Virus record (IMG/VR): IMGVR_UViG_3300036770_004723 | Location: 186,001 to 250,000 of that record | DNA length: 64,000 nucleotides | Strand: one strand, 5' to 3' | Part shown: one piece after another, positions 1-64,000 of the stretch | How the letters are laid out: the number at the start of each line of letters is the position of its first letter | Numbering within the stretch: the first letter of the stretch is position 1 | Position numbers and translations under genes: made by a program | The notes under the pieces: model-generated | Told to the model about the DNA's origin: nothing | Databases searched by the model: none | The model's input: the letters and a program-made list of their open reading frames with translations, nothing else

Positions 1-17
1 CAGATGAATGTTTTGAC

Positions 18-500
18 TTGCTTTCAGACTTAAGACTGGCACGAAATGTCTTAGCTGTCGAAGGTGCTTTTAAAGATACTGTTGTGCAGGCGTGGATAAA
101 AAAATTTGAGATTGAGCCTCAACTAATAAATGTAACTCGTGTGGCAACAAAACAGAGTTTACTGCAAGCATCAAAAGAAAGAAATGTAAAAGCGAAAAAA
201 GCATTTAATGATTTGATGGATAAAGCAAAAGCAGTATCACAAGATCTAAAAAAGCAAAACTTAAAGAAGCTTAGTAAAGCAGTTATGACGTTCTCAGAAT
301 TGCTTGACTCTGAGCGTACATATTTGAGTAAGAGAGAGATTGAAAAATATGAAACACTAATAAAGTTGTTAAACATTGAAATCTCCTTAAACTCTGAAAA
401 CCTAGATGTTCAAGAGCGATCAGATTTACTCAAACAAAAGAGTTTAGTATTAGTGCGCTTTAGCAAACTTGACGGCATAAACCCATTTACTTTAATATAA
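18..500 (+). CDS. Hypothetical helical protein, probably 5'-truncated by the window edge
   Basis: Frame is open upstream to position 3; coiled-coil-like composition. Confidence 0.6.
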   Translation: MLSDLRLARNVLAVEGAFKDTVVQAWIKKFEIEPQLINVTRVATKQSLLQASKERNVKAKKAFNDLMDKAKAVSQDLKKQNLKKLSKAVMTFSELLDSERTYLSKREIEKYETLIKLLNIEISLNSENLDVQERSDLLKQKSLVLVRFSKLDGINPFTLI

Positions 501-503
501 GGC

Positions 504-893
504 ATGAAAATGAAAATTAAGGTTAGATTAATCTCTACTTCGGCATCTAATAGTAAAACTCCAGAAATTAAATCAAAAATATCTGAATTGGCTTCTTTGC
601 TTTTTGAGTCAAAAAATAAAATAATTAAAGAACTTAAAGTAACCAAGCCTTTAGTTAAATCTGTTGAATCACTAGGTTACGCTGTTCGATTGGCGCGTAA
701 GTCTCACGTAGCGCAGAATAAATTAGATGATCTTGCTTCTTTGCTTGGTGTTAATCCAGCACATTTAACATCTGCTGTAGATAAAACAGGTTATTGTCTT
801 CATTTCAGTTCAGGTGCTGCAACTAAAGCCATAGCTTCTTTAAAAAGAATGGCTAAGGCAGAATCTGTGGAGAGTTCTTCTAAAAAAGCCTAA
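504..893 (+). CDS. Basic putative internal head protein with SxS leader
   Basis: N-terminus MKMKIKVRLISTSAS; Lys-rich. Confidence 0.6.
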   Translation: MKMKIKVRLISTSASNSKTPEIKSKISELASLLFESKNKIIKELKVTKPLVKSVESLGYAVRLARKSHVAQNKLDDLASLLGVNPAHLTSAVDKTGYCLHFSSGAATKAIASLKRMAKAESVESSSKKA

Positions 894-1114
894 TAGAGAG
901 TAACCTAAGAAAAGAATAAGATCTTTTAGATAAAGGACTTGAAATTGCGGCCAAATGAATTTGCTTTTGCTGATCGGGTAGAAACTTGTTGTTAAAAATT
1001 CTAAAACTCACGATGTAAAAAGCTTTAATTACTCCGGCAAAAACTATTACATATAACATCACAGAATCTGCGACTGCTCTCCCATTTAAACGACGTTAGT
1101 ATTAAGGAAGCACA

Positions 1115-1669
1115 ATGAAAATTTTCGTATCGCAATCAGCTGAAGTTACACAGCAAACTTTAAAACGTAAGATGAAAATCGGCGCTAAAGTACAATTACT
1201 TATGGTCGCTTCTCCTTCAGAAATAGGAACTTTAGGTCGAGGCAAAGCATCTGTAACAATAGCACATAATTATGTTGTTACAGATATTCAAACAACTAAA
1301 TCAGGTGACATTAAAAACTGTACACTTACAGTAAAAGGACCTAAGCCTTCACCGACATTAGGTTTAAAATCTGTTGAAGTACTAACCGCAACTACATTGG
1401 CTAAGTTGATGTCAACTAAACTTAATAAAGATTCAAAAGTTGGAACTAAATCTTTAAAGTTTGTCACGGTAAAATCTAAAGACACTGCTATGGGTAACGC
1501 TAAAGATTCCAAGTTAGCTCAACTTAAAGATAAAGTTAAAGAACTTGAATCTGCATATAAAAAGGCGATATCAGATTACCATAAAGCAGAAACTGCTGTT
1601 GATAAGGCAGATAATGCACTTGATAAAGCGAAACGTGCTTTAGATCTTTATATGAGTAAAACGCTGTAG
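1115..1669 (+). CDS. Basic putative internal head protein (SxS leader), paralog of 2033..2866
   Basis: SD AAGGA; MKIFVSQSAE; C-terminal coiled coil. Confidence 0.65.
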   Translation: MKIFVSQSAEVTQQTLKRKMKIGAKVQLLMVASPSEIGTLGRGKASVTIAHNYVVTDIQTTKSGDIKNCTLTVKGPKPSPTLGLKSVEVLTATTLAKLMSTKLNKDSKVGTKSLKFVTVKSKDTAMGNAKDSKLAQLKDKVKELESAYKKAISDYHKAETAVDKADNALDKAKRALDLYMSKTL

Positions 1670-2032
1670 GTGGTTTACTTCCCACTAAAGTTAAATTAAC
1701 TGACTCTATAAAGATCTCTGATCTTGATAAGGAATTCGAGTTTGTTGAGTTTAAAGCTTAATTGAAAACATGTGATTGCTGCAATTTAGATTCAGCAATT
1801 TTCTACATGTGACCATTTTATTTAAAAGAATTATCCACAAGGTAGGAGGTGATCCATATCTCGTGGTAACTACGCCACGTAAAAGATTGTAGTAGAGCAA
1901 TGGCTCGACTGCATAGCGCAGACAACTTCTTTCTATTAGAGGATTTGCCGTGAAAAACAATGTCAGTGGCGATGTAAGTAATTAAACGAGTGTGTGCGGT
2001 GTAAAAGCCGCACCTTTATAAAAGGGAAAACC
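1670..2032 (+). ncRNA. Candidate structured non-coding RNA or leader
   Basis: About 360-nt gap with hairpins ATTGCTG/CAGCAAT, CGTGG/CCACG, GTGCGG/CCGCAC, and AGGAGGTGATCC at 1844-1855. Confidence 0.3.
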
Positions 2033-2866
2033 ATGAAAGTCTTTATATCACATTCGGCAGAATTTTCTACTGCTATTAAAAAGAAATTGGTTGTAGGTAA
2101 TACTTTTATTCTTAATACCTTAATCCTAGAAAAACCTGAACCTAAGCGACCTTCAGTTGGATTTATTACTTCTGAAATTCGTGCAGAGTACGCTAAGAAA
2201 CCTGCGGTTGTTAAAATTGAAAAAACTGAATATTTTATTGCTGAAGTTGAAGAAACTAGAACAGGCACACTCAAAAGTATTACCGCTAACAGAGTCAGAG
2301 GTACAAAATCTTTTACTTCAATGCGTTCAGGTTATAATCCGCCTGCTGTTTTAAAGTTAAGTGCTGCCAAATTGGTTAAACTTCTTGATACCAGAATCAC
2401 AAAAACTGATTCAAAAGGTACGCAAAGCATTACACTTAAATCAGTGACAGGATCGAAATCTGAAAAACTTGCACCTTCTTCGGTTGACTCTAAAATAGCA
2501 AAACTTCGATCTCAAATTCAAGATCTGACAAATCAATTAAATGCCCTTGATAAAATTAAGAGTGCTGAACGGGCTAAGATCGAAGCAGAATCTAATAAAC
2601 GTGCTTTAGATAAATTGAAGGCCGACGGTTACACTTACATTCAAGAAATTGCAGGTAAACGTGTTAAGAAACGTACTTTAGTGGAAGCAAGAAACGTTAA
2701 TCCAGGTATAGGTAAATCTGCGGCTATTTATGCAGTTAAAGACGGTAAAGAGCAAAAAATACTAGTGTGGTCAGCAAAAGATCCGATAACAAAACGTATC
2801 TTTAAGGGCTATATGTGGTGGTTTACCACTAACACTGCTGAGAAAAAATTTAGCGCTGCTGTATAA
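2033..2866 (+). CDS. Basic putative internal head protein (SxS leader), paralog of 1115..1669
   Basis: Start moved to ATG 2033 after AAGGG; MKVFISHSAE. Confidence 0.65.
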   Translation: MKVFISHSAEFSTAIKKKLVVGNTFILNTLILEKPEPKRPSVGFITSEIRAEYAKKPAVVKIEKTEYFIAEVEETRTGTLKSITANRVRGTKSFTSMRSGYNPPAVLKLSAAKLVKLLDTRITKTDSKGTQSITLKSVTGSKSEKLAPSSVDSKIAKLRSQIQDLTNQLNALDKIKSAERAKIEAESNKRALDKLKADGYTYIQEIAGKRVKKRTLVEARNVNPGIGKSAAIYAVKDGKEQKILVWSAKDPITKRIFKGYMWWFTTNTAEKKFSAAV

Positions 2867-2880
2867 TTAATTTCCAGATT

Positions 2881-2917
2881 TGGGTGCTGTATAAAAGCTG
2901 TACCCATTTATTTTCTT
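2881..2917 (+). terminator. Possible intrinsic terminator
   Basis: TGGGT...ACCCA imperfect stem followed by a T-rich tract. Confidence 0.35.
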
Positions 2918-2932
2918 TATATAAGGGCACTT

Positions 2933-3277
2933 ATGAAGAAGCTTACCATTACATTAGTTTCTACATCAAAATCCGTTAATAGTATCCAACGTAATGGTAA
3001 GCATATTGAATATAATGGATTATTGTTTCCTGATTTTGATAAGCCTATTGAAATAAATGACAAACGATACAAACGTGCAGTGCTTGCACGTAAAGGCAAT
3101 GAATTCAAATTAATTCGTTATGGCCATGTTGATTACGAAGATTTTACTACACATAAAGATCCTGAACGTAGAGATCGTTTCAGGAAGAGGTTCCGTGGTA
3201 TATTAAAATCAGACGGTAAGCCAGCATACAAAGATAAGTGGCAAGCTGCTTATTGGGCGTATAACGATCTTTGGTAA
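2933..3277 (+). CDS. Small basic viral protein (DUF5754-like) with SxS leader
   Basis: KLIRYGHVDYEDFTTHKDPERRDRFRKRF...AAYWAYNDLW pattern; leader MKKLTITLVSTS. Confidence 0.55.
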   Translation: MKKLTITLVSTSKSVNSIQRNGKHIEYNGLLFPDFDKPIEINDKRYKRAVLARKGNEFKLIRYGHVDYEDFTTHKDPERRDRFRKRFRGILKSDGKPAYKDKWQAAYWAYNDLW

Positions 3278-3294
3278 ATGTTTAAGGAAAATCT

Positions 3295-3915
3295 ATGAAA
3301 ATCACACTGGTCTCAACAAGCAAATCTAGTTTAGTAAGTGAATCAGCTAAAAAACCTAGTCTTACAAGTTGGTTTGATAAACTTTCAAAAGAAGCTCAAG
3401 AAGAATATTTGGAAGAGCATCCAAATAGTATTTATGCTAAGCATTCACTGCGTAAGGCAAATCACAAAGCGCGTAAATCCCGTACAGGATCTATGGCGGA
3501 AAATTTAGATCCAAGATTTGCAGAAGCCTCTAAGGGTTTAGATCCTAACTTGCTAAAAGAAGTTTCGAAATTAGATGAAGATCTACAACAAGCTTTCACA
3601 GAACATTTTTCTGGCTATATAGATGAACTTATGCTGGATTTTGATAGTGAACAGACTGATGACGCTTTAAAGGGACGTAAAGCTCGCGCTATAAAAGCTA
3701 AAAAAGAAGCAGACTCTAGCACAGATCCTAGATCTAAAAAGAAAGCTACGCAAGAGTTTAAGAGAGCCTTTGCTGATTATAAAGAATTAAAACTAGCACA
3801 ACAAAAAGCACAGGATATTATGAAAACTCCTGGTAAGCTTGAAAAATTTAAAAATGAATTAGGTAGAAAACTTTTAAGTAAAATGAGCAAAGTACAAGCG
3901 AATACTAGCGTGTAA
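3295..3915 (+). CDS. Putative internal head protein (double SxS leader, HPxSxYAK module)
   Basis: MKITLVSTSKSSLVSESA; WFDKLSKEAQEEYLEEHPNSIYAK. Confidence 0.6.
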   Translation: MKITLVSTSKSSLVSESAKKPSLTSWFDKLSKEAQEEYLEEHPNSIYAKHSLRKANHKARKSRTGSMAENLDPRFAEASKGLDPNLLKEVSKLDEDLQQAFTEHFSGYIDELMLDFDSEQTDDALKGRKARAIKAKKEADSSTDPRSKKKATQEFKRAFADYKELKLAQQKAQDIMKTPGKLEKFKNELGRKLLSKMSKVQANTSV

Positions 3916-3954
3916 TGCTTGTGAAAAATAAAAATTTATTAGGAAACATCAAAA

Positions 3955-5313
3955 ATGATTATTAGTATATCATCAAGAACTTCAGGTAAAGAAGTAAAAC
4001 CAGTTAAGATTCCAAAGAGTATTGCTTTCGCTGCTGAAAAAACAAAGTCTCGTATTGTTAAAGCAGTACCAGGCCGTTATATTCTTAAAAATCGCAAAGG
4101 TATGTTTGTTGTAGTAAGATTCAAAGACGAAACACGTTATACCGCAAGTGTTGGTACAAAACTTTTTTCTGCATCAAGCACTGAATCTGATGTAGAAGAT
4201 TATTTTGTTGTTGAATCTGAATCTAATCAGCCTGGTGCTCGTAATTCAGCGGCAGGAAATAAGTTGGGTAAGAAAAATCATGCTAAAGGCATGTTGGCAG
4301 CTGGTTGGTGGTTATTTGTAAAACGTGCAGATGGTAAAATGCAAAAGGCATATATAGGTGGTCGTATTAGTGGCCGTCGCCTATTAGGTTTATTAGATCC
4401 TTCAACAGTTAAAACTGAAGAACCGAAGAAACCTATCAAACCAAAAGCAAAAGCAGGTAAATTTAAAGTTGTTAAATTGAACGGTAGAAATTTATACGAC
4501 CTGAAGATAAAAGGTAAGAGTGCTGCTACTCTCAGTGCAACTCAAAAAGTTTCAAACATCAAATCTATGAAAAAATTAGGTCTTGATGATAAAGAGATTC
4601 AAGAAATTTTATCTCAACTTAAAACGGAACCACCTAAAACAGTGAAAGATTCATTAAAAGAACGTAAAGAAGAATCGAAGAGGAATGCAGACTCGCCACT
4701 GAAACAGAGAGTTAGACAACTTAATAAAGAACAGATGGCGCGTGACAAAGCTAATGAGAATTTCAGCAACAAAAAAGCACCAGAATTAAAGAACTACGGT
4801 ACGGATATGCGTACATTAGTAGATGCCATAGTAGTAGCAAGCGCTTCAAAAGATCCAAAAACACTCACTAAATATGTGAAAGAAATTGCTGCGAAAGCGC
4901 ATGAAGCTTGGGCTGCCCAATTTAGAAAAGATAATCCTGATCAAAAATCCCGCGTTAAAGCTACGAAAGATGCTGATTGGATTAAAGCAAATGGATCAGA
5001 TAAAGTTGACATTTTAAATACTAAATTTGATGACTTACCTTCTGACTGGCAAGCTGAAAATTTAAAAGGGGGTACAGCGTCACTTGCTGCTTTCATGAAA
5101 GCAGGTAAAGTGATCTCAAAAGATCCAAAAGCAGATATTTCAATACCTTTGGAAAAAGCTTCTGATGAAGTACATAAGAAGTGGCTGGAACGTAATGGAG
5201 CATGGGCGCAAGAAGATCAAAAAGTTTCATACGCTAAACTAAGTGAAACTGAGAAACAAAAAGATCGAGACTTCATTGCCAATACTATTAAAGTATTGTC
5301 GAAATACCGTTAA
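3955..5313 (+). CDS. Modular putative head protein with C-terminal tandem RyR-like domain
   Basis: N-terminal ~150 aa paralogous to 5820..7451; AHEAW...DDLPSDWQ and VHKKWLERNG..W..VSYAKLSETEKQKDR repeats. Confidence 0.6.
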   Translation: MIISISSRTSGKEVKPVKIPKSIAFAAEKTKSRIVKAVPGRYILKNRKGMFVVVRFKDETRYTASVGTKLFSASSTESDVEDYFVVESESNQPGARNSAAGNKLGKKNHAKGMLAAGWWLFVKRADGKMQKAYIGGRISGRRLLGLLDPSTVKTEEPKKPIKPKAKAGKFKVVKLNGRNLYDLKIKGKSAATLSATQKVSNIKSMKKLGLDDKEIQEILSQLKTEPPKTVKDSLKERKEESKRNADSPLKQRVRQLNKEQMARDKANENFSNKKAPELKNYGTDMRTLVDAIVVASASKDPKTLTKYVKEIAAKAHEAWAAQFRKDNPDQKSRVKATKDADWIKANGSDKVDILNTKFDDLPSDWQAENLKGGTASLAAFMKAGKVISKDPKADISIPLEKASDEVHKKWLERNGAWAQEDQKVSYAKLSETEKQKDRDFIANTIKVLSKYR

Positions 5314-5331
5314 ATTTTATAGGATACTTTC

Positions 5332-5715
5332 ATGAAAATCAAACTGTTCATAAGTGAATCTAATTGGTTTTCGGATCTAACTGAGAAAGCAAAAAAGCTT
5401 TATATAAAGGAACACCCTGAGAGTAAATATGCAAAACAATTAAGTGAACCTTCAGCTGCTAAACAAAGTGTACGTAAGATGGAAGTATACTTTATTAAAG
5501 ATGTAGACAGATTTGTTCAAATTGTGCGTATTGATCCTAAACTACTTTTTAAACACTTCTTTATGAAGCCATCGCCTCCTTATGATATGGAGTTGCATGA
5601 AGTAGTTAATGGTGTCACAAAAGGTAAAACTTTAGATCTTCCTAGATCCGCTTTAGATGCTGCACACAAAGAAAATTTAATAGGCACACGAGTTATGCTT
5701 GTTGAATTTAAATAA
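5332..5715 (+). CDS. Putative internal head protein (SxS leader, HPxSxYAK module)
   Basis: MKIKLFISESNWFSDLTEKAKKLYIKEHPESKYAK. Confidence 0.6.
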   Translation: MKIKLFISESNWFSDLTEKAKKLYIKEHPESKYAKQLSEPSAAKQSVRKMEVYFIKDVDRFVQIVRIDPKLLFKHFFMKPSPPYDMELHEVVNGVTKGKTLDLPRSALDAAHKENLIGTRVMLVEFK

Positions 5716-5717
5716 AG

Positions 5718-5743
5718 AAAAGCCGCTTAATTGCGGCTTTTTT
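5718..5743 (+). terminator. Intrinsic terminator
   Basis: AAAAGCCGC-TTAATT-GCGGCTTTTTT. Confidence 0.85.
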
Positions 5744-5819
5744 GCTATCTACATGCTGAAAAGTATAATTTAAGTATGTAAGTTTATCTTACTATTTAAG
5801 CGCTTAAAAGGAACCTGTC

Positions 5820-7451
5820 ATGACTAAACCTGCTAATTCTGTTAAGCCTGTACGTGAAGGGCAGAAACAGAAAGATAAGAAGCCTGTGGTCATTCCAAAA
5901 AGTATTAAGTTTGCAGCTGAAAAAACTAAGAGTCGCATTTCATTTGCGATTCCTGGTCGCTACATTCTTCAAAACCGTAAAGGAATGTTCGCAATTGTTC
6001 GAATCAGTGAAGACACTAAAATGTCTCCGTCAATCGTCACCAAAGTATTCAAAGCAACTGCCAGTGACATTGATCTGACTGAAGATCAGATCTTTGCACT
6101 TGAGCCTGTTGAGTTAGATTCCTTATCAGAATCTAATCAACCTGGACCTAAAAATTCAAGTGTTGGCAATAAACTAGGTAAGAAAACACGGGCACCTAAT
6201 GTACTAGCTAAAGGCTGGTGGATGTTCCGTAAAGGCAAAGATGGTAAAACAGCTAAAGCCTATATCGGTGGTCGTATTAGTGGTCGTCGTTTACTTGCTT
6301 TGTTAGATCCAGCTCAAGCACCAAAACCTAAAACAGAAGTTGTTGATCAAATTGGTAAGAAACCAGTTGTCGATACAAAAAAGATTGCTGAACTCACTAA
6401 AATCTACAAAAAACTTGGTGAGGGTATTAAACAAGCTAAAGAACGTTTAACTACTTTAAAGCGCGCTACTTCTAAAATCAGTTTAAAAGCAAAGATTAAA
6501 GAAGCGATGGAAAAACGTAAAGAAATCGCGGATCAAATCAAAGCATTAAAGTCTGGTGTTAAAGTAGAAGCGAAACCTGCGGAAACAAAACCTAAAGTTG
6601 ACGCAAAACCTAAGGCTACACAGGTTAAAACAAAAGCAGATATATCTGCACTGTCCCCTAGCCAACAAGTTTCATTTAAAAAGTTAAAAACACAAGGCAC
6701 AGAACTAGTTAAAAAGATTAAAGAATTTCAGACAAAGATGGAATCTCTTAAATCAAAACCAGCTAAAGCAAAAGTTCAATCAGCTATTGATGAATTGATG
6801 AAGTTAAAGAACGCTATTGCTAAAAAACTTCAAATGTATTTAAAGAAAGCACGAGATAAAAATACTGAACCTAAAGAAGCAGCCGTTGTTAAAAAGCCAG
6901 AGCCTGCTAAAGCTGAACCTAAAGCTGTTAAGGTTAAACCAAAGGCACCTGCAAAAAAACCTGAACCTATGAGTCAGGAAAAGAAAGAAGCCAAGGCCGA
7001 AGTAAAAGATCGAGAGAGCAAAATTGATGTTCTCGTTGAGAAACATGATAGTCTTAAAGAAAAAATCGAAAAGATTAAAGACCCAAGACAGAAGGCGAAA
7101 CTTCAATCTGCAATTGATGCCATCAACAAACGGATTGAAATCAACGCCGCTAAAAAGTCTGGAGCCAATAGTCGTTTAAAATCTACAAGTGCTGAAGATA
7201 TTTATTTCCAAACTTATAGTGGTGCCGTTCAACATGCTGTGGATACCGCTACAAAAAAGGGTTACGGCTACGATCAAGATGATTATGACCGTATCGTAGC
7301 CAACAATAGTAAAAAACCTTCAGCAGGTAAAACAACTAAATTTATATTGCCTTTAATAAAAGAAGGTAAAAGGTCAGGGCTAACAGTGGCAGTTTACTGC
7401 ACTGACGCAAATACCCCAAAACCTTATGAACTCACTTACTATATACATTAA
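5820..7451 (+). CDS. Lys-rich modular putative head protein
   Basis: Shares N-terminal domains with 3955..5313; coiled-coil and K/P/A-rich linker; separate C-terminal domain ending YELTYYIH. Confidence 0.65.
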   Translation: MTKPANSVKPVREGQKQKDKKPVVIPKSIKFAAEKTKSRISFAIPGRYILQNRKGMFAIVRISEDTKMSPSIVTKVFKATASDIDLTEDQIFALEPVELDSLSESNQPGPKNSSVGNKLGKKTRAPNVLAKGWWMFRKGKDGKTAKAYIGGRISGRRLLALLDPAQAPKPKTEVVDQIGKKPVVDTKKIAELTKIYKKLGEGIKQAKERLTTLKRATSKISLKAKIKEAMEKRKEIADQIKALKSGVKVEAKPAETKPKVDAKPKATQVKTKADISALSPSQQVSFKKLKTQGTELVKKIKEFQTKMESLKSKPAKAKVQSAIDELMKLKNAIAKKLQMYLKKARDKNTEPKEAAVVKKPEPAKAEPKAVKVKPKAPAKKPEPMSQEKKEAKAEVKDRESKIDVLVEKHDSLKEKIEKIKDPRQKAKLQSAIDAINKRIEINAAKKSGANSRLKSTSAEDIYFQTYSGAVQHAVDTATKKGYGYDQDDYDRIVANNSKKPSAGKTTKFILPLIKEGKRSGLTVAVYCTDANTPKPYELTYYIH

Positions 7452-7554
7452 ATATTTGGTGAATTTATACTTTATTTAGTTGTATACCTTAATTTAATAA
7501 TATACGGATAATCGGTCTGTATAACATTAACCCTTAGTTCAGGAGTGTTCAAAG

Positions 7555-9843
7555 ATGACCATTAAAAAACGAGGCAAAAAACTGCCAATCGTTGTATATG
7601 GCAAGTCTGAGTCAGATGCTACTGGGTTGTACTCTGCTGTCGCTTCAGGCGATGGCGTCGTTTCACTTAGTAATGGTGTTCAATCAATTTTAACCCATGA
7701 AAGTTTAAGCGAAGCATTGTACAATCCTATGACAGGTCAAATCGATCTGGAAGAAGATGTAGAAATGACTGCAATGGCAAGCACAGCGCAACCATTAACA
7801 GGTACTGTTAGTATTTTCAGTGCAGAATGTTCTGATGGGTGCGGTAATCATATTATCAGCGACATCAATTTATCTTTCTGTCCTTCATGTTCCGCAGACC
7901 TTCCTGAAGATGAAGAAGAATCTGAAGTTGATTTAGTTGACGAAGAAGATTCAGATCTTGACGAAGAAGATTCAGACATCGACGACGATTCAGACATCGA
8001 CGACGATTCAGACATCGACGAAGATTTAGACATCGACGAAGATTTAGAATCTGAATCTAATGAAAGTATGATTGTTGTTGCAGCGGATTCATTGGCTGAA
8101 GCGGTAGCTCAGTTTCGCCAAGTAGCCAGCCAACAAGATCGTAAAATTTTTGCATCTGAGTCTGGTTCATTTGTTTCGCATTCAAATTCTGAAGTGAATT
8201 ACGATCCAATCACCAGCGATTTTGCGGAAGAAGTTGAAGGCGATGTTACTATTGTCAGCGAATCTTCTACATCCGATGAAATCGAAGCAGATCATTTAGT
8301 TTGTTCTGGTTGTAACGCACACCACATCAGTACAAGTTCTGCAATTGTAAATTGTATTCGTTGTGGTGAAGGCTTAATCGAATCCGAAAGTGCTGATCTT
8401 GATGAAGATGACTCCGAATCTGAATTGGCTTCTTTAGCTTCTGAAATTGAAGAATTAGAAGCTGAATTAGACCTCGATGAAGATGAAGATTTTGATCTGG
8501 ATGACGACGATCTAGAATCAGAATCTAGTGATGAAGACGATCTTGATATTGATTCTTTGCTATCTGAAGCTAGCGATCTTCTTGAAGAGTTTGAGGACAT
8601 CGAATTTAATTCTGAATCCTCAGATGATCTGGATGAAGATTTAAGCGATTATGATATGGATCAAGAAGAAGACCTTGATGCAGATGATTTGCTTGAATCC
8701 GAATCTTTTGCTGAAGGTAACGAATTTGGATCTTGTTCATCAGATGACGAAGATATTGATTTAGATATTCTAGATGAAGAAATTTCAGCTTTGGATTCTG
8801 ACGACTTGGAATCTGAAAGTGCCGATTTTGAACTGGATGAAGATTTAATTGATCTGCTTTCTGAGTCAAGTGACGACGAAGACGAAGACGAAGACGAAGA
8901 AGATTTTAGCCTCGAAGATTTAGATACAGATATGCCGGAAGACGAAGACGAAGACGAAGACGATTCTGACATTGAAGGCTTCGACATTGAAGATAGCTTA
9001 GATGAAAAAGAAATGGCGTCTGAATCTATGTCTTTCGATGTAGATCTACTGAAAGCATTATCTGCTACTGAAGATCTGGATGTTAAAAAATTCCATGTTG
9101 CTCACTGTGGTAGTATTGAAGGCCAGTCCACTTGGACAGCATTCTACGGTAAATTCCCAGTAGCCATGTGTTCAGAATCTAACGTCAACGAAAACACGGC
9201 ACTGAAAAATATTTTCGAAAGCGCTAAATTCGGTGAAGCGGTTAAGGCACATGCTAATGCTTCAGGTATTGACGATGCACTTACACAATTCAAGTTTGAA
9301 AGAATTAATCCTGAACTTGAAGTCGATGCAATTGTATCACAAGAACTGGTTTCACAATGTGAAGCTCGTGTGAATGAAGCAAATGAAGCATTGAATGCTG
9401 CGTTGGCCGGTGTAGATGCTGCTAAAGATCAGGAAGTTGAACAACAACTTGATCGTGTTATGGAAGCACTGTCTGCAAGTTCATTAGGTATCAACCGTGG
9501 CGTATTTGTAGGATCTTCAAATCCAATTGCAATGCGTCTAATTTCGGCATTAAGTGCTGCTGGTATTAATCCAGACAACGCAGCTGATTTAGTAAATGAT
9601 GCTTTCACTCAAGCTGGTGATACTTATGCAGAACAACTGTTAAGTCATGCACGTAGCTTGTTGGAAAAACCTGAAGATGTTGCTCAAGCAGTAATCGAAC
9701 AAATTGTTGCTACCGCTAATAATCGCATTGTTATTCCAAAAACACATGTTGAAGTAAGTGACAAGAAAACTCAGCCGATGCAATCTGAATCTTCTTCAAA
9801 AGCTTCAGCTTCTAATCACTTCCTTGCTATCCTTGAAAATTAA
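7555..9843 (+). CDS. Acidic prohead scaffold/core protein with two Zn-ribbon-like units
   Basis: Two genes upstream of the MCP; extreme D/E content; 14 SES motifs; two four-Cys clusters. Confidence 0.65.
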   Translation: MTIKKRGKKLPIVVYGKSESDATGLYSAVASGDGVVSLSNGVQSILTHESLSEALYNPMTGQIDLEEDVEMTAMASTAQPLTGTVSIFSAECSDGCGNHIISDINLSFCPSCSADLPEDEEESEVDLVDEEDSDLDEEDSDIDDDSDIDDDSDIDEDLDIDEDLESESNESMIVVAADSLAEAVAQFRQVASQQDRKIFASESGSFVSHSNSEVNYDPITSDFAEEVEGDVTIVSESSTSDEIEADHLVCSGCNAHHISTSSAIVNCIRCGEGLIESESADLDEDDSESELASLASEIEELEAELDLDEDEDFDLDDDDLESESSDEDDLDIDSLLSEASDLLEEFEDIEFNSESSDDLDEDLSDYDMDQEEDLDADDLLESESFAEGNEFGSCSSDDEDIDLDILDEEISALDSDDLESESADFELDEDLIDLLSESSDDEDEDEDEEDFSLEDLDTDMPEDEDEDEDDSDIEGFDIEDSLDEKEMASESMSFDVDLLKALSATEDLDVKKFHVAHCGSIEGQSTWTAFYGKFPVAMCSESNVNENTALKNIFESAKFGEAVKAHANASGIDDALTQFKFERINPELEVDAIVSQELVSQCEARVNEANEALNAALAGVDAAKDQEVEQQLDRVMEALSASSLGINRGVFVGSSNPIAMRLISALSAAGINPDNAADLVNDAFTQAGDTYAEQLLSHARSLLEKPEDVAQAVIEQIVATANNRIVIPKTHVEVSDKKTQPMQSESSSKASASNHFLAILEN
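7939..8052 (+). repeat. In-frame 18/21-bp tandem repeats encoding DDDSDI/DEDLDI units
   Basis: GACGACGATTCAGACATC-like units repeated within the scaffold CDS. Confidence 0.85.
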
Positions 9844-9861
9844 GTTCAATCGGAGAATACT

Positions 9862-10554
9862 ATGTTAACTATTAACAGTCGTTACTTTAAAAGTGTAGAC
9901 CGTACAATGCTTGAAGGTTCTGATGTAAAAGGTGACGGTCAGATCTTAGTTCTTGTAAATGAAAACGGTGTAACTTGTGCCCGTCCATCTACAGGTGTAG
10001 GTAAAGAAATTTTTGGCGGTATTTTGATTAGTTCTCAATTACCGCAAACCCACGGTTCAAACGTTGAAGAATTTAAAATCACAAGTTCTTCAGTTCGTTT
10101 AGCCCGTAAACCTGAATCAAGTCAGTTACTGGTACGTGTGGACGGCAGTAAGAAAACAGTTACTACCGGAACAGCTGCACCTGTTGATGCAACTAAAGTA
10201 ACATTGACACCTAACGGTGAATTAATGTTCCACGCTGACCACTTGAATAAAGCAGGTTTCGTTCAATATCACTATGAATTAACTGCAAGTGAAGCCCGTG
10301 CTTTAACCGGCGATTATTTCGCAGGCGTACACAATACACCAGTATATTCTACAGGCGTTGCGGCTGCCGGTGTTGAAGGTACGTACCAAACAGATATGTT
10401 CGATGCTTCAGCAGATTGGTCGGGTATCATTCACCCATTTATTGGTGCTGATGGCCGTTTTGCTGCTGACGGTGATACAGAATTAACTAACGTAAAAATC
10501 ATGGAATCACCTAACTCAGGTTCTCCATTCTTGACTGTTGAAGTCGGCAATTAA
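9862..10554 (+). CDS. Virion structural protein (head decoration/minor capsid-like)
   Basis: Lies between scaffold and MCP; beta-rich and Gly-rich; SD GGAGA. Confidence 0.55.
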   Translation: MLTINSRYFKSVDRTMLEGSDVKGDGQILVLVNENGVTCARPSTGVGKEIFGGILISSQLPQTHGSNVEEFKITSSSVRLARKPESSQLLVRVDGSKKTVTTGTAAPVDATKVTLTPNGELMFHADHLNKAGFVQYHYELTASEARALTGDYFAGVHNTPVYSTGVAAAGVEGTYQTDMFDASADWSGIIHPFIGADGRFAADGDTELTNVKIMESPNSGSPFLTVEVGN

Positions 10555-10595
10555 TTTTAATTTTCCAATTCTGAAATTCGCTGGAGCATAAAAGT

Positions 10596-11684
10596 ATGAG
10601 TAATTTAGTCAAAGGTAAAACTTTCAGTCTGCGTAACGGCGCACCGGTGACAGATCTGAAATTCAAAGGCAGCAACATGACTGCTCTTTCAAGTAACGGT
10701 GAAGTGAACGCAAATGACAATCGCGATCTGATGCACAAAATCGGCCAGCTGTTACAGTCTGTATCATCTGGTGAAATTGTTCAACAAAATGTAGGTGCAT
10801 TTGCTTCTTTATCAAATTCAGATAAAGTAAATTTGATCGCTGTTGCAAATTCTGATAAAGATAAATGGGCTGCTTTAGGTGCATCTATCGCACAAGAAGT
10901 ACGTGAACAGCAAACTCGTCAAGGTTTTTTACGCAGCATGACTGTTGTTGAAAACATGAAACAAGGCGAAGTAATGCGAGTTCCTATGCCTAAGCATGGC
11001 GGACGCGCTATTGTTGCAACTGGCCCAACTGCATTGCAGTATCAGTTAATTAATGATCGTTACTTTACACCTAGCCCGTTTGAATTAAAAGCTTCGGTAC
11101 GTGTAAGTAAGTTAGAAATGGTGCAGGCAACGCACGATTTATTAGACCATGCTTACAATGAAGCTGTTGAAGGTATGGTAACTGCCGGTGATCGTATTTG
11201 GAAAAGCGCTGCTGATCGTACTGTTGGTAAATCAAACAATTTGGTTGGTTTTAGCGGTGCTTTAACTCCGGCAGTTATTTCTCGTGCTGCTTCACGAATT
11301 CGTGAATGGAATCTTCCTGTATCTCGTGCAGTTATTGCTGCAAGTTTTTGGGAAGATATCCAATCTGAAAGTTCATGGGCAACTGCACTGACTCCAGTGT
11401 CACAGTACGAATTACTGTTAACTGGTAAGATTGCAACTATCTTCGGTCTGGATCTGATGACTGATGGTTTCCGTCCTGAAAACCAACGTGTGTTGACACG
11501 TAACGATGCTTATATTGTTGCTGATTCTGAATATCACGCTACTATGGGTTCGTTTGGTGGTATTGAAAGTACTCCAACTGATGGCTCCAACAACGGTGAA
11601 ACTACCAAAGGTTGGTTACTGTCTGAAGTAATGTCTTTCGTTATTCCTAACACACGTTCAGTTATCAAACTGCAACGTATCTAA
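10596..11684 (+). CDS. Major capsid protein
   Basis: 362 aa; position after scaffold and decoration genes; HK97-like features (GKIATIFGLDLMTD, GWLLSE near C-terminus); SD GGAG; followed by a terminator. Confidence 0.8.
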   Translation: MSNLVKGKTFSLRNGAPVTDLKFKGSNMTALSSNGEVNANDNRDLMHKIGQLLQSVSSGEIVQQNVGAFASLSNSDKVNLIAVANSDKDKWAALGASIAQEVREQQTRQGFLRSMTVVENMKQGEVMRVPMPKHGGRAIVATGPTALQYQLINDRYFTPSPFELKASVRVSKLEMVQATHDLLDHAYNEAVEGMVTAGDRIWKSAADRTVGKSNNLVGFSGALTPAVISRAASRIREWNLPVSRAVIAASFWEDIQSESSWATALTPVSQYELLLTGKIATIFGLDLMTDGFRPENQRVLTRNDAYIVADSEYHATMGSFGGIESTPTDGSNNGETTKGWLLSEVMSFVIPNTRSVIKLQRI

Positions 11685-11797
11685 TGATTAAAATGTCGGC
11701 TTAAATTAAAAATCCTTATTACTCTCCCTTAATATCGCCGACTAAGTACTGAGCTAGAAAAACTCTCACTTTCTAATTAAACTCGGTAAATTAATCA
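11685..11797 (+). ncRNA. Structured 3'-UTR element (three-way junction with twin C-rich loops)
   Basis: TGATTAA/TTAATCA closing stem; GTCGGC/GCCGAC and TACTGAG/CTCGGTA arms; loops ACTCTCCCTT and ACTCTCACTT. Confidence 0.45.
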
Positions 11798-11798
11798 C

Positions 11799-11842
11799 AA
11801 GAACCCGTATCGAGATATTCTTGGTACGGGTTTTCTTGTTTA
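11799..11842 (+). terminator. Intrinsic terminator after the MCP
   Basis: AAGAACCCGTA...TACGGGTTTTCTTGTTT. Confidence 0.8.
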
Positions 11843-11853
11843 AGGATCTTATA

Positions 11854-12534
11854 ATGGAAATTCAAAACTATATACTTGCGGATGATGCAGACTACGATCA
11901 ATTTTCAGGTACTTTAGTAGGTATATCTGTAATAACTGCTAAATTAAAGCAGTTGTTTAAATTTAAACATATTCCATTAGTATTAAATGATAACTGGCAA
12001 GGTGCATTAACGAAAGCTTATGGTATTGCAGATAATATTGAAAAAAAATTGCCGGATCCTTATTGCTATCTAAAAGTAAGTTCTTTTGGTGTTCGTGACG
12101 ACGCACATAACTTAAACCAGTCTATGCGGAATGGTACTGGATTTAATACACGAGGATCTGATACTGGTGATTTAAGTAATGCCTTACTTGATATGCAGTA
12201 TTTTGCTTGGGCCAAAGTTAACATAGAGCTTTGTGTTGGTTTCAGAAATCCAATTGCTTTTTTTGCTTTCTGCGAAAAATTGAGTATTGCTATACGCGCA
12301 CGTAGATTAAGTGCGTCCGCAAATTTTGATGGAAACGTTTTTGATGTATATGCAGATCCACAGCAAAGCGAAATATCTCCAACTATGATGACAACCGATG
12401 ATGCAACTACTGCTGGTTGGTTAACGTTAAATCATGCCCTTACCGTACACACCCAATTCGGTACATCTATCGCAGTCGCTAAACTTAATAATGAAGGAAT
12501 TATAACTAACAATGTAGAGGTGATCCGTGAATAA
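11854..12534 (+). CDS. Putative neck/tail-completion protein
   Basis: Between MCP and sheath; start moved to ATG 11854 after AAGGA. Confidence 0.45.
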   Translation: MEIQNYILADDADYDQFSGTLVGISVITAKLKQLFKFKHIPLVLNDNWQGALTKAYGIADNIEKKLPDPYCYLKVSSFGVRDDAHNLNQSMRNGTGFNTRGSDTGDLSNALLDMQYFAWAKVNIELCVGFRNPIAFFAFCEKLSIAIRARRLSASANFDGNVFDVYADPQQSEISPTMMTTDDATTAGWLTLNHALTVHTQFGTSIAVAKLNNEGIITNNVEVIRE

Positions 12535-12919
12535 AAATTCAAGAATATCTCAATTGAGACAAACAGGAAGAACCTTAACCACGTCCTTTGCTGTTGTATC
12601 TACAACTATAAACACAAAAGATACTAAAATTCGAGGGGACGACAGTGTTAGAATAACCGTAAGCGATAGACTAGTAGAGCAAGAAATTGCCTTATCTGTT
12701 TCAACTGAATTTGAGTTACCTATAAATTGCGTTAGTAAAATACTGGCTATAACTTCTGCACATAAATTTAAAATATTTTACAGAGCTGTTGAAACACAAG
12801 ACTATATATTTTTTGCGGTCTGCGATAAACAGTTTTTATTTAATGGTGCCTTACTCGGTCAATTTAAGATTGTAGGTGAGTACGATATTGAAACCTTAAT
12901 CAAAATTATTTACGCTTAG
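12527..12919 (+). CDS. Hypothetical structural-region protein
   Basis: ORF with GAGG SD, overlapping the previous stop. Confidence 0.55.
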   Translation: MNKNSRISQLRQTGRTLTTSFAVVSTTINTKDTKIRGDDSVRITVSDRLVEQEIALSVSTEFELPINCVSKILAITSAHKFKIFYRAVETQDYIFFAVCDKQFLFNGALLGQFKIVGEYDIETLIKIIYA

Positions 12920-12977
12920 TAAGAATGTCTCTAATTTATACTAGAGACTGAAAAAACGCTTTTTAGGAGCAAAACAC

Positions 12978-14597
12978 ATGATAGCGCCCAACAATCCAAG
13001 CGCTGGTGTCTATACATCTGAAATAGTTATTCCTGAACGTAGTACATCAACTTCTGTATCAACAGGTGTTATTGTAACTGCTGCTACACGCGGCAGAGTT
13101 ATGGAAAGAACGTTTTTAGGTGATAAAGGCGATCTGCGTAATAAATTCGGACCTAAAGTACCAAAACTTACTAAAGCACTTAATTGTGCTGAGCATTTTT
13201 TGAAAGAAAGTAATTCTCTTTATTTGACTCGTGTGGCAAGAAATGCCTTATATGCAGGACTGCTTGTTCGCACGTCTTCGAATTTTGCTACAACAGTTAA
13301 AATAAGTTCAGGTGTAGTTGATCCTAATGTAGTAGGCATGACTGAAGCAGATATCATGTTTATATACGCGGATAACCAAGGTAAATGGGGCAACGATGTT
13401 TATGTTGTACTTTATCCTGACACCACAGATGTAGATGGACATCAATTTATTTTAGAGGTATATGAAGGAATTTCTACAGTGCCTGTAGAAAGATACTCAT
13501 GTACTTCCTTCTATAAAAAAAGTGATAATGGTTCGCAGCTTTTTGTGGATGATGTTGTCAATTCTAAATCAACACGTATCAAAGTAAGATCAAACCAAAA
13601 TCATTTTGCTTTCGGTAGTAATTCTACTCCATTATTGATCAATGCTATTATAGGTGGTCCTTATGATAGAACAACTGGAAAATACAACGGCCAGTTATTT
13701 GGCGGTACTGATGGAGACCCTATTACAGTAGGCGATTTGATTCGTGGTTGGGATTTATATGCTGACTATGAAAAAGTTGATATTGATATTTTAATGTCAG
13801 CTGGCTATACCGATTTAGCTATAATGCACAAAATGAATGACATCGCTGCACAGCGTTTAGATTGTATTGCTGTATTTGATGCACCTGAAAGTTTAACAGG
13901 TGCAAGTGAGTTAGTAAATTTCAGACGTAATATCTTGAACATGAATAGTAGTAGTTCTGCTATTTATACACCACACGTTAAAGCTTTTGATAGTGATAAT
14001 AGCTTAAGTTACTTCGTACCTCCGTCTGGTATGGTTGGTGGTGTTTTTGCAAAAACTACAGAAATCGCAAGATCTTGGTTTGCACCTGCTGGCTTAAATC
14101 GAGCTATTTTAACAGATGTTCAAGAGTTAGCTGCTTATTATGATCAAGGTGATCGTAATATGCTTACACAAAATCAGATAAACTTCATCATTGAAAAGTC
14201 TGGCCAAGGTAATGTGATTTGGTTAGCAGATACTTTGTACGGTGGAGGCGGCGCAATGCAAGATATCGGTGTACGTCGATTACTTGCAATATTGCACCGT
14301 ATTGTACGTAGAGCGCAGTTAAGATCGATTTTTCAACCTAACGACGACTTTTTACGTAGACAGATCAGAGATGAAATGGTTGCCTTATTAGATCCTATAC
14401 AACGTGATCGTGGCCTAGATTGGTACGATGTTGTATGCTCTAAACAAAATAATTCAAATGACGGAATTGCGAACGGAGATTTAGTTTGCGATGTTTATCT
14501 TGATCCTACACGTTATACAAAACGTATTCACTTAAATGCTATCATTCCTAAGAAAGGTCAGATTTCATTTGCTGAAACTATAGGAGATAGACCTTAA
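12978..14597 (+). CDS. Contractile tail sheath protein
   Basis: AGVYTSE N-terminus; PPSG..GVFA; WFAPAGLNRA; VRRLL; FQPND; gp18-like motifs. Confidence 0.93.
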   Translation: MIAPNNPSAGVYTSEIVIPERSTSTSVSTGVIVTAATRGRVMERTFLGDKGDLRNKFGPKVPKLTKALNCAEHFLKESNSLYLTRVARNALYAGLLVRTSSNFATTVKISSGVVDPNVVGMTEADIMFIYADNQGKWGNDVYVVLYPDTTDVDGHQFILEVYEGISTVPVERYSCTSFYKKSDNGSQLFVDDVVNSKSTRIKVRSNQNHFAFGSNSTPLLINAIIGGPYDRTTGKYNGQLFGGTDGDPITVGDLIRGWDLYADYEKVDIDILMSAGYTDLAIMHKMNDIAAQRLDCIAVFDAPESLTGASELVNFRRNILNMNSSSSAIYTPHVKAFDSDNSLSYFVPPSGMVGGVFAKTTEIARSWFAPAGLNRAILTDVQELAAYYDQGDRNMLTQNQINFIIEKSGQGNVIWLADTLYGGGGAMQDIGVRRLLAILHRIVRRAQLRSIFQPNDDFLRRQIRDEMVALLDPIQRDRGLDWYDVVCSKQNNSNDGIANGDLVCDVYLDPTRYTKRIHLNAIIPKKGQISFAETIGDRP

Positions 14598-14902
14598 TGG
14601 CCAAGAACACTGAAATTTTAGATTTACCTATTAGATTAAAAAATCTATTGGAGATCGGTAAAAAATCAGAGCAAGCTTATTCACAATATATTCTAAAGGC
14701 CACCAAAAAACCTTTAACCAATGTTCAAAAATCAAGAATGATGGTACATACTAAAAGGATTGGTGAGATTGTCTTGGAATTAAATGAATTTGTTAAAAGT
14801 CAAGGCTACAGTATTTCAGGTCTTGATCTACTTCTAATTTCAGGTGAGTATGTTAAAATTTCTTCATCTGGATCTTATAAAACAATTTATGTTCTGAGGT
14901 AA
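14597..14902 (+). CDS. Hypothetical protein
   Basis: ORF coupled to the sheath stop codon. Confidence 0.55.
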   Translation: MAKNTEILDLPIRLKNLLEIGKKSEQAYSQYILKATKKPLTNVQKSRMMVHTKRIGEIVLELNEFVKSQGYSISGLDLLLISGEYVKISSSGSYKTIYVLR

Positions 14903-14905
14903 ACC

Positions 14906-15457
14906 ATGTCTAAGGTTACACTTAATGAAATGACAAGCATTGGAGATCCTTTGCTTTCTGATGCGTTTGAAATAATTATCCCTAATTTGCCTGCTGGCAT
15001 TAACAGTCAAGGTGGTAGATATTTCAGATTACAATGTAAAACATTTACAAAGCCAGGTGCTACACTTGAAGAAGTATTGCAAGAAGCCTATGGCCATACT
15101 TTAAGATTTGCAGGTAAGAAAACTTTCAGCGGATCTATTAGCGCTGAATTTAACGAAAACAGTCAATTGAGAATGTACACCATTCTTGAAGACTGGGTTA
15201 ACGTTACTCGATCTACAGAGTTTCAGCTAGGTCTATTTAAAAGTGAATACTCTGTTACTGCCACAATCAACATCTTTGATCAAAAAGGCGCGATCAAATA
15301 CGCAGGTGAGTTGCGTGGCTTCTTCCCTAAAGGGCTTCAGGATATAACTTTTGATGGTACAGCAGCAGCAGTACCAGTTAACTGTGATTTTAGTTACGAT
15401 TATTTCTATCGTACAATTCCAGCTACTGTGAATCCTTCAGGCGTACCAGCCTCTTAA
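14906..15457 (+). CDS. Tail tube protein (T4 gp19-like)
   Basis: Follows the sheath; FAGKKTFSG, GFFPK and FSYDYF motifs; 183 aa. Confidence 0.85.
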   Translation: MSKVTLNEMTSIGDPLLSDAFEIIIPNLPAGINSQGGRYFRLQCKTFTKPGATLEEVLQEAYGHTLRFAGKKTFSGSISAEFNENSQLRMYTILEDWVNVTRSTEFQLGLFKSEYSVTATINIFDQKGAIKYAGELRGFFPKGLQDITFDGTAAAVPVNCDFSYDYFYRTIPATVNPSGVPAS

Positions 15458-15464
15458 TATTACT

Positions 15465-15492
15465 AATTGGGGCTTCAATTGAAGCCCCAATT
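15465..15492. terminator. Perfect 28-bp palindrome, likely terminator
   Basis: AATTGGGGCTTCAATTGAAGCCCCAATT. Confidence 0.7.
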
Positions 15493-15512
15493 TCATTCAG
15501 GGAACACACATT

Positions 15513-15854
15513 ATGAAACGTGTTGCTTTTAATCTGGAAAGTAAATCAGTTGACTACAAAGATATTAATAGTACTACTCCAGTTTTAAAATTTCGACGGC
15601 CAAAACGACGAATGAAGCTCAGAGTAAAAAGACCTAAACCTAATACAACAATAGGAATACTACGTAAAAAACTGGCCAGCATTAGAAGTAAAATAGTTAA
15701 ACGTTTAGATGACACTAAATTCAGATTAGGCAATAAAGCTTTATTACCTAAAAAGAAAATGGAAGCAAATAAGTTTTACAATCAGTATAAAACATTAAAG
15801 ATGCGACTAGATAAATTGCAGTCTATAAAGAAAAATCCACAAAAATTAATGTGA
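15513..15854 (+). CDS. Very basic protein with LESKS leader
   Basis: MKRVAFNLESKSV; R/K-rich. Confidence 0.6.
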   Translation: MKRVAFNLESKSVDYKDINSTTPVLKFRRPKRRMKLRVKRPKPNTTIGILRKKLASIRSKIVKRLDDTKFRLGNKALLPKKKMEANKFYNQYKTLKMRLDKLQSIKKNPQKLM

Positions 15855-15864
15855 GAACACTATT

Positions 15865-16512
15865 ATGCTGATTTCTATAAGCGTTACACCTAGTTATGCT
15901 TGGTATAGCTATGTGTTAAAACGCAAATTAAGCTACGGTAATGCACACAAAGAATATGTTCTGGAGTTAAATGAAGGTGATATATTCGGTGTCCGTAAGG
16001 CAGGACGTGTCTTTTATTTAATTGTTAAAGACTATACTGACATAGTTTTTAAGCTGACTACAGAAGAAGCAGAAGACCTTATAAAAAAATGTAAAGGTTG
16101 GTCAGGAAAGATTGATAAAAAAATAGTTTCAGCTGGAATTGGAGGCAAAGATTTAAGAGTAAGGCCGTCTGTAGCAGAAACTAAAATCAAAGCCCCTAGA
16201 ACATCAGGAAATAGTGGTGAAAATAAAGAGTTGACTGCTACTCTAAAGAAACTGCGTATTAAAGGTATAGCAGACATAAAATTCTTACATAAAGAATCTT
16301 TTTTACCTAATGAAATAACTTATTACTACGATATAACATCTTTATACAACGCTTACGCTATATCAAAGCGTTTTGACTCTAAGCCTAAAACTTGGGGAGA
16401 TGCTATAGAGGAAATGATTGAAAAATTAATTTCTAACCTTGATGTGGAGTGTGGTACTGTAAATTACTTAGGTAAGCCTACTAAATTAATGTCGGTATTA
16501 GTGTTGGAGTAA
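15865..16512 (+). CDS. Putative head protein (SxS leader) sharing a domain with 31621..34428
   Basis: MLISISV; YAWYSY..HKEY..GDIFGVR..FYL domain. Confidence 0.6.
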   Translation: MLISISVTPSYAWYSYVLKRKLSYGNAHKEYVLELNEGDIFGVRKAGRVFYLIVKDYTDIVFKLTTEEAEDLIKKCKGWSGKIDKKIVSAGIGGKDLRVRPSVAETKIKAPRTSGNSGENKELTATLKKLRIKGIADIKFLHKESFLPNEITYYYDITSLYNAYAISKRFDSKPKTWGDAIEEMIEKLISNLDVECGTVNYLGKPTKLMSVLVLE

Positions 16513-16517
16513 TTTTT

Positions 16518-16913
16518 ATGTTAGTATTTGTTACAGGCACTCATGTAGGTATGCGGAATGGTAAATTTTATTTGTCCGTAAATAAAGTTATCAGTAGATT
16601 AGATAATGTTAAAATCCCTAGAGTATTAGCAGAGCAACTTTATAAGATTTCAAAACATTCTCAAGTAGATGCTTGGAAAAAAGAAGCTGCTTTTATGTTA
16701 TGTTGTTTAAGTGGAGATAATGGCACTTTAATGAACGAGTTTAGAAATAACCGTGACAATATTATTGAAGTTATTTCCATGCGTTTTGATGCGACTGTTA
16801 ATAGAAAAGTTAATAACAAAGCAAATAATTTTAAAAAATTAAGCCTATCCAAGATCTTTGAAGAAGGCGCTAAAGAAATGGTTTATAGTTATTTTCCTTT
16901 TGAGGTAGATTAA
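16518..16913 (+). CDS. Hypothetical protein
   Basis: ORF with GGAG SD inside the operon. Confidence 0.55.
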   Translation: MLVFVTGTHVGMRNGKFYLSVNKVISRLDNVKIPRVLAEQLYKISKHSQVDAWKKEAAFMLCCLSGDNGTLMNEFRNNRDNIIEVISMRFDATVNRKVNNKANNFKKLSLSKIFEEGAKEMVYSYFPFEVD

Positions 16914-17432
16914 ATGTCTATATCCATTGACAAGTTAATTGATGAACGTAGTGGAGATCGTGAACCTTTATTGAGTTTCTTTTGGTTACTACAAAAATTC
17001 CCTATGATAGGTGGGTATACATTACCTAGCAGTTATTGTTTATCCCTGACTTTGCCTTTTCCTGCTTTTAATACCCAGCAAAAAGAATTAGCTGGTACAA
17101 CAATTACATTCCCAGGTAATACAAGCATAGATAGTTTTGAAATGACTTTATATGTTGATAGTGTTGCAAGCTCTATAGTATACATTCAAGATTGGCAATC
17201 GCTTATACAAAATCCTTTAACAGGTGGCTATAGGACACCTTCACATTATTGGAAAGACTTAAACGTAAATTTACACAACACTAAAGGTAAAACAACTGTA
17301 GAGTCAAGTATAAAAAATGTGTGGCCTATTTCTATATCTTCACCTCAATTAAACCAAGACACAAATAACATGGAAGCTAACGTACAATTTGCATGTACTG
17401 CTCAAATTTTTAAACCTACAAAAAGAATATAA
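16914..17432 (+). CDS. Tail-tube-like baseplate/tube initiator protein (gp54-like)
   Basis: Tube fold motifs TFPG, DWQSLI, NVWPISI. Confidence 0.6.
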   Translation: MSISIDKLIDERSGDREPLLSFFWLLQKFPMIGGYTLPSSYCLSLTLPFPAFNTQQKELAGTTITFPGNTSIDSFEMTLYVDSVASSIVYIQDWQSLIQNPLTGGYRTPSHYWKDLNVNLHNTKGKTTVESSIKNVWPISISSPQLNQDTNNMEANVQFACTAQIFKPTKRI

Positions 17433-17444
17433 GGTAAATAATGT

Positions 17445-18299
17445 ATGGAATACCAAATTGATTGTCAAGATTTGCCCAGCAGAGGAACATCTTACCCAAA
17501 CAAACAGATTAATATTAAGCCACTGGATTTCGAACAATTATTAAATATCTCTGAAAGTGATGCGACAGGTGATGATCTGCTTTACGTTATAGCAATAAAA
17601 GAATGCACCGATCTGCCTGAAGGTGTATTTTTAGATGTTTCAGATTTTTATTTAGTTTCCTCAATTGTCAGACTTATCTCTTTTGATGAAATGCCGGTTA
17701 CTATGAAATGGAACTGCGCAGAACGTCATTTAAAACTAAAATTGTTAGATTCTAATGAAAAAATCTGCGAAATGCTTACAGCTAAAGGTTTTCATGTATC
17801 TGATGACATTTGGACAAAGTTTTCTGTAAGTGAAAAAGAATATACTGAATTAAATACATTGTTAGATGGTAAGGCTGAAGGTTCTTGGTATACATGCGGC
17901 ACAACAAATACTTTTGATCTAACACCTGATCATTTAATGAAACATGTAAAACAGTTACCTAAAGAAATCGATCTAGCATCTGGATTTAAACTACCTAATT
18001 CAATTGACATACCTGAATATAAAACTTTAGGAAAAGATTTACGCATTGCAAAACTTTTACGTGTTTGTATGTGGTTAGACCCTAAAGAATTCGGATCAAA
18101 CTTAATAGATAGATTTAATTATCTAAAATCTGCTGAAAATTCAGTTGCAATGTCATTGATACAAAAAGCTTTGAAATACGATCAAACATATAAAGCAGGA
18201 TTATCAAAAATTATTCTTAGTTCGGGCTGTTCTTGCTGTGGTTCAGCCACACATAGCTCGGTTTTATCTATTAGCCCTAAAATGTTTTTTACAGGATAA
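17445..18299 (+). CDS. Baseplate hub assembly protein (T4 gp26-like)
   Basis: DLPSRG..Y...IKPL; D..L...RLISF; WNC..CG..N Cys motifs. Confidence 0.55.
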   Translation: MEYQIDCQDLPSRGTSYPNKQINIKPLDFEQLLNISESDATGDDLLYVIAIKECTDLPEGVFLDVSDFYLVSSIVRLISFDEMPVTMKWNCAERHLKLKLLDSNEKICEMLTAKGFHVSDDIWTKFSVSEKEYTELNTLLDGKAEGSWYTCGTTNTFDLTPDHLMKHVKQLPKEIDLASGFKLPNSIDIPEYKTLGKDLRIAKLLRVCMWLDPKEFGSNLIDRFNYLKSAENSVAMSLIQKALKYDQTYKAGLSKIILSSGCSCCGSATHSSVLSISPKMFFTG

Positions 18300-18303
18300 A
18301 AAG

Positions 18304-19245
18304 ATGTTCTGGAATATAGGCGGATTACCTTCTAACTATAAATGGTACGATTTTAAAGTAGTCAAAGTACGCGATATCCTCATACAAGATCTAAATCCTT
18401 TAGAGTTGGCTCGTTTGCAATCTAGAGTTGCAGATCTAGTATCTGTTCTATCTTCCATAACAAATTTAACTGAAGAAAACACTTACTGTTTGACTTTAGG
18501 TGATGCTGTTTATATAATGGCCTACTTAAGAAAAGCTTGTTACACAGAAAGTCATTTGACCTTAACTTGGGATTGCAATGCTTCTACCGTAAAAAACAGT
18601 AAAGGCATTGTTTTCCCTGAGTATCAGGATTTAAATGATAAAGAACTAAAGATCCTTAAACTACATAGAGACTTCTGTGGAACTAAGAATACAAATCTAG
18701 TTTATTCTTATCAGTATAAATTTAAGCCTGTAATTCCAGATTGGACGCAAATAACTATACCTAATAATTGCCATGTGCCTACTTTAAAAGATTTGCACAT
18801 TTTAGAAGAATGGCAAGACACAGATCCAAAGCTTTACATAAAATATGAACGCTTTTTCAATCAACTTCTGTGCCTTAATGGTAATACTGTAGATGAAAAA
18901 ATTTGTTCTTTCAAGCAAGCTTTTGACCTTAAGCAATTAAATCTTATTAAGAAATTTCATGATGATTCTTATCACGGAATTGATCTGATGTATGATCTGC
19001 AATGTAACTGCTGTCATAATAAACCTACTGTTACACAAAGCCTTACAGCCCATGAAGTTTTACCTAATATATCTAGCAGTTCCGTAATGAACATGCAGTA
19101 CAATTTAATGCAAACTATGAACTCTATTATAGCAGAAAACACTCCAATAAAAAAATTGCTGTATTGGCATAGTACACATCAAAAACACGAGCAAGAACGC
19201 GCACAAAAACGTGCCGCTCTTAAAAATACTCGTAGGAGAAGATAA
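18304..19245 (+). CDS. Baseplate hub assembly protein paralog (gp26-like)
   Basis: Start moved to ATG 18304; GLPSNY, LRKACY, WDC, CGTKN and CNCC parallel the previous gene. Confidence 0.55.
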   Translation: MFWNIGGLPSNYKWYDFKVVKVRDILIQDLNPLELARLQSRVADLVSVLSSITNLTEENTYCLTLGDAVYIMAYLRKACYTESHLTLTWDCNASTVKNSKGIVFPEYQDLNDKELKILKLHRDFCGTKNTNLVYSYQYKFKPVIPDWTQITIPNNCHVPTLKDLHILEEWQDTDPKLYIKYERFFNQLLCLNGNTVDEKICSFKQAFDLKQLNLIKKFHDDSYHGIDLMYDLQCNCCHNKPTVTQSLTAHEVLPNISSSSVMNMQYNLMQTMNSIIAENTPIKKLLYWHSTHQKHEQERAQKRAALKNTRRRR

Positions 19246-19247
19246 AC

Positions 19248-21602
19248 ATGGAAACCAAAGAAATTGAAAATAGTGAAGTACAAAATCTGCTAGATATTCT
19301 TGATAACTATGTTCCAGACTCTTCTCTGGTTAACCAAGATAATTCCTCCGATTATATTATAGATCCTTCAGATTTTGCTTCTGACCTAACAGATAAAAAT
19401 ATTGAGTCTTATGTTACAGTTACTTCAGAAGCTATTAATGTGGAAAACACTGATATAGTAGATGATTCAGATCAAAACACTATACAGATAACAGACAACA
19501 CTGAAGTAGTTGAAAGCGTTACTGAACTACAGGAAACTACTGAGAACGTAGTTGATCTTATAGAAGAAGGTAATAAAGAACAATCCACTTTACTGAATAG
19601 CATTGATGATACTTTAAAAGATCAGTTTGAGGCACAAGAAAGAGATCGTAGAAAAGCCGCTATTATAAATGAAACAACTCCATTTGACCATTTTGTCAAC
19701 GCACAGAATACTAGAGACGCTGACGTAAATCAAAATAACGGAGGTGGTTTATTAGGTGGACTTATTCCTCCGTTTGGGGGCGGTGCAAAAGATCGCAAAG
19801 ACAAAGATAAAAAATGGAAAGATAAGACTAAAGGTGAGAAATTTAAAACAGGTCTTGCTACTACAGGTAAATATGCTGCTATCGCTACGTTACTAGGTCT
19901 TGTAGGTTTAACCGCAAAGGATAAATTATTTCCAGAAGGAATGCCTGATTGGATGCCTTTTGTAGGTGAAGATGAAGATGGTAATAGTGATAGTCCTATA
20001 AGTGACGCAGTTGCTACAGTAGGATTGGCCGGTGCAGGTTATTACGGAGCTAAGAAAGCAGGACAAGCTGTTTTTGGTAACGACGTTAAAATCAGTGACG
20101 TCGATTCAAAAGTAGATGTTAATGATTTAGATCCAGACTCTAAAAATACAAAAGCTATATCAGATAACACAAAAGATTTGGATACAGATAAAAACAAATC
20201 CAGTTGGTTTAAATCTTTAGGTAAAAAGTTTAGTGATAGCCCTGAAGACATAGATCCTAAAGATTCCAAATTTAAGTTTTCAGGAAAAGGAATGGCTGCA
20301 ATTACTGTGCTGGCTTCTGGCATAAATGCTTATCAGCAAGTTTCTGAAATAAACAAAGATGAAGATCTTACGGAAGAAGATAAAAATAAAAAAATTGCAA
20401 ACCTAGCTGGAACAACAGCTGTTGACACTACAGCACAACTTGCTGGAGGATTAGCTGGTGCTAAAGCTGGTGCTGCGTTAGGTGCCACTATAGGTACTCT
20501 TGTATTTCCAGGTATTGGTACTGCGGTAGGTGGTGCGATAGGTGGCATTGCAGGATCTATTGGTGGATCTATGGCAGGATCTATGATTATGGACACCTTA
20601 GGTTTTACTGAAGCAGGCGGCGAAGTTGCAACTGCTGCCTACGAAACAGTTGCAGATATTTCAGACACCGCAAGTAAAATGTATGATAATGCAGAAAAAA
20701 TTTATGTGGATACTGTAGAATCAGGTAAAAAATTAGCAGATGCTGCTACAACTTCTATATCTAAATATGTAAGCGGTTTGTTTAGTTATACAGATTCCAC
20801 TGCTAGTTCCATCAAAAATAATACAGATGAATCTGCAAATTTGATCACTGAGAGTACAGCATATTTCAATACTAAAACAGGCGAACTATTAAATCCTGAA
20901 TCAAAAAATGCAAACTCTATAGGGCAAACAGTTTCCTTGATGTCGCAATGGCCTATGATGTTTGCCCCTATACTAGGGCTTGTTGGTACAGACATGCAAA
21001 AGCTTTTTGGGGAGTTTGGTTCAACAATTACCGATAGTATAAATACGTTAACTGAAGAATTAGGTGAACTAGGGGATTTACTTTGGGATAATCTTGTAAA
21101 TGTTTTTGAAGGTGATGATGAAACAGATCGTGCTCTAGAAGATGCGAAGAAAAAATTTAACGGGAATTCTTCGGATCAAGAAACAGGTTTCTTCAAAAAT
21201 CTTTTCGGAAATAATAAGCCAAAAAACAATATTATTGTAGTACCTAATTCATCTTCAGGTAACGTGCCTGCACCAAAAGTTCCTAACTATAGACCTAATT
21301 CATTTAAATCTCCTGAGATAAAATCAGATATAATGGATTCAGGTATGAACGTGCAAGCTGTAGATAATGTTCAGGTAGTACCTATGGAAACTCAATCTCC
21401 ATTTAAAGAAACAGTTAATAATTATTATGGTTCGAATAGTGTTAAACCTAAAGCAGATAAACCTGTTATGAAAATGGTTCCTAGAAGAGAAATGAAGAAA
21501 GCAGAAAACAATGGAATTTCATTTGCGGCACCTTCACTGGATAATACTCCAAACACAGTACAGGATGCTACTTTAGGGTTATTAAATATAGGGGTTTTGT
21601 AA
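19248..21602 (+). CDS. Tape-measure/baseplate hub-like protein
   Basis: 784 aa; glycine-zipper GAALGATIGTLVFPGIGTAVGGAIGG; hydrophobic segments; position in the tail module. Confidence 0.55.
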   Translation: METKEIENSEVQNLLDILDNYVPDSSLVNQDNSSDYIIDPSDFASDLTDKNIESYVTVTSEAINVENTDIVDDSDQNTIQITDNTEVVESVTELQETTENVVDLIEEGNKEQSTLLNSIDDTLKDQFEAQERDRRKAAIINETTPFDHFVNAQNTRDADVNQNNGGGLLGGLIPPFGGGAKDRKDKDKKWKDKTKGEKFKTGLATTGKYAAIATLLGLVGLTAKDKLFPEGMPDWMPFVGEDEDGNSDSPISDAVATVGLAGAGYYGAKKAGQAVFGNDVKISDVDSKVDVNDLDPDSKNTKAISDNTKDLDTDKNKSSWFKSLGKKFSDSPEDIDPKDSKFKFSGKGMAAITVLASGINAYQQVSEINKDEDLTEEDKNKKIANLAGTTAVDTTAQLAGGLAGAKAGAALGATIGTLVFPGIGTAVGGAIGGIAGSIGGSMAGSMIMDTLGFTEAGGEVATAAYETVADISDTASKMYDNAEKIYVDTVESGKKLADAATTSISKYVSGLFSYTDSTASSIKNNTDESANLITESTAYFNTKTGELLNPESKNANSIGQTVSLMSQWPMMFAPILGLVGTDMQKLFGEFGSTITDSINTLTEELGELGDLLWDNLVNVFEGDDETDRALEDAKKKFNGNSSDQETGFFKNLFGNNKPKNNIIVVPNSSSGNVPAPKVPNYRPNSFKSPEIKSDIMDSGMNVQAVDNVQVVPMETQSPFKETVNNYYGSNSVKPKADKPVMKMVPRREMKKAENNGISFAAPSLDNTPNTVQDATLGLLNIGVL

Positions 21603-22397
21603 TTGAACTATTTAATGTTGGACAATAGAAATCTTCCTGGTGTTCGCGGAATAAATGCGTCAAAACCTGCTGTAGTAAAAGGAATAAATGTAAATCCTAT
21701 ATATAGAACATCCATAAGGAATAGAACAGGTACACTGGCTTTTAATGGGTACGTTCCTACAGATTTTCAAATCGCATTATCTAGCGGATGGGCACCTATA
21801 TATTCAGGTACTTTCGCTGATTTTATGGCACAGTCTGGAGCAGTTTCTGGAGGTGTAGCTTCTGGAACTAATGCACTTGCAGGTTTAGCTGGCGGATCTA
21901 CACGAATTAAAGCTATGACAGCGCAATCTTGGACAGAGCCTGCCTATTTACAGCTAAGTTTACCTATACAAGTTCATGCGTATTCCGATACAAATAAAGA
22001 AGTAATACAGCAGATGATAAAAATCAGTAGACTTACCACACCTTCAGAAAAAGGTAATGCTGCTGATACAGGAATTAACGTTAACTTAGGTGCCTTATCT
22101 CCGCCAGGTCCCGCTGCTGCTTCAAGTATGTTGCAGGAATTCGGAAACTCTAATTTCACTATTGATGATGAATTTGAATTTATTTGCCAGATAGGTAAAT
22201 TTTTTAGAATGTCTCCTTGTATAATAACTAACGTAGTCGGCGCTTTTGATGGCCAACTTGAAGACCAAACAGGCAATCCCTTAGGTGTTGAATTCAATAT
22301 AGAGGTGAGTTCTTATTTTGCGGTAACACAGCAAGATATACAAAAGTGGTTTGCCGGAAACTTTGGTAATGAATTTAGTGAAGGCGACAATGTATGA
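21603..22397 (+). CDS. Baseplate/tube-cap protein (gp48-like)
   Basis: Position after the tape-measure-like gene; CIITNV...GNP motif typical of tube-initiator proteins. Confidence 0.45.
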   Translation: MNYLMLDNRNLPGVRGINASKPAVVKGINVNPIYRTSIRNRTGTLAFNGYVPTDFQIALSSGWAPIYSGTFADFMAQSGAVSGGVASGTNALAGLAGGSTRIKAMTAQSWTEPAYLQLSLPIQVHAYSDTNKEVIQQMIKISRLTTPSEKGNAADTGINVNLGALSPPGPAAASSMLQEFGNSNFTIDDEFEFICQIGKFFRMSPCIITNVVGAFDGQLEDQTGNPLGVEFNIEVSSYFAVTQQDIQKWFAGNFGNEFSEGDNV

Positions 22398-22705
22398 AAG
22401 ATATTATTTTAGGTATCGATCAACATGGATTGGATCCTTTTAAGAATGATTTAATGGATGAAATCTTTAATATAACTGAGTGTGATACTGTTACTGTTGG
22501 TGCAAAATATGTCAGTAATCCACAGCTAATGAGTTATGACTACTTAGGTAATGTTGAACTTTACTTTATTATTCTTATGTATAACGGTCTAGGCAATAGC
22601 TTTAAACTAGAGCGGGACATGACTATACTCGTACCTAAGGTTGAAAGAGTTAAAGAAATTTTAAGTAGGCGAACTGTAGCGAAAATTCAAAGGATAAGTA
22701 TATGA
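22394..22705 (+). CDS. Baseplate wedge LysM-like protein (gp53-like)
   Basis: PQLMSYDYLGNVELYFIILMYNG...ILVP pattern. Confidence 0.6.
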   Translation: MKDIILGIDQHGLDPFKNDLMDEIFNITECDTVTVGAKYVSNPQLMSYDYLGNVELYFIILMYNGLGNSFKLERDMTILVPKVERVKEILSRRTVAKIQRISI

Positions 22706-24615
22706 TCGGGCAAAGCAACAGCGGTGTACGTGTAAGAATTAAAATAAATGATAAAGACCTGCCGCCTGCTAATGATTTCTTTCATAGTTTTTATATTTAT
22801 TATGGCTTTGGTTATAAAGTTCCGACACTTTCACTTACAGTCATAGACAAAAATAAATTGCTGACTGGCCCATTTTCTTTAGTTGATGGATCCAAAATAA
22901 CACTTATCTACGGTGTTTCCTCAAAGCCAGATCGTGAATTATCTTTTAGTTTGATCTCGGCTAAGCCTACACAATCAGATTCTGGTGTAATATTTAATAT
23001 TATTGCTGTAATGGGTAAGCCGAATTATATTTTCGGTGCCCAGCAAGAAAGTAAGCGCGGGACAAGTGTAAACGCTATTAAGCAAATCGTTGAAGCTAGC
23101 GGTATGGTATATGACGGAGATGTTCAAACTGATGATAGCATGACATGGCTTAACGTAGGTAAAAGCCGTATGTTATGGATTCAGGACATACTCGCTAAAT
23201 CATACAAAGACGACAATAGTTTAGTTGTAGGTATGCAAGATCTGGATAACACGTTTAAAGTACGTGAAATGTTTGAACTTGCCCAATCCAAAGAACAATA
23301 TGAAGTATTTATAGGTGATTTTCCTCAGAAGAAATTTAAAGTCAATGAATTTTTTGCCTCACAGTACAAACCATTTAACTACTCGGGTATTTCAAATTTA
23401 CTATTTAATTATGGGCATGTACGTACTCAGCAAAAAATTGACGGCACTATTGATAAGTATGATACAGTCAATCCACCTGTTTTAGGCGATGGCCTTTCCA
23501 TTAATCAAAGTATTCGTGATAGTTTTACCTATAGTTCTAGCCGTACATCTAAATACTACGATAGCGGCATAAGTGAAAAACTTAATGGATCTAATGCTCA
23601 TAAAAAATACTATGAAGCAGCTGTACTGAATAATCGCTATCTTACCCTTTTTAATTCAGGTATTCAGATTAATATAATGGGGCAAGTTGAAATTCCTTTA
23701 TTCAGTGTGATCAAGGTCAATGCTGTAAATCAATACCAAACACTAGAAACCCAAGAAAATTTAAATGGTAATTATATAATAGGATCTGGAATAGTTGCGT
23801 GTGTAGGAAAAGAGTATAGAGAATTTTATAGTTTATACCGACACTATGTAAACGAAAGCGGCAACACTCCACTGTTAGGATCTAAAAATGCGGATCCTAA
23901 CAGTAAAAAACCTGCTATGGAAAAAGCTAATAGTGTTGTAGACTACTCTGACCCAGTGAAAGATCAATCATTGAGCAAGCAAGCAGCTAGCTTAGCTTCT
24001 GGCGTAAATAACGCAGCACAGAATTTAGTTCAAGGACAGGACAATATAAAAAGTGGATTTGATAAATTTATAGACACAGCTATGCAGCAGATTTCAGATC
24101 TTGAAAAATCTTTTGAAGCAGAATCTAGTTCTTTTGGTTTTGCAGAACTTGCAGCTAAATACACAGCAGGCAAAGACCAGCTTATGAATTTATTAAATGA
24201 ATTCAGCTTTGCCAAAAGTATTTTAGAGAATTGTGGCAAACTGAACCCTTTAGAAAGTTTGGTTATTGATCTGGTTAAATTAAATTTAAATGGACTAGTC
24301 GATTTGATTGTAGATCGTATAGGTCGAGTAGAAGGTTTGCAAGCTAAACTGCTAAATGAAATAAATAGTTTGCTTGCTTTAGGTGATTTGAATGGAGGTT
24401 ATTTGAGTGCGCCTCAGCTTAATGTTAGCTGCCGTACTTTTGCACAAGACCATTTGAATGCTGCACTTAGGGATCTATATCCAGATCAGTGCATTGATAA
24501 TTTTAACATGAATAGATTAAGATTCCCTTTTAATAAATTGACTAGACTTCGACGACTGCTGATGTCTTTATTAAGAGATCTTTTATGTGCCTTAGGTGAG
24601 AATTCAGAAATATGA
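22702..24615 (+). CDS. Baseplate hub protein (gp27/VgrG-like)
   Basis: Precedes the gp5-like gene; LNGNYIIG motif; helical C-terminal extension. Confidence 0.5.
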   Translation: MIGQSNSGVRVRIKINDKDLPPANDFFHSFYIYYGFGYKVPTLSLTVIDKNKLLTGPFSLVDGSKITLIYGVSSKPDRELSFSLISAKPTQSDSGVIFNIIAVMGKPNYIFGAQQESKRGTSVNAIKQIVEASGMVYDGDVQTDDSMTWLNVGKSRMLWIQDILAKSYKDDNSLVVGMQDLDNTFKVREMFELAQSKEQYEVFIGDFPQKKFKVNEFFASQYKPFNYSGISNLLFNYGHVRTQQKIDGTIDKYDTVNPPVLGDGLSINQSIRDSFTYSSSRTSKYYDSGISEKLNGSNAHKKYYEAAVLNNRYLTLFNSGIQINIMGQVEIPLFSVIKVNAVNQYQTLETQENLNGNYIIGSGIVACVGKEYREFYSLYRHYVNESGNTPLLGSKNADPNSKKPAMEKANSVVDYSDPVKDQSLSKQAASLASGVNNAAQNLVQGQDNIKSGFDKFIDTAMQQISDLEKSFEAESSSFGFAELAAKYTAGKDQLMNLLNEFSFAKSILENCGKLNPLESLVIDLVKLNLNGLVDLIVDRIGRVEGLQAKLLNEINSLLALGDLNGGYLSAPQLNVSCRTFAQDHLNAALRDLYPDQCIDNFNMNRLRFPFNKLTRLRRLLMSLLRDLLCALGENSEI

Positions 24616-25415
24616 GACCTACTTCAGAATTATTAAGATCTTTAGAACGTAAAGGACTAGATCCTACAACTCCACACAAGGCAATTGTAGTAGATAATAA
24701 CGATCCTGATAAACTATTCAGGATCAAAGCACGTATTCCAATATTGCAGGATGCAATTGAAGATAATGATCTACCTTGGTTGATTCCAGAAGATAACATA
24801 CATCCGAGAGGTCTAACTGGCGGTGTGTTAGGTCATTCAGCAAGTGTTTGGGGTACTCCAAAACGTGGATCTTGGGTCAGTGTTTATTATCGGCATGACG
24901 GAGATCCGCATAATGGATCTTATTCTGTTCGTGTTCCATTTGACAAAGAAACACTGGCTGAAGAATTCGAAGTAAACTATCCAGATAGATTAGGCTATGT
25001 ATTACCTAGCGGCATGTATTTTGTAGTCGATGAAAGAACAAAAGAAGTTTTTGTTAACTTTCCAGGTGATTATCACATGACTGTTTTTGGTGATGTTTTC
25101 CAATCTGTTATAGGTAACTACCAAGTACATGTAGCGAAAGATGTAAGTGCTATACCAGATTACTTAAAAGATAATGTAAGTAGTCTTCTTGAAAGCTTAG
25201 GGCCTCAGGCTAAAAAGCGCATTAAATTTAAAGGATTGGGTAAAACAGACAGCGGCAACATGCACTTTACTGTTGAAGGTGATTATACGCAAAAAGTCTT
25301 GGGCGATCATATACTTCAAATACAAGGTAAACAACGTGTCGAAGTACGTGGTAGTGTGGACTACGAAGCACAGTCACAATTCAAGATAAACGGTTCACGT
25401 ATTGATCTGGCTTAA
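24612..25415 (+). CDS. Baseplate spike protein (gp5/gpV OB-fold plus beta-helix)
   Basis: AIVVDNNDPDKLFRIKARIP...LPW; VxG repeats; ends RIDLA. Confidence 0.8.
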   Translation: MRPTSELLRSLERKGLDPTTPHKAIVVDNNDPDKLFRIKARIPILQDAIEDNDLPWLIPEDNIHPRGLTGGVLGHSASVWGTPKRGSWVSVYYRHDGDPHNGSYSVRVPFDKETLAEEFEVNYPDRLGYVLPSGMYFVVDERTKEVFVNFPGDYHMTVFGDVFQSVIGNYQVHVAKDVSAIPDYLKDNVSSLLESLGPQAKKRIKFKGLGKTDSGNMHFTVEGDYTQKVLGDHILQIQGKQRVEVRGSVDYEAQSQFKINGSRIDLA

Positions 25416-25425
25416 GGAATTAATT

Positions 25426-26199
25426 ATGAAGTTACTTGAAACCACATTTAAAATTAATGTATTTGAAACTATAGGTGAACCTGCTGGTATCTTCATGGAA
25501 TTTCCATATCAACCTGCTAAAACAGCTGAATACTTTAGGCAGTACGTTATTTTACCTGCTTTAAATGTATATGAACGTATTGAAGTTGACTTAGGCGATA
25601 TAGCTTATTCTGCAAGTTGGTTAATAGAGGCTTTTGCTGGCTTAATAAACTATGGAATACTTACACTTGAAGAATTTAAAAGAAAAGTATTTATTACTTG
25701 TCAAGGGCACCATTTCTATTCTGTACAAATCAATCAATACGTAGCACAAGCCATTTATAATTCTAAAATTTATATTGAACGGAACAAAATAAATTTTGAT
25801 TTAGGTACTACATCTAAATGTAATCTTTTTACCGATACATTAAAAGAATCAAAAGAAACCGTTGTATTAGTATACGAGAATTTTGAAATACCTAACCCAA
25901 ACTTAAATATTTTATGTTTAGAGCTATGTGGTTCAGTTACGGCTTTACGGCAATTAGTCGATGAAAACGATGTTTTAGTTTATCCCTTACGTGCTAGTTT
26001 GCGCAGCATATACAGCTTAGAGAATAAGGATTTTCGAGAATTAATGTGTAGATCTGGAATGACATTTAACATGTTTAGCTGTGATCGAGATAACGTAGAA
26101 CAAGAACTAAATGAAATCTGTACGCACACAGATCACAGAGTTCGGGTGTTACGTAGATTGCTGCGCACTCCTGAATTAACTATCTTCGATGAAAAATGA
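25426..26199 (+). CDS. Protein with N-terminal STAS-like (DUF4325-type) domain
   Basis: AEYFRQYVILPAL..IEVDL...YSASWLIEAFAGL; start moved to 25426. Confidence 0.5.
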   Translation: MKLLETTFKINVFETIGEPAGIFMEFPYQPAKTAEYFRQYVILPALNVYERIEVDLGDIAYSASWLIEAFAGLINYGILTLEEFKRKVFITCQGHHFYSVQINQYVAQAIYNSKIYIERNKINFDLGTTSKCNLFTDTLKESKETVVLVYENFEIPNPNLNILCLELCGSVTALRQLVDENDVLVYPLRASLRSIYSLENKDFRELMCRSGMTFNMFSCDRDNVEQELNEICTHTDHRVRVLRRLLRTPELTIFDEK

Positions 26200-26542
26200 T
26201 ATGTATTTAGATATAGCTATAATAACCACGGAACCCACTGAACTTCAGTGTTTAAACAAAAAGATTGATAGTGCCTTAAAATTAGAAGGACTTAATTGGG
26301 GTGCTTCCAGAATATTCATATTAAACACTGACCCAAGTATGTTGAATGTAACGCAAAAATTTCACAGGACAGAATTTGCAGGAATAGTTTGGGCCAAAGA
26401 TATAAAACAATTATATTCTTGCACCTATTTTCTATACGCAAGTAGTATAAAAGACAGACATAAATTTAATGCCTTGAAAAAGAAATTTAAAAATTTAAAA
26501 CGCTCTAAGTTTTTAAATTTATCCGACACTAATTTAAGCTAA
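26189..26542 (+). CDS. Hypothetical protein
   Basis: ORF track; overlapping operon arrangement. Confidence 0.5.
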   Translation: MKNDMYLDIAIITTEPTELQCLNKKIDSALKLEGLNWGASRIFILNTDPSMLNVTQKFHRTEFAGIVWAKDIKQLYSCTYFLYASSIKDRHKFNALKKKFKNLKRSKFLNLSDTNLS

Positions 26543-26567
26543 TGTTGGATTTTATAGGTATAGATTT

Positions 26568-26915
26568 ATGACCAGAGTAGAATTAAACGATTTCTGCTTG
26601 TTGTTGGTCAACAAGTCACTTGATGATTGCACAAACTTTAAAGGAATATCCTTACTGCATTACGCTAGTAATTTTAATGGGTATGATTATGGATGCCATA
26701 TTCATTATTATGGAAAATACAATGTTGTTGAATTCACTTGTGATGGCGTTGATGCTGATACAGTATATTTTGAATATGATCGAAACGAGTATGATCAGGC
26801 TCTAAAACATTTCATGGATATCATTGCAAACTATGAATCTGACTTAGATACCATTTACATCAGAAATCAAATATCTTGCTTATATGATAAGGAAGTTTTT
26901 GATGCAAGATCCTAA
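26568..26915 (+). CDS. Hypothetical protein
   Basis: ORF with AGGT SD. Confidence 0.55.
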   Translation: MTRVELNDFCLLLVNKSLDDCTNFKGISLLHYASNFNGYDYGCHIHYYGKYNVVEFTCDGVDADTVYFEYDRNEYDQALKHFMDIIANYESDLDTIYIRNQISCLYDKEVFDARS

Positions 26916-27267
26916 TGTAGATCATTTTATATCGAAAATGCGAAAGCACAGAGAAGTATGTCTTATGGACATAATGCCTTCTTACCTAAGGCAAGTTAAT
27001 GGAGTGTTCTATAAAAGCTGTGTACTTGAAAGAATATATGTTCAACCTAAATTTAGATGTAAAGGTGTAGGCAAGGCTATGATTTTTCGCCTTGCCTCTT
27101 TTGCAGATAAAAACCAATTCCTTGTCCTATTAAATGATTCGACAGCTTACGGATCAGACCCTAAGAGATTAAGAAAATTTTACATTGATATGGGATTTGT
27201 GTTGGCAAAAAATCTAGGTATACACGATTACACTCTATGCAGAATACCTATTAAAAGGCAGCAGTAA
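26902..27267 (+). CDS. GNAT-family acetyltransferase
   Basis: IYVQPKFRCKGVG acetyl-CoA motif A; LRKFYIDMGF motif B. Confidence 0.8.
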   Translation: MQDPNVDHFISKMRKHREVCLMDIMPSYLRQVNGVFYKSCVLERIYVQPKFRCKGVGKAMIFRLASFADKNQFLVLLNDSTAYGSDPKRLRKFYIDMGFVLAKNLGIHDYTLCRIPIKRQQ

Positions 27268-27279
27268 TGCTGCTTTTTG
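27253..27279 (+). terminator. Intrinsic terminator
   Basis: AAAAGGCAGCA-GTAA-TGCTGCTTTTTG. Confidence 0.7.
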
Positions 27280-27347
27280 CGTTTGTACAGTATAAAACTA
27301 TAATTTATATAGGTAAGTACGAAACTTATAACCAAGAGGATTTTTAG

Positions 27348-28256
27348 ATGAACACACCTTATTTAGACAGTTTGAGTGCAGGCAATTCTTATTTATCTGC
27401 GGACGGCCTCGCTAATATCGAGAACATTGCAGAGTTAAGAAAAGATATTGTTTCATATGTAAAGACCATGAAGCCTCAGGCAGTTGTTAAAAAAGCTGCT
27501 GGTGGTTTTGCAGTTACTATTGTTGTGCCTGTTAAACAACGCAAAGAAGTAACTACTTTAATGGCAGTAGTAAAGCCATTTGCTACAGGTAAAATTGCTG
27601 TAGCTGGTGAAGCAGGTAAATTCACAATGAGTTTTGTTTGTGAAGATAAAGCCACTGCTGAAAAAGCTGTTGAAACTTACGGCCGTTCTGCTAAAGTTGT
27701 CTCACCTATTATGTACTACACTGTACCAAAACGTAGTAAGGCAGTTAAATATAGTGCAGTAAAAACAAAAGCTAAAGAACCGGCTTATATGAAAAAACGC
27801 GCTATTAATATTAGCGAACGGACTTCAGTAAGCGAAGCCGTTACACAATTGCTTCCTGTTTATGCTAAAGGAGTTCTGTCGGCGGCTCTTGAAAAGAAAA
27901 TGATGACAGCTGTTTCTGCGTTAAAAAGTCATATTAACAAAGTACCAAAAGTCAAAGAAACTGCTGGTGCCCAAGCTGATAAAAATCGCGCAGTTAAACA
28001 AAAAGAATATGCAGGTTTAGCTAAAGAAGTTCGTGCCTTGTTAGAAGAATCCGGTATTAAAGCCGCTAATATTGTATTAGGTACTTCAATTGCAGGTCAA
28101 ACACTTTACGTTAAATTGGCATCAGGTAAAGTAATGACGGTTGGACTTTCTTCTGTAGAGAACTTCAACAAAGCTAAAAAAGCTGCCGCTGAAGCTTATA
28201 CTGAAGATGAACTGGATGATGCAGATGAAAAACCTGCACGTCGCCGTCGTAGTTAA
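27348..28256 (+). CDS. Basic K/A-rich putative virion or DNA-binding protein
   Basis: Bracketed by terminators; LDSLSA near the N-terminus; ends with acidic stretch plus RRRRS. Confidence 0.6.
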   Translation: MNTPYLDSLSAGNSYLSADGLANIENIAELRKDIVSYVKTMKPQAVVKKAAGGFAVTIVVPVKQRKEVTTLMAVVKPFATGKIAVAGEAGKFTMSFVCEDKATAEKAVETYGRSAKVVSPIMYYTVPKRSKAVKYSAVKTKAKEPAYMKKRAINISERTSVSEAVTQLLPVYAKGVLSAALEKKMMTAVSALKSHINKVPKVKETAGAQADKNRAVKQKEYAGLAKEVRALLEESGIKAANIVLGTSIAGQTLYVKLASGKVMTVGLSSVENFNKAKKAAAEAYTEDELDDADEKPARRRRS

Positions 28257-28265
28257 TTAAATATA

Positions 28266-28296
28266 GAGGTCACTGTATTTACCGTCCAGTGACCTC
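28266..28296 (+). terminator. Hairpin, possible terminator
   Basis: GAGGTCACTG...CAGTGACCTC. Confidence 0.55.
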
Positions 28297-28317
28297 GACT
28301 CGTTTATTGAGGTAAAA

Positions 28318-28770
28318 ATGAAGCTTAATATACATTTATGTGGTTTTATTTCTGTTTCTCAAGGAAGTAATATTGATGTAAGTTACGCATTTAAAAAAGC
28401 AATAAAAGCTTATATTAATAACCAAAGAATTTTACCTTCGAAAATTGAAAATGGATTAGAGGCAGATGCTGAAGATACTTTAGTCTTAGGTATTTTAAAA
28501 TGTATTCCATACGTCTTACAAGATATTAATTCAAAGATTGTTATTTTTGAAACAAAAGACGGAACTAAACTTAAATCTTGCGTTATATCTGACTCACGTA
28601 TTGTATATGACAATGCAAGTGCTTTCCGTATAGTACCTAAGAACGATGTAATTACACAAGAAAACAAGCCTTTTGTTTATAAAGGCTTAGGTAACAAGAG
28701 CAGTATCTACTTTCCTTATGTTTCTTTTACACATCAAACTTTAGAAAAACATATTAAAAAAATAAGCTGA
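28318..28770 (+). CDS. Hypothetical protein with SxS leader
   Basis: MKLNIHLCGFISVSQ; SD GAGG. Confidence 0.55.
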   Translation: MKLNIHLCGFISVSQGSNIDVSYAFKKAIKAYINNQRILPSKIENGLEADAEDTLVLGILKCIPYVLQDINSKIVIFETKDGTKLKSCVISDSRIVYDNASAFRIVPKNDVITQENKPFVYKGLGNKSSIYFPYVSFTHQTLEKHIKKIS

Positions 28771-28780
28771 GGTAGATAGA

Positions 28781-29545
28781 ATGGATAAGCTTGCTGCCAT
28801 TAAATTTATTATTAACGGTATTACCGGAAATAAAGAATGTTTACCTGATTACACAAAAGATTTGGATACTCAATTTTTAGAGTTTACGGTCAAGGCTTTA
28901 ATAGAAAATGACCACAGGAAACTTAATGTGTTTCTAAATCTGGATAATGATAGTGTAGTCGGTTCTTCTGTAGTTCAAGAGTACGATGCAGCATGTGAAA
29001 ATATGTTTTTACTTGACTCAAATCGTATATTAGATTTAATGTCAGATCCAGAATACGCTTATCCTAAATTTTTTACACAACTTCATCTTAATAATGTACC
29101 AATTAAGTCAGATCAACATTTATATAAAGTTTTAAGAACCTGTGTTTGCTTATACCGACACGAATGTAGTGATGTACTGCATACACTTGGCTCAGGTAAA
29201 TATTTAAATCAAAATGCTTTAGATGTATTTAATATTCTCAATACAATAACATCTGATATTCGTACACTAATAGATTTATCCTTAGAACATGGATACTCTG
29301 TATCTGTTTATGAGCTTATAGACAATGATTCAGACTATGACCGTTATGTTGTTTGGCCTACCTGTAATAACATGCGTATGGTAGAGCAAAATGGTAAAGG
29401 TTATCTATATTCTATGGATAAAAATTCTGAAATATTTGATTTCAGGAACTTTGGAAAAGAAGTCTTTAGGCATTCAGTTCCAGCAAAATATAAAGAAGTA
29501 CAAAGATACTTTCTTTCAGAAATATTAACATTACTATCTTATTAG
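28781..29545 (+). CDS. Hypothetical protein
   Basis: ORF with GAGG SD. Confidence 0.6.
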   Translation: MDKLAAIKFIINGITGNKECLPDYTKDLDTQFLEFTVKALIENDHRKLNVFLNLDNDSVVGSSVVQEYDAACENMFLLDSNRILDLMSDPEYAYPKFFTQLHLNNVPIKSDQHLYKVLRTCVCLYRHECSDVLHTLGSGKYLNQNALDVFNILNTITSDIRTLIDLSLEHGYSVSVYELIDNDSDYDRYVVWPTCNNMRMVEQNGKGYLYSMDKNSEIFDFRNFGKEVFRHSVPAKYKEVQRYFLSEILTLLSY

Positions 29546-29556
29546 GAGAATCAAAC

Positions 29557-30057
29557 ATGTCAGGAACATACTTAGCAGTAAAGCCTACAGCACTTTCACT
29601 CAATGACATTAAGAAAATTCAATTAGCCATTAATATTCAAGATCCTATCCCTAAAGAAGAAATTCATTGTACTCTCATGGCCAGCAAAGAAAAAACAGGT
29701 TCAGGTTATTCACCTAATCCAGATATTGTATATTCTGCTTCTGTAACAGGTTGTGATATTTTAGGTGAGAAAGGTTCAGGTTGGCAAGCCTTGATATTAA
29801 AGTTGCACTGTCCTGCATTACAAAGACGCTTTAATTTGGCGAAACACCGAGGCATGGAACACAGTTACCCTGAATTTCTGCCGCATGTAAGTTTAGCCTA
29901 TGAAAAAGATAATGATCTTGAAGGCTACTTGGTAGAGCTTCGAGAATATCTTCAAAAGTCTCCGCAGTTAACTATTGAATTAAGTTACGAGTATATGGAG
30001 CCATTTAACGATACTTGGATCGAAGACGAGATCAAAAAAGATGAATCGAAAGTCTGA
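29557..30057 (+). CDS. acb1: Anti-CBASS nuclease Acb1-like 2H phosphoesterase (T4 gp57B-like)
   Basis: Two HxT/S motifs (IHCTL, PHVSL); GTYLAVK N-terminus and EYMEP..W C-terminus match the gp57B layout. Confidence 0.8.
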   Translation: MSGTYLAVKPTALSLNDIKKIQLAINIQDPIPKEEIHCTLMASKEKTGSGYSPNPDIVYSASVTGCDILGEKGSGWQALILKLHCPALQRRFNLAKHRGMEHSYPEFLPHVSLAYEKDNDLEGYLVELREYLQKSPQLTIELSYEYMEPFNDTWIEDEIKKDESKV

Positions 30058-30676
30058 GACACTTCGAATTAAAAACGCTGCAACTTATTACATGGTGGAT
30101 AAGAACTACTCAGTTTATGATGAAGTAGGTTTGAAATCTTGTAATAAGTCTAGCAGATTAAGAGCAGACTTAATAGGCTTAAATATAAAAGCTGATATTT
30201 TACTGATTGAAGTTAAAAGCTGTTGGCAAGATTTCGTTACCGATACTAAGTGGGAAAACTATTTAAGTTTCTGCAATAAAATGTACTTTGCTTTATCAGA
30301 AAGTCTTTATGAAAGTAAGCATAAAGACTTTCTACGAAAAAGACTTTCTGAATTTGGCATAGGTATTCTGTTGGTTAATTCCAAGGGAAATGTTAAAGTC
30401 GTTCTAAACGCTAAGAAAAGAAAAGTAGATGGTAAGACACGGCGCTGGCTAGTAACCAAGCTTGCTTGGCGTGGTGGGTATTGCAAAGCTACTTCAGATA
30501 GATCTATGCGATTTAATACGAATCTTACAGATGATAACTCTAGCCTTTTAGAATTTTTGACTTGGCCTAAATCAGCTAGAGCAATCTATGTCAGTAAATA
30601 CCCTAAATGCGGTTACAAAAAATATATTAACTACCCAATTCTTGACGATAAGTTTATAGTTGGTTCTGTGGAGTAA
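30041..30676 (+). CDS. MmcB-like PD-(D/E)xK nuclease
   Basis: RADLIGL...IEVKSCWQDFVTDTKWENYLSFCNKMYF. Confidence 0.75.
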   Translation: MNRKSETLRIKNAATYYMVDKNYSVYDEVGLKSCNKSSRLRADLIGLNIKADILLIEVKSCWQDFVTDTKWENYLSFCNKMYFALSESLYESKHKDFLRKRLSEFGIGILLVNSKGNVKVVLNAKKRKVDGKTRRWLVTKLAWRGGYCKATSDRSMRFNTNLTDDNSSLLEFLTWPKSARAIYVSKYPKCGYKKYINYPILDDKFIVGSVE

Positions 30677-30678
30677 GT

Positions 30679-31062
30679 ATGAAAACAGTTGATGTTAGTG
30701 GTCAAAATTTCCTAAGAAGTCAATTTAAACAGTTGCAAAATATTAGTTTTATTTCGGTATACGGTAATAAAGTAATGGACTCCAGCATTTTGTCTGAGTT
30801 TAGGGGGAAAATACTTTTATTCGTTCCGTGTGTTCCAACAGCAGAAATAAAACAACTTACTAACTATGTTAAAAAACAAAACTTAATAAAAGATAAAAGC
30901 AAAATCCAGCTACCAGAAACAAAGAATCATGATCTGGATAAGATTTGCAGTAAATTCCAAAGAAATTCCGTATTCGAGATCATGGTTTTTATTGAAAAGT
31001 ATTCAGAAGACTTAGGTGACTACCAAGAATACCTATTTACAATTATGCTCAGGAAAAATTGA
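30679..31062 (+). CDS. Hypothetical protein
   Basis: ORF with GGAG SD. Confidence 0.55.
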   Translation: MKTVDVSGQNFLRSQFKQLQNISFISVYGNKVMDSSILSEFRGKILLFVPCVPTAEIKQLTNYVKKQNLIKDKSKIQLPETKNHDLDKICSKFQRNSVFEIMVFIEKYSEDLGDYQEYLFTIMLRKN

Positions 31063-31611
31063 ATGAAAATCTTAATTAGCCTATCAAACGAAAAAATAAA
31101 TAAGAGTAGCGCAACGTTCGGTCCACTTACTGTAGTAGCGAATTTTGCTAACAAAAATATGTACAGTTGTACATGGGCAAATAAGATGAAAAATTCATCT
31201 ACTATATTGACCAAACTTGGATTTAAAAGCTATAGTGTCGTAGTAACTGGTCCAAATTTGCCTGAAAGTTCTCAAGCTTTTAAAGATTTAACTTCAGCTG
31301 CTTTAGGTTTCTTTAGTAATTGCAGTACAGTGCGTTTAGAAGACCTTAATATTGTTAATGGCAGGAAATGGGCAGCGGATTGGATCAAAAACGTAGAAAA
31401 TGTTTCTACGTTAAATGTACGTCTTGACATTAGAAGTAGAGAGCGCGACAATCTTCATATTCCTGTAACTGTAGGAACTGATGTTAAACGGCGCGGTGTA
31501 TTACTGTCTATTACTGAAATGAGTGCTAAATGCCGTGTAATGTTATTAAATGCGGATGGCAGCAATGGTAATGTTCTTGAATTGCCAAAAGATCAAATTT
31601 GGATTGAATAA
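31063..31611 (+). CDS. Putative head protein with SxS leader
   Basis: MKILISLSNE. Confidence 0.6.
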   Translation: MKILISLSNEKINKSSATFGPLTVVANFANKNMYSCTWANKMKNSSTILTKLGFKSYSVVVTGPNLPESSQAFKDLTSAALGFFSNCSTVRLEDLNIVNGRKWAADWIKNVENVSTLNVRLDIRSRERDNLHIPVTVGTDVKRRGVLLSITEMSAKCRVMLLNADGSNGNVLELPKDQIWIE

Positions 31612-31620
31612 GGAATAGCT

Positions 31621-34428
31621 ATGTTTCCTATGGTGCAGCAGTACTTAAAAATAGTAAATGATTTAGGATTAGTTCCTTTCGTTTCTTTAAATACCTCTAA
31701 TCAAACTTCAGTTAGTGAAGTAAATTCTGTTAATAGATTGACCTCTGTAGAAAAAGACTCTAATAGTCTTTCATTTATACCTCAACTGTGTATCGATCAA
31801 GATACTGGATACATGAAAGATGATGTTACAGGCGTTTATTATACTTTAAATAGGCTTTATATAGGAACACGGCCTGTAACAGTTTTCTTAAAAGCTTTAG
31901 ATATAGATCCAGAACTAGCTTTACCTAGTCATTTAGTTTGCTCTGTCGGGTACAGTAAAAAACTAAATGAATGGGTTGCTTGGAATTTGACAGGTGCCGA
32001 TTCTTTTTGCAGTCGTGAGGCAGCAGTTTCCTGGGTAAATGAAACATCCAACGTAAACATTGATCGTTATTGTAGTCTTGATAAAATGTTTGCTAGTGCT
32101 GTAATCACATCTAGAGTATTTTTTAAAGCCTTGGATTGCTATTTTGGTAACATTACAGAATCCTTACCTGTAGCCGAATATAAAGAGCAGAATCTAGATA
32201 AAATTTTTGAACACATAGATCTCGATCTAGATAAAATTTTTGAAAACTGTAACGAAAAAGATTCAGGCGCGTTCAATGAAATGGTCGAGCCTTTACTAGC
32301 TTTATTTAAACAAAAAGACGTAGAAAAATCTAAATTTATCTCAGATACTGCTAGGTCTGCAAATCCATTGTACTACCGTATAAGTGGAGAACATAGACAA
32401 CATAATAGAAATATGCCTAAACAAGCTTTGACTGGTCAAAGACACAGCGGCGCACATTATCAACATAATGTACCAACTGATTCAAACCTAACCAAACCAC
32501 ATACTGGAATAAAAATAGGAATTAAAAGAAGTGGTGATCATGTCCAACATAATCATACTGGACCTACTTTTAGTTCTTTGAATAATGAAAGTTTTGTATC
32601 AGAAAGTGCCGAAGATCCAACCAAATATGAATGGTATCGTTATGTTCCAGTTAATGGCCGTAGTATTAGCCTTAAAGGATATCATAAAGAATTTGATCAG
32701 GCCAGTATAGATGATACAGAAGTTTACGGTATTAGACAAATTCGAGGCAAAGAAGAATTCTACTTGACCTTTGGTAATGCTCAAGATTTCGGTATACTTT
32801 TCAGGGTTCCTACTGCTTTGGTTAATCGCGCTATAAAAAATAGCAAAACATATAAAGGTAAGGTTCCTTTAGGTAGAGCAGTAAAGCCTGTTGATGTAAA
32901 AGAAGTGAAGCCTTCTCAGGTTAAAGAAAAAGTAAATAAAATAGTACCAAAAACTGAAAAGCCTTTAACTATAAAAGAACGTCGTGAGGCAGAAAGGCAA
33001 AGACTTTTAGAAGAATCTAAAAATAAGCGACTTCAACCTCAAGTACGCGACCAAGTTATACGTCCCGATGGCAAGATTAATTTAAGTGACATTGATGCCA
33101 TTAATGTTAAATCGCGCGATGTTACATATTTAGGTCTTTACCAACAAAGCATATTCTCAGACGATTACCATGTAGTAATTAATGACGAACGCGATGAATT
33201 ATATTCAAACATAATGAGTGAAATAACTCGCGGTAAGAATAGTAATCCTATAGCGTATTTATTTCGCGTTAGAACAAGTCAAGATTGGGTAGCCCCATAT
33301 CTAGGTGTATCCGCTAATAAGATGCGTATGAACAGTGCTATTGTTAAACGGATAATTGCTTCAAATAAACACGAAGTAATTAAAGGCATTAAAAACGTAG
33401 CAAACTTTGATGAAAAGCCTGAGCTACCTAAAGCAAGTAAGTTCAAACGTGCTGAACCTATTTATTACGGCAATAACTTTGCCGTACTTTCTGAAATAAA
33501 ATCTGCGATTCTCCAAGGCTATTTCACTAAAGCATTCAAAGTAACCGATATTAAAAATCGCAAATCTGTTACTATTGACGATGAAAAAGCCAAGAACGAT
33601 CCGCACTTTGGTATTGAGTCTACGGATACAGATGAATTTATGTTAGTGCTTTCTGCACAAAACAATAATCCGTTCTATCAACATGAAGCAGACGAGATAC
33701 TACAAAGACTTTCACGTATTTATGGACCTACTATTAGAACTGTAGTAAAAGAAAGTAAAACAAGTGAAGGTAAGTTAATGATGTTCGTGGTTATACGTTT
33801 GGCCTTGAAAAAGGTCAGCGATGAACACTTACATAGAAGTAAAGCACTGCATGATCTTGTAAGAAATAATCTAAACAATAAACAGCAAGTGCAGAAAGGC
33901 AGCGATTTTGTTGAAAAACTGGACACATTAAAATCTGAATTCAACAAACTTTACAAGAAATATGAACAAGAAAAGATTCAGGTATCTGCAAAACGAAGCC
34001 ATGAAGAATTGAACTTAAAAACTGAGATCGACAAACTTAAGTTACAACTTCAAGCCAAAGGCACAGCTAATGTAAGACCTATTCTGGATAAGCACGATAA
34101 ACTTGTTCAACAATTAAGTAAATTGCCTGCTAAATACGACGACATGTTAAAAACGGTTGAAGACATTTATTCGGAAGAAATATCTAGGCACCAGCGAGAG
34201 ATTCGTGTTTTAACAAAATCACATTCGTTGAACTTTAAAAATCAATTGATCTTTAATATGCCTGTATACAAAGCCAAATTTGGCCAAACCTTGGTTAGTG
34301 TGGAGGTTGTTGACTACAATATACCTGACGGCACTGTCGGAGTTCGTATTGTACGTGGCGGTGATAGAACAGTCCATTATATAACAAACTTATATTCATT
34401 TTTCGATGAAGAAAAAGTTTTCCCTTAA
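31621..34428 (+). CDS. Large multidomain putative virion protein
   Basis: 935 aa; three SGxHxQHN repeats; internal FVSESA followed by a domain shared with 15865; C-terminal coiled coil. Confidence 0.6.
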   Translation: MFPMVQQYLKIVNDLGLVPFVSLNTSNQTSVSEVNSVNRLTSVEKDSNSLSFIPQLCIDQDTGYMKDDVTGVYYTLNRLYIGTRPVTVFLKALDIDPELALPSHLVCSVGYSKKLNEWVAWNLTGADSFCSREAAVSWVNETSNVNIDRYCSLDKMFASAVITSRVFFKALDCYFGNITESLPVAEYKEQNLDKIFEHIDLDLDKIFENCNEKDSGAFNEMVEPLLALFKQKDVEKSKFISDTARSANPLYYRISGEHRQHNRNMPKQALTGQRHSGAHYQHNVPTDSNLTKPHTGIKIGIKRSGDHVQHNHTGPTFSSLNNESFVSESAEDPTKYEWYRYVPVNGRSISLKGYHKEFDQASIDDTEVYGIRQIRGKEEFYLTFGNAQDFGILFRVPTALVNRAIKNSKTYKGKVPLGRAVKPVDVKEVKPSQVKEKVNKIVPKTEKPLTIKERREAERQRLLEESKNKRLQPQVRDQVIRPDGKINLSDIDAINVKSRDVTYLGLYQQSIFSDDYHVVINDERDELYSNIMSEITRGKNSNPIAYLFRVRTSQDWVAPYLGVSANKMRMNSAIVKRIIASNKHEVIKGIKNVANFDEKPELPKASKFKRAEPIYYGNNFAVLSEIKSAILQGYFTKAFKVTDIKNRKSVTIDDEKAKNDPHFGIESTDTDEFMLVLSAQNNNPFYQHEADEILQRLSRIYGPTIRTVVKESKTSEGKLMMFVVIRLALKKVSDEHLHRSKALHDLVRNNLNNKQQVQKGSDFVEKLDTLKSEFNKLYKKYEQEKIQVSAKRSHEELNLKTEIDKLKLQLQAKGTANVRPILDKHDKLVQQLSKLPAKYDDMLKTVEDIYSEEISRHQREIRVLTKSHSLNFKNQLIFNMPVYKAKFGQTLVSVEVVDYNIPDGTVGVRIVRGGDRTVHYITNLYSFFDEEKVFP

Positions 34429-34432
34429 AATA

Positions 34433-34452
34433 GTGGGGAATTAATTCCCCAC
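34433..34452. terminator. Perfect 20-bp palindrome (hairpin)
   Basis: GTGGGGAATTAATTCCCCAC. Confidence 0.55.
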
Positions 34453-34475
34453 AAATCTTTTCAGGAATTACTGCT

Positions 34476-35255
34476 ATGCCTGAGTCTTCTTTATTGCATA
34501 TACTATACACAAAAATAGAAAATAAAACTTTAACTTTACCTACTTTGCCTGATGTTGCTGTTAAAGTAATGTCTATTATTGACGCACCTGAAATAAATTC
34601 TAGCGATCTGTGTCGTGCTATAAGTAGAGACAGTGGCATATCCATTAGACTGATAAAGCTTGCCAATTCCGCACATTTCGGCCGCAGCATTAAGATAACT
34701 ACACTACAGCAAGCTGTAGTTCGTTTAGGTTTCAGGCAAGTAAGATCTCTGGTGATTGCTATGGCTATGGAGCAATTATTTATAAGTACAGACTCTGTTA
34801 TACATAACAAATTGCAAAGTATATGGCATGATTCAATTAGAATTACTTCTACAGCAATGGCCTATGATTTTATAATGCACAGAGGTAAATACAGCGATAC
34901 TCTTATGCTGTTAGGTACTACATGCAGACTTGGTATGCTTACTGTACTAACTGAAATCGAAAAAACATTTAGCGCCGATATATTCCCAAAGGTTGATTAT
35001 ACAAATTTAACTATTATTGAAAAACCTATACTTCTATCTCTATTTAAGCATTGGGAATTTCCTCAAGAACTAATTAATATACTAGTTAGTTATTTTGACC
35101 GTGCTGCTGTTTGTCCGCAATCTTGTGGTTTAATTTATGCAGATAAATTTGGAGATAAAAAATTTGAAGAATGTTCTGAGTTGGTTGAATTAGATAAAGA
35201 TATATTTGATAAGATATCAGAACTAGCTAAACAATTTAATAGTATTTTGAGGTAA
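34476..35255 (+). CDS. HDOD-domain protein (host-like)
   Basis: LPTLPDVA; D..ISIRLIKLANSAHF; LQQAVVRLG; HWEFPQEL. Confidence 0.88.
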   Translation: MPESSLLHILYTKIENKTLTLPTLPDVAVKVMSIIDAPEINSSDLCRAISRDSGISIRLIKLANSAHFGRSIKITTLQQAVVRLGFRQVRSLVIAMAMEQLFISTDSVIHNKLQSIWHDSIRITSTAMAYDFIMHRGKYSDTLMLLGTTCRLGMLTVLTEIEKTFSADIFPKVDYTNLTIIEKPILLSLFKHWEFPQELINILVSYFDRAAVCPQSCGLIYADKFGDKKFEECSELVELDKDIFDKISELAKQFNSILR

Positions 35256-35257
35256 CT

Positions 35258-36928
35258 ATGAAAAGCAATTTACTGTCTATTTCCGCAGTATCAAAACAAT
35301 CCACATTAGCATTTATTAAAATTATTTCCGCTGCTTCTGTTGCATTTATGGAAAATTCGCCTTTATCTTCTTCTATTAAGTCTGATTTAAGATCGTGGAA
35401 TGCTGATGCTTCTGAATTCATCAAAAGATTTAATTTAGATAAAAAAGCTTTCTCCCGTATCATATCACAGCTGCAACTCGATAAAGTTAATCTTGTTGAT
35501 GAAATAGGTGACGTAATGGTAGGTGTGCGTGAAGCACATAGATCAAAAGAACTTATCAAAGAACTAGATCTGAGTAAGCTTCATTTGGATTTTTTAAAAT
35601 GCTTGATAAGTGTTACTTTAGGCGGCAGTGAAACAGCTGTTAAGAACTTATATAAGAATATAAGTAAGTTAGGTGATCCGAAGTTAAGTGCTTTATTTAT
35701 GCAGGAAACTGAATTAGATCAAAGTGATTTAGTTGCAGAACTCTCAAGATTTTGTAAAAATGTTTTCAAAAAGCCCGAACAAGATCTTAATGTAGAAGAT
35801 AAGAATAAGTTAAAGGCTAAAAATCCTGAACTCTATAAAGAATATTTAAAATTGTTACGTGATATTAATGAAGTAACCAAACAAGCTGTTAGTCAATTTG
35901 TACGTAACTCTGGCCAGCAATTAGTAAAAGCCACGGAACTCGTTAGATATTTGAAGACTAATAAAATCCGATCTAAAGTACCTGAAGGCTTTAATGGCTG
36001 GATAGATGAAACAGGTGCTTATTACAACACAAATAAAGTAAAGCTAGAAGGTGCCATTACAGGCAGATTGGAAGCAAATCCAAAATATGATCCTACAACA
36101 GATGATACATACGTATTCTTGCATTATCCACTATTTGGATCAGGGCAGCCTCAACGTATCTACACTGTTAATTACAGAAAAGGTAAAGTGAGTAAAAAAT
36201 TTAATGCTGTAGGTGCATTAATTAAAGATTTACCTGCGGCACGTAAAAAATGGTTACATGAGTTAAAAACTGGAAAACACAATGAAGCAGATACTGTTGC
36301 AGCCTTAATTCTTGAATTGATTTATGAAACTTCTGCACGTATCGGAACAGCAGGACAAAGCGGTCAAGGTATTAGTACACTATTAGTCAAAAACTACACA
36401 GGTAGAGGCCAAGGTTATTTTACACTTAATTATTTAGGTAAGAGTGGTGTAAAACAGAATCATAAAATTCTGACTAATCGCATTGAAACCAAACTTTTAA
36501 AAGAACTGTTAGAATCATTGACTACAGGTAAAAAACCTAATGATTTGATCATGACTGTGAATAAAGGAAGAACCGAAAAACACATTAACGGTACTTACGT
36601 TAATAAATACCTTAGATCTTTAGGTGTTGATCCAAGTGTTACCCTTCACAAATTCCGCCATGCCCGAGGATCTATTGTTGCTCAAGCTCAATTAGATAAG
36701 GCTCCGTCATTCAAAAATGCTTCGGAAGCAGAAGTAAATAAATGGTTTATTGAAGCAATGAAGAAAGTCGGATCTGAGTTAGGTCATGTTAGCGGCGATA
36801 AAGTCACTGCCACTACTGCAATCCAAAACTATATTGATCCGCAGTTAATTAAAGATTGGTTTGATAAAGTTGGTGTAAGACCAGGCAGTGTTATTCAAAA
36901 TGCACTTAATAAGGCAGGTAAGGATTAA
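35258..36928 (+). CDS. DNA topoisomerase IB with long N-terminal extension
   Basis: Catalytic pentad SARIG (R), YLGKSG (K), HKFR (R), LGH (H), NYIDP (Y). Confidence 0.8.
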   Translation: MKSNLLSISAVSKQSTLAFIKIISAASVAFMENSPLSSSIKSDLRSWNADASEFIKRFNLDKKAFSRIISQLQLDKVNLVDEIGDVMVGVREAHRSKELIKELDLSKLHLDFLKCLISVTLGGSETAVKNLYKNISKLGDPKLSALFMQETELDQSDLVAELSRFCKNVFKKPEQDLNVEDKNKLKAKNPELYKEYLKLLRDINEVTKQAVSQFVRNSGQQLVKATELVRYLKTNKIRSKVPEGFNGWIDETGAYYNTNKVKLEGAITGRLEANPKYDPTTDDTYVFLHYPLFGSGQPQRIYTVNYRKGKVSKKFNAVGALIKDLPAARKKWLHELKTGKHNEADTVAALILELIYETSARIGTAGQSGQGISTLLVKNYTGRGQGYFTLNYLGKSGVKQNHKILTNRIETKLLKELLESLTTGKKPNDLIMTVNKGRTEKHINGTYVNKYLRSLGVDPSVTLHKFRHARGSIVAQAQLDKAPSFKNASEAEVNKWFIEAMKKVGSELGHVSGDKVTATTAIQNYIDPQLIKDWFDKVGVRPGSVIQNALNKAGKD

Positions 36929-36948
36929 TCCTTACCTGAGTATAAACT

Positions 36949-37215
36949 ATGAAACTAACCTCTATTTCTTTTACAAAAAAATCCACTATTTCCTTAGATG
37001 CTAAAACATTAATGACGGAAATTGATCGCGCACTAGCACGAGTTGATAAGAATATAGCCGTAGAAAGAAGAAAAATGCAGATATTGAAATCAAAATCGGA
37101 AGTGAGCGATTCAGCTAATTTATCTTTGCATGAATTGCTTGGTAACAAACAAGTTCTTTTAAGTGTTAAACTGGCCATTGAGAAAAATGATTTTAAAGAT
37201 TTAAAATCTATATAA
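36949..37215 (+). CDS. Small coiled-coil protein with SxS leader
   Basis: MKLTSISF. Confidence 0.55.
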   Translation: MKLTSISFTKKSTISLDAKTLMTEIDRALARVDKNIAVERRKMQILKSKSEVSDSANLSLHELLGNKQVLLSVKLAIEKNDFKDLKSI

Positions 37216-37235
37216 GGATCTTATAAGGTAAATCT

Positions 37236-37727
37236 ATGCACACTCTTGGAACTAATACTGTATCTTCTGCTGTTTCTATTGCATTAAGGACATCAAATAA
37301 CATAACTGTGGCCACTAATAACGCAGTTCCTATAGTTTGGGGAGAGCGTGATGGTAAACCTGATTTAAAAAGATTCACACATTCCTTGGGATCATTTACT
37401 GTAAGTGTTAATCGTAAAGGTAAATATAAAATAAGTGTGAAACTTAACGGCAGGCTTACAGGCAGTTCATTGAGTGTGCAGAACAGAACGGACAATGTTG
37501 TTGTTTTCTTAGCAATCAATAATCGGACATACAAACCTTCTTATCTATATGCAAGTCCTTACCAACAAAGTGGTGGATATTTTACTGTGAACGGAGTCAT
37601 TGATGAAATAAGTTTGAATGCCGGTGATTTCGTTGCACTTTATATATACCGTCTTGTAACAACAGGAACAATATCAATTGCAGCTTCTGAAGCTGTGATG
37701 TCAATAGAGCAGACTTCAGAGGAATAA
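37236..37727 (+). CDS. C1q/TNF-like beta-sandwich protein (fibre-associated)
   Basis: GKYKISVKL...SLNAGDFVALYIY pattern. Confidence 0.5.
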   Translation: MHTLGTNTVSSAVSIALRTSNNITVATNNAVPIVWGERDGKPDLKRFTHSLGSFTVSVNRKGKYKISVKLNGRLTGSSLSVQNRTDNVVVFLAINNRTYKPSYLYASPYQQSGGYFTVNGVIDEISLNAGDFVALYIYRLVTTGTISIAASEAVMSIEQTSEE

Positions 37728-37730
37728 GAA

Positions 37731-38423
37731 TTGATTTCAATAAAAAATAGCTTTACGCAAACTGTTAGATCTGTTCCTTTAAATGTAGCTGTACCGAAAC
37801 CTGAGGCAGACATCACAGTAGATGGCAGACCTGACTTACCTAACTACGTTGAAACAATAAATTGGAAATTTCCTAACCTTAATGTATACAGCACAGGCGA
37901 TGAATATACTGATATTGTATTTCCACACAGTCAAATCATAAACAAAGCAGTGTTAGATCAGTACCGACTTCACTACGCAAAACTGCTTTATATTAAACGT
38001 AGTTTCGAGCAAGCTAATTTAATGCAGCAAGAAGCAACTGGCTACCATACAATTTCTGACACTACTACATTAATACAAAAAGATGTTTACAGGATGAAGT
38101 ATGATGATGCCATTGAATACGCAATTAGATACGAACAGGCACAAAGTGTAAATGGAGATGTAAGCGAGGTATATGTACCTGAACTACTTGCTAACGAAAG
38201 TTCACTGGTAAATCAAGATCCTTACGAGTTAGCTATTTCAATTATTTCGAATTACAATGCCAGTGATAGTAGCCTAAGATCTTATTTTGGTAAAATTGAG
38301 GGCATTAGACGTTTGTTGAAACGTAGAATCTTAGCTGCTGAAACTTTAGATCAGCTAAAAATCATTGAATGGGCGGATTGGCCTATCTATGAACCTACAG
38401 CACTTGTAGATATGGAAGGTTAA
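37731..38423 (+). CDS. Tail-fibre assembly/chaperone-like protein
   Basis: C-terminal IEGIRRLLKRRILAAETLDQLKIIEW resembles fibre-assembly proteins. Confidence 0.4.
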   Translation: MISIKNSFTQTVRSVPLNVAVPKPEADITVDGRPDLPNYVETINWKFPNLNVYSTGDEYTDIVFPHSQIINKAVLDQYRLHYAKLLYIKRSFEQANLMQQEATGYHTISDTTTLIQKDVYRMKYDDAIEYAIRYEQAQSVNGDVSEVYVPELLANESSLVNQDPYELAISIISNYNASDSSLRSYFGKIEGIRRLLKRRILAAETLDQLKIIEWADWPIYEPTALVDMEG

Positions 38424-38424
38424 A

Positions 38425-38772
38425 ATGAAAATCTTTGTTTCTACATCAAATAATGCACATGAACAAGCTGGTAAAAATGTCAAAGTAGCTGTTGCATTTG
38501 CTTATAACAAAACAAATAATAAAGAATTGGATATAGTAGTTAATTTACGTAATGAACTCACTATCTACGTTCAGTTTCTTACAACAAACAAAAACATTCA
38601 GAGCAATCTTACTAATTACGTTCTTAAGAAAACAGTCGCTGATGAACTTAATGAAAAATTTGGTTCTGATTTTGATGAAGGCTTTATATCAAGTGGCGGT
38701 CCTGAAGGTGTGTCTGTTCAATACACAGCACGTACAACCTTAGGAAAGTTATTGAATAAGCAAGGACAATAG
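38425..38772 (+). CDS. Putative internal head protein with SxS leader
   Basis: MKIFVSTSNN. Confidence 0.6.
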   Translation: MKIFVSTSNNAHEQAGKNVKVAVAFAYNKTNNKELDIVVNLRNELTIYVQFLTTNKNIQSNLTNYVLKKTVADELNEKFGSDFDEGFISSGGPEGVSVQYTARTTLGKLLNKQGQ

Positions 38773-38775
38773 GTT

Positions 38776-39144
38776 ATGTATATTTGGATGTCTGCTATCT
38801 TAGCTTCTTTGTGTGTGCAAATACCGAATGTATTAGCTATATCAAAATACGGTAACGGTATAATATTAAAAGAGGCAATTACATTATCTTTATTGTGCCT
38901 ACCCTTTACTTTCGTAGCCTGTATATGCTACATGTATTTTTATTCGAATATCGCATTGAAGATCAGCTACCCTTCAGCTATTTTAATTCTGTACGCACTG
39001 AATTTATTGATAGCTACTTTAGTGCAAGGCTTTATACTAAAAACAAAATCTATGTATTTGGTGGATTACATATCAGTCAGTTTGATTTTAGTGGGATTAG
39101 TTTTAACAGTATTAAGAGAGCAGATTAAAGGATACTTTTCATGA
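38776..39144 (+). CDS. Four-helix membrane protein (SMR/DMT-like topology)
   Basis: Four hydrophobic segments in 122 aa. Confidence 0.55.
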   Translation: MYIWMSAILASLCVQIPNVLAISKYGNGIILKEAITLSLLCLPFTFVACICYMYFYSNIALKISYPSAILILYALNLLIATLVQGFILKTKSMYLVDYISVSLILVGLVLTVLREQIKGYFS

Positions 39145-40925
39145 AACGTATTAGAGTAAATTTGGAGAGTATAAGTGCTTTAAAGCCTTCTCAGTATAGA
39201 CAATTTGTACGTGGTTGGAAGCCAAGTCAAGATTTTTTAACCATATTTAGAAGAGAATCCAAAGGCAAGTCTCCATTTCGTGTACTAATAAGCCCAGAGC
39301 AAAACGCCATTAACTTAAAATCTATTATACCTAAAGAACTAATGGAATACTTGTTAAAAAATAACTATAATATGGACCTTATAGGTTACGTGACGGGCTA
39401 TGTAAATGATAAATATGGACGAAAACAAAAGTTAGGTAAAGTAATAGCGGATCATCCGAATCTTTTAAATCCCTTTAACTCCGACGAAAGCCGCAAAAAA
39501 GATTTGATGGAATTAAATAAAGAAAGTTTTGTCGTTGCCATAAGTCACCACCCCTATGACATAGCAGGTATGAGTACAGATCGCGGATGGACAAGTTGCA
39601 CTAATCTATTAGGTGAGTATGAAAAATCTGCACCTATGAAAGTACAACCTGAAATAGATAACAAAAGTATAATAGCCTATTTAGTACGTAGATCAGATAT
39701 TAATATAAATAAGCCTGTGGCCAGAGCTATAGCTAAAAAATTTGTAAGTGATGCAGGTTCCGAGAAATATGTAATTGACGCTGTTTATCCTGATAGAAAC
39801 CCTTCTCTTATAAATACTTTCCAAAAATGGCTAGATAAAAACATAAATTCAGGTCTGAAAAAAGTCCCGAATGATTTTTCAATGTACACTTTGCCTTTCG
39901 GTATGTATTCTGACGGATTTTCTGACACCGAAATTGTTAACGGGTTTTCTGAAACAGCTGACGAAGAACAACTATTAAATTTGTTTCAGGGCATAGAATA
40001 CTTACCTTCATACTCTAATATGTCAGCTTTTGTATCCGCCCATTACAATAATAAAAAAGCTTTGTCCAAGATAAAGAATGATGATATGTATAGGTCTCAA
40101 TTAATAACGTATTGTCTGAGATTTTTAGACTTATTTGACACAAACAAGCTTAACAAATTCATAGTAAATTTGTTAACAGATATGTACGATAATCGCTATC
40201 CATTTGAGGCCGCTGTATTAATAGCTAAATATTTACCTAGACGCAAAATTACAATACTGTCTCTAGATGAATCAAATAAATTACTTGATAATATGTTTAA
40301 AAGTCGAGAAGCCAAAGATTCTATTAACTACGCAAAGCTGCATGGTGGATCTGCCATTAACCTATTTAAAATAGGACTTTTGGCCTTTTTATCTTATGAA
40401 ACGAAGCCTTTGAATTGTTTTTCACGGTTATATGCAAACTGCCTTAACCCAGAAGATATTTTGACGCCAATGTTAGATAAAAGTTTTGAAATAACAAAAG
40501 AGTACGGAAGATTTTTAGCTGCGGCTATAATGGCACAATCTCCTTACGTAGATAAGAAAAAACTATATATTAAACTGTTTCAAGATCCTAAAATAAACTT
40601 TAACTGGGCCGATGAATATTCAGTTGTTTTGTTACATAGATCACAGCCTAAAGAAAGCAAGCTAGGTGTAGAACTTACTATCATGACAAATTTATTGAAT
40701 GACGTGAATGTTAATGTATTAAATGTATACACGGATGTTTTGATAAAATGTATAAAAGAACTTGAGTCGCTTCTTTCGGATAAAACTACAAACGTATTTA
40801 AGTACAATCAAAGGTATCTTCAAAATAATCTTAATAGGTTAGAGGTGCTTGGTGATATTGAAGGTTTGGCCTTTCTTAATCTTGTTATCAATCAATGCCC
40901 TAAGGTTGACTATTGGCTAAACTGA
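39141..40925 (+). CDS. Large putative virion protein with SxS leader
   Basis: MKRIRVNLESISA; conserved-looking ISHHPYDIAGMSTDRGWTSC core. Confidence 0.6.
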   Translation: MKRIRVNLESISALKPSQYRQFVRGWKPSQDFLTIFRRESKGKSPFRVLISPEQNAINLKSIIPKELMEYLLKNNYNMDLIGYVTGYVNDKYGRKQKLGKVIADHPNLLNPFNSDESRKKDLMELNKESFVVAISHHPYDIAGMSTDRGWTSCTNLLGEYEKSAPMKVQPEIDNKSIIAYLVRRSDININKPVARAIAKKFVSDAGSEKYVIDAVYPDRNPSLINTFQKWLDKNINSGLKKVPNDFSMYTLPFGMYSDGFSDTEIVNGFSETADEEQLLNLFQGIEYLPSYSNMSAFVSAHYNNKKALSKIKNDDMYRSQLITYCLRFLDLFDTNKLNKFIVNLLTDMYDNRYPFEAAVLIAKYLPRRKITILSLDESNKLLDNMFKSREAKDSINYAKLHGGSAINLFKIGLLAFLSYETKPLNCFSRLYANCLNPEDILTPMLDKSFEITKEYGRFLAAAIMAQSPYVDKKKLYIKLFQDPKINFNWADEYSVVLLHRSQPKESKLGVELTIMTNLLNDVNVNVLNVYTDVLIKCIKELESLLSDKTTNVFKYNQRYLQNNLNRLEVLGDIEGLAFLNLVINQCPKVDYWLN

Positions 40926-40941
40926 ATTTATAGGCTAAAAT

Positions 40942-41457
40942 ATGCGAATATTTATATCACTTAGCTCAAGTATTTACTTTCGAGGTTTGACAGAAAAATT
41001 CTCTAAAGCATATCAAGACAAATCTCATATTATTTGGGTAACACCTGACAAAAGCTACGCACAGAACTACACAGAGGCCGAAGGAAGTTTGTTGACATAC
41101 GATCTTAAACTAGGCACTGCGTTTAACTTTGGATTTAGATCGTTAGATACTAGCGTTAAAATACAAGAAGTTTTGTCCCGCGTACAGCGTGGTATATTGT
41201 CTGCTTTCAGAGAAAAGATTATTGATCGTGATTTAGCAATGAAGCTAAATGATGAAGTAATAGATCTAATTGAGAAACATGAGAAAAGTAATAAATATAT
41301 GAAGGTATGGGAATGGTACTCTAAGGAGAAGAACATTTCTAGCATTTTGTTACGTGCTAAATTTACTCACATAGATGCAATGGAAGGTATTGATAACAAT
41401 ATAAAAACTATTGGCATTCTTGATAGAAACATTATTAAGAAAATACAGATGATATAA
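40942..41457 (+). CDS. ADP-ribosyltransferase-like protein with SxS leader
   Basis: YFRG strand, IWVTPDKSYAQNY, late acidic residue, ILDRNIIK end; ART-fold pattern. Confidence 0.5.
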   Translation: MRIFISLSSSIYFRGLTEKFSKAYQDKSHIIWVTPDKSYAQNYTEAEGSLLTYDLKLGTAFNFGFRSLDTSVKIQEVLSRVQRGILSAFREKIIDRDLAMKLNDEVIDLIEKHEKSNKYMKVWEWYSKEKNISSILLRAKFTHIDAMEGIDNNIKTIGILDRNIIKKIQMI

Positions 41458-41460
41458 TAG

Positions 41461-41487
41461 AAAAAGCCGCTTAAATTGCGGCTTTTT
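41461..41487. terminator. Bidirectional terminator at the convergence of the two arms
   Basis: AAAAAGCCGC-TTAAATT-GCGGCTTTTT. Confidence 0.85.
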
Positions 41488-41534
41488 CTATTATACAACT
41501 GAGTAAACTATACTGTAACTTCTTTTAATGAACC

Positions 41535-41870
41535 TTACACTTTCTTACCTATCCACATTGAAGTAAAGCCTGGTAAATCTATTGAAAACTGTTTAGGTAA
41601 AAATTCCTTATTCAAAGAATTTTTAAAGTCTTCTCTTTTTTGTTCTGTATCTGCTTTCACAAAATCACCATAAAACAGAATAAGTGAAAGATCTTCAATT
41701 GACTGCCTATCTGTCACATAGTTCATATATGAATCATCTAGCATACGTTTTAAAACTAACTCAGGGTGATCTGATGAAAAAACAGTACGGTGGATATCCT
41801 TATAAGTTTCCATTAACTTCGGTAGGCGTAAGTGAGGTAGATTCGGCATTCCTACAAAATACATTTTCAT
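41535..41870 (-). CDS. Hypothetical protein
   Basis: ORF in the minus-strand operon. Confidence 0.55.
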   Translation of the reverse strand: MKMYFVGMPNLPHLRLPKLMETYKDIHRTVFSSDHPELVLKRMLDDSYMNYVTDRQSIEDLSLILFYGDFVKADTEQKREDFKNSLNKEFLPKQFSIDLPGFTSMWIGKKV

Positions 41871-42118
41871 TTTCTATCCTTCCATTTTGCGAAGTCGTCA
41901 ATTTGTTTGAATATTTGGTCAGCACTAAAGTCAAATTCTTTGGAAGGTATTATGATAGTTCCCATTGATGTAGCTAAAGGATCTGCTTCATAGAAAGGTA
42001 TGAAAAGTCGTGCCTCTTTCTCATACATAACTATCATAAAAACATTAGAACTTAATCTACCTTTAAACCTGCTTTCTATCAGGCTTTTAAGTTTGTTTAA
42101 CTCTAATAATATACTCAT
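41867..42118 (-). CDS. Hypothetical protein
   Basis: ATGA-coupled ORF. Confidence 0.55.
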   Translation of the reverse strand: MSILLELNKLKSLIESRFKGRLSSNVFMIVMYEKEARLFIPFYEADPLATSMGTIIIPSKEFDFSADQIFKQIDDFAKWKDRK

Positions 42119-43260
42119 GATTCGCCCTTGTTAATCAAGTCTACTCGATCCATTAGATCTTGGGCTATTTCTTCAGCATCGTTATCATTTAACATTGAGT
42201 CCAGTGTCGAACAGAAATCATGAATTTCGTACACAAGGTCATCAAATTTATTATTTGTTTCGTCAAAATTAAAACATGAAATGTGTGCTTCAAATCCGGC
42301 AGCTTGTGGGTGGCCACCTCCGCCCATGTCAATTGCAATTGTATTAATTACAACATCATTCTTAGATCGTAAGCTTACTTTACACATGCCTTCACTTAGT
42401 ATGGTAATGGCTGCACCTATATGATTAGTTTCCGTGAATAGAATATTACAGGCTTCGGATCTAAATGATTGAGGTAAATTTACACAAGGAATTGTGTAGG
42501 TATTTCCCGATGTTTTACCTTTGAATGTAAGTAAAAATTTATTTTCAAGTGCTTCATTTAAAAAGCTTTGACGTATTTCTCTGGAAATAGTGCCCCTATC
42601 GAATAATTTAACAAATTTCTGATCTAAACTATTCATGTTTACTGTGGCAGCAGCTTCTTCTATTGTGAAAATAGTTTCATAGAAGCCCAACATGATTTCA
42701 TCTGTACCCAACATCTTTCTATGCCACAAATCTCTGTCTTGTGCGTGACGAATCATTCTAGGTAGGTGATCTAAATAATATTTTATATTAAAATATCTTG
42801 TTGCTTTTTCTGAATTAGTGTAGGCATTGAAAAAAGCAAAAGCTAATGCACAGCCACTGTATTCGGTATCAAGAATTCCCCAAATCTTTTTCTCTTGTAT
42901 AAGATGATTTAATTCCAGAACTCTAGGTTCATGGTGATCAATCAAACAGATTTTAACACCTGTCTCTAGAAGTGACTCAATTGTTTGTAGGTCAAAAGAA
43001 AAATCAACAAGGATAAGTAAATCACCTTTACCTAATTTCTTAGGTATCATTCCATATTTGTACGCAACATACTCAATTGGAATAGTTGATATTAGTGTAG
43101 TATGCTTCTCAGCAATTAAATCACTTTTTCCTGAATGCCATAGGTAAACACATGCAGCTGAAAGTAAACCATCAGTACAATCGGCATGATAATAAACACT
43201 AATATCAGTAACATCGTTCAACATACCTGATTTAATATTAATATTGTTGTTGGTATTCAT
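42115..43260 (-). CDS. DHH/DHHA1-family phosphoesterase
   Basis: YHADCTDG, VDFS, IDHH, SLRS, GGGGHPQAAGF. Confidence 0.9.
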   Translation of the reverse strand: MNTNNNINIKSGMLNDVTDISVYYHADCTDGLLSAACVYLWHSGKSDLIAEKHTTLISTIPIEYVAYKYGMIPKKLGKGDLLILVDFSFDLQTIESLLETGVKICLIDHHEPRVLELNHLIQEKKIWGILDTEYSGCALAFAFFNAYTNSEKATRYFNIKYYLDHLPRMIRHAQDRDLWHRKMLGTDEIMLGFYETIFTIEEAAATVNMNSLDQKFVKLFDRGTISREIRQSFLNEALENKFLLTFKGKTSGNTYTIPCVNLPQSFRSEACNILFTETNHIGAAITILSEGMCKVSLRSKNDVVINTIAIDMGGGGHPQAAGFEAHISCFNFDETNNKFDDLVYEIHDFCSTLDSMLNDNDAEEIAQDLMDRVDLINKGES

Positions 43261-43261
43261 T

Positions 43262-43765
43262 CTATTTTCCTTTTCTCCGATTATCCCTCAAACGATATAA
43301 ATCATTTTCCAGACTTTTCTTTCTAGTTCTTAGGATCTTAATTTCAGATCTTAGTTCTTTCAAAGTTTTTTCATTAGCACTATTAAACAAATTGACTGTA
43401 TCCTTCAACTTATTTAATTGTGCTAATGTACAAGCTCGATGATAAGAATCTGCATTATCATGAGCAAAAAGATCTAATGTGCATAGTGCTGATCCTGATT
43501 CTTCTTTAATCAAAGAACAGTCTATAATAGACTTTAGTTGTTTATAAGATCCTCCTCTCCTTGCCTCAACTGAAAGCACATTAAGGTCCCCAAAATTGGA
43601 AAAGAATCTGTGGTATATATCATAAGCCGCCTTTATATTTTCGGTATCTAATTTGGCTTCATTAGAGACAACAGAATAACCTAAAAGGTTTAGAAATTTA
43701 GATATTAAACTTACAATAACTGCTTTCATTTTTATCCTCAAAGCATTTTTATTTAGGGTTTTCAT
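43262..43765 (-). CDS. Hypothetical protein with C-terminal coiled coil
   Basis: ORF track. Confidence 0.55.
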   Translation of the reverse strand: MKTLNKNALRIKMKAVIVSLISKFLNLLGYSVVSNEAKLDTENIKAAYDIYHRFFSNFGDLNVLSVEARRGGSYKQLKSIIDCSLIKEESGSALCTLDLFAHDNADSYHRACTLAQLNKLKDTVNLFNSANEKTLKELRSEIKILRTRKKSLENDLYRLRDNRRKGK

Positions 43766-43901
43766 TTGTTGCTTGCCTAATGCGATCTTGCATCTGCATT
43801 TGTATCTGAAAATCGAAACATGTCTTCAGTTCTTTGATCAGGCTATCTATAAGTTTCTGCCTGTAGTCTTTAAACTTATAAATGGTATGTGAATTCACCA
43901 T
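43749..43901 (-). CDS. Possible small protein (50 aa), absent from the ORF track
   Basis: Read by hand: MVNSHTIYKFKDYRQKLIDSLIKELKTCFDFQIQMQMQDRIRQATNENPK; fills an operon gap. Confidence 0.3.
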   Translation of the reverse strand: MVNSHTIYKFKDYRQKLIDSLIKELKTCFDFQIQMQMQDRIRQATNENPK

Positions 43902-44487
43902 TTAGAAAAGAATCAAAATCTTTCTGCACTTTTAACGCATTTAAACCATTTGCGAATGATGTATTTATTACTCCCAATATTTGGAAGATTTTTTCAAAGT
44001 CACAGTTACCTATTCCATACCGTCCATGCACATGGACAAAATTTAACTGAACATCATAGTAAGGCTTGTTCTTAAAGAATTTATGATCTAAGTGATGTTG
44101 GCTATTATAGTAATCTCCGTCGTCAACTACACACCAATAAACTGGATTATGTTCGACAACATAATCTAGTATGGCTTTACATCGCCCTTTCCATCCTCCG
44201 GTATCGGTCACTACATCTTCGATCTTTAATCCTGTTTCCTTGAATATGCGATCAAATAGAACTGAGTTCTTTTCATGTCTGTGTGAACTGAACCAACTGC
44301 TACAGCCAACAACTTTAATAGGTGCGCCTTTATTATGTGCATTGCGTAGTGATCTAGCCAAGTATTTAACTACATCGACATCGACAACATCACCAGGAAT
44401 AATTCCAACATTAACATTAGTGGCCATTCCATATTGCTTATTAAATACACCATCTATGTCAATAAACAATAATCTTAAGTTTTTCAT
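43876..44487 (-). CDS. HAD-superfamily protein (RNA-repair-associated HAD-like)
   Basis: LFIDIDGVFN, SSW, VVDD motifs. Confidence 0.75.
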   Translation of the reverse strand: MKNLRLLFIDIDGVFNKQYGMATNVNVGIIPGDVVDVDVVKYLARSLRNAHNKGAPIKVVGCSSWFSSHRHEKNSVLFDRIFKETGLKIEDVVTDTGGWKGRCKAILDYVVEHNPVYWCVVDDGDYYNSQHHLDHKFFKNKPYYDVQLNFVHVHGRYGIGNCDFEKIFQILGVINTSFANGLNALKVQKDFDSFLNGEFTYHL

Positions 44488-44741
44488 TCAACTATCTCGG
44501 CTTTAATTGAAATATTATCTCCGAGTATAACGGTTTTGCCGTTATGGTGATGCGCTTCAACAGCCCTAGCACCATCAATATCAAAAACAATTTGAAGCCT
44601 ATGTTTTCCAGTCATAAACTTTTCTATTTGTTCAGGCTTTAATATGGTACTCATTTCAATTTTTGTACGTACTCGGTTAATTATTAAATGTCTAAATTCT
44701 TCTTCTACTTCTGTAATATAGTGAAAAGATTGCAATTCCAT
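44484..44741 (-). CDS. Hypothetical protein
   Basis: ORF with GGAG SD. Confidence 0.55.
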   Translation of the reverse strand: MELQSFHYITEVEEEFRHLIINRVRTKIEMSTILKPEQIEKFMTGKHRLQIVFDIDGARAVEAHHHNGKTVILGDNISIKAEIVE

Positions 44742-44750
44742 AATAATCTC

Positions 44751-45098
44751 CTAAGTCATTTGAGCAAGACCTGATATATTAGGTTGTACTTCTTTTTTCT
44801 GCTCTGCAATAACGTGCTGATTTCGTGCTTGAGTTTCTGTATATATTAAAGGTCTTTCTTGATTTTCATTGTAACGTGTAGCCAGTTCACGTAAGTCAAG
44901 ACCGTAGTAATCTGCTACCAGCAAAGCATCCAGCTTTTCATTACCTACCAGTGCAATAAACTTATCACCGCCCGACCAAGCTATACGCACGGCAACTTTT
45001 TCAATTTGCGTCATACGAAAAAGCTGGTCTGTACGACGTTCAACTACTGTTGAGAAAACAATTTTTGGATCTAAGAAACTAAACATTTTGATTCTCAC
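44751..45098 (-). CDS. Hypothetical protein
   Basis: ORF track. Confidence 0.55.
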   Translation of the reverse strand: MRIKMFSFLDPKIVFSTVVERRTDQLFRMTQIEKVAVRIAWSGGDKFIALVGNEKLDALLVADYYGLDLRELATRYNENQERPLIYTETQARNQHVIAEQKKEVQPNISGLAQMT

Positions 45099-45130
45099 TT
45101 ATATTAGGTTATAGCATTCAAGTATAAACG

Positions 45131-46231
45131 CTATCTTTTAATCCAGTGCCAAACAGGTTCTACGAATATTCCGCTTTTATCACTTGCACTACCTACTCGT
45201 TTCGCCATTCTGTATCCAAAATGGTGGCCTTGCTTTGCACCTAATTTAATTAGGTATTCATTCATAGGATCGCACAATTTATTTACGGTGTGTCCAGAAT
45301 AAACGTCACTTATATTAACACATAAATGACCACCTACTTTAAGACTAGCATACGATTTTTCCACCAAAGGAATTAAAAACTTTTTTACCCAAGTACTGCA
45401 ATCTTTATAGCGCAAATAACTTTGGTCCTCGTCTTTACTATAACGTTCAATATTGAAATACGGAGGACTAGTAAAGGCGATATCAAAATGATTGGAAGGA
45501 AGATCTGCTTTTTCAAAACCACTAAAATAAATATTAGCTTTTTGATCCTGCCGTATATATCTACGTATTTGTTTTCTGTAGTTTTCGTGTAGATGAATGT
45601 TAGGATCGAAACCTACGTATTCAACTGCACTACTCGCTAAAAATCCTTCAAGCCTGTCACCCCAACCACTACACATGTCTAAAACAGAGCCTTCACGGGC
45701 ATAGCGATCATATAGTGCTTTAGCCGCACTTGGCCTGAATTGACTAGCTATGTATTTACGCATGGCGATACAACTGGATAATACTTTACTATCAACATGG
45801 CTGTTCTTAAGACTAAATATTGCTTTTAACATACTGGCACGAAATTTAGGTGTGTGCCAAACTCTCATAGGGCTTGGACTATTTACACTATCACAAAACA
45901 TTCGTGCCTGATGGTGGAAGTGGTTTGAAGCTGCATTGCCAACATTAGAGCTTTCTATATATCTGTCTGATAGTATAAACTTTTCACTTGGGTAGCGTGT
46001 AACAACTTGACCTAGTTTTAGAAGTTTTTTGGTATTCAAGTCCACTAATTGTTGGTGTGCATCATCTGCATCTTGAAGTGAGGGAGCTTTTAAAGGAAGT
46101 GCCAGATTATAACTATCAATTAAATCACTTATAAAAGTAATAGATCCTTCGACTCCGTACTTATCAACTAATCTAATTAAATTTTTGTGATCTATATTAA
46201 GTTCGCCGTCATTTATTTGATAATGCTTCAT
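45131..46231 (-). CDS. Amino-DNA methyltransferase (SPPY, N4-C/N6-A type)
   Basis: SQFRPSAAK; VLDMCSGWG SAM-binding motif; FTSPPYF catalytic motif. Confidence 0.85.
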   Translation of the reverse strand: MKHYQINDGELNIDHKNLIRLVDKYGVEGSITFISDLIDSYNLALPLKAPSLQDADDAHQQLVDLNTKKLLKLGQVVTRYPSEKFILSDRYIESSNVGNAASNHFHHQARMFCDSVNSPSPMRVWHTPKFRASMLKAIFSLKNSHVDSKVLSSCIAMRKYIASQFRPSAAKALYDRYAREGSVLDMCSGWGDRLEGFLASSAVEYVGFDPNIHLHENYRKQIRRYIRQDQKANIYFSGFEKADLPSNHFDIAFTSPPYFNIERYSKDEDQSYLRYKDCSTWVKKFLIPLVEKSYASLKVGGHLCVNISDVYSGHTVNKLCDPMNEYLIKLGAKQGHHFGYRMAKRVGSASDKSGIFVEPVWHWIKR

Positions 46232-46262
46232 TATATTTTCTTATAGGATTCTCTTAACCTTA

Positions 46263-46277
46263 ATTTACAGTTTAATC
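46263..46277 (-). promoter_or_regulatory. Conserved intergenic motif GATTAAACTGTAAAT (copy 1)
   Basis: Exact 15-bp copy at 54447-54461; both copies lie 30-45 bp upstream of minus-strand starts. Confidence 0.45.
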
Positions 46278-46296
46278 TGCTTTACCAATGGAAAAG

Positions 46297-46887
46297 CTAC
46301 CTGCCTTTAAATAGGTTAGAACTGACTTTATTTGAAATTTCTTCTACATCGATCTTTATGTAACCCATTACAAGGTCTTCTTGGTAGTCGTTTGCGAATT
46401 TACCTCCTATAACACTGATATTTTTTGCTAAGTATCCAGATACAGGCTTCAAAATATATTTCTCTCCCCAAAGATCTGGTATAAAAAACAAATAATGGCC
46501 TCTATCTAATTCAGACAAGTGTTTTCTGTTTAACCACTTTACTTCTGTACCTAATTCTTTAATACTAGGTAATGTTTCAATGATTACATCTATTTCTTTT
46601 ATTTTACTGTACTGAATACATACTTTAACCGAATATAATGTATTTAGATTTTTATTTTTATGTATTACACTAACAAACTCACTTAATTCTGTGAACAGTG
46701 TTTTATTAAATTCATAAGTGGAGACAGATTCGTATATTTCAAGTACACGACTCTTTATTTTTTCTATTAAATCTGTTTCAGGCATTTCTGAATAAATTTT
46801 ACACAGTTGGCCGTTTTCTAAAATCTTACCTTCACCGGTTAAACACTTAGGGACTATATTCATTTTAAAGGATTCTACTCGATACAT
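46297..46887 (-). CDS. Hypothetical protein
   Basis: ORF track. Confidence 0.55.
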   Translation of the reverse strand: MYRVESFKMNIVPKCLTGEGKILENGQLCKIYSEMPETDLIEKIKSRVLEIYESVSTYEFNKTLFTELSEFVSVIHKNKNLNTLYSVKVCIQYSKIKEIDVIIETLPSIKELGTEVKWLNRKHLSELDRGHYLFFIPDLWGEKYILKPVSGYLAKNISVIGGKFANDYQEDLVMGYIKIDVEEISNKVSSNLFKGR

Positions 46888-47063
46888 TTTTCAAGATCCT
46901 TGATTGGTGTTGTGTGTCCGTAACATTTACGATAATTCTCTATTAAAAGAGCATCTAATTCTTTTCCCTTCTTTTCTTTTAGAAGAGTCGCGGCCTTACT
47001 CTCTGCCTGTAAAAAGATCTCACCTACTACACTATGGACATAACGGACAGTATTTTTATTCAT
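46875..47063 (-). CDS. Small hypothetical protein
   Basis: ORF with GAGG SD. Confidence 0.5.
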   Translation of the reverse strand: MNKNTVRYVHSVVGEIFLQAESKAATLLKEKKGKELDALLIENYRKCYGHTTPIKDLEKCIE

Positions 47064-47480
47064 TTAAAGTACCTCGAACCATTTACATTGATCATAAGAA
47101 GTATCAGACATCTTGACCCATGAATAACCTAAATCAGTTAATTCTGACTTGGTTTTAATACTATTGAATCTATTGTCAAGTATATATGTACCTTTGTCCG
47201 TTTCTGTTGCTACCACACAATGCAATTCTTTTTCTTCGGTATGACAAATGATTAATCTAGAGGAATGTCCTTGATCGTGTATTAATTTGCGTAAAGCAAG
47301 TGCAAAGTCTTCACAGTCTCCGCTGAAAGATTGAGTTCCATCATAATCATCATCTGGCAGTACCCACTTTTCTAATATTCCATATTTTTCTACATCACAT
47401 ACATAAGTAAAGCCTTGTTTAACCTTACCGAACAGTTGAATTAACTCATGTTTAGCAATTGGCCTTTTTGTTTGTTCCAT
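47064..47480 (-). CDS. Transglutaminase-like cysteine peptidase (BTLCP/C93-like)
   Basis: GDCEDFA, HCVV, ILDNR catalytic triad. Confidence 0.85.
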   Translation of the reverse strand: MEQTKRPIAKHELIQLFGKVKQGFTYVCDVEKYGILEKWVLPDDDYDGTQSFSGDCEDFALALRKLIHDQGHSSRLIICHTEEKELHCVVATETDKGTYILDNRFNSIKTKSELTDLGYSWVKMSDTSYDQCKWFEVL

Positions 47481-47634
47481 TTTTCTTGTTCTCTATCTCT
47501 ATTTGTTTTTTAAGTAAAGTACATCCAGCAGGTGAAACTACTTCTTTACCTGTTTTAAATTCATTATCGGGTGATGTACCTGAGGTTGTTGCACACCCAC
47601 ATAATAGTATACTAAATACAAATGTCTTCATCAA
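47452..47634 (-). CDS. Small putative lipoprotein
   Basis: MKTFVFSILLCGC lipobox-like signal. Confidence 0.55.
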   Translation of the reverse strand: MMKTFVFSILLCGCATTSGTSPDNEFKTGKEVVSPAGCTLLKKQIEIENKKNGTNKKANC

Positions 47635-47761
47635 TTAGATTCCAATTTTTACGGATTTCAGTGAAAAAAGTTTTTAGTATCTTTAGCAAGACAAAGAACA
47701 CTACAACACTTATTAAGATAATCACTATCTTACCTGTTGTTAATTCATTTAAATGGATCAT
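47612..47761 (-). CDS. Small single-TM protein (49 aa), absent from the ORF track
   Basis: Read by hand: MIHLNELTTGKIVIILISVVVFFVLLKILKTFFTEIRKNWNLIDEDICI; ATGA overlap with the upstream stop. Confidence 0.5.
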   Translation of the reverse strand: MIHLNELTTGKIVIILISVVVFFVLLKILKTFFTEIRKNWNLIDEDICI

Positions 47762-48012
47762 GTTAATTCTACCACTACATTATTTATATCAACGTTCAGT
47801 GCTTTGGCTATAGTTTCAACCATCAAAGTTTTTGCTGCCTCATAGACATAAGGATTTAAATCTAGTTCATTGTTTTCCTGAACTTTTTCACGATATCCAT
47901 TATCGATCATTATGGATTTTACTCGTGATTTTTCAAAGCACACTTTTATTTTATGAGGTTCTGCTTCAATTTCTTCTGTTAAAAGAAGTTTTATACTAGC
48001 GTTATCTAACAT
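47758..48012 (-). CDS. Hypothetical protein
   Basis: ORF with AAGG SD. Confidence 0.55.
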   Translation of the reverse strand: MLDNASIKLLLTEEIEAEPHKIKVCFEKSRVKSIMIDNGYREKVQENNELDLNPYVYEAAKTLMVETIAKALNVDINNVVVELT

Positions 48013-48020
48013 ATTTTACC

Positions 48021-48230
48021 TTAAACTTTATTTAATACTGTTATATTGCTAAGGGCTAAGACTATTCCATTATCGAAGTCGTTAAACTCGCCAAAATCTT
48101 TAGCTTCACTTATTTTAGCTTGCAAAGATTCTATTGTTTCAGTTTTATCGTATAAAAGAGAAGTCATTGCGAAAGCAAAGCCATTACGTTCGTGCCTTTT
48201 CTTTCTTTTCTCTCGCCATTTACCGAACAT
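48021..48230 (-). CDS. Hypothetical protein
   Basis: ORF with AGGAG SD. Confidence 0.55.
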   Translation of the reverse strand: MFGKWREKRKKRHERNGFAFAMTSLLYDKTETIESLQAKISEAKDFGEFNDFDNGIVLALSNITVLNKV

Positions 48231-48696
48231 TAATTTTCTCCTGATCTACATAAGATTGTTTAACATCTGACATTTTTACTCTTAGAGTTGGAGCATAACC
48301 TTTTATAAGTTCAGACATTTCATCTTCGCAATCTGGATCTAGTGTATACCAAAACTTATCGGCGCGTCCTTTGTTAGGATCTAGAACAACAAGCTTATCG
48401 TCTTTATCCAAATACATTATTACGCTGTGATTTCCTGCTACAGTATTTAATGAAGGCACTGTACATAAGTAAAAATATCCATCGTCAATATAATCAACTA
48501 TTGGATTAAGTAGCTCATGCTCGATACCTAAAGATTTTAAAAAAGTATGCTCATTTACCTTATAGCAATTCTTTTTAAAATCTTGATGAAAGACTTCAGT
48601 TATTTTATCAATGTGAATGCCTGTAAGCATGGATAAACTGGCAGACACACAGTTATCACTTAAAGTTTGAATAACGTGTTTTATACGGAAGTCCAT
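48220..48696 (-). CDS. Papain-like (C39-like) cysteine peptidase
   Basis: Q....NCVSASLSMLTG; NHSVI; VLDP. Confidence 0.65.
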   Translation of the reverse strand: MDFRIKHVIQTLSDNCVSASLSMLTGIHIDKITEVFHQDFKKNCYKVNEHTFLKSLGIEHELLNPIVDYIDDGYFYLCTVPSLNTVAGNHSVIMYLDKDDKLVVLDPNKGRADKFWYTLDPDCEDEMSELIKGYAPTLRVKMSDVKQSYVDQEKINVR

Positions 48697-48700
48697 AAAA

Positions 48701-49147
48701 TTAAATCCATTTTTCTTCTGTTATAGAATAGGCGAGTACATTACTGCCTGTACAGATGTCTCGGGTTGCCGTATATTTTATGGCCTCAATGGCGTTCTTG
48801 CCGTGATCTAATGCAGCTAGTGCAAAATGTTCTCCTGAACCTAAAGTTACACTGCAAGCTAACTTACAGCCATACGGCTGATTTTTGTCTGATGTTCTAT
48901 GGTAGACTTCTTTGGTTTTCTTATCAAAGTATAATGCAGCACATTCAATAGAGGATTCAACTTGTTCACCATTAAAAATCTGCACCAACTTATTATAGTC
49001 AGCTAATTTACCACAAAAGAACCATATACCGTCTTGTGTTTCCACAAATTTGTCCACAGACTCGTCTGTTAGAATTACAGTTTCTAATAGTACTCTTTGA
49101 TCCACTGCTAATATTTTTGATTTATGATCATACACAACAGTTGTCAT
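48701..49147 (-). CDS. HslV/proteasome-like Ntn threonine hydrolase
   Basis: MTT N-terminus, AVDQR, LGSGEHFALAALD, RDICTG. Confidence 0.8.
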   Translation of the reverse strand: MTTVVYDHKSKILAVDQRVLLETVILTDESVDKFVETQDGIWFFCGKLADYNKLVQIFNGEQVESSIECAALYFDKKTKEVYHRTSDKNQPYGCKLACSVTLGSGEHFALAALDHGKNAIEAIKYTATRDICTGSNVLAYSITEEKWI

Positions 49148-49159
49148 CTTATTTACCTT

Positions 49160-50032
49160 TTAGTAGTTCTTTACAATTACTTCAACAGTGTTATTGAGTT
49201 TGTTGTCTACAGCACGGTTAAGAGTGTAGGCTTCACCTTTTGTTCTGAATTCTGGATAAATAACTTTATATTGCTTCATCCACTTAGCCAGTTCTTTATT
49301 TTTGTGCCCACGGTGTTGAACACAATTACTTAGGATCCATCGAATACCTAAACCGTCTAGATAATCCAACATACTAAACAACTTTAGATCGTTATCTTTA
49401 TTCCAATTGCCTTCATAGACATTATCGCCGCTAGCAGAATACGGAGGATCGAAATAAAAAACGTGATTTTTGTCAATTTTCTTAATTGCCTTCTTAACAT
49501 ACTGAAGGTAACAAAGATTATGTAATTTTATATTCTGCAAACGATTCCATATCTCTGTAATATGGGCATCACGCGAATTAGATGGATTTGACGTCCTGAA
49601 TCCGAAAGGTAAATTAAACTCACCTTCTGCATTAAATCTGATTAAACTGCTAAAGCTATGTTTACTTAATACCCAAAGTCGATCAGGTGTCATGTTTTTG
49701 TTACATCGTTGGCGGTAACGATAATAAGCATCTTCATCTTGTGCTTCACGACCTAGCTTGTTTCTCTTTATCTCTGTATTTAAAAGCTTAATAAGCTTGT
49801 CTGATTCAGATGTAGTTTTAATGAATTCCATTATACTAAATACATTTTTATCGTATTCATTGTAATGTACTTTCTTACCTTGACCTAAAGCATTAAGTGC
49901 TATTACTCCAGAACCTCCAAACACATCATGCAAAACTTTATATTCACCTAATAGACTTTTAATCTGATCAACTAGCTTAAACTTGCTTCCTTGATATGCT
50001 ATAGGTCCACGAATTATTTTAAAAGCGTCCAT
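49160..50032 (-). CDS. dam: Dam-family DNA adenine methyltransferase
   Basis: YQGSK, DVFGGSG, RFNAEGEFNLPFG, FDPPY, ILSN. Confidence 0.9.
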   Translation of the reverse strand: MDAFKIIRGPIAYQGSKFKLVDQIKSLLGEYKVLHDVFGGSGVIALNALGQGKKVHYNEYDKNVFSIMEFIKTTSESDKLIKLLNTEIKRNKLGREAQDEDAYYRYRQRCNKNMTPDRLWVLSKHSFSSLIRFNAEGEFNLPFGFRTSNPSNSRDAHITEIWNRLQNIKLHNLCYLQYVKKAIKKIDKNHVFYFDPPYSASGDNVYEGNWNKDNDLKLFSMLDYLDGLGIRWILSNCVQHRGHKNKELAKWMKQYKVIYPEFRTKGEAYTLNRAVDNKLNNTVEVIVKNY

Positions 50033-50133
50033 CGGTTAAAACCTTAAACAGTTATTTTATGTTCTTTTAAATTAGGTTTATTAGAACCTTACGGTACAAT
50101 GTTTACTATTTAGTTTCTAATAAATTAAAATAT

Positions 50134-50223
50134 CTACACGGTCAAACCTAATACAATAAACATAATTCCTACAATTAGAATAGCTAAAACTTTAATATAC
50201 GGATATTTAGATTGATTATCCAC
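50134..50223 (-). CDS. Small single-TM protein (29 aa), absent from the ORF track
   Basis: GAGG SD then GTG; MDNQSKYPYIKVLAILIVGIMFIVLGLTV. Confidence 0.45.
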   Translation of the reverse strand: MDNQSKYPYIKVLAILIVGIMFIVLGLTV

Positions 50224-50298
50224 TGGAACCTCATATTGCTTTATATGAAAATTTAAGCATCTGGAGAACTGATACCTATTAATTTATTTTACTTCAGA

Positions 50299-50787
50299 TT
50301 ATTTATTTCCAGACCAATCATCTAAGCCTACAGTAATTGTATTGCCTTTTAAGGAAAGGTGACTGTCGCTCAATGGTTGAAATTCAATTTCGTATTCTAG
50401 CAGGTCTGATTTTGTAACCTCATACTTTGCACCAATAGAAAAAGTTTTAAATTTACCGTGAACAATACTGTCCAATAAGGCAGAAGCTTGCAAAACATTT
50501 ACACTAGGTAGCCAGAAAACTTGAATACGGTTTTTATCGACCTTACCAATCTTTACGAATACGCGACGCCAATATTGATCCATGTAACTTGATCTGTCTT
50601 TTCTCCATTTAGATTTACGTACAGAAATGCCGAATGTTCTGTAAACAAGAATTACAACCCTATCGTTAGTATCAAGTGCTTTCTTTAAAGCACTTGGATC
50701 AGGCAAACCACAAAATGATACGGTCTTTGGCATTGGTACAGAATCTAATTGATTCTTCCAATTGCGGATAGCAGTATTAATCGACAT
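50299..50787 (-). CDS. Hypothetical protein, paralog of 53357..53743
   Basis: Shared GLPDP...RKSKWRK.RSS...QYWRRVFVKIGKVDKNRI. Confidence 0.65.
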   Translation of the reverse strand: MSINTAIRNWKNQLDSVPMPKTVSFCGLPDPSALKKALDTNDRVVILVYRTFGISVRKSKWRKDRSSYMDQYWRRVFVKIGKVDKNRIQVFWLPSVNVLQASALLDSIVHGKFKTFSIGAKYEVTKSDLLEYEIEFQPLSDSHLSLKGNTITVGLDDWSGNK

Positions 50788-51201
50788 TTAGTTCTCCAAA
50801 TAAAGTTTAACATTAAGGAGGTAGTGCATTTTATGTTTGATAGTTACCTGTGTAAATCGAACAGTTTTACGATTTAATTTGACTTGAAGTTTTAATTGTT
50901 TAGCTAGCTGTTTGCTTGCATGATCCAAACTTAAATGTTCAGCACTGGCCGTATAAACTTTTTTACCTTTAGGTGCTTTTACATCTAACCCGCCATTTTT
51001 ACAACCAAGCAAAATACACAGTGCATTAGTTAAATGTTGCACTGTCTTTTCTGAACTATGTACCAAGTTACTTGCGTTAAAAGTGCGTAGAGGATCTGCA
51101 AAGTTATTGAATACACTCTCAAATTCGTTTTCGTTTTTAACTTCAATAATGGCCTGAGACTCATTATCAATGGTTACAGGAATTTTATTAGATTTCTTCA
51201 T
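50788..51201 (-). CDS. Hypothetical protein
   Basis: ORF track. Confidence 0.55.
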   Translation of the reverse strand: MKKSNKIPVTIDNESQAIIEVKNENEFESVFNNFADPLRTFNASNLVHSSEKTVQHLTNALCILLGCKNGGLDVKAPKGKKVYTASAEHLSLDHASKQLAKQLKLQVKLNRKTVRFTQVTIKHKMHYLLNVKLYLEN

Positions 51202-51917
51202 TTAATTTTGATTCCATTCGATTTCCTACGTGACAATATGTTGTAAGCTGCTTGCGCGGCCTGTTCAATTTCTTTTGCTACAGTGTGTCCACCTACCGCA
51301 GTAGCATAAACATTTTGACCTGCATATACCAGTACGTCCAATACTTCTATAGGAACTAATTCGTATCCTTTTGGAATTAAACCACTGGCACGTAAGGCTG
51401 AAGGACTGTAACCTATACTTCGCAGTGGATGATTGACGCTCTTGTAATCTGCACGTTCAACACGAGTAAACTTGTACTGTTTACGTAAACGTTCTTCTTC
51501 ATCTGCAATTCGTTTGCGTTGTGCCTGATCAGTAAGCTTTGCGTAAATTGATTCAAACTCAGCGGCCCTTCCATACACAAGACCTAGTACATCGCGTAAA
51601 GCACCTTCAGTAACATTCAAGTAAATTGAATCTTGAATTTGATCTATGTGACTGCAATTGAAATCCATAAATGGCATACGTAGTAAAGGAAATTCGTATG
51701 CGGCTTGCCTAAGTACATCAAACCAAATTTCTTCTATCTGCGCTTTTAGACTTACAGTTATAGCTTCGTGCATTAAAGAAGCAGTACGTTTGGTTATATT
51801 TGATGATACAAACATTACGATTGCCGATTGTTCTTTATACGCATTAATAACAACAAGATCGTCTTCGGTAGCCAGTTCAATATCTGAATTACATATTAAC
51901 TTCGGTTTACTGAACAT
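51198..51917 (-). CDS. Hypothetical protein
   Basis: ORF with GGAG SD. Confidence 0.6.
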   Translation of the reverse strand: MFSKPKLICNSDIELATEDDLVVINAYKEQSAIVMFVSSNITKRTASLMHEAITVSLKAQIEEIWFDVLRQAAYEFPLLRMPFMDFNCSHIDQIQDSIYLNVTEGALRDVLGLVYGRAAEFESIYAKLTDQAQRKRIADEEERLRKQYKFTRVERADYKSVNHPLRSIGYSPSALRASGLIPKGYELVPIEVLDVLVYAGQNVYATAVGGHTVAKEIEQAAQAAYNILSRRKSNGIKIK

Positions 51918-51919
51918 AC

Positions 51920-52228
51920 TTATTCTCCGCTAGTACAGTTACCTACTACAACTGTATAAGTTTCACTATATCCAGCTTGTGTTATATGGAACTCTATATT
52001 TTCAATTTTTTGTAGTACATTGAATACAGCTACAAGTTTACCCTTTACACAAACTTCCGTTATTAACTCAGCACGATCTTTTAAAGAGGATTCTTTAATA
52101 GGTGGCTCAGGAAAACCAAGTAGATCCATAGTGAAATACGAAGCAGTAGCAATACCTAGTACGAAAAGAAGCATATAGAAAAAGCCACTAAACATACTCT
52201 TTATATCTTTAGTCGTGATTTGTGACAT
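51920..52228 (-). CDS. Membrane-anchored hypothetical protein
   Basis: N-terminal TM FFYMLLFVLGIATASYF. Confidence 0.55.
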   Translation of the reverse strand: MSQITTKDIKSMFSGFFYMLLFVLGIATASYFTMDLLGFPEPPIKESSLKDRAELITEVCVKGKLVAVFNVLQKIENIEFHITQAGYSETYTVVVGNCTSGE

Positions 52229-52781
52229 CTAAGCTTCTCCAATTACGTGACATTGGAATTAATTCATGTTCAATAATACTTTTAATATTTGACAGAATTG
52301 CACCTAGACTATCAATGCCACCAACTTCGTGCGAGTGTAATCGAATCTTTTGCTTGCAAGATGCAAATTCGAAAACACAGATAGGTACTTTTGAAGGCGT
52401 TTCACCAATTTTATAATAAACACTACCTGAAAATGGTGTATCTTCATCATTTATCATTACGTATTTAGTTATAAAGCTTTCTGCTTTTACGCACGAGAAA
52501 AAATGCTCTATTGCGTTAACTACTCGCAGGCATTTTTCTTCAAACTTAGCTTGACCTGTTTCTCCATGTTCCCCATAACTATGAATACCTATAACACAGC
52601 TACCCCAAGCAATTGTAAATTTTCCATAGAAATGGTGAGGTATTAAAAAGTGAGGATTGAATCTGTGTTCTACTTGCCAGCTAATTGCATTGAGTGAAGG
52701 ACTAGCCTGCAAAAAACTTCTATTTGAATATTGATTCATTTTGAAACCTCTATTTGAATATTGATAAATTTCGTTACTCAT
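52209..52781 (-). CDS. Hypothetical protein
   Basis: ORF; the 5' end carries a 17-bp direct repeat (QYSNR twice). Confidence 0.6.
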   Translation of the reverse strand: MSNEIYQYSNRGFKMNQYSNRSFLQASPSLNAISWQVEHRFNPHFLIPHHFYGKFTIAWGSCVIGIHSYGEHGETGQAKFEEKCLRVVNAIEHFFSCVKAESFITKYVMINDEDTPFSGSVYYKIGETPSKVPICVFEFASCKQKIRLHSHEVGGIDSLGAILSNIKSIIEHELIPMSRNWRSLDVTNHD

Positions 52782-53379
52782 AAGGTGTTGTTTCCTTGTG
52801 TGGAGGCATTTTACGAATTCGTTCCGTTACTTTTTCACAGTGCCTACGTGCCGCTAAAAATCCTTTAGTGTAGTGCATTCCGTTATTATAGCAAACATTG
52901 TCAATAAAGAATGTTCTACCTGGTCTCATAACTATGTTGTACAATAGATGTGAGTAGATGTGATCACGATGTACGTAATTGCTTTTCCACATACCTTGTG
53001 GAGTGTATCCAGATCTTCGTGTGTATAAATTTGGATAGACACCTACAGAAACATAGAAGTTTTGATCTGGTAAACGGAAACCAAACTCTTCGTATAGCCG
53101 TTTTGCCATACGATCATTTAGTTCTTTGGCATTTGCTTTATTGTCAGCACAAACATCTTTGTAGATCTCAAGACAATTATCTCTAAATTCTTTTGACCAA
53201 GCAGGAACTATTGGCGTGGCCCATTTAACAAATAGAGTATGACGTTCATGTAATTTGCCTTTACTGTCTTTCCAGTCAACTAGGGTTACATAGCTAATGT
53301 TGTACGCTTTGTCTTCTTGTCGTTCAACGTATTTACGTACAACAGTATTCCCTGATCTAAATGGGATTGGTTGATACAT
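52774..53379 (-). CDS. Hypothetical protein
   Basis: Start moved to MYQPIP after AAGGA. Confidence 0.6.
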   Translation of the reverse strand: MYQPIPFRSGNTVVRKYVERQEDKAYNISYVTLVDWKDSKGKLHERHTLFVKWATPIVPAWSKEFRDNCLEIYKDVCADNKANAKELNDRMAKRLYEEFGFRLPDQNFYVSVGVYPNLYTRRSGYTPQGMWKSNYVHRDHIYSHLLYNIVMRPGRTFFIDNVCYNNGMHYTKGFLAARRHCEKVTERIRKMPPHKETTPYE

Positions 53380-53743
53380 CAATATTTCCTTTATCAAAAC
53401 CTGCTGTAGGACACCAAACATCTGGTACAAAAGACCTAGTGCCGTTATACTTTTGTTTATCTAGTTTCTGGACAGGTAAATAAAATACTTTGATTCGATT
53501 TTTATCTACTTTACCGATCTTTACGAATACGCGACGCCAATACTGAACAAGATGGCTGCTTCGATTTTTTCTCCATTTGCTTTTGCGTCCGCTGGTGCCG
53601 AAATTACGATAAACCAAAATAAGTGCAGTACCGTTGTTTTCAAGTGCTTGACCTAGTTTGATTGGATCAGGCAAACCAAAGAATGAAGTCACTTTAGGTA
53701 CATTCTCTTTTTTACAATCCTCAATATATTTTTCAAAATTCAT
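53357..53743 (-). CDS. Hypothetical protein, paralog of 50299..50787
   Basis: Shared core; 26-bp identical DNA at 53517-53542 and 50549-50574. Confidence 0.65.
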   Translation of the reverse strand: MNFEKYIEDCKKENVPKVTSFFGLPDPIKLGQALENNGTALILVYRNFGTSGRKSKWRKNRSSHLVQYWRRVFVKIGKVDKNRIKVFYLPVQKLDKQKYNGTRSFVPDVWCPTAGFDKGNIDVSTNPI

Positions 53744-53765
53744 TTTTGTCTCCAGAATTAAAGTC

Positions 53766-54404
53766 TTATCTGATTATAAGATGTTTTTGGCACAAAGTAT
53801 GGTCCTGTAGATATGGATGGTGCTTATCTATTGTAATGGCTGTGTTGTCACAAGCAGAACACTTTATTCCTTTATCTTTAGCATGTTCTTTATAAATAAT
53901 TTTGTAAGGCACATATTCATTTTCTAACATAACACAGTTAGATAAAATTCTAGTATAGCCGGATGTTTTAATAGAAAAAGGCTTTAATCTATCTTCTGAT
54001 ATATCAATACGTTTCATGAAATTTCGAAATTTATTTAAAGCCAGTTCGTCTTGCCTTGAACTGTATGAACCTACAAAAAGAGCTACCACAGTATTTTTGT
54101 TTGTGGTGTAGTGTGCTATATGGTCATTAAGACATATAACATCCCCCTTAATTATGTTTACTGAACTATCCTCTGATATAAGTAACCCATCAGAATGTAA
54201 CGGTAGCACATATACAAAACCAGTATTATCTATGTGTTTACCTACATTAGGTTTCCAGCCATAGATTTCAACTATTTTACTGTTCTCTGTGCCTACTACA
54301 GGGCCTTTAACTCTGTTTAGTCTTTGACACATATAATGATATCTTAGGCTGGAATAAATTTTATCTGATACTTTAATGTTTCCGACAATTTCCAAACTTA
54401 ACAT
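53766..54404 (-). CDS. 2OG-Fe(II) dioxygenase-like protein with C-terminal Cys/His cluster
   Basis: KHID (HxD), GDVICL..H..H; CSAC...CQKH. Confidence 0.5.
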   Translation of the reverse strand: MLSLEIVGNIKVSDKIYSSLRYHYMCQRLNRVKGPVVGTENSKIVEIYGWKPNVGKHIDNTGFVYVLPLHSDGLLISEDSSVNIIKGDVICLNDHIAHYTTNKNTVVALFVGSYSSRQDELALNKFRNFMKRIDISEDRLKPFSIKTSGYTRILSNCVMLENEYVPYKIIYKEHAKDKGIKCSACDNTAITIDKHHPYLQDHTLCQKHLIIR

Positions 54405-54414
54405 AGAGACACCT

Positions 54415-54444
54415 AAAGAAAAAGGCAAGAGAATCTCTTGCCTT
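54415..54444 (-). terminator. Intrinsic terminator (minus strand)
   Basis: AAGGCAAGAG/CTCTTGCCTT stem followed by a T tract on the minus strand. Confidence 0.7.
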
Positions 54445-54446
54445 AT

Positions 54447-54461
54447 ATTTACAGTTTAATC
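54447..54461 (-). promoter_or_regulatory. Conserved intergenic motif GATTAAACTGTAAAT (copy 2)
   Basis: Exact repeat of 46263-46277. Confidence 0.45.
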
Positions 54462-54468
54462 AAGTACA

Positions 54469-55599
54469 CTAAATTGAATAGTCTTTGATTAATTCTTCAA
54501 GTTTTTTATCAAACATTTTTAAGCAGTTTCGAATCTTTTTGGCTTTTGCCTTAGGTTCGTCTTTAGATGCGAGAATTTGACAAACTCTTCGTTTCTTGGC
54601 CAAAAGTTTCTCAAGTTCTTCCATCTTGTATAAACTATTCAAAGCATTGAAATGACCTACAGTAGTGTTTTTTGGATCTAGTTCTCTATATCTGTAGGTT
54701 AACCTTAGGTCTTGCGTGTATCTGTTTACAGACATTTTATGTATTTTTACGCAATCGACTTTTAAATCCAATGAATTTGCGCGTATTTGCATTGATTGTA
54801 CAATAGAATTCAATAAACTTAAAAAGTATTTATCTGTGTGTAATTTGCTAAAATCAAACTCTGAATTCTCTAGACCTGAAGCGTAAACTTCTAGAACTAT
54901 TTCTTTCGCCGTATTTATGGATGTACGGATAACATGACCTAAAATTGTTAGAATGTTAACCATATCCGTAACAGTATTTGTTGCGAATAGAGTTTGCGCA
55001 GGATCCCAATCTTTCCAATCCGATTTTTGAAGAAACCAGTTAATCACACCTAAATCTTTTACAGATAAAAGCCAACTATTTTCTACGACTACCTTACATA
55101 TTTCCAGTAAAACCTTATAAAATTTTCTAGCTCTGTCAATGAATGCTGCTGTAATAGGCTGTCCTTCATCAATTTTTAAAAAAATTGCCATTTCAGCAAT
55201 TGCCTTTTGTGTATGGCTATTAACGTCGATCAAGCGTTCAAGATCATGAACAAAAAGATTTAATGTGTATAATGCTGACCATGTTTGTTTTTGTTGTACG
55301 CTCGATAATTGCGTCACCAAAAGATTTTTGGACATTCCTTTGAAAAAGGAAACGTTGCTTCCTTCTAAGGTACTAACGACATTATTATATAAATTTCCAC
55401 GTAAACGATAAATACCTACATTCAAGTAATCATCATTTATTAGTGGAAAGCTTAAATCAGTATTTTTCACAGCATCTTCAGTCAAGTATTTACTATCATA
55501 CTTGTTAGACATCTCTATAAACAATTTTGAGAAAGATTTAGTTTCGCCTGCACACTTAGCTTTATATGTTTCTTCAAAAACTTTCAGGAAGATATCCAT
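54469..55599 (-). CDS. Hypothetical helical protein
   Basis: 376-aa ORF with GGAG SD. Confidence 0.6.
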   Translation of the reverse strand: MDIFLKVFEETYKAKCAGETKSFSKLFIEMSNKYDSKYLTEDAVKNTDLSFPLINDDYLNVGIYRLRGNLYNNVVSTLEGSNVSFFKGMSKNLLVTQLSSVQQKQTWSALYTLNLFVHDLERLIDVNSHTQKAIAEMAIFLKIDEGQPITAAFIDRARKFYKVLLEICKVVVENSWLLSVKDLGVINWFLQKSDWKDWDPAQTLFATNTVTDMVNILTILGHVIRTSINTAKEIVLEVYASGLENSEFDFSKLHTDKYFLSLLNSIVQSMQIRANSLDLKVDCVKIHKMSVNRYTQDLRLTYRYRELDPKNTTVGHFNALNSLYKMEELEKLLAKKRRVCQILASKDEPKAKAKKIRNCLKMFDKKLEELIKDYSI

Positions 55600-56138
55600 T
55601 ATTGGTCTCCGTTTGAACTATCTAAAGGATCTATATAATCTACACCATTAACATGATAAATCTCTTGATTACCAGAAAACCTAGATCTATGTTCTGTCCA
55701 GCTGTTTATAAGATGTTGGTAATCTGCTCTTGTTCTTAAACGTTTAAATCGTGCCTGATCAATTCTTTGTAAAGCACATGATTTGTCAGGGAAAATCAAA
55801 AATCTTTCTTTAGAGTCTGTATGTTCAATTAAATATACTTTGTCAGTACCGCAAAAACGCTCACTAATTAAATTGAATCCATTAGGTTTGGCAAGAACAT
55901 ATTCTAATCTATGCGAAACCATATTAGACATTTTAGAATAATCTACGTTGCCGTCTGGTAAATTTAAAAATACATCTAAGGAGTGAGACTCGACGACGGC
56001 TAAGCGATACACAAAGTATGGTATATTATCACTTGTAAACTTCAGATCAAGTTTTGCATAGCCTGAAAATTCTGTTTGAAGAAATTCGTAAATGTCTTCC
56101 TGTTCATTAAGTAAGGTAGATCTAAAATTAATTAACAT
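55599..56138 (-). CDS. Hypothetical protein
   Basis: ORF track. Confidence 0.6.
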   Translation of the reverse strand: MLINFRSTLLNEQEDIYEFLQTEFSGYAKLDLKFTSDNIPYFVYRLAVVESHSLDVFLNLPDGNVDYSKMSNMVSHRLEYVLAKPNGFNLISERFCGTDKVYLIEHTDSKERFLIFPDKSCALQRIDQARFKRLRTRADYQHLINSWTEHRSRFSGNQEIYHVNGVDYIDPLDSSNGDQ

Positions 56139-56139
56139 A

Positions 56140-56613
56140 CTACATTCCTTGTGGTGGAATACGGATTCGGATTTTCAAAGGACCTTGCATTAAATTGTGT
56201 TCATTACTACCAACTTCTTCTGCAAGAAATCCTCTACGTTTTATTTCTTCGATAGTTTGGCGAGGTAATAGAGCTTTACCTTTTACTTTTATCACAGGGA
56301 AATTTAGCTCCACCCCTTTTTTAAGATCATGAATAAAAGCTTTTTCACGTAACCAAATATCTATTTCAGTCGGCTCAATTTTAACTTTAACTTTACTATC
56401 TAAATAACTAGATACATCTGATAAAATTGGATCACCTTCATTTTCTTGGTATTCAGCTTTGGAAATCTTATCACCTACTGATTCAAGTGCCAAAACTATT
56501 TTATTGAAAAAGTCGCATTCTTTGCCTGAGATAATATCAGCGTACTCACGGCGATCAATGACGCCGTTTTCATGTAACGCAGATGCCATGATTGATCTGT
56601 CGTATATTTTCAT
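56140..56613 (-). CDS. Hypothetical protein
   Basis: ORF with AGGTG SD. Confidence 0.6.
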   Translation of the reverse strand: MKIYDRSIMASALHENGVIDRREYADIISGKECDFFNKIVLALESVGDKISKAEYQENEGDPILSDVSSYLDSKVKVKIEPTEIDIWLREKAFIHDLKKGVELNFPVIKVKGKALLPRQTIEEIKRRGFLAEEVGSNEHNLMQGPLKIRIRIPPQGM

Positions 56614-56718
56614 ATTCTCACCTATTACATTAGTTAATGTTCACCAATAAGCTGGCATTTATGCCAGCCTATGCTGTCAAAAATCGAAGCAACACTGATC
56701 TATTTAAATGTTATTCCA

Positions 56719-57369
56719 TTAATCTTTAGAATATTCAGGCTCTACGAGATCTAATTGACCTTCACTAGTAAAGCTTGCTAGTTGTTCAACAGTTGCCAAG
56801 GAAATAGCGTATGATTTACTTGGAATAATAATGAATTGTTCGCCATTACTTTTACGTGCCCAAAGATCAATGTAGTTACCTACTACATTCTTATAATCTA
56901 AGCCTTCAAAACCTTTTGGTTGTTCAATAGTTAGAACACGCTTAAACTTTACTTTGTCACCGTATTTAGCTAACAGTTGTCTGTACTCCAATGATTCGTC
57001 ATCTAAATCATATTGGTGCTGTACTTCACTATCGATCTCTAACACAAGTTTGTGTGCGCCGCGTTCATTGACAATTGTTTCCAGTTTTACGATAGGATGT
57101 TCAACAATTACAACAGCTAAACTCCAAACGTAAAGTGGTGATTTTGTACCGCGACCTAAGAAAAAAGAAGATAATATACTTGAAGGATCTTGCTGGTCCC
57201 AACCGACACCACTCTTGATCTCGCTTGCTTCAACACTGTCTACATGCAGCATGAAGTTATATAAAGCTTGGCGGTATTGTTGTTCGGTTTCGTCTTTTAA
57301 AGGTTGACGAAAATTACGGCCTGTTGCGCAATTACGCAAACTTTCAAATGTTGGAAAACTCATTGGCAT
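56719..57369 (-). CDS. Hypothetical protein
   Basis: Start moved to MPMSFP after GAGGG. Confidence 0.6.
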   Translation of the reverse strand: MPMSFPTFESLRNCATGRNFRQPLKDETEQQYRQALYNFMLHVDSVEASEIKSGVGWDQQDPSSILSSFFLGRGTKSPLYVWSLAVVIVEHPIVKLETIVNERGAHKLVLEIDSEVQHQYDLDDESLEYRQLLAKYGDKVKFKRVLTIEQPKGFEGLDYKNVVGNYIDLWARKSNGEQFIIIPSKSYAISLATVEQLASFTSEGQLDLVEPEYSKD

Positions 57370-57379
57370 AATAATTCCC

Positions 57380-57670
57380 TCAGATAATTGATTCTGGACT
57401 GTCATCAATCCAGATATTAAAATTGTAATCAAGTGATTGGCAGAAAGCACGTTTTTGTTTCATGCCACAATAGATTACACTAATGTTTTTACGATCACAT
57501 AGATCAGTAATATCACTGTTATCATCCGACCCTAAACAATCTTGACGATCATGACGGGCAGTAACTATTACAATGCTATGTCCTGCCAGTTTCACACTAT
57601 CAATGAAATTGTCCCATACTTCAGGCATTGCAGTATATGTTTCATCGAAATCTAATGCGATCATTACCAT
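57380..57670 (-). CDS. Minimal HAD-like hydrolase
   Basis: IALDFDET, VTAR, WIDDSP. Confidence 0.75.
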   Translation of the reverse strand: MVMIALDFDETYTAMPEVWDNFIDSVKLAGHSIVIVTARHDRQDCLGSDDNSDITDLCDRKNISVIYCGMKQKRAFCQSLDYNFNIWIDDSPESII

Positions 57671-57681
57671 AAACTTTTTCC

Positions 57682-58407
57682 TTAATTTCTTTTCATTCTA
57701 CCAAATTGTTGTTGATAGTCACCCATTCTGCATTCGGTTGTATATTCTGTAGTTACACCTTGAACTTTTGGTTGTCCTGATTCACCACACTCCACAGAAT
57801 AATCTACTTCAGTTCTGAGCATTCTTAAATCTGTATTCTTGACTAATGGAACCTCTACACTTATATGCGCAGGAACGGAATTAATTCGGTGCCAAGAAGC
57901 TAAAATTATTTCATCTTTTGCACAAACTGTTTCAGCTTCTATCCAAAATAACGTATCAATCTTACCCATTAAATAGGCAACTAGATCGCATGTAAAAGAC
58001 TTTTTGTTTTTAGTGTTCCAACCAACAGACATGAACGTAACACGCGACCAATTAATTGTTGTCTTGGATTCAACATACTTGCGTAATTGCTTCAAACTAT
58101 TTGGTTTAGATGCTGAATATTTAGGAACTAATATAATCAGATCTTTAGTTCCATATAGTTTGTTAATGTCTAAGCGGTTGAGTACACGCACTTCTTTGTT
58201 TTCAAAAGCAATAACTGAATCGAAATCAATAAAGTCTGCAATGTCGTCAGCTTGATCATTTTGAAGAGCAGTCCACTGACGTTGTAATTCATCGGCCATA
58301 GCACTAGAAAATGCCTTAGTCGATCTGTTCAGTTTAAGATTATTGGTAAATGTTTGATCAACTAGCCGTTTAATCTGGTTTAATATAAGGGTTTCAAGTT
58401 TGTTCAT
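57682..58407 (-). CDS. Hypothetical protein
   Basis: Start moved to MNKLE. Confidence 0.6.
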   Translation of the reverse strand: MNKLETLILNQIKRLVDQTFTNNLKLNRSTKAFSSAMADELQRQWTALQNDQADDIADFIDFDSVIAFENKEVRVLNRLDINKLYGTKDLIILVPKYSASKPNSLKQLRKYVESKTTINWSRVTFMSVGWNTKNKKSFTCDLVAYLMGKIDTLFWIEAETVCAKDEIILASWHRINSVPAHISVEVPLVKNTDLRMLRTEVDYSVECGESGQPKVQGVTTEYTTECRMGDYQQQFGRMKRN

Positions 58408-58411
58408 TAAC

Positions 58412-58621
58412 CTACTCCAAGTCAATACGGTTTGTTTTTTGATCTACAGGCAACGAATATTCAAAATAACCACTTTCATCACAACGACCATAACCCGCAG
58501 TAGTTAGTTCGCAGATACCTTGACTAAAAGTTGGTTTTTTACCTTGCTTGTACCATTCAATTGCCTGTAATTTATTTTGTTGCCAAACCTCTTCAGGAAT
58601 ATCGCAGATTGAAAATGTCAT
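58412..58621 (-). CDS. Small hypothetical protein
   Basis: ORF with GAGG SD. Confidence 0.55.
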   Translation of the reverse strand: MTFSICDIPEEVWQQNKLQAIEWYKQGKKPTFSQGICELTTAGYGRCDESGYFEYSLPVDQKTNRIDLE

Positions 58622-58628
58622 ACATGCC

Positions 58629-59864
58629 TCACAAATCTTTTACAGCCGACCTTGAAATATAAATCAATGCAACTGACGCAATGGCCTTAATTCTTTTCCA
58701 TGTTTTAGATAACATCTGAAAAGTTAAAAAGTTTAGAACGTAAAAGGGCCAAGAAATAAAGAAGTTGCAGATAAACCATTTATTATCTTTAGGCTTTAAT
58801 GCCAATGAAGTTCTTAGATTTTCAACCAACGAATTAATTGCTTCTTCATCTGTAGATCTCTCTTTGTACGGAGTCAAGTAATCAATACTTTCCCCCAACA
58901 CAATGCAATAAATATTTAGCTTAAGTAGTTGCCGCCTTAAGTTATCGGCGGCTTCTAGGCCAAGAAATGTTTTCGTTCCAACAGCTTCAGGACTATAAAG
59001 AAGTTTAGACAGATCTATATTTGACTGCGAAAATACAATCATAGGAATTATAACTTCTGTTATATCATTTTCCATCTGACCTGCTCTGTCTTTAATGAAC
59101 AGTACGTCAAAATTTAAATTTCTTGTAGAGTGTTCAGGCCATAAGCCAACAAACTTTTCATTTAGAAAGCAGCGAATTCTATATTTATTGCCTGAGATAA
59201 AGTTTGCTATGTCCAATTCAAGACCATTATGTAGACCTAGATAATCGACGTATTTGTTTTTGTCACTATCTAAAACTTCTCTCAATTGTAACTGCATTGC
59301 ATTTTCTGAATCAAGATACGGATGGCAAGAACAAAACTTAGCAAATTCTGGCGTTAGTTTAGAATACAATTCGTTTAACATAAAGCGTATGGCAGTGACT
59401 AGCTTGACATCTACTTTTGTACGGGACTTAAAGAAACTATTTAATAGGTCAGAATAGCTTTTAGCGTAGTCCATATTTAAACGGAACCAATTAATTAAAG
59501 TGCTGGCAATCGCTACGCCAATACAAACAGATAAGACTGTAAAATCTGTTGCATTATACTTATGTAGTAGGGAGTAGACAAGTAAGTAGAATAAAGTGGC
59601 CCAAATTACAATAATTGGATGTACCCCCTCATTCAATGTCACACGAATCATAGGATATTTTAATTTTATTTTACCATAAAATAACTTATCCTCTTCACTT
59701 ACATTAATGATTTTATTTATGTGATCGCTAATATTACCTACAGTAAAGCAACCAAATAAAGTAATAATTCCAAGCAGTATCCAAGTTACTGAAAGTGACA
59801 TTAGATCTGAGAAGGCTACAAGTAAGCCAATAAATGTTGTGTACGCTAAATTAAAAATTTCCAT
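58629..59864 (-). CDS. Multi-pass membrane protein
   Basis: About four N-terminal and one or two C-terminal hydrophobic segments. Confidence 0.65.
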   Translation of the reverse strand: MEIFNLAYTTFIGLLVAFSDLMSLSVTWILLGIITLFGCFTVGNISDHINKIINVSEEDKLFYGKIKLKYPMIRVTLNEGVHPIIVIWATLFYLLVYSLLHKYNATDFTVLSVCIGVAIASTLINWFRLNMDYAKSYSDLLNSFFKSRTKVDVKLVTAIRFMLNELYSKLTPEFAKFCSCHPYLDSENAMQLQLREVLDSDKNKYVDYLGLHNGLELDIANFISGNKYRIRCFLNEKFVGLWPEHSTRNLNFDVLFIKDRAGQMENDITEVIIPMIVFSQSNIDLSKLLYSPEAVGTKTFLGLEAADNLRRQLLKLNIYCIVLGESIDYLTPYKERSTDEEAINSLVENLRTSLALKPKDNKWFICNFFISWPFYVLNFLTFQMLSKTWKRIKAIASVALIYISRSAVKDL

Positions 59865-59866
59865 AT

Positions 59867-60157
59867 TTACTCCATTGATTTATGGTGTTCTATACACTGT
59901 TTTTCTGTATCAAAGATTAGATCACGGCCTTGCAGTTGCAAATCTACTTCTAAGCAACTTGCTAATCTTACATAAGCATTGTCCTTACCTTTAAGAAGCA
60001 TGTGGCCTGCGCATTGTTTCTTATTCTTTCGGTGTTTATGGCAAACGAAAGAATCTTGTTCAAGAATCAAATCTATCGAGTTATCTAGCCAACCACCTAA
60101 AGAATCTTTTCTAAAGGGGCAATTCGCACAAGGCGCTTTACAGTGAGTTGCTTTCAT
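59867..60157 (-). CDS. Cys-rich small protein (DUF6283-like)
   Basis: PCANCPFRKD, FVCH, CAG. Confidence 0.6.
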   Translation of the reverse strand: MKATHCKAPCANCPFRKDSLGGWLDNSIDLILEQDSFVCHKHRKNKKQCAGHMLLKGKDNAYVRLASCLEVDLQLQGRDLIFDTEKQCIEHHKSME

Positions 60158-60162
60158 TGTAA

Positions 60163-60516
60163 TTACTCCAGCAAAGATTTACATACAATCTCTTTTTGTT
60201 CCCACGTTATTTTAAATTTTTGATTGTATTCAGTATAGTCCATAGGATTTTCTACTTTAGTAGATCCGTCCCATAGCTGCCTATTGAATTGATTGTGCCA
60301 TCCTTGTGTTCTAGGTTTATTGTCACGATAAATGTGACGATATTTACCATCAACAAACTTATCTGGAGCACAAGCAGAACAAAGCGCCATTCCATTAGGA
60401 AATGGTTTGTTAGTAACTGGATTAACAGCTAGTCTATTATTTGTGTCACGTACCCACCAATTACCAAGTGCTGTATTTTCTACGCAACCACAATTTTCGC
60501 AAATATACATAGCCAT
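60163..60516 (-). CDS. Zn-binding small phage protein
   Basis: CENCGCVENTA; LCSAC; WHNQF. Confidence 0.6.
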   Translation of the reverse strand: MAMYICENCGCVENTALGNWWVRDTNNRLAVNPVTNKPFPNGMALCSACAPDKFVDGKYRHIYRDNKPRTQGWHNQFNRQLWDGSTKVENPMDYTEYNQKFKITWEQKEIVCKSLLE

Positions 60517-61307
60517 CAGTAGTTATCCTGCAAACGTTGACGTTCAAAAGGTTCATAGTAGTCCGTAATAAACGTGCTAATATAACGACTACGTGCCGCT
60601 TTAAGATCATTTACGTAATTGGCAGGACGTAGCTCTAACGCACTTACGTAAAATTCAGTATTGTATTTTCCTTCCGTTGTTTTTATTTGTGTTATATCAA
60701 ACTTTTTGAAAACACGTTGAAAGAATGTAGCAGTTTGCGTACTGTAACAATCGTTTGCAAAAGGAGTCAACTTTGTGTGATTTGTAATGGTATCAGATTT
60801 AGAGCCATGCGATCTAACACATTTAAAATAAAGAATTGGCCAACCGGTTATACGGTATGTAAGATCCAAGCAATAAGCTTCACGTAGTGCAGCAACAGTA
60901 ACGTGTACGTCAATATCACCCAACACATACATCATCAATACAATACTTACGGCCGGACCGCAAACTGTATCAACACAATTAATTAAAAAAGTCTCATGCA
61001 GGTCTAGTTCGGCTTCACTTGATTTTGTATCAAGGAACTCGAAGATTTTAAACTCACGTTTCTTTCCAGTGCCATTTTGGCCATAAGATTCTTTTAGACA
61101 AGGCTGAAGAACTTTAATGTTATCCAGCGTATAAAGAATAAGTGCGTTAATCTTAACAAGCAAAATGAATGAATCAATTTCATCAACTTTACTATCGCCG
61201 TATGATACTTGTACCTGTACATTACGAAGAGTATTTAATTCAGTTAAACACACATTTAATAAAGATTGTTTAGCGATTTCCAACTTATTAACTGAGACTA
61301 ACTTCAT
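60516..61307 (-). CDS. Hypothetical protein, paralog of 62073..62819
   Basis: LINCVDT..P..SIV...VLGDI...AL.EAY shared. Confidence 0.65.
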   Translation of the reverse strand: MKLVSVNKLEIAKQSLLNVCLTELNTLRNVQVQVSYGDSKVDEIDSFILLVKINALILYTLDNIKVLQPCLKESYGQNGTGKKREFKIFEFLDTKSSEAELDLHETFLINCVDTVCGPAVSIVLMMYVLGDIDVHVTVAALREAYCLDLTYRITGWPILYFKCVRSHGSKSDTITNHTKLTPFANDCYSTQTATFFQRVFKKFDITQIKTTEGKYNTEFYVSALELRPANYVNDLKAARSRYISTFITDYYEPFERQRLQDNY

Positions 61308-61513
61308 GGCTGCTCCTGTATTGTTCTGCCTGTGTAACGTTCAAAATGACCTTGGTTCATTATTAAAATAACATGCTGATTATATTTACGTATTAGCGGT
61401 AAGCTTTTGGTAAGCACCTCAAGTATCTGAATTACATCAAAATATGATTCAATTCCATGAACAGAATTCAACTGAAAGACATTCGGCCTTAGTTCTAATG
61501 ATTTTACAAACAT
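61304..61513 (-). CDS. Small hypothetical protein
   Basis: ORF track; start uncertain. Confidence 0.4.
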   Translation of the reverse strand: MFVKSLELRPNVFQLNSVHGIESYFDVIQILEVLTKSLPLIRKYNQHVILIMNQGHFERYTGRTIQEQP

Positions 61514-61877
61514 TAGTCAGACGGACTTCCTGATTGTCGATAAGACCTTGTATTGTTAAACGACAAAACAACATAAATACATCAATAGCCATTTTTTCAT
61601 CGTGGCCTTTTGCTAAAAGATGTAAGAATATTTTCTGATCCATTTTCAAGATACCTACACGTCTTTTTCTTAAAGACGTTAGTAAGATTCCGCCAGAGTT
61701 TAAATACGATACATAACCTGACCGATAAGGCTTGTGTATGAATTCACCTAAATTCTCTACATATAAATCATCTTTGTTATCTTTTAGGTAATCCAATAAA
61801 TCAGTAACTGCCTTAACTATTAAAGGTTTTGAATGTTTTGATTCACGTACAAGTGTTGAAATTAATTGCTTTTTCAT
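61449..61877 (-). CDS. Degenerate HU/IHF-like protein
   Basis: KKQLISTL...AVTDLLDYL...LYVENLGEF and a second QGLIDNQEVRLTN unit. Confidence 0.35.
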   Translation of the reverse strand: MKKQLISTLVRESKHSKPLIVKAVTDLLDYLKDNKDDLYVENLGEFIHKPYRSGYVSYLNSGGILLTSLRKRRVGILKMDQKIFLHLLAKGHDEKMAIDVFMLFCRLTIQGLIDNQEVRLTNVCKIIRTKAECLSVEFCSWN

Positions 61878-62071
61878 TTTTCACCTTCTTTAATCTTAGG
61901 TAAAGATCCGTCAGCTGCAAGTAAGGCATGTAGATCCAGATAAAGTTTTTGCAGTAACGGCCTTAATGTAGGTGTCAAATTATTTTGAAAGGTTGCACTG
62001 TTCGTCTTTAATGCGTTGGATGTTTTTGCTTTGGTCAGCAAAAAAGTTTTCAACAAGTTATCTATAGCCAT
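61874..62071 (-). CDS. Small hypothetical protein
   Basis: ORF track. Confidence 0.5.
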   Translation of the reverse strand: MAIDNLLKTFLLTKAKTSNALKTNSATFQNNLTPTLRPLLQKLYLDLHALLAADGSLPKIKEGEK

Positions 62072-62072
62072 T

Positions 62073-62819
62073 TTAATCAGACCTTTTGGTTAATCGACTT
62101 AATGGGATATAATACTCGGATTCGAAGTTTTCCAAATATTCTTGTTTGCATTTTTTAAGCTTATGTTCATATACATAGCTATTCTCACTTTCCAAAACGC
62201 TTCTTAGATAGCTTTCGTAAGGTACACCTTGAAAAGCACCTGTACCCAGTAAATCAAGAAAGTCATTTGAAGGCGTCATGCAGTCAAATTCTTTAAAGCA
62301 CTTTTGAAAAAACAAGGAAGTGATTATAGAGAACGTATCTGTTTCGAAACTTTTCAAAATGAATGGCTGCTTAGTATACTGAATATCAAAACCTTGTTCT
62401 CGGTAAATATTGTCGTAGAAGTAGGCTTCCGCCAGTGCATCTACTGCCACATCACTTTCTATGTCACCCAAAACAAATAAGATTATTACAATACTTGCCA
62501 TAGGGCTGTGCAAGGTATCAACACAATTTATCAAATGTATCTCAGCCAAATTAAGATCAGGCAAAGAGGCTTTTGATTTTGAGGCCAAAAGATTGCAGAT
62601 TTTAGGTAAAGATTTGTTTGATATGAGATGATGTAACTCAGTTACCTTTTCCAGCGTATGAAATATAAGGCATTGTACTTTCAGTAATATTAACAGGTCT
62701 GAACCCGATATTGCCGGACTTTGATTATATTCTTTACGTGCTTGGTTGAACAGCATTTGAATATCCACAGATTTTAATTCATTTTTAAAATCTGCAAATA
62801 CATTATTGATTACTTTCAT
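62073..62819 (-). CDS. Hypothetical protein, paralog of 60516..61307
   Basis: Shared LINCVDT/VLGDI core. Confidence 0.65.
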   Translation of the reverse strand: MKVINNVFADFKNELKSVDIQMLFNQARKEYNQSPAISGSDLLILLKVQCLIFHTLEKVTELHHLISNKSLPKICNLLASKSKASLPDLNLAEIHLINCVDTLHSPMASIVIILFVLGDIESDVAVDALAEAYFYDNIYREQGFDIQYTKQPFILKSFETDTFSIITSLFFQKCFKEFDCMTPSNDFLDLLGTGAFQGVPYESYLRSVLESENSYVYEHKLKKCKQEYLENFESEYYIPLSRLTKRSD

Positions 62820-63415
62820 GGTCTACCTCTTTTTGATCTGTCTTTGAATCCAGTGTAATCGTGACACTGTAACCTGAGAAAATTGATAACTTTTAATCTT
62901 AGCCTGTTGTGGGTAAACTCTTTACCTACTTTACTGTAGAAATATCCGTGAAACCAACTTACCTTTGCATCAACGTTAAAGAAAATTTCAGCAAAGGTTC
63001 TTTTTTCGAAGAATAGTACTTTGTCGCGTTTTTCAAAAGTGTCTTCAATTTGAGTAGTACGGCTAAAACAATTTATTAGATTTATTTGGTAGCTATTACT
63101 ATCTGTCTGAAAGAAATCAATGCCTTCACAAATGAATTCAATAAAAGGCAAAACTATACCACTAGAGCTTAGATGTAAACAAGTTCTTTTCCAGACATCG
63201 AAAAATTCCACAACACCCAGTTCAGTTTGAATTGAAGCAAACTCTAACCTTTTTTCGCTTTTCAAACCACAAAAATATTTACTATGGTTTTTACTTTCAA
63301 TGTGTCCATCCACATTGAATTCGAAATCATTTATGGCAACAACACCTATAAATGAATCGCCGTCAAAAAGTTTGATTGAATAACCTAGATCGGTTTTTTC
63401 TATGTTAACGTGCAT
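62816..63415 (-). CDS. Hypothetical protein
   Basis: ORF with GAGG SD. Confidence 0.6.
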   Translation of the reverse strand: MHVNIEKTDLGYSIKLFDGDSFIGVVAINDFEFNVDGHIESKNHSKYFCGLKSEKRLEFASIQTELGVVEFFDVWKRTCLHLSSSGIVLPFIEFICEGIDFFQTDSNSYQINLINCFSRTTQIEDTFEKRDKVLFFEKRTFAEIFFNVDAKVSWFHGYFYSKVGKEFTHNRLRLKVINFLRLQCHDYTGFKDRSKRGRP

Positions 63416-63422
63416 ACTTACC

Positions 63423-63971
63423 TCAAAAACTTACCTTGAATCCAGCTAAATACCTTGATAGGTATTTTTCAGAAAGAAACATACCAATATCCTCTTTTAT
63501 CATGTTATGTATATCGAATATAGGGATAGTTAATTCAGATTTTCGCAAAGAATCTGAATTTAAACATTCATTAATATGAATCCATTCACCTGGGATAATA
63601 CAGTCTAAATGTATTGCCAGTAAGTTTACTTCTTCCAAGTTATTACAGTTGTCTACCATAGTAGCAAAAGTTTTACGTGCTACATAAAGTTCATCTTCAT
63701 ATAGGACAGACAAACTGTTAGCTAAAGCAGGTAAGAACGTTTTATTATTGATGATTGAATCGATCAATTCAGCCAATGAAAGCACTCGCATAAATAACTC
63801 AGCAGCAAGCACTAAAACTTTTTTGGCTATTTTTAGATCGGTTTCAGGAGAAAACAGCTCTAAATTTTTTGGTTCATCTAAATTTTTTGGGTGATTTTTT
63901 TGGTCTACAGGTGAAGAAGCTTCACCTGTAATTGCATCTACTGGGACTTTACAATAGAAGCCGCTGACCAA
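63423..63971 (-). CDS. Hypothetical protein (start uncertain, near the window edge)
   Basis: ORF track. Confidence 0.5.
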   Translation of the reverse strand: MVSGFYCKVPVDAITGEASSPVDQKNHPKNLDEPKNLELFSPETDLKIAKKVLVLAAELFMRVLSLAELIDSIINNKTFLPALANSLSVLYEDELYVARKTFATMVDNCNNLEEVNLLAIHLDCIIPGEWIHINECLNSDSLRKSELTIPIFDIHNMIKEDIGMFLSEKYLSRYLAGFKVSF

Positions 63972-64000
63972 GTAAGGCGGGTATTCTGAAGAAAATGTGA

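Follow-up and report, generated by a model that had tools for sequence, protein, structure and literature searches.

The locus and its setting

The DNA examined here, referred to below as the window, is a stretch of 64,000 nucleotides corresponding to positions 186001-250000 of IMG/VR record IMGVR_UViG_3300036770_004723, a 286,584-bp viral genome (34.6% G+C) from a subsurface metagenome that is rated complete by CheckV. The genome (G000 below) belongs to a jumbo phage of the Lu11/PaBG/NCTB/Erwinia-Dickeya group, which has been called the "Lupandier group" and whose members encode a sigma factor but no RNA polymerase of their own (PMC7412058). No near-identical DNA was found in named phages. 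The genes around the feature of interest all lie on the + strand and encode, in order, an ATPase, a virion structural protein, the major head (capsid) protein, a 226-aa protein, a 130-aa ORF product and the tail sheath. The capsid protein matches PHROG phrog_2522 (major head protein, E = 2.3e-75) and is 42-49% identical to the major head proteins of phage NCTB, Pseudomonas phage Lu11 and the Dickeya and Erwinia jumbo phages. The features at the locus, in window coordinates, are as follows.

10596-11684 (+): major capsid protein gene, whose transcript carries the element at its 3' end; stop codon TAA at 11682-11684
11685-11691 (+): 5' strand (UGAUUAA) of the closing helix P1
11695-11742 (+): predicted hairpin HP1, with stem GUCGGC (11695-11700)/GCCGAC (11737-11742), an inner AUUAA/UUAAU helix and a large loop presenting CUCUCC (11722-11727) within ACTCTCCCTT (11721-11730)
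11747-11788 (+): predicted hairpin HP2, with outer stem UACUGAG (11747-11753)/CUCGGUA (11782-11788), inner stem UAGAAA (11755-11760)/UUUCUA (11770-11775) and loop AA-CUCUCAC (motif at 11763-11769) within ACTCTCACTT (11762-11771)
11791-11797 (+): 3' strand (UUAAUCA) of P1; UAAUCAC is a conserved string just before the terminator
11800-11838 (+): predicted intrinsic terminator, with a 16-bp stem and 3-nt loop (11800-11834) followed by a U-run
11842-11846 (+): Shine-Dalgarno (SD) sequence AAGGA of the next gene
11854-12534 (+): next gene (226 aa, phrog_17324, unknown function), downstream of the terminator

Predicted fold of the capsid 3' untranslated region

A preliminary description of this sequence had proposed that the region directly after the capsid stop codon forms a three-way-junction RNA with two similar CU-rich loops followed by a terminator, and this observation is confirmed, since every named element is present, with the sole correction that the second arm begins at 11747, one base lower than had been implied. 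The minimum-free-energy (MFE) fold returned by RNAfold is exactly the proposed three-way junction, with -18.6 kcal/mol for 11685-11797 (z = -3.66, 2 of 200 shuffles folding as well) and -43.4 kcal/mol (z = -6.25) when the terminator is included. The decamer ACTCTCNCTT occurs only at the two loop positions in the 64-kb window, where 0.43 occurrences are expected, although 6 of 100 shuffled sequences gave two or more; the comparative data below make this more than chance. A terminator scan calls the terminator, which begins 116 nt after the capsid stop codon, and the same analysis found no promoter-like (sigma-70-like) site on the + strand inside 11685-11800. No Rfam 15 family, whether a riboswitch, ribozyme or known sRNA, reached its gathering threshold; the best hits were rli38, at 24.4 bits against a threshold of 49, and others with E of 0.5 or more, and there were no hits at E <= 0.1 in four of the related loci (L078, L017, L003 and L037).

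Conservation and covariation among related phages

Searches of IMG/VR, a JGI metagenome, and Logan and ENA assemblies yielded 12 distinct relatives with 56-84% capsid identity (L-numbers below denote individual relatives), whereas loose DNA patterns in IMG/VR returned mostly chance hits and no new relatives. In these phages a hairpin whose loop ends in CUCUCAC lies 25-45 nt upstream of a conserved terminator; the motif is invariant in 11 of 12 relatives, with the variant CUAUCAC (loop UCUAUCAC) in L025. The stems, by contrast, comprise 9 different and unrelated sequences, for example UAGAAA/UUUCUA, GUAAGAG/CUCUUGC, UUACGUA/UAUGUAA, GGUGA/UCACC and CUAGGA/UCUUAG. In an alignment of the seven loop-closing pairs, from which the variable 5' loop bases were removed by hand and which is therefore fitted to the structure, 87% of stem cells are paired as compared to 53% in shuffles (0 of 500 reach the observed value), and all seven pairs show changes on both sides. 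A covariance model of HP2 finds one strong copy per genome in G000 and in two related genomes, G001 and G002, so that HP2 is not a dispersed repeat; the other CTCTCAC "hairpins" in the genome are 5-bp chance stems in coding sequence.

The HP1 motif CUCUCC is kept in 11 related sequences with wholly different stems. In the seven relatives that, like the window, have only an intergenic region here, it lies near the 3' side of a hairpin loop, on stems that include GUCGGC, GUUUUUGU, UUGAAUG, GGUAAAAGAUUG and AAAUGCAAUCA, and 96% of stem cells are paired as compared to 45% in shuffles. A control showed, however, that a single 6-7-bp stem around a fixed motif is common when loops up to about 40 nt are allowed (P = 0.25-0.5), so that the support for HP1 rests on the set as a whole (Fisher P about 1e-4) and on the long stems in L025, L032, L024 and L076, while the window's own 6-bp stem is not significant by itself. 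The closing helix P1 is kept only in the window's own subclade (the window, L002, L024, L025 and L029), where GAUUA/UAAUC-type pairing is maintained with A-U to G.U changes but no clean compensatory change; it is absent in L032, L075 and the ORF-bearing relatives described below, and the three-way junction is plausible only for this subclade. The terminator is conserved in all relatives with covarying stem variants (GAACCCGUAUCGAG.. versus GAACCCAGAGCCGAGG..) and has four G.U pairs on the + strand.

Relatives at 56-63% capsid identity, and all more distant ones, carry a small ORF (75-157 aa) between the capsid gene and the 226-aa gene that the window's subclade has lost, no copy being found elsewhere in the genome by tblastn. 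In those relatives HP2 follows the stop codon of the ORF, and CUCUCC lies inside it, in frame 0, as the Leu-Ser codons CUC-UCC at one alignment column in 4 of 6 ORFs (L031, L035, L037 and L076) and as CUC-UCU in a fifth (L033). The hexamer is the only CTCTCC in each 3.5-kb locus. Nucleotide-level selection on this hexamer thus predates the loss of the ORF and outlasted it.

A complementary leader 60 kb upstream

CTCTCAC or GTGAGAG occurs only 7 times in the 286-kb genome. One copy, at genome position 138037 on the + strand, lies in the sequence UACUAUGAGAAUUGUGAGAGGUUCUCUGGAGAGUAAAUAAAC, 29 nt before an AUG, in the 5' leader of a gene (genome 138088-138759) for a 223-aa Lys/Ala/Pro-rich protein with KAPAG repeats and no Pfam or PHROG family. 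This gene lies 60 kb from the capsid gene, downstream of an SbcD-like nuclease gene, and is a separate unit with its own AT-rich upstream region, a conserved TA(G/A/C)TAAT -10-like motif and its own terminator. The shared motif TA[AGT]TAATTTT, considered as a promoter element, is not a genome-wide promoter family. GUGAGAG is the complement of the HP2 loop, and GGAGAGUAA, which lies immediately 3' of the GUGAGAG hairpin, is the complement of UUACUCUCC in the HP1 loop.

A protein-anchored search for the leader locus found only G001, G002 and a third related genome, G003, and both loci could be read in only three genomes of the window's clade: G000, G001 (capsid 66% identical) and G003 (capsid 56% identical). 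Their leaders read as follows.

G000: GAGAA-UUGUGAGAGG-UUCUC-U-GGAGAGUAA
G001: GAGGA-UUGUGAGAGA-UUCUC-GU-GGAGAGUAAUU
G003: AUGAAGU-UUGUGAGAGG-ACUUCAU-CU-GGAGAGGC

The target hairpin thus has a conserved loop and a covarying stem, and in each of the three genomes this leader is the only place where GTGAGAG and GGAGAG lie within 40 nt of each other on one strand, the expected count being 0.01-0.08 per genome. The base after GGAGAG is U, U and G in G000, G001 and G003, respectively, while the base before CUCUCC is A, G and C, which gives U-A, U.G and G-C pairs between the two molecules; in G001 the complementarity extends over 11 contiguous nucleotides (AAUUGCUCUCC with GGAGAGUAAUU). The predicted cognate HP1 duplexes (7-11 bp, -13.7 to -15.7 kcal/mol) are more stable than those that combine G003 with G000 or G001 (-10.6 to -12.0), but G000/G001 cross-pairings (-14.5) are as stable as cognate ones. 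The loops are predicted to be accessible, with opening energies of 0.1-1.1 kcal/mol (0.1 for the window's HP1 loop); the regulator loops cost 0.1-1.5 kcal/mol to open in G000 and G001, although the G003 HP1 site, which lies inside its small ORF, costs 6.7. Across the stems there are 8 G.U pairs against 2 A.C pairs on the transcribed strand, and both A.C cases are at end or bulge positions.

Scans based on energy alone did not single out this leader. In a windowed RNAduplex scan it ranked about fifth of 28,652 windows in G000 and was not at the top in G001 or G003, where the scan was swamped by GC-rich flanks, and unrestricted RNAduplex between the whole regions gave long, meaningless duplexes with z between -2 and +1.6; we regard both as uninformative and not as negative.

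A sister clade with different loops

The synteny of SbcD-like gene, long leader and basic-protein gene holds in more distant phages that form a sister clade, namely PaBG (identical to genome G005), Lu11, HRDY3 and two metagenomic phages, G004 and G006. In these, the hairpin right after the capsid stop codon has the loop AGCGCC(C) on varied stems, and the leader of the basic-protein gene (PaBG gp295) has a hairpin with the loop GGCGCU, a perfect complement, on the stems ACCUU/AAGGU, AUCGU/ACGAU or AUCGC/GCGAU. Two clades thus carry unrelated but internally complementary loop pairs at the same two loci. No second contact was found in the PaBG/Lu11 clade, its core is only 6 nt long, and in four of its leaders the hairpin is not favored thermodynamically. 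A search of G004-G006 for further complements of the hairpin GGAGAGCGCCC gave extra matches only in coding sequence, the partner being limited to the 6-nt loop. Inspection by eye revealed no convincing loop pair in Dickeya JA11, Erwinia Y3, NCTB or the related genome G007; NCTB, G007 and Y3 have plain hairpins after the capsid gene, and the twin loops GAGAAAUU of JA11 against its leader AAUUUCUU are AU-rich and unproven.

Interpretation

We are confident that the element is a new, conserved, structured RNA of capsid 3' untranslated regions. Our favored reading, which we consider probable but by no means certain, is that this RNA, either as the 3' untranslated region of the abundant late capsid mRNA or as a fragment cut from it, acts in trans as a two-site antisense regulator. 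In this view, the HP2 loop would kiss the 10-nt loop (UUGUGAGAGG) of a hairpin near the 5' end of the basic-protein mRNA, the HP1 loop would pair with the single-stranded GGAGAGUAA just 3' of that hairpin, and the pairing would couple expression of the basic protein to the level of capsid mRNA. The analysis itself establishes the fold, its conservation and covariation, its single-copy status, and the complementarity together with the conservation of that complementarity at orthologous loci; that the two RNAs meet and form a complex, and that their pairing is regulatory, are inferences from sequence alone, and the sign of any regulation, repression or activation, could not be deduced. A search of sequencing runs found this DNA only in its source metagenome and in a wastewater run with two 151-nt contigs, which lie inside the capsid gene and show nothing over the element; no RNA run was found to contain the phage. 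The kissing core is short (7 nt in the window's clade), and the target sites, 29-55 nt upstream of the start codon and ending 29-45 nt before the AUG, do not cover the ribosome binding site (RBS). Forcing the leader hairpin in constrained folds does not change the predicted RBS accessibility in any consistent way, and sequestration of the SD region by the 3' arm of the hairpin, though seen in the G000 and Lu11 MFE folds, is not general. PaBG gp295 is not among the virion bands in the 11 of 14 listed rows that could be read (PMC7412058).

[quoted passage not shown] The element is a real, conserved, structured RNA ending in an intrinsic terminator, the two CU-rich loops are its invariant and functional part, and base-pairing to purine-rich partners is the best explanation for them. 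However, the conserved partner found here is not an SD sequence of host or generic early mRNAs but a specific pair of sites upstream of one phage gene, and CUCUCAC is not anti-SD-like. UCUCC does match GGAGA, which lies in the SD region of 35 of 351 crude gene calls, including those of the capsid operon in relatives, but GGAGAG is there in only 2 and GUGAGAG in none; only in G003 is the target gene's own SD GGAGAG. C/U-rich loops that target SD sequences have precedents in RNAIII and the Rsa RNAs (PMC2837412), yet, judging from the phage's own genes, we consider a released sRNA acting as a general anti-SD repressor to be very unlikely.

Among the alternatives, the one with most in its favor, though still unlikely, is that the twin hairpins are binding sites for a phage or host protein, such as an antiterminator acting like lambda N at boxB or a factor controlling capsid mRNA stability or translation, and that the complementarity to the leader is coincidental or serves something else. 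A conserved loop on a freely varying stem is the classic signature of a protein-binding hairpin, the two loops share CUCUC at a similar distance from the 3' arm, and the element lies directly upstream of a terminator that separates the capsid gene from the tail genes. In the sister clade, moreover, the core GCGC is palindromic, so that a common protein reading N-GCGC-N hexaloops at both loci, or self-kissing, would also fit. One protein cannot, however, read both CUCUCAC and its complement GUGAGAG, and this view leaves unexplained the unique, conserved co-occurrence of both complements in one orthologous leader as well as the U-A/U.G/G-C covariation. Nor does the element resemble a lambda-type nut site: there is no boxA consensus (CGCUCUUA), GCUCUCC occurs in only two relatives, and the loops, of 8-36 nt, include no GNRA-like pentaloop.

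It is less likely still that the motifs act on DNA, as a protein-binding site, a cruciform or a single-strand hairpin signal (an operator or a hairpin promoter of the phage N4 type, for example). A single DNA site present in opposite orientation at the two loci would produce just this complementarity in both clades, and at the leader the motif lies about 10-30 nt after the -10-like element, an operator-like place. Against this, stems covary freely at five different hairpins, which a duplex-DNA site does not need, G.U pairs outnumber A.C pairs, the spacing of the two motifs is 7-10 nt at the leader but 34 to more than 200 nt at the capsid locus, HP1 is in a hairpin loop while its partner GGAGAG is not, and both loci lie inside transcribed untranslated regions bounded by a terminator or an SD. 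Ordinary 3'-end architecture, in which the hairpins only protect the very abundant capsid mRNA from 3' exonucleases or tune termination and read-through into the tail genes, and the loops are conserved for folding or processing reasons, would suit the position immediately upstream of a strong terminator, and plain hairpins do occur there in other relatives. We think this improbable as well, because a stability element does not need invariant 6-7-nt loops across phages whose stems and flanks have fully diverged, the matching partner elsewhere in the genome is not explained, and the terminator hairpin already gives 3' protection.

A broader possibility, which we put forward only tentatively, is that across a family of jumbo phages (the window's clade plus PaBG, Lu11 and HRDY3) the 3' end of the capsid mRNA is a dedicated trans-acting riboregulator of one other phage mRNA, that of a histone-like lysine-rich protein. 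Regulator and target would have co-evolved so far that the kissing loops were exchanged wholesale between clades (CUCUCAC:GUGAGAG against AGCGCC:GGCGCU), with one regulator hairpin outliving the small ORF in which it was embedded. This would be an mRNA-to-mRNA link, in timing or stoichiometry, between capsid production and a DNA-binding protein in lytic phages; we know of no such case, and literature searches found no report of this element or interaction. Post-transcriptional control inside lytic phages is barely charted, and almost nothing is known of it for jumbo phages of the Lu11/PaBG group. If the pairing is real, an abundant late structural mRNA would double as a regulator of another phage gene, a simple way to tie a DNA-binding protein to capsid output or to switch off an earlier function, and it would give a rare natural example in which both partners of a kissing complex can be followed through evolution, including a complete change of loop sequence, in phages of which PaBG (host P. 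aeruginosa PAO1) and Lu11 (host P. putida) are culturable. If it is not, the element is still a new, well-supported structured RNA family in capsid 3' untranslated regions.

Comparison with other RNA systems

In its proposed architecture the pairing resembles the OxyS-fhlA kissing complex of E. coli (Argaman and Altuvia 2000, as described in PMC2946933), in which a small structured RNA uses two separate stem-loops to pair with two short sites (7-9 nt) of one target mRNA, at least one of them presented in a hairpin loop, neither contact alone being long. Complementary sequences of at least 6-7 nt are predicted in hairpin loops of both partners in three genomes of the window's clade and in five phages of the sister clade, and the HP1 contact provides a second site in the former. 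OxyS is, however, an independently transcribed stress sRNA without sequence relation to the element, and one of its sites covers the RBS, whereas here the putative regulator is the 3' end of a capsid mRNA of a lytic jumbo phage and both target sites lie upstream of the RBS. Staphylococcus aureus RNAIII, acting on rot and coa mRNAs (PMC2837412), likewise has conserved C/U-rich hairpin loops repeated in one RNA, purine-rich target loops, and two loop-loop interactions with hairpins in the target 5' untranslated region that are needed together, but its loops carry UCCC and hit the SD, and its kissing complexes are cleaved by RNase III.

The Mu-gpT-DE RNA motif of Rfam, named in 10.1101/2020.02.04.933952, is also a conserved structure of unknown function downstream of a phage major head gene, in that case of Mu-like phages. 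It does not score on the window or its relatives even at E = 10, the phage group is different, and it has no known partner. Finally, the element shares the intrinsic terminator of the upstream coding gene, as do 3'UTR-derived bacterial sRNAs such as CpxQ, SroC and DapZ, or CisR acting on a CTX-phi mRNA (PMC13250501), whose levels follow those of the parent mRNA. Here the release of a separate short species would be inferred only, both parent and putative target are genes of one lytic phage, and in relatives part of the element (HP1) lies inside a coding ORF.

Sequence features flanking the capsid and basic-protein loci

In most of the phage group, the capsid gene is followed by a small acidic ORF (75-157 aa) for which we found no Pfam or PHROG family, and which has been lost in the window's subclade. 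In the sequences of the relatives (L numbers), it occupies the following positions, with no counterpart in window 11685-11853:
L031:2349-2663, small acidic ORF
L033:2349-2624, small acidic ORF
L035:2341-2580, small acidic ORF
L036:2318-2545, small acidic ORF
L037:2343-2645, small acidic ORF

A tblastn search detected no copy of this ORF elsewhere in the genome. The RNA motif CUCUCC that lay inside it survives. In two more distant relatives, L013 (2690-2907) and L014 (2700-3100), the small ORF is replaced by a GIY-YIG-type homing-endonuclease-like ORF (FYVYVLLDPRKPG.., YVGKGKG), which lies directly after the capsid gene.

In L075 (2340-2392), the motif of the first hairpin, HP1, is immediately followed by its own complement (CUCUCC-U-GGAGAG-UGUGA), and the loop motif can therefore be sequestered in a 5-bp local hairpin, which could be a built-in mimic of the target site or a decaying copy. 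A third conserved string, (A/G)GUCUC(G/A)UUUA, lies between the second hairpin, HP2, and the terminator in the relatives that lack the closing helix P1 (L032, L075, L033 and L037), and in L033 it sits in the loop of a CAGAUUA/UAAUCUG hairpin; no partner was identified for this string. In Dickeya phage JA11 (L258:1995-2070, after the capsid gene), two successive hairpins share the loop and stem string GAGAAAUUGUG, and the leader of the JA11 basic-protein gene contains AAUUUCUU. This may be a third version of the same pairing, but it is AU-rich and could be the result of chance. In the Pseudomonas phages Lu11 (L262:2600-2650) and HRDY3 (L263:2626-2675), the terminator after the small ORF has a conserved tip, UGUGAGAAAUCAC, which is unusually well kept for a terminator loop.

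Outside the window, the gene whose leader carries the predicted target sites (genome 138088-138759 of G000, the phage from which the window derives; L078:2588-3259) encodes a 223-aa Lys/Ala/Pro-rich protein with KAPAG repeats and no family match. It forms a monocistronic unit with an AT-rich (TTTTA)n upstream region and its own strong terminator (L078:3261-3296), and is syntenic after the SbcD-like gene throughout the Lu11/PaBG/NCTB/Erwinia group. In NCTB it is annotated as a "Low-complexity acidic protein", although it is basic. Elsewhere in the G000 genome, likewise outside the window, AAGGGAGAGU at 253884 (- strand) is a perfect 10-nt complement of the HP1 loop ACUCUCCCUU, a match seen in the G000 sequence and of a kind for which about 0.5 occurrences are expected by chance in the genome, while GGAGAGUAGUAUG at 283784 (- strand) places GGAGAGU at an SD.

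What the first reader, a model, noticed from the sequence alone, without database searches (positions are those of the whole stretch)
35258..36928. Topoisomerase IB bearing the head leader: a possibly virion-packaged topoisomerase
It has a complete R-K-R-H-Y catalytic set of poxvirus/bacterial-type Topo IB, an N-terminal extension of about 300 aa, a location among late genes rather than replication genes, and the N-terminus MKSNLLSISA. Poxvirus Topo IB is known to be encapsidated to support early transcription. A phage parallel would be notable.
Basis: partly seen in the sequence, partly recalled or inferred. Interest (0 to 1): 0.7.

Follow-up and report, generated by a model that had tools for sequence, protein, structure and literature searches.

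The report
Jumbo-phage topoisomerase IB, likely virion cargo
This gene encodes an intact type IB DNA topoisomerase of a family already known in PaBG/Lu11/phiRSL1-like jumbo phages, and its N-terminus weakly resembles a short tag shared by about 20 other proteins of the phage that may mark proteins for packaging into the virion, an idea with circumstantial support only.

Summary
The ORF (window 35258-36928, +, 556 aa) is real and encodes an intact Topo IB. R361, R467, H510 and Y525 are invariant and K395 is at least 90% conserved in 115 homologues. The model (pLDDT 95) matches human, variola and Deinococcus Topo IB at Z 20-24, recombinases at Z 13 or less, and protelomerases at about 7. The N-terminal extension is about 240 aa, not 300. 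It is all-alpha, has no fold match, and follows a flexible 12-residue tail. The gene lies in the late/structural block of a 286.6-kb jumbo phage. A type IIA topoisomerase sits elsewhere in the genome.

The family (PHROG 23460) is already annotated in PaBG, Lu11 and phiRSL1 and noted in the literature. A topoisomerase was reported in phiRSL1 virions.

The shared N-terminal leader MK[IV]x[IV]SxS is real: about 18-19 proteins per genome, almost never internal, and about 9 of them encoded between the prohead protease and capsid genes. This phage's topoisomerase matches it only weakly (p about 0.04-0.09). Its closest relative, and about 10% of the family, carry significant leaders.

Virion packaging is plausible (about 50%) but unproven. 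The enzyme itself is a new member of a known kind. The leader system is the more interesting lead.

The parts
35258..36928 (+). Long-form type IB topoisomerase gene (556 aa plus stop)
   Evidence: ORF. Pfam PF01028 at 1.6e-17 and PHROG 23460 at 2.9e-121, full length. AlphaFold model pLDDT 95.4. Topo IB structures match at Z 20-23.6.
35258..35293 (+). Residues 1-12, MKSNLLSISAVS: flexible N-terminal tail, a degenerate leader-like motif (hh-SISA)
   Evidence: The first ten residues average pLDDT 56, and residues 1-12 have no secondary structure ahead of helix 13-32. Leader HMM score 0.7-1.7 bits, p about 0.04-0.09. The closest relative P0002 scores 9.1 bits.
35294..35977 (+). Residues 13-240: family-specific all-alpha N-terminal extension of unknown function
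   Evidence: Helices 13-234 at pLDDT above 90. Best structural matches only Z about 5 or TM below 0.4. Conserved along the full length of the family.
35978..36181 (+). Residues 241-308: small beta-rich domain equivalent to the N-terminal domain of poxvirus Topo IB
   Evidence: Variola topoisomerase residues 5-292 align to model residues 241-543, Z 20.0. Strands at 248-301.
36182..36925 (+). Residues 309-556: Topo IB catalytic domain
   Evidence: Pfam 310-526. Deinococcus TopIB 3m4a aligns to 309-556, Z 20.5. Profile against PDB entry 2f4q gives E 4.3e-18.
36338..36340 (+). Arg361 codon (first catalytic Arg)
   Evidence: Invariant in 115 sequences. Coordinates verified.
36440..36442 (+). Lys395 codon (general-acid Lys)
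   Evidence: At least 90% conserved in 115 sequences and invariant in 18.
36647..36658 (+). His464-Lys-Phe-Arg467: second catalytic Arg preceded by a recombinase-like His (HxxR), where cellular Topo IB has Lys
   Evidence: R467 invariant and H464 at least 90% conserved. The three best solved Topo IBs show AKDFR or AKVFR at this position (alignments).
36785..36787 (+). His510 codon
   Evidence: Invariant in 115 sequences.
36830..36832 (+). Tyr525 codon (nucleophile)
   Evidence: Invariant in 115 sequences.
34476..35255 (+). HDOD-domain gene, 2 nt upstream of the topoisomerase gene; the pairing is conserved only in the close relative G001
   Evidence: Pfam HDOD at 4.3e-30. G001 orthologue 43% identical and adjacent to its topoisomerase. 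No counterpart in PaBG or Lu11.
34433..34452 (.). Perfect 20-bp palindrome GTGGGGAATTAATTCCCCAC between the 935-aa gene and the HDOD-topoisomerase pair; possible terminator or operator
   Evidence: Unique in the genome.
31063..31611 (+). Canonical leader protein (MKILISLSNE...), 182 aa
   Evidence: Leader HMM 20.4 bits. The G001 orthologue keeps the leader.
36949..37215 (+). 88-aa protein with the sub-threshold leader variant MKLTSISF
   Evidence: The probable G001 counterpart MKKKQLLLSES scores 13.8 bits.
38425..38772 (+). Canonical leader protein (MKIFVSTSNN...), 115 aa
   Evidence: Leader HMM 19.1 bits.
39141..40925 (+). 594-aa protein with the leader variant MKRIRVNLESISAL; orthologues carry canonical leaders
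   Evidence: Homologous from residue 1-4 to Lu11 gp207/208 (MRIQLAVAAV, MKIQLATAAV). Also homologous to Dickeya JA13 gp176 (MKTVVSISAL).
40942..41457 (+). Canonical leader protein (MRIFISLSSS...), 171 aa
   Evidence: Leader HMM 17.5 bits. G001 orthologue MKILISLSGE.
504..5715 (+). Array of seven consecutive leader-bearing genes (504, 1115, 2033, 2933, 3295, 3955, 5332), lying between the prohead protease (just upstream of the window) and the capsid gene
   Evidence: Protease phrog_18299 at genome 184059-184853. The gene at window 2933 hits phrog_220, minor head protein/DNA pilot, at 1.8e-14.
10596..11684 (+). Major capsid protein gene (context)
   Evidence: phrog_2522 at 2.3e-75.
41452..41496 (.). 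Strong bidirectional terminator ending the + strand late block
   Evidence: 19-bp stem followed by a T run. Strand switch visible.

Best explanation
The gene encodes a catalytically competent, phage-specific long-form type IB topoisomerase. It should relax supercoils without ATP or Mg, through a covalent 3'-phosphotyrosyl intermediate at Tyr525.

Its architecture is: a flexible 12-residue N-terminal tail; a family-specific helical domain of about 225 aa; then a complete poxvirus/bacterial-type two-domain Topo IB.

It is made late, together with structural proteins. It is not the replication topoisomerase, because the phage has a separate type IIA enzyme.

The most likely role (inferred, about 50%) is as virion cargo. 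Under this reading, the N-terminal tail is a weakened copy of a short amphipathic leader (M-K-h-x-h-S-x-S; Ala replaces Ser in GC-rich relatives). About 18-19 proteins of this phage carry that leader, and it would direct proteins into the assembling head. The enzyme would then enter the next host cell with the DNA and manage the topology of the incoming 287-kb genome before phage genes are expressed. That would parallel the encapsidated poxvirus Topo IB and T4 proteins that carry a capsid-targeting sequence.

Shown here: identity, fold, intact active site, domain map, late-block location, the existence and N-terminal specificity of the leader family, and the enrichment of leaders in the Topo IB family.

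Inferred only: that the leader means head packaging, that this particular tail still functions as a leader, and what the enzyme does after injection.
For: Enzyme:
- Pfam and PHROG matches.
- The pentad is conserved in 115 homologues.
- Profile hit to Deinococcus TopIB at E 4.3e-18.
- Model pLDDT 95.4.
- Structural Z scores: 23.6 human, 20.5 Deinococcus, 20.0 variola; 13.3 XerH; 6.9 TelK.

A separate type IIA topoisomerase is present in this genome and in all four relatives checked.

Leader family:
- 10 strict matches score at least 18.8 bits, against a maximum of 12.3 at 1,402 internal Met sites.
- About 45-50 N-termini in G000 plus G001 score above 9 bits, against 1 of 2,803 decoys.
- The Ser codons come from both codon families, so selection acts on the peptide.

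Link to the head:
- About 9 leader genes lie between the prohead protease and the MCP.
- One leader protein hits phrog_220, 'minor head protein and DNA pilot'.
- PaBG gp83 has a leader-like start, is adjacent to the PaBG topoisomerase gene, and is an abundant virion protein.
- A 49%-identical homologue of the leader-bearing P-loop protein is annotated 'phage structural protein' in phiR1-37.

Link between topoisomerase and leader:
- 14 of 134 family N-termini score at least 5 bits, against 3 of 1,394 decoys. Seven score at least 7 bits, against none.
- The closest relative (79% identical) scores 9.1 bits.
- In Lu11 the topoisomerase sits among the main run of leader genes, directly after gp196 and before gp198-209, and starts ...HIAVAAA, like its neighbours' ...QLAVAAV.
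- Other sub-threshold G000 leaders have orthologues with canonical leaders.

[quoted passage not shown] From my own memory, not verified by any tool, that abstract names a topoisomerase IB found by N-terminal sequencing.

Fusions: some family members fuse the Topo IB to a Tad6 anti-Thoeris domain, or to a weakly matching SprT-like region. This fits proteins that act at the onset of infection.
Against: - This phage's topoisomerase N-terminus is not a significant leader by objective scoring: strict PSSM -0.6 bits, rank 69 of 382; HMM 0.7-1.7 bits, p about 0.04-0.09.
- The loose regular expression that included it was written after seeing it.
- The Ser-to-Ala difference in leader 'dialect' between phages tracks genomic GC: 35-38% for Ser-type against 51-58% for Ala-type. 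Co-variation is therefore weak evidence for a shared receptor.
- Leader proteins also occur outside the head module, at genome 11-13 kb and 58.5 kb on the other strand.
- The PaBG virion proteome of 14 Coomassie-stained bands does not list its topoisomerase gp84, although such a survey sees only abundant proteins.
- phiRSL1 also encodes a type II topoisomerase, so the accessible secondary citation does not say which enzyme was in the virion.
- No virion proteome, transcript data or cleavage-site data exist for this uncultivated phage.
- In PaBG, Lu11 and phiRSL1 the gene neighbours nucleotide-metabolism genes such as thymidylate kinase and NAD salvage. That would also fit an intracellular role.
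Confidence: 0.5

Rival explanations
1. The enzyme is an intracellular late-phase topoisomerase and is not packaged. It would relieve torsional stress during late transcription, recombination-dependent replication, or processing and packaging of concatemers of a very large genome. Its N-terminal 'SxSAV' would simply be the family's own N-terminal cap ahead of the first helix, and the resemblance to the leader would be coincidental.
For: - The topoisomerase N-terminus is not significant against the leader profile.
- Residues 5-30 align across the whole family as part of the conserved N-terminal domain.
- In PaBG, Lu11 and phiRSL1 the gene sits beside thymidylate kinase or NAD- and nucleotide-metabolism genes.
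- An NAD-dependent DNA ligase is also embedded in the late/head region of these phages without any leader. DNA enzymes in late blocks therefore need not be virion cargo.
- PaBG gp84 is absent from the published virion band list.
Against: - The Topo IB family's N-termini are about 50-fold enriched for significant leaders compared with internal decoys.
- The closest relative has a significant leader.
- A topoisomerase was reported in phiRSL1 virions.
- The gene is embedded among leader genes in G000, G001 and Lu11.
- A separate type IIA topoisomerase already serves the replication module.
Confidence: 0.35
2. The shared leader is real but is not a head-packaging signal. It could instead mark proteins for another phage-specific process, for example recognition by a phage chaperone or protease, incorporation into the tail or baseplate, or control of stability. 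The topoisomerase would then be a client of that other process.
For: - Leader proteins are found in several genome regions, including a five-gene cluster at genome 11.2-13.4 kb and a P-loop enzyme at 58.5 kb on the opposite strand.
- Some lie among tail or baseplate genes, at window 15865 and 28318.
- No processing site could be defined. An E often follows the leader, but not always.
Against: - The densest leader array lies exactly between the prohead protease and the MCP.
- One leader protein matches a minor head protein/DNA pilot family.
- PaBG gp83 and phiR1-37 g133 are virion proteins.
- T4 shows that identical short N-terminal peptides on unrelated proteins can be capsid-targeting sequences. 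This is established knowledge, not tested here.
Confidence: 0.1
3. The protein acts as a site-specific recombinase or telomere resolvase rather than as a relaxing topoisomerase.
For: - The family keeps a recombinase-like His in an HxxR motif (H464-K-F-R467), where cellular and poxviral Topo IB have Lys.
- There is a weak Pfam Phage_integrase hit, 20 bits, below the 27.1 cut-off.
Against: - Fold scores: Z 20-23.6 to Topo IB, including the poxvirus N-terminal domain, against at most 13.3 for Xer/Cre/Int and 6.5-6.9 for TelK/TelA.
- Topoisom_I scores far above its Pfam cut-off.
- Relatives are circularly permuted (PaBG; PMC7412058) or have direct terminal repeats (G001), not hairpin ends.
- No second arm-binding or dimerisation domain typical of resolvases was found.
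Confidence: 0.05

Closest known systems
Jumbo-phage long-form Topo IB (PHROG 23460): PaBG gp84, Lu11 gp197, phiRSL1 ORF108, and homologues in phage NCTB, Motura, HRDY3 and the Xanthomonas PhiXhv phages
   Same: Full-length homology at 28-34% identity over 80-100% of the protein. Same length (about 555-565 aa), same N-terminal helical extension and same pentad. Already annotated as topoisomerase I/IB. Iyer et al. [quoted passage not shown]
   Different: This copy comes from an AT-rich (35% GC) uncultivated phage. It lies 25 kb downstream of the capsid gene, in a sub-cluster of leader genes, and is translationally coupled to an HDOD gene. In the cultured relatives it sits beside thymidylate kinase or NAD-metabolism genes.
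Poxvirus (vaccinia/variola) topoisomerase IB
   Same: Two-domain Topo IB fold: variola residues 5-292 align to residues 241-543, Z 20. Same R-K-R-H-Y chemistry. The poxvirus enzyme is encapsidated; that is established knowledge, not tested here.
   Different: Only 11-12% sequence identity. This protein has an extra leader plus helical domain of about 240 aa, and His rather than Lys three residues before the second Arg. Packaging is not demonstrated here. The genome shows no over- or under-representation of the poxvirus target (C/T)CCTT.
Bacterial Topo IB (Deinococcus radiodurans, PDB 2f4q and 3m4a)
   Same: Best sequence-profile match among solved structures, E 4.3e-18. Z 20.5 over residues 309-556.
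   Different: The bacterial enzymes are about 330-350 aa and lack the N-terminal helical domain and the leader.
T4 capsid-targeting sequence on internal proteins IPI-III and Alt
   Same: A near-identical peptide of about 8-10 residues at the extreme N-terminus of otherwise unrelated proteins, including enzymes, many of them encoded next to head-morphogenesis genes. This is a resemblance in logic, recalled from the literature.
   Different: No sequence similarity (MKTYQEFIAE against MKIxISxS). The phage lineage differs. Cleavage by the prohead protease and head localisation are untested here.
Polyvalent or co-injected phage proteins (Iyer et al. 2017 concept) and Tad6 anti-Thoeris proteins
   Same: Some family members fuse the Topo IB to a Tad6 domain (3.4e-35), to a SprT-like region (a weak match, below Pfam's cut-off) or to DUF5661. 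Leader proteins carry KMPT-N and DUF5754 / minor-head-protein modules.
   Different: The window's topoisomerase is a stand-alone protein. The Tad6-like segment is in a separate 935-aa protein two genes upstream and scores below Pfam's cut-off, 25.1 against 27 bits.

Membership tests
Type IB DNA topoisomerase (poxvirus/bacterial type) | Catalytic pentad Arg-Lys-Arg-His-Tyr in the canonical order and motifs | tested here: met
   R361, K395, R467, H510 and Y525. Four are invariant and K395 is at least 90% conserved in 115 homologues. They align to the corresponding motifs of 2f4q and 6z01.
Type IB DNA topoisomerase (poxvirus/bacterial type) | Topo IB catalytic-domain fold, closer to topoisomerases than to tyrosine recombinases | tested here: met
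   Z 20-23.6 to human, archaeal, Leishmania, Deinococcus and variola Topo IB, against at most 13.3 for recombinases. Foldseek E from 7e-11 to 2e-6 for Topo IB, against 1e-3 or weaker for XerH.
Type IB DNA topoisomerase (poxvirus/bacterial type) | Small N-terminal beta domain preceding the catalytic domain, forming the DNA clamp | tested here: met
   Variola residues 5-292 align to residues 241-543. Strands at 248-301.
Type IB DNA topoisomerase (poxvirus/bacterial type) | Score above the curated Pfam threshold for Topoisom_I | tested here: met
   64.1 bits against a cut-off of 23.7.
Type IB DNA topoisomerase (poxvirus/bacterial type) | ATP- and Mg-independent relaxation through a 3'-phosphotyrosyl intermediate | not testable with these tools
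   Needs biochemistry.
PHROG 23460 / jumbo-phage long-form Topo IB | Full-length match including the N-terminal helical extension | tested here: met
   E 2.9e-121, residues 4-555 against profile positions 4-563 of 565. 433 clusters at 50% identity have E of 1e-30 or better, and most of the best 150 are full-length, about 530-600 aa.
Leader-bearing ('MK-h-x-h-S-x-S') protein set of this phage | N-terminus scores above decoys with a leader profile trained without the topoisomerases | tested here: not met
   0.7-1.7 bits in rounds 2-4 and not reported in round 1. Between 104 and 246 of 2,803 decoys score at least as high. Strict PSSM -0.6 bits, rank 69 of 382.
Leader-bearing ('MK-h-x-h-S-x-S') protein set of this phage | Orthologues in related phages carry a significant leader | tested here: met
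   P0002 (79% identical) scores 9.1 bits. 14 of 134 family N-termini score at least 5 bits, against 3 of 1,394 decoys. The Lu11 topoisomerase scores 3.6 bits with Lu11's own PSSM, p about 0.013.
Leader-bearing ('MK-h-x-h-S-x-S') protein set of this phage | The motif lies on an exposed, unstructured extreme N-terminus | tested here: met
   Residues 1-12 are coil with low pLDDT, ahead of helix 13-32.
Virion-packaged (encapsidated) enzymes | Protein detected in purified virions | not testable with these tools
   The phage is uncultivated. The only indirect evidence is the topoisomerase reported in phiRSL1 virions (PMC7247149). The PaBG 14-band proteome lacks gp84.
Tyrosine recombinase / protelomerase | Fold and domain organisation closer to recombinases or resolvases than to Topo IB | tested here: not met
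   Z at most 13.3 (Xer) and 6.5-6.9 (TelK/TelA), against 20-23.6 for Topo IB. Pfam Phage_integrase scores 20 bits, below the 27.1 cut-off.

The most novel reading that the evidence does not exclude
PaBG/Lu11-like jumbo phages would use a short, lineage-specific N-terminal cargo-loading peptide: an amphipathic beta-strand, M-K-h-x-h-[S/A]-x-[S/A]. The peptide would load about 20 otherwise unrelated proteins into the head for co-injection. The cargo would include enzymes such as the Topo IB and a P-loop protein, and probably anti-defence factors. This would be a capsid-targeting system unrelated in sequence to T4's and similar in logic to encapsulin cargo peptides. The Topo IB would be one of its conserved clients and would prepare the topology of the incoming genome.
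Probability: 0.35. Interest if true: 0.75.

Novelty: new member of a known kind. Interest (0 to 1): 0.45.

Why it matters
The enzyme itself is a further member of an already annotated jumbo-phage Topo IB family. Its possible presence in virions has a 2010 precedent in phiRSL1.

What would matter is the link to the leader. If the short N-terminal tag really is a head-loading signal, three things follow:
- It defines the injected proteome of a whole clade of jumbo phages from sequence alone.
- It explains why DNA enzymes sit in late operons.
- It offers a portable tag for loading foreign proteins into large phage heads.

A packaged Topo IB would also extend the poxvirus strategy of carrying a topoisomerase in the particle to bacterial viruses. 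It would raise the question of what topological problem a 250-300-kb genome faces on entry.

Tried and rejected
- Single-sequence structure prediction gave a useless model, pLDDT 40. It was replaced by a 115-sequence alignment.
- A single-sequence search of the PDB found nothing. A profile was needed.
I rebuilt it from session proteins only.
- A home-made ZOOPS EM motif search degenerated: lambda rose to 0.8 and the motif went diffuse. I discarded it.
- Matching PaBG virion bands to ORFs by molecular weight was unreliable. I read the annotation instead.
- The canonical poxvirus target (C/T)CCTT is neither enriched nor depleted in any of the five genomes, ratios 0.81-1.12.
- The HDOD neighbour is not conserved beyond the close relative, so I did not pursue it as a partner.
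- No MCP processing motif shared with the leaders could be defined.
- Pfam found no family for the prohead protease, and the PF03420 genome search was uninformative because its controls did not ring.
- The N-terminal 240 aa gave no credible atlas or fold match.
- CCCATTTA, a candidate head-gene promoter element, is absent upstream of the topoisomerase operon.
- The primary phiRSL1 and Lu11 papers are not held.
- No deep virion proteome was found for any relative.
- I did not run complex prediction. The leader's receptor is unknown, deep alignments for the candidates were not available, and a negative result would not have been informative.
- I did not use read laying or sequencing runs. The phage is an uncultivated metagenomic record, and expression data would not settle packaging.
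Full report
**The sequence.** Window 35258-36928 (+) is an uninterrupted 556-codon ORF starting MKSNLLSISA. It has a GAGG ribosome-binding site. Its start lies 2 nt after the stop of an upstream HDOD-domain gene. The window is part of a 286,584-bp IMG/VR jumbo-phage record that CheckV rates 100% complete, and it corresponds to genome coordinates 186001-250000. GC content is about 35%.

**Identity of the protein.**
- Pfam gives Topoisom_I (PF01028) at E=1.6e-17 over residues 310-526. Phage_integrase scores only a sub-threshold 20 bits.
- PHROG 23460 matches end to end at 2.9e-121.
- tblastn finds full-length homologues at 28-34% identity in Pseudomonas phages PaBG, Lu11 and HRDY3, phage NCTB, Ralstonia phiRSL1, Achromobacter Motura, Xanthomonas and Erwinia jumbo phages and others. 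Most are annotated topoisomerase I or IB.
- Iyer et al. 2021 already describe this as a phage-specific topoisomerase I of subgroup 2.2 jumbo phages (PMC7824862).
- An exhaustive profile search finds 433 clusters at 50% identity with E of 1e-30 or better. Most of the best 150 are full-length, about 530-600 aa.

**Active site and fold.**
- In an alignment of 115 diverse members, R361, R467, H510 and Y525 are invariant and K395 is at least 90% conserved (coordinates checked).
- A family profile hits Deinococcus TopIB (2f4q, 4.3e-18) and an archaeal Topo IB.
- With the 115-sequence alignment, AlphaFold2 gives mean pLDDT 95.4 and pTM 0.89.
- VIA-align gives Z 23.6 to human Topo I (residues 255-556), 20.5 to Deinococcus (309-556) and 20.0 to variola topoisomerase, whose residues 5-292 cover residues 241-543.
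- Tyrosine recombinases reach at most Z 13.3 and protelomerases 6.5-6.9. Foldseek agrees.
Residues 1-12 form a low-confidence coil and residues 13-235 are all helical, with no credible structural or atlas match.
- One family-specific detail stands out. The second catalytic Arg sits in H464-K-F-R467, a recombinase-like HxxR motif, where the three best-matching solved Topo IBs have AK(D/V)FR.

**Genomic setting.**
- The + strand from window 1 to about 41,500 is the late/structural block. It holds the virion protein at 9862, MCP at 10596, sheath at 12978, tube at 14906, tape measure at 19248 and baseplate-like genes. It ends at a strong bidirectional terminator at 41452-41496.
- The phage also has a type IIA topoisomerase at genome ~85 kb, as do PaBG, Lu11, phiRSL1 and the relative G001. 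The Topo IB is therefore not the only topoisomerase and is not in the replication module.
- A unique perfect 20-bp palindrome (34433-34452) separates the upstream 935-aa gene from the HDOD-topoisomerase pair.
- The 935-aa/HDOD/topoisomerase synteny holds in a relative whose topoisomerase is 67% identical. HDOD has no counterpart in PaBG or Lu11.

**The leader is real.**
- Many ORFs begin M-K-[IV]-x-[IV]-S-x-S. Ten strict matches score at least 18.8 bits, against a maximum of 12.3 over 1,402 internal Met positions.
- The serines use both codon families, so the conservation is at the peptide level.
- An iterated profile HMM, trained without the topoisomerases, finds about 45-50 N-termini in G000 plus G001 above 9 bits. 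Only 1 of 2,803 internal-Met decoys does so, and that one looks like a mis-called true start. This amounts to about 18-19 proteins in this genome.
- About 9 of them form an array between the head maturation protease (phrog_18299, genome 184059-184853) and the MCP. That is where scaffold, core and internal head proteins are usually encoded.
- One leader protein hits phrog_220, 'minor head protein and DNA pilot' (1.8e-14), and DUF5754.
- Related phages have their own versions: MKILVSLSA in G001, MKIQLAVA in at least 10 Lu11 genes, and a looser form in PaBG.
- Orthologues keep the leader in the local version. Window 39141 (MKRIRVNLESISAL) corresponds to Lu11 gp207/208 (MRIQLAVAAV, MKIQLATAAV) and to Dickeya JA13 gp176 (MKTVVSISAL). 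A P-loop protein has MKISISSKS here, MKILVSLNK in G001 and MKINVPLSS in PaBG.
- A caveat applies. Ser-type leaders occur in genomes of 35-38% GC and Ala-type in genomes of 51-58% GC. This 'co-variation' may therefore be largely compositional.

**Does the topoisomerase carry the leader?** Objectively, only weakly in this phage.
- A strict PSSM gives -0.6 bits, rank 69 of 382, with about 9% of null windows doing as well.
- The HMM gives 0.7-1.7 bits, p about 0.04-0.09.
- The G001 orthologue (MIISISAVSK) is borderline at p 0.007-0.03. The Lu11 orthologue (MNVHIAVAAAS) scores 3.6 bits with Lu11's own PSSM, p about 0.013. Cross-dialect scores are -4 to -6.
- My earlier loose regular expression (13 hits against 0.3 expected) was designed after seeing the sequence and should be discounted.
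- At family level the link is strong. The same non-topoisomerase-trained HMM finds leaders at 14 of 134 family N-termini at 5 bits or more, against 3 of 1,394 decoys, and 7 of 134 at 7 bits or more, against none. These include the closest relative P0002 (79% identical, MSNLNLLISESAVSK, 9.1 bits) and near-canonical cases such as MARIKIFVSQSAD.
- Other sub-threshold G000 variants (window 3955, 36949, 39141) likewise have orthologues with canonical leaders.
- In Lu11 the topoisomerase gene sits among the main run of leader genes, directly after gp196 and before gp198-209. In PaBG it abuts gp83, gp82, gp81 and the MCP. Here it lies in a sub-cluster where about half the genes carry leaders or leader variants.
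- I conclude that the family is a genuine client of the leader system and that this copy carries a decayed version. I put the probability that it is still functional at about 0.6.

**Is the leader a virion or head signal, and is the enzyme packaged?** Support:
- the protease-to-MCP position of the main array;
- the minor-head-protein hit;
- PaBG gp83 (MLIKINLLEAVAAK), an abundant virion protein encoded next to the topoisomerase (PMC7412058 Table 1);
- phiR1-37 g133, 49% identical to the leader-bearing P-loop protein and annotated 'phage structural protein';
- the statement in PMC7247149 that a DNA topoisomerase was identified in the phiRSL1 virion proteome, citing Yamada et al. 2010.

From memory, that abstract specifies a topoisomerase IB identified by N-terminal sequencing. 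I could not verify this because the paper is not held, and phiRSL1 also encodes a type II enzyme.

Some family members fuse the Topo IB to a Tad6 domain (3.4e-35). Tad6 is reported to bind and block the Thoeris ThsB protein (PMC13728456). Other members are fused to a weakly matching SprT-like region or to DUF5661. This fits proteins that act at the very start of infection.

Against packaging: the PaBG band list lacks gp84, leader genes also occur outside the head module, and no direct data exist for this phage.

**Verdict.**
The extension is about 240 aa rather than 300, and the 'leader' is weak in this copy.
Virion packaging is plausible, at about 50%. It is neither demonstrated nor new in principle, given the phiRSL1 report.
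- The recombinase/resolvase alternative is unlikely on fold grounds.
- The topoisomerase itself is a new member of a known kind. The genome-wide N-terminal leader is the more novel lead and deserves its own follow-up.

Noticed in passing
window 504-5715, 31063, 38425, 40942; genome 11224-13393 (-), 58551-59000 (-), 175801, 185805: A family of about 18-19 proteins per genome shares an N-terminus-specific leader, MK[IV]x[IV]SxS. Related jumbo phages have their own versions (MKILVSLSA in G001, MKIQLAVA in Lu11). About 9 of these genes lie between the prohead protease and the capsid gene. No description of it turned up in the papers I could read, though I ran no literature search aimed at the motif itself.
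   Followed up: yes
window 31621-34428: This 935-aa protein, two genes upstream of the topoisomerase, has a Tad6-like (Thoeris inhibitor) segment at residues 68-121, scoring 25.1 bits, just under Pfam's cut-off. Its G001 orthologue contains an internal domain related to the KMPT-N-like protein at window 15865. Some Topo IB family members are fused directly to Tad6.
   Followed up: partly
window 34476-35255: A phage-encoded HDOD-domain protein (4.3e-30) is translationally coupled to the topoisomerase gene. The pairing is conserved in the close relative G001 but not in PaBG or Lu11. Its function in a phage is unknown.
   Followed up: partly
window 482-489, 1081-1088, 2903-2910, 10434-10441: The octamer CCCATTTA occurs 8 times in the window, against about 2 expected. 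It lies 22-34 nt upstream of three leader-array genes and 162 nt upstream of the capsid gene. It may be a promoter element for head genes. It is absent from the topoisomerase operon.
   Followed up: partly
genome 177490-179460 (L072:9490-11457): An NAD-dependent DNA ligase gene sits in the late block a few genes from the prohead protease. The same ligase-to-protease neighbourhood recurs in G001, PaBG and Lu11.
   Followed up: partly
genome 58551-59000 (-) (L073:8554-9000): A small P-loop protein (phrog_4182) carries the leader in G000, G001 and PaBG. Its phiR1-37 homologue g133 has no leader but is annotated as a phage structural protein.
   Followed up: partly
window 29557-30057: A 166-aa protein matches the RNA ligase family phrog_755 (2.1e-27), inside the late structural block.
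   Followed up: no
window 3295-3915 and 5332-5715; genome 181920-183515: A recurring motif W[FW]xxLxxExxxxYLxxHPxSxY follows directly after the leader in several proteins. It also opens one Topo IB family member (P0113, MDKNWWSKLTKEEQDKYLKEHKKS). Its function is unknown.
   Followed up: no
window 1994-2866: The longest ORF starts at a GTG at 1994, but the leader (MKVFISHSAE) and a good ribosome-binding site point to the ATG at 2033 as the true start.
   Followed up: partly
window 10596-11684: The capsid protein has a conserved N-terminal element, h-x-A-L-S-S-x-G-E-h-N-A (residues about 28-40), shared with G001, Lu11 and PaBG. It faintly resembles the leader followed by Glu and may mark a maturation cleavage site.
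   Followed up: partly

Follow-up and report, generated by a model that had tools for sequence, protein, structure and literature searches.

A small ART-PolyVal-type protein behind a candidate capsid-targeting tag in an uncultured jumbo phage

The last gene of a long block in an uncultured phage encodes a small basic protein that begins with an unusual octapeptide. Two questions follow: is the protein an ADP-ribosyltransferase (ART), and does the octapeptide send it into the phage head? The original prediction, made from the sequence, was that a leader (MRIFISLS) is followed directly by an ART-like cargo, as in the packaged and injected ART of phage T4, Alt. The DNA analyzed here, called the window, is a stretch of 64,000 nucleotides comprising bases 186001–250000 of the IMG/VR record IMGVR_UViG_3300036770_004723, which represents an uncultured phage. 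The record is a single virus sequence of 286,584 bp with 34.6% GC and a CheckV completeness of 100%.

Results

The ART gene and its locus

The gene occupies positions 40942–41457 of the window on the + strand, starts with ATG, stops with TAA, and encodes 171 residues. The open reading frame, its homology, and a structural model identify the product as a stand-alone ART-PolyVal-type ADP-ribosyltransferase of an R-W-E subfamily, hereafter the ART protein. The reading frame and the motifs quoted in the original prediction are present: MRIFISLS-SSIYFRG at the amino terminus, IWVTPDKSYAQNY at residues 31–43, and AMEG, which contains E148-G149. The gene is the final one of a long + strand block, and a terminator-like hairpin of 19 pairs (41452–41496) is bidirectional and common to the converging + and − gene blocks. 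The neighboring genes encode an MmcB-like nuclease, a protein of ~930 residues, an HDOD protein, and topoisomerase IB, and there are no structural genes nearby. The block of MmcB-like nuclease, HDOD, and topoisomerase IB genes is kept around the ART gene in relatives. A fixed partner gene (antitoxin, immunity, or macro domain) was sought beside the ART gene in the window and in relatives, and none was found because the upstream neighbor varies between genomes. It is a 594-residue ORFan in the window and is replaced by proteins of 599 and 622 residues, and of 216 residues, in two relatives. A megablast search of the region against cultured phages gave no match. A family profile search found one copy of the ART gene in the genome.

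Family assignment of the 171-residue protein

The single ART sequence did not match any Pfam family at E ≤ 1, the R-S-E families included, and a PHROGs search returned nothing useful apart from weak noise on the helical part. Homologs were nevertheless found at the sequence level. By tblastn, 37 jumbo phages of Erwinia and Dickeya (Alexandravirus; AD1_189, Alexandra_199) proved to encode full-length proteins of ~37% identity, each annotated as hypothetical, and a word search added six metagenomic homologs with identities of 46–79%. An exhaustive profile search seeded with close homologs then yielded ~100 representative clusters, and for 85 of these the E value was ≤ 1e-10. The family members include many stand-alone proteins of 158–175 residues, and further copies of the domain are embedded in proteins of 2,000–5,000 residues. 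In the large proteins, PF18760 (ART-PolyVal) coincides with the residues matched by the family profile, and the companion domains of these polyvalent proteins are LPD1/5/23/37/39, MuF_C, PBECR5, and SLT.

The link to PF18760 extends across the family. When the 85 aligned members were scanned singly, 35 matched PF18760 with a best E of 3.2e-26, and no other family recurred. When the 85-sequence alignment was compared by hhalign with three canonical H-type ART-PolyVal domains, the probability was 94.8% and E was 4.9e-8 over 153 columns. A feature search of the ESM Atlas returned PF18760 clusters together with PF26151 (AcrIF11) clusters. Sequence searches of the PDB with 9- and 85-sequence profiles found chance helical matches only, and a canonical PF18760 search of the genome gave no match, with a control that was likewise silent.

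The ART-like assignment in the original prediction is borne out because four independent routes lead to it: the HMM link to PF18760, the hhalign comparison, the fold matches among PDB and viral structures described below, and the Atlas features. An ART fold and ART homology for the 171-residue protein are, in our judgment, nearly certain. The protein falls within the H-Y-[ED]-derived ART-PolyVal lineage (Tox-ART-HYD2-like, on the diphtheria-toxin/PARP side). Within that lineage, it represents a distinct and previously unannotated R-W-E subfamily of ART-PolyVal that Pfam does not detect at the single-sequence level.

Predicted fold

An AlphaFold2 model computed on the 85-sequence alignment had a pLDDT of 94.6 and a pTM of 0.87, compared to a pLDDT of 85.5 for an earlier model built on a shallower alignment. 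The first half of the model consists of a strand (residues 10–16), a helix (22–27), a strand (31–34), a helix (37–41), and two further strands (49–55 and 60–62). The second half contains four helices, then strand 5, and finally strands 154–159 and 165–170. Strand 1 (SIYFRGL, residues 10–16) is encoded by positions 40969–40989 on the + strand, with the R14 codon at 40981–40983. Strand 2 and the helix that follows it (IIWVTPDKSYAQNY, residues 30–43) are encoded by 41029–41070 (+). Strand 5 (residues 143–149; 41368–41388, +) ends with E148, codon 41383–41385, followed by G149. The model, conservation, and hhalign agree on all three elements.

Between strands 4 and 5 lies a helical insert with helices at residues 74–90, 96–112, 122–128, and 130–138. 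Together with the FGFR motif that precedes it (residues 63–66), the insert is encoded by 41128–41367 (+), and conservation and the model mark D/E76, R80, and W125 as its conserved positions. This conserved helical module, residues ~63–142, is probably a candidate target-recognition module because the variable helical region of AcrIF11 is analogous to it.

The Foldseek comparison with ART folds suggested in the original prediction placed AcrIF11 at the top (6kyf; probability 0.99, Z 6.8, 121 of 137 residues aligned). Two diphtheria-toxin homologs had Z scores of 7.8 (135 residues aligned) and 7.6 (115 residues), and further matches were to SAIP, ParT, RhsP2, RES toxins, PARPs, and KptA. The PDB matches are individually modest, with a best Foldseek E of 1.6e-2 and Z below 8. 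Taken together, the whole-domain matches are almost exclusively to ART folds (Z 5.4–7.8), and the non-ART rows are confined to the helical insert. Among predicted viral structures in BFVD there were 20 matches at E ≤ 1e-3 with a best E of 1e-6. Among these are large polyvalent proteins as well as proteins named ART-PolyVal-like from phages of Yersinia, Brevibacillus, Dickeya, and Salmonella.

Catalytic positions

In the hhalign register with canonical ART-PolyVal, R14 falls on H and E148 on E/D, W32 and Y43 each fall on Y, and T34 and A40 fall on identical residues. The most conserved columns among the 85 members are R14 (79), G15 (83), W32 (83), T/S34 (85), A40 (81), Y43 (82), and E148 (83), and in the model they map to strand 1, to strand 2 and the next helix, and to the end of strand 5. 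The three motifs singled out in the original prediction thus correspond to the canonical catalytic positions in strand 1, strand 2/helix, and strand 5, and they are conserved throughout the family. Additional conserved positions, G64-F65-R66, D/E76, R80, and W125, are specific to the subfamily.

The active site differs from both established configurations. ARTs of polyvalent proteins have H in strand 1, Y in strand 2, and D in strand 5, and belong to the Tox-ART-HYD2 clade, kin of PARP and diphtheria toxin (Iyer et al. 2017, PMC5512222). The ART protein has R14, W32, and E148 at the aligned positions. The strand-1 residue is R in 79 of the 85 members and H in 4. One homolog (P0067; PF18760 E 2.5e-24) has the H-type YHG along with all of the subfamily features, and it therefore bridges the H and R types. 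The R-S-E configuration combines R in strand 1 with S-T-S in strand 2 and [EQ]-x-E before strand 5. The ART protein has the R (R14), but its strand 2 reads W-V-T and it lacks an [EQ]-x-E motif; position 146 is Ala in the ART protein and variable across the family. Membership in the R-S-E (Alt/cholera-like) class was considered and rejected because strand 2 has the aromatic-x-T of diphtheria toxin and PARP and [EQ]-x-E is absent; the fold matches are likewise DT/PARP-like. NAD+-dependent ADP-ribosyltransferase activity is predicted with fair confidence because R14, G15, W32, A40, Y43, and E148 are strongly constrained.

An octapeptide tag on eight basic proteins

Codons 1–8 of the ART gene (40942–40965, +) encode MRIFISLS, a tag found by genome scan on seven other open reading frames and a candidate capsid-targeting leader. 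The pattern M-[KR]-[IV]-[LF]-[IV]-S-[LTQ]-[SN] has eight occurrences in the six-frame translation, each at the ATG of an open reading frame of 73–184 codons, and all eight lie behind ribosome-binding sites. Three of the other seven are in the window on the + strand and encode basic ORFans: a 184-residue protein with the tag MKIFVSQS (1115–1669), a 182-residue protein with MKILISLS (31063–31611), and a 115-residue protein with MKIFVSTS (38425–38772). The remaining four are at genome coordinates 12095, 12893, and 13393 on the − strand and 124758 on the + strand. The tag is found on 7 of 409 ATG-initiated reading frames of at least 70 residues compared to 0.06 expected (column shuffles of the N-termini; maximum 2 in 2000), an excess that is somewhat inflated by the post hoc definition of the pattern and is still large. 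The eighth copy is at a probable start.

The codons of the tag vary among the copies and the upstream DNA is conserved only at the ribosome-binding site; therefore, selection acts on the tag peptide. The same observations eliminate a conserved DNA element or promoter as the origin of the pattern. The bodies of the eight proteins are unrelated by BLASTP except for one weak pair (E 2e-4). A set of paralogs was accordingly rejected, there being no similarity past residues 1–12 outside this pair and the ART being single-copy. What the eight proteins have in common besides the tag is that they are all basic (8/8, pI 8.9–10.1), compared to ~33% of the open reading frames of the genome (P ~2.5e-4). 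Seven of the eight are ORFans in Pfam and PHROGs. Their genes are surrounded by those for thymidylate synthase, RNase H, topoisomerase IB, and similar proteins.

Residues 1–9 are low-confidence coil in both models, and the tag adjoins strand 1 directly. Copies of the domain inside large polyvalent proteins do not have the tag, and their alignment begins at about profile position 7–12. The octapeptide as a β-strand of the core was rejected on these grounds: it is coil in both models and is missing from distant homologs and from the domain copies. The tag is kept in the orthologs of related contigs and of Alexandravirus, where the ART ortholog has a TTG start and the N-terminus MQ[IV]FVSLS, and at least one further tagged protein is present in Alexandra. 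These data identify the octapeptide as a genuine shared tag that lies outside the folded core and is lineage-specific. The leader of the original prediction is real in this sense, since it occurs on eight otherwise unrelated reading frames and sits directly before strand 1 without being part of the fold.

Capsid-targeting leaders on homologs in T4-like phages

The 39 stand-alone homologs were grouped by their N-termini. Ten have the octapeptide tag, and ~14 have a leader that resembles the capsid-targeting sequence (CTS) of T4. These leaders, which include MKTFKQFITEK, MKTYKKFLNES, MKSFSQFINEK, and MKLFGEFISEA, stand directly before the Y-R-G strand and possess the [IL]-x-E processing motif. 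In all of the stand-alone cases the leader ends 1–4 residues before strand 1, in agreement with the original prediction that its removal would put the first catalytic strand at the new N-terminus. In the T4 record, IPII and IPIII start with MKTYQEFIAE and IPI starts with MKTFKEFTST. The T4 literature establishes that residues 1–10 of IPIII suffice for targeting to the head, that CTS residues 4 and 7 govern targeting while residues 8 and 10 govern processing by gp21, and that a 7-residue N-terminal propeptide is removed from Alt. The internal proteins found in T-even phages are described there as diverse, basic, and anti-defense, with only the CTS in common. T4-type CTS starts are essentially absent from the window genome.

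The genomic locations of the CTS-led homologs were then examined. One R-W-E-type homolog (P0038; MKTFKQFITE) keeps F4, F7, I8, and E10 of the T4 CTS. It is encoded on a 91 kb T4-like contig, found in >100 data blocks, that has a T4-type portal, a gp19-like tube, a sheath, and a terminase. Its gene belongs to a series of seven consecutive, unrelated genes, located between those for sheath and tube, that begin with MKTFKQFI.E-like leaders, and this series includes one canonical H-type ART-PolyVal. A second homolog (P0016) adjoins a gp5-like hub gene among T4-like structural genes. The neighborhood of the ART gene in the window is different in having no head genes. As judged from sequence, the ART subfamily is coupled in different phages to a T4-type CTS, to MuF-linked polyvalent fusion, or to the jumbo-phage tag.

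Evidence bearing on packaging

Packaging and injection are supported chiefly by the T4-type CTS that the homologs in T4-like phages carry at the same spot as the tag. By this analogy, the chances that the ART protein is packaged in the head and injected in the window phage appear evenly balanced. The ART gene is in a DNA-metabolism-type block and not in a structural module, which is a counterpoint to packaging. The T4 record shows that the ip genes are located outside the structural modules, and gene context is only weak counter-evidence because these genes are placed in the same way. Only one virion proteome is available from the phage group, a list of 14 abundant proteins for PaBG, and PaBG is without the tag and without the ART. 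In Lu11, the tag is absent and the ART is represented only by a partial syntenic match.

The tag also differs from the T4 leaders in its processing signal. The proteases of T4, phiKZ, and SPN3US cut after Glu (phage protease literature). The leader of the ART protein ends without a T4-type [LI]-x-E cleavage site, and residues 1–17 contain no Glu. A gp21-type cut would destroy strand 1 because the first Glu, E18, lies past R14. Therefore, either the tag is retained or the protease of the window phage has another specificity. Searches of the genome with PF03420 and with the T4 gp21 protein gave no match, and the controls were likewise silent.

Discussion

The reading we slightly favor is that the protein is a stand-alone ART-PolyVal enzyme behind a capsid-targeting tag that is packaged and injected. 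In this mechanism, the tag, lying outside the fold, would mark for the capsid a set of eight small basic phage proteins that are otherwise unrelated to one another, and the ART would be built into the prohead through its tag as the T4 internal proteins are through their CTS. It would then travel with the DNA into the host, where it may modify a host macromolecule, a defense or takeover target, as infection begins. A broader proposal, plausible but held at somewhat less than even odds, is that the octapeptide is an undescribed capsid-targeting signal of the jumbo phages related to PaBG and Alexandravirus that loads at least eight fast-evolving basic effectors, the ART included. The ART subfamily would then have been captured independently by at least two head-targeting systems in addition to polyvalent fusion.

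The principal alternative, which we regard as unlikely though worth weighing, is that the ART is active only in the infected cell after its expression, like ModA/ModB or AcrIF11, and is not packaged. The octapeptide could then be an N-degron, a translation-start optimum, or a localization or assembly signal. Its Met, basic residue, and three hydrophobic residues presumably resemble the ClpX N-motif-2. The early/middle-like context among DNA-metabolism genes, kept in relatives, fits this explanation, as does a tag that has no Glu cleavage motif. AcrIF11, the closest characterized small relative, acts catalytically once expressed, and no packaging of it is known. Expression in the cell leaves unexplained, however, the CTS-like leaders and structural-module location of the homologs in T4-like phages, the recurrence of the domain in MuF-linked polyvalent proteins, and the basic nature of all eight tagged proteins, which are mostly ORFans, as found for the T4 internal proteins.

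Two other alternatives concern the enzyme rather than its delivery. An ART fold with chemistry of another kind (an NAD+ glycohydrolase, a nucleic-acid ART, a 2'-phosphotransferase-like enzyme, or a non-catalytic binder of NAD or ADP-ribose) is improbable. Folds of this sort were matched at similar Z: the NAD+-degrading toxins RES and MbcT, the RNA-modifying RhsP2, KptA/Tpt1, and DT-like proteins. A phosphate-rich (nucleic-acid) substrate would fit the replacements of H by R and of Y by W, along with R66 and R80 of the insert, and the E/Q-x-E motif is absent with position 146 variable. These points are offset by the nearest relatives, ART-PolyVal and AcrIF11, for which a protein-ART function is predicted or shown, and by the near-invariant Glu at the catalytic position (E148, 83/85), which fits a transferase. 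That the protein is not an ART at all, its motif likeness and moderate fold scores being coincidental, is very improbable. No PDB structure was matched at a Foldseek E ≤ 1e-3 or at Z ≥ 8, and the single sequence is silent in Pfam. The non-ART interpretation is essentially refuted because of the PF18760 matches of 35 of the 85 homologs, the BFVD matches to ART-PolyVal proteins down to E 1e-6, and the hhalign result of 94.8% over the whole domain with the catalytic columns in register. It also fails to account for whole-domain PDB matches that are nearly all ART folds.

The packaged-enzyme reading takes T4 Alt as its functional model, a phage ART with established head packaging, propeptide removal, and injection. 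The analogy to Alt in the original prediction holds at the level of function, where the CTS leaders on homologs support it, but does not hold as a statement about descent: Alt is of the R-S-E Alt/VIP2 clade, whereas the ART protein comes from the H-Y-[ED]-derived lineage. The Alt propeptide is cut by gp21 after Glu, a site absent from the window tag. Alt is ~680 residues, several-fold larger than the ART protein, and its gene is near the baseplate genes. IPI, IPII, and IPIII of T4 resemble the tagged proteins in having a short N-terminal peptide on otherwise unrelated small basic proteins. The peptides themselves, MK-I-[LF]-[IV]-S-x-S in the window genome and MKTYQEFIAE in T4, are unrelated in sequence, and the window tag does not have the I-x-E processing site. 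ModA and ModB of T4 (~200 residues) are also small phage ARTs and are expressed during infection, but they belong to the R-S-E clade, are not packaged, and share no leader.

These assignments give a function class to a family annotated as hypothetical, including its members in ~37 Erwinia/Dickeya jumbo phages of fire-blight and soft-rot biocontrol work. Injected phage enzymes are prime candidates for pre-emptive anti-defense or takeover functions because they are active before any phage gene is expressed. To our knowledge, few such enzymes have been defined outside of T4 (Alt, IPI*). If the broader proposal of a new capsid-targeting signal is true, the ART subfamily would be a widespread injected enzyme that modifies the host or its defenses. 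The tag is a testable candidate for a second capsid-targeting signal and comes with a cargo list. Should it work like the T4 CTS, injected effectors of jumbo phages could be found from sequence alone, and proteins could be loaded into capsids.

The closest known systems on the enzyme side are ART-PolyVal and AcrIF11. ART-PolyVal (PF18760) is a homologous domain with the same order of strands and the same catalytic columns. It is phage-borne and occurs either as a stand-alone protein or inside predicted virion-delivered polyvalent proteins, and the subfamily shows both arrangements. The ART protein differs from it in having R/W/E in place of H/Y/D, an added FGFR motif and helical insert of ~70 residues, and a separate N-terminal tag rather than fusion into a giant protein. 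AcrIF11 (6kyf; PF26151), a phage- and plasmid-borne anti-CRISPR ART, is likewise small (~130–170 residues) and has a DT-like ART core interrupted in mid-protein by a variable helical region. Its key residues, H-F-H-D, are non-canonical, and its central helical region is thought to bind the target. There is no significant sequence match between the two proteins, their key residues differ, AcrIF11 does not have the leader tag, and nothing indicates that the ART protein targets Cas8f or any CRISPR system. The catalytic domains of diphtheria toxin and PARP are the best PDB folds (Z 7.6–7.8 over 115–135 residues). The ART protein has Arg in place of the strand-1 His, has no translocation or receptor domains, and is 8–14% identical to them, which is a fold-level relationship. 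It shares with them the aromatic-x-[ST] of strand 2 and the A..Y pair, and we take the W32-x10-Y43 spacing to be that of the two NAD-stacking tyrosines of diphtheria toxin.

Additional ORFs with the ART octapeptide

The octapeptide that begins the ART is also present at the N-terminus of seven more ORFs of the genome (G000:C1), including ORFs within the window. Three are on the + strand of the window (1115-1669, 31063-31611, and 38425-38772), and the others are located at genome positions 11604-12095, 12387-12893, and 12890-13393 on the - strand and 124758-124979 on the + strand. All seven encode basic proteins of 73-184 aa, and every one is an ORFan. Three of the seven lie side by side, adjoining thymidylate synthase and RNase H. 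Together they are candidates for internal proteins targeted to the head. A block of seven genes with a leader resembling the T4-type capsid-targeting sequence was found on a T4-like phage contig (L013:7783-13980; JGI 3300008007 Ga0100386_10000085), where it is inserted between the sheath gene and the tube gene, and the same holds for L014. The L013 block encodes two distinct ARTs, one R-type (strand-1 Arg) and one H-type (canonical His), along with a DUF5662 protein, a 275-aa protein that carries a zincin-like HELTH motif, and further proteins. The block as a whole has the appearance of a large locus for internal proteins.

Genomic neighborhood and orthologs of the ART

The window encodes, on the + strand, a 935-aa protein (31621-34428) followed by a phage HDOD-domain protein (34476-35255) and a type IB topoisomerase (35258-36928), and this trio keeps its synteny with the ART in relatives. 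The 935-aa protein has weak similarity to the Thoeris inhibitor Tad6 that is below threshold (E 2e-5; 25.1 bits, cut-off 27), and its ortholog gives a weak KMPT-N match. The 594-aa ORFan directly upstream of the ART (39141-40925, +) corresponds in the closest relative (L011) to two tandem paralogs (599 and 622 aa) and has no counterpart in another relative (L012). The ORFan is therefore variable, and the ART does not depend on it as an obligate partner. A DHH/DHHA1 phosphoesterase (42115-43260, -; phrog_4771, E 2.7e-51) is in the converging block. This enzyme could degrade nucleotides or oligonucleotides and so have a bearing on signaling-based defenses.

The Alexandravirus ART orthologs (L001:6001-6510 and L002:6001-6510; P0121) start with TTG. 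Some Alexandravirus records annotate the ortholog from an internal start, such as the 139-aa gp196 of pEa_SNUABM_32, which drops the tag and strand 1 with its catalytic-position Arg. In Pseudomonas phage Lu11 (L025), a match to the family profile at NC_017972 159777-159938 falls in a 150-aa ORF that follows the topoisomerase IB gene at a distance of about 3.5 kb. The match is limited to profile positions 10-66 (E 2e-5), and the ORF may be a syntenic homolog that has degenerated or diverged strongly.

Matches to the ART in larger proteins

The predicted ART structure aligns with residues ~959-1602 of PDB 9k3a chain B (Z 7.2-7.3, 128-129 residues), a large ejection protein in the pre-ejectosome of the cyanopodophage A4. 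The text of the 9k3a paper does not mention ADP-ribosyltransferase; therefore, this ejectosome protein of solved structure may contain an ART domain that has gone unnoticed. In the metagenomic homolog P0033 (366 aa), the ART domain (residues 209-364) is fused to a nucleotidyltransferase domain of the cytidylyltransferase-like type (PF01467, residues 18-126). This arrangement may link the supply of NAD+ to its consumption.
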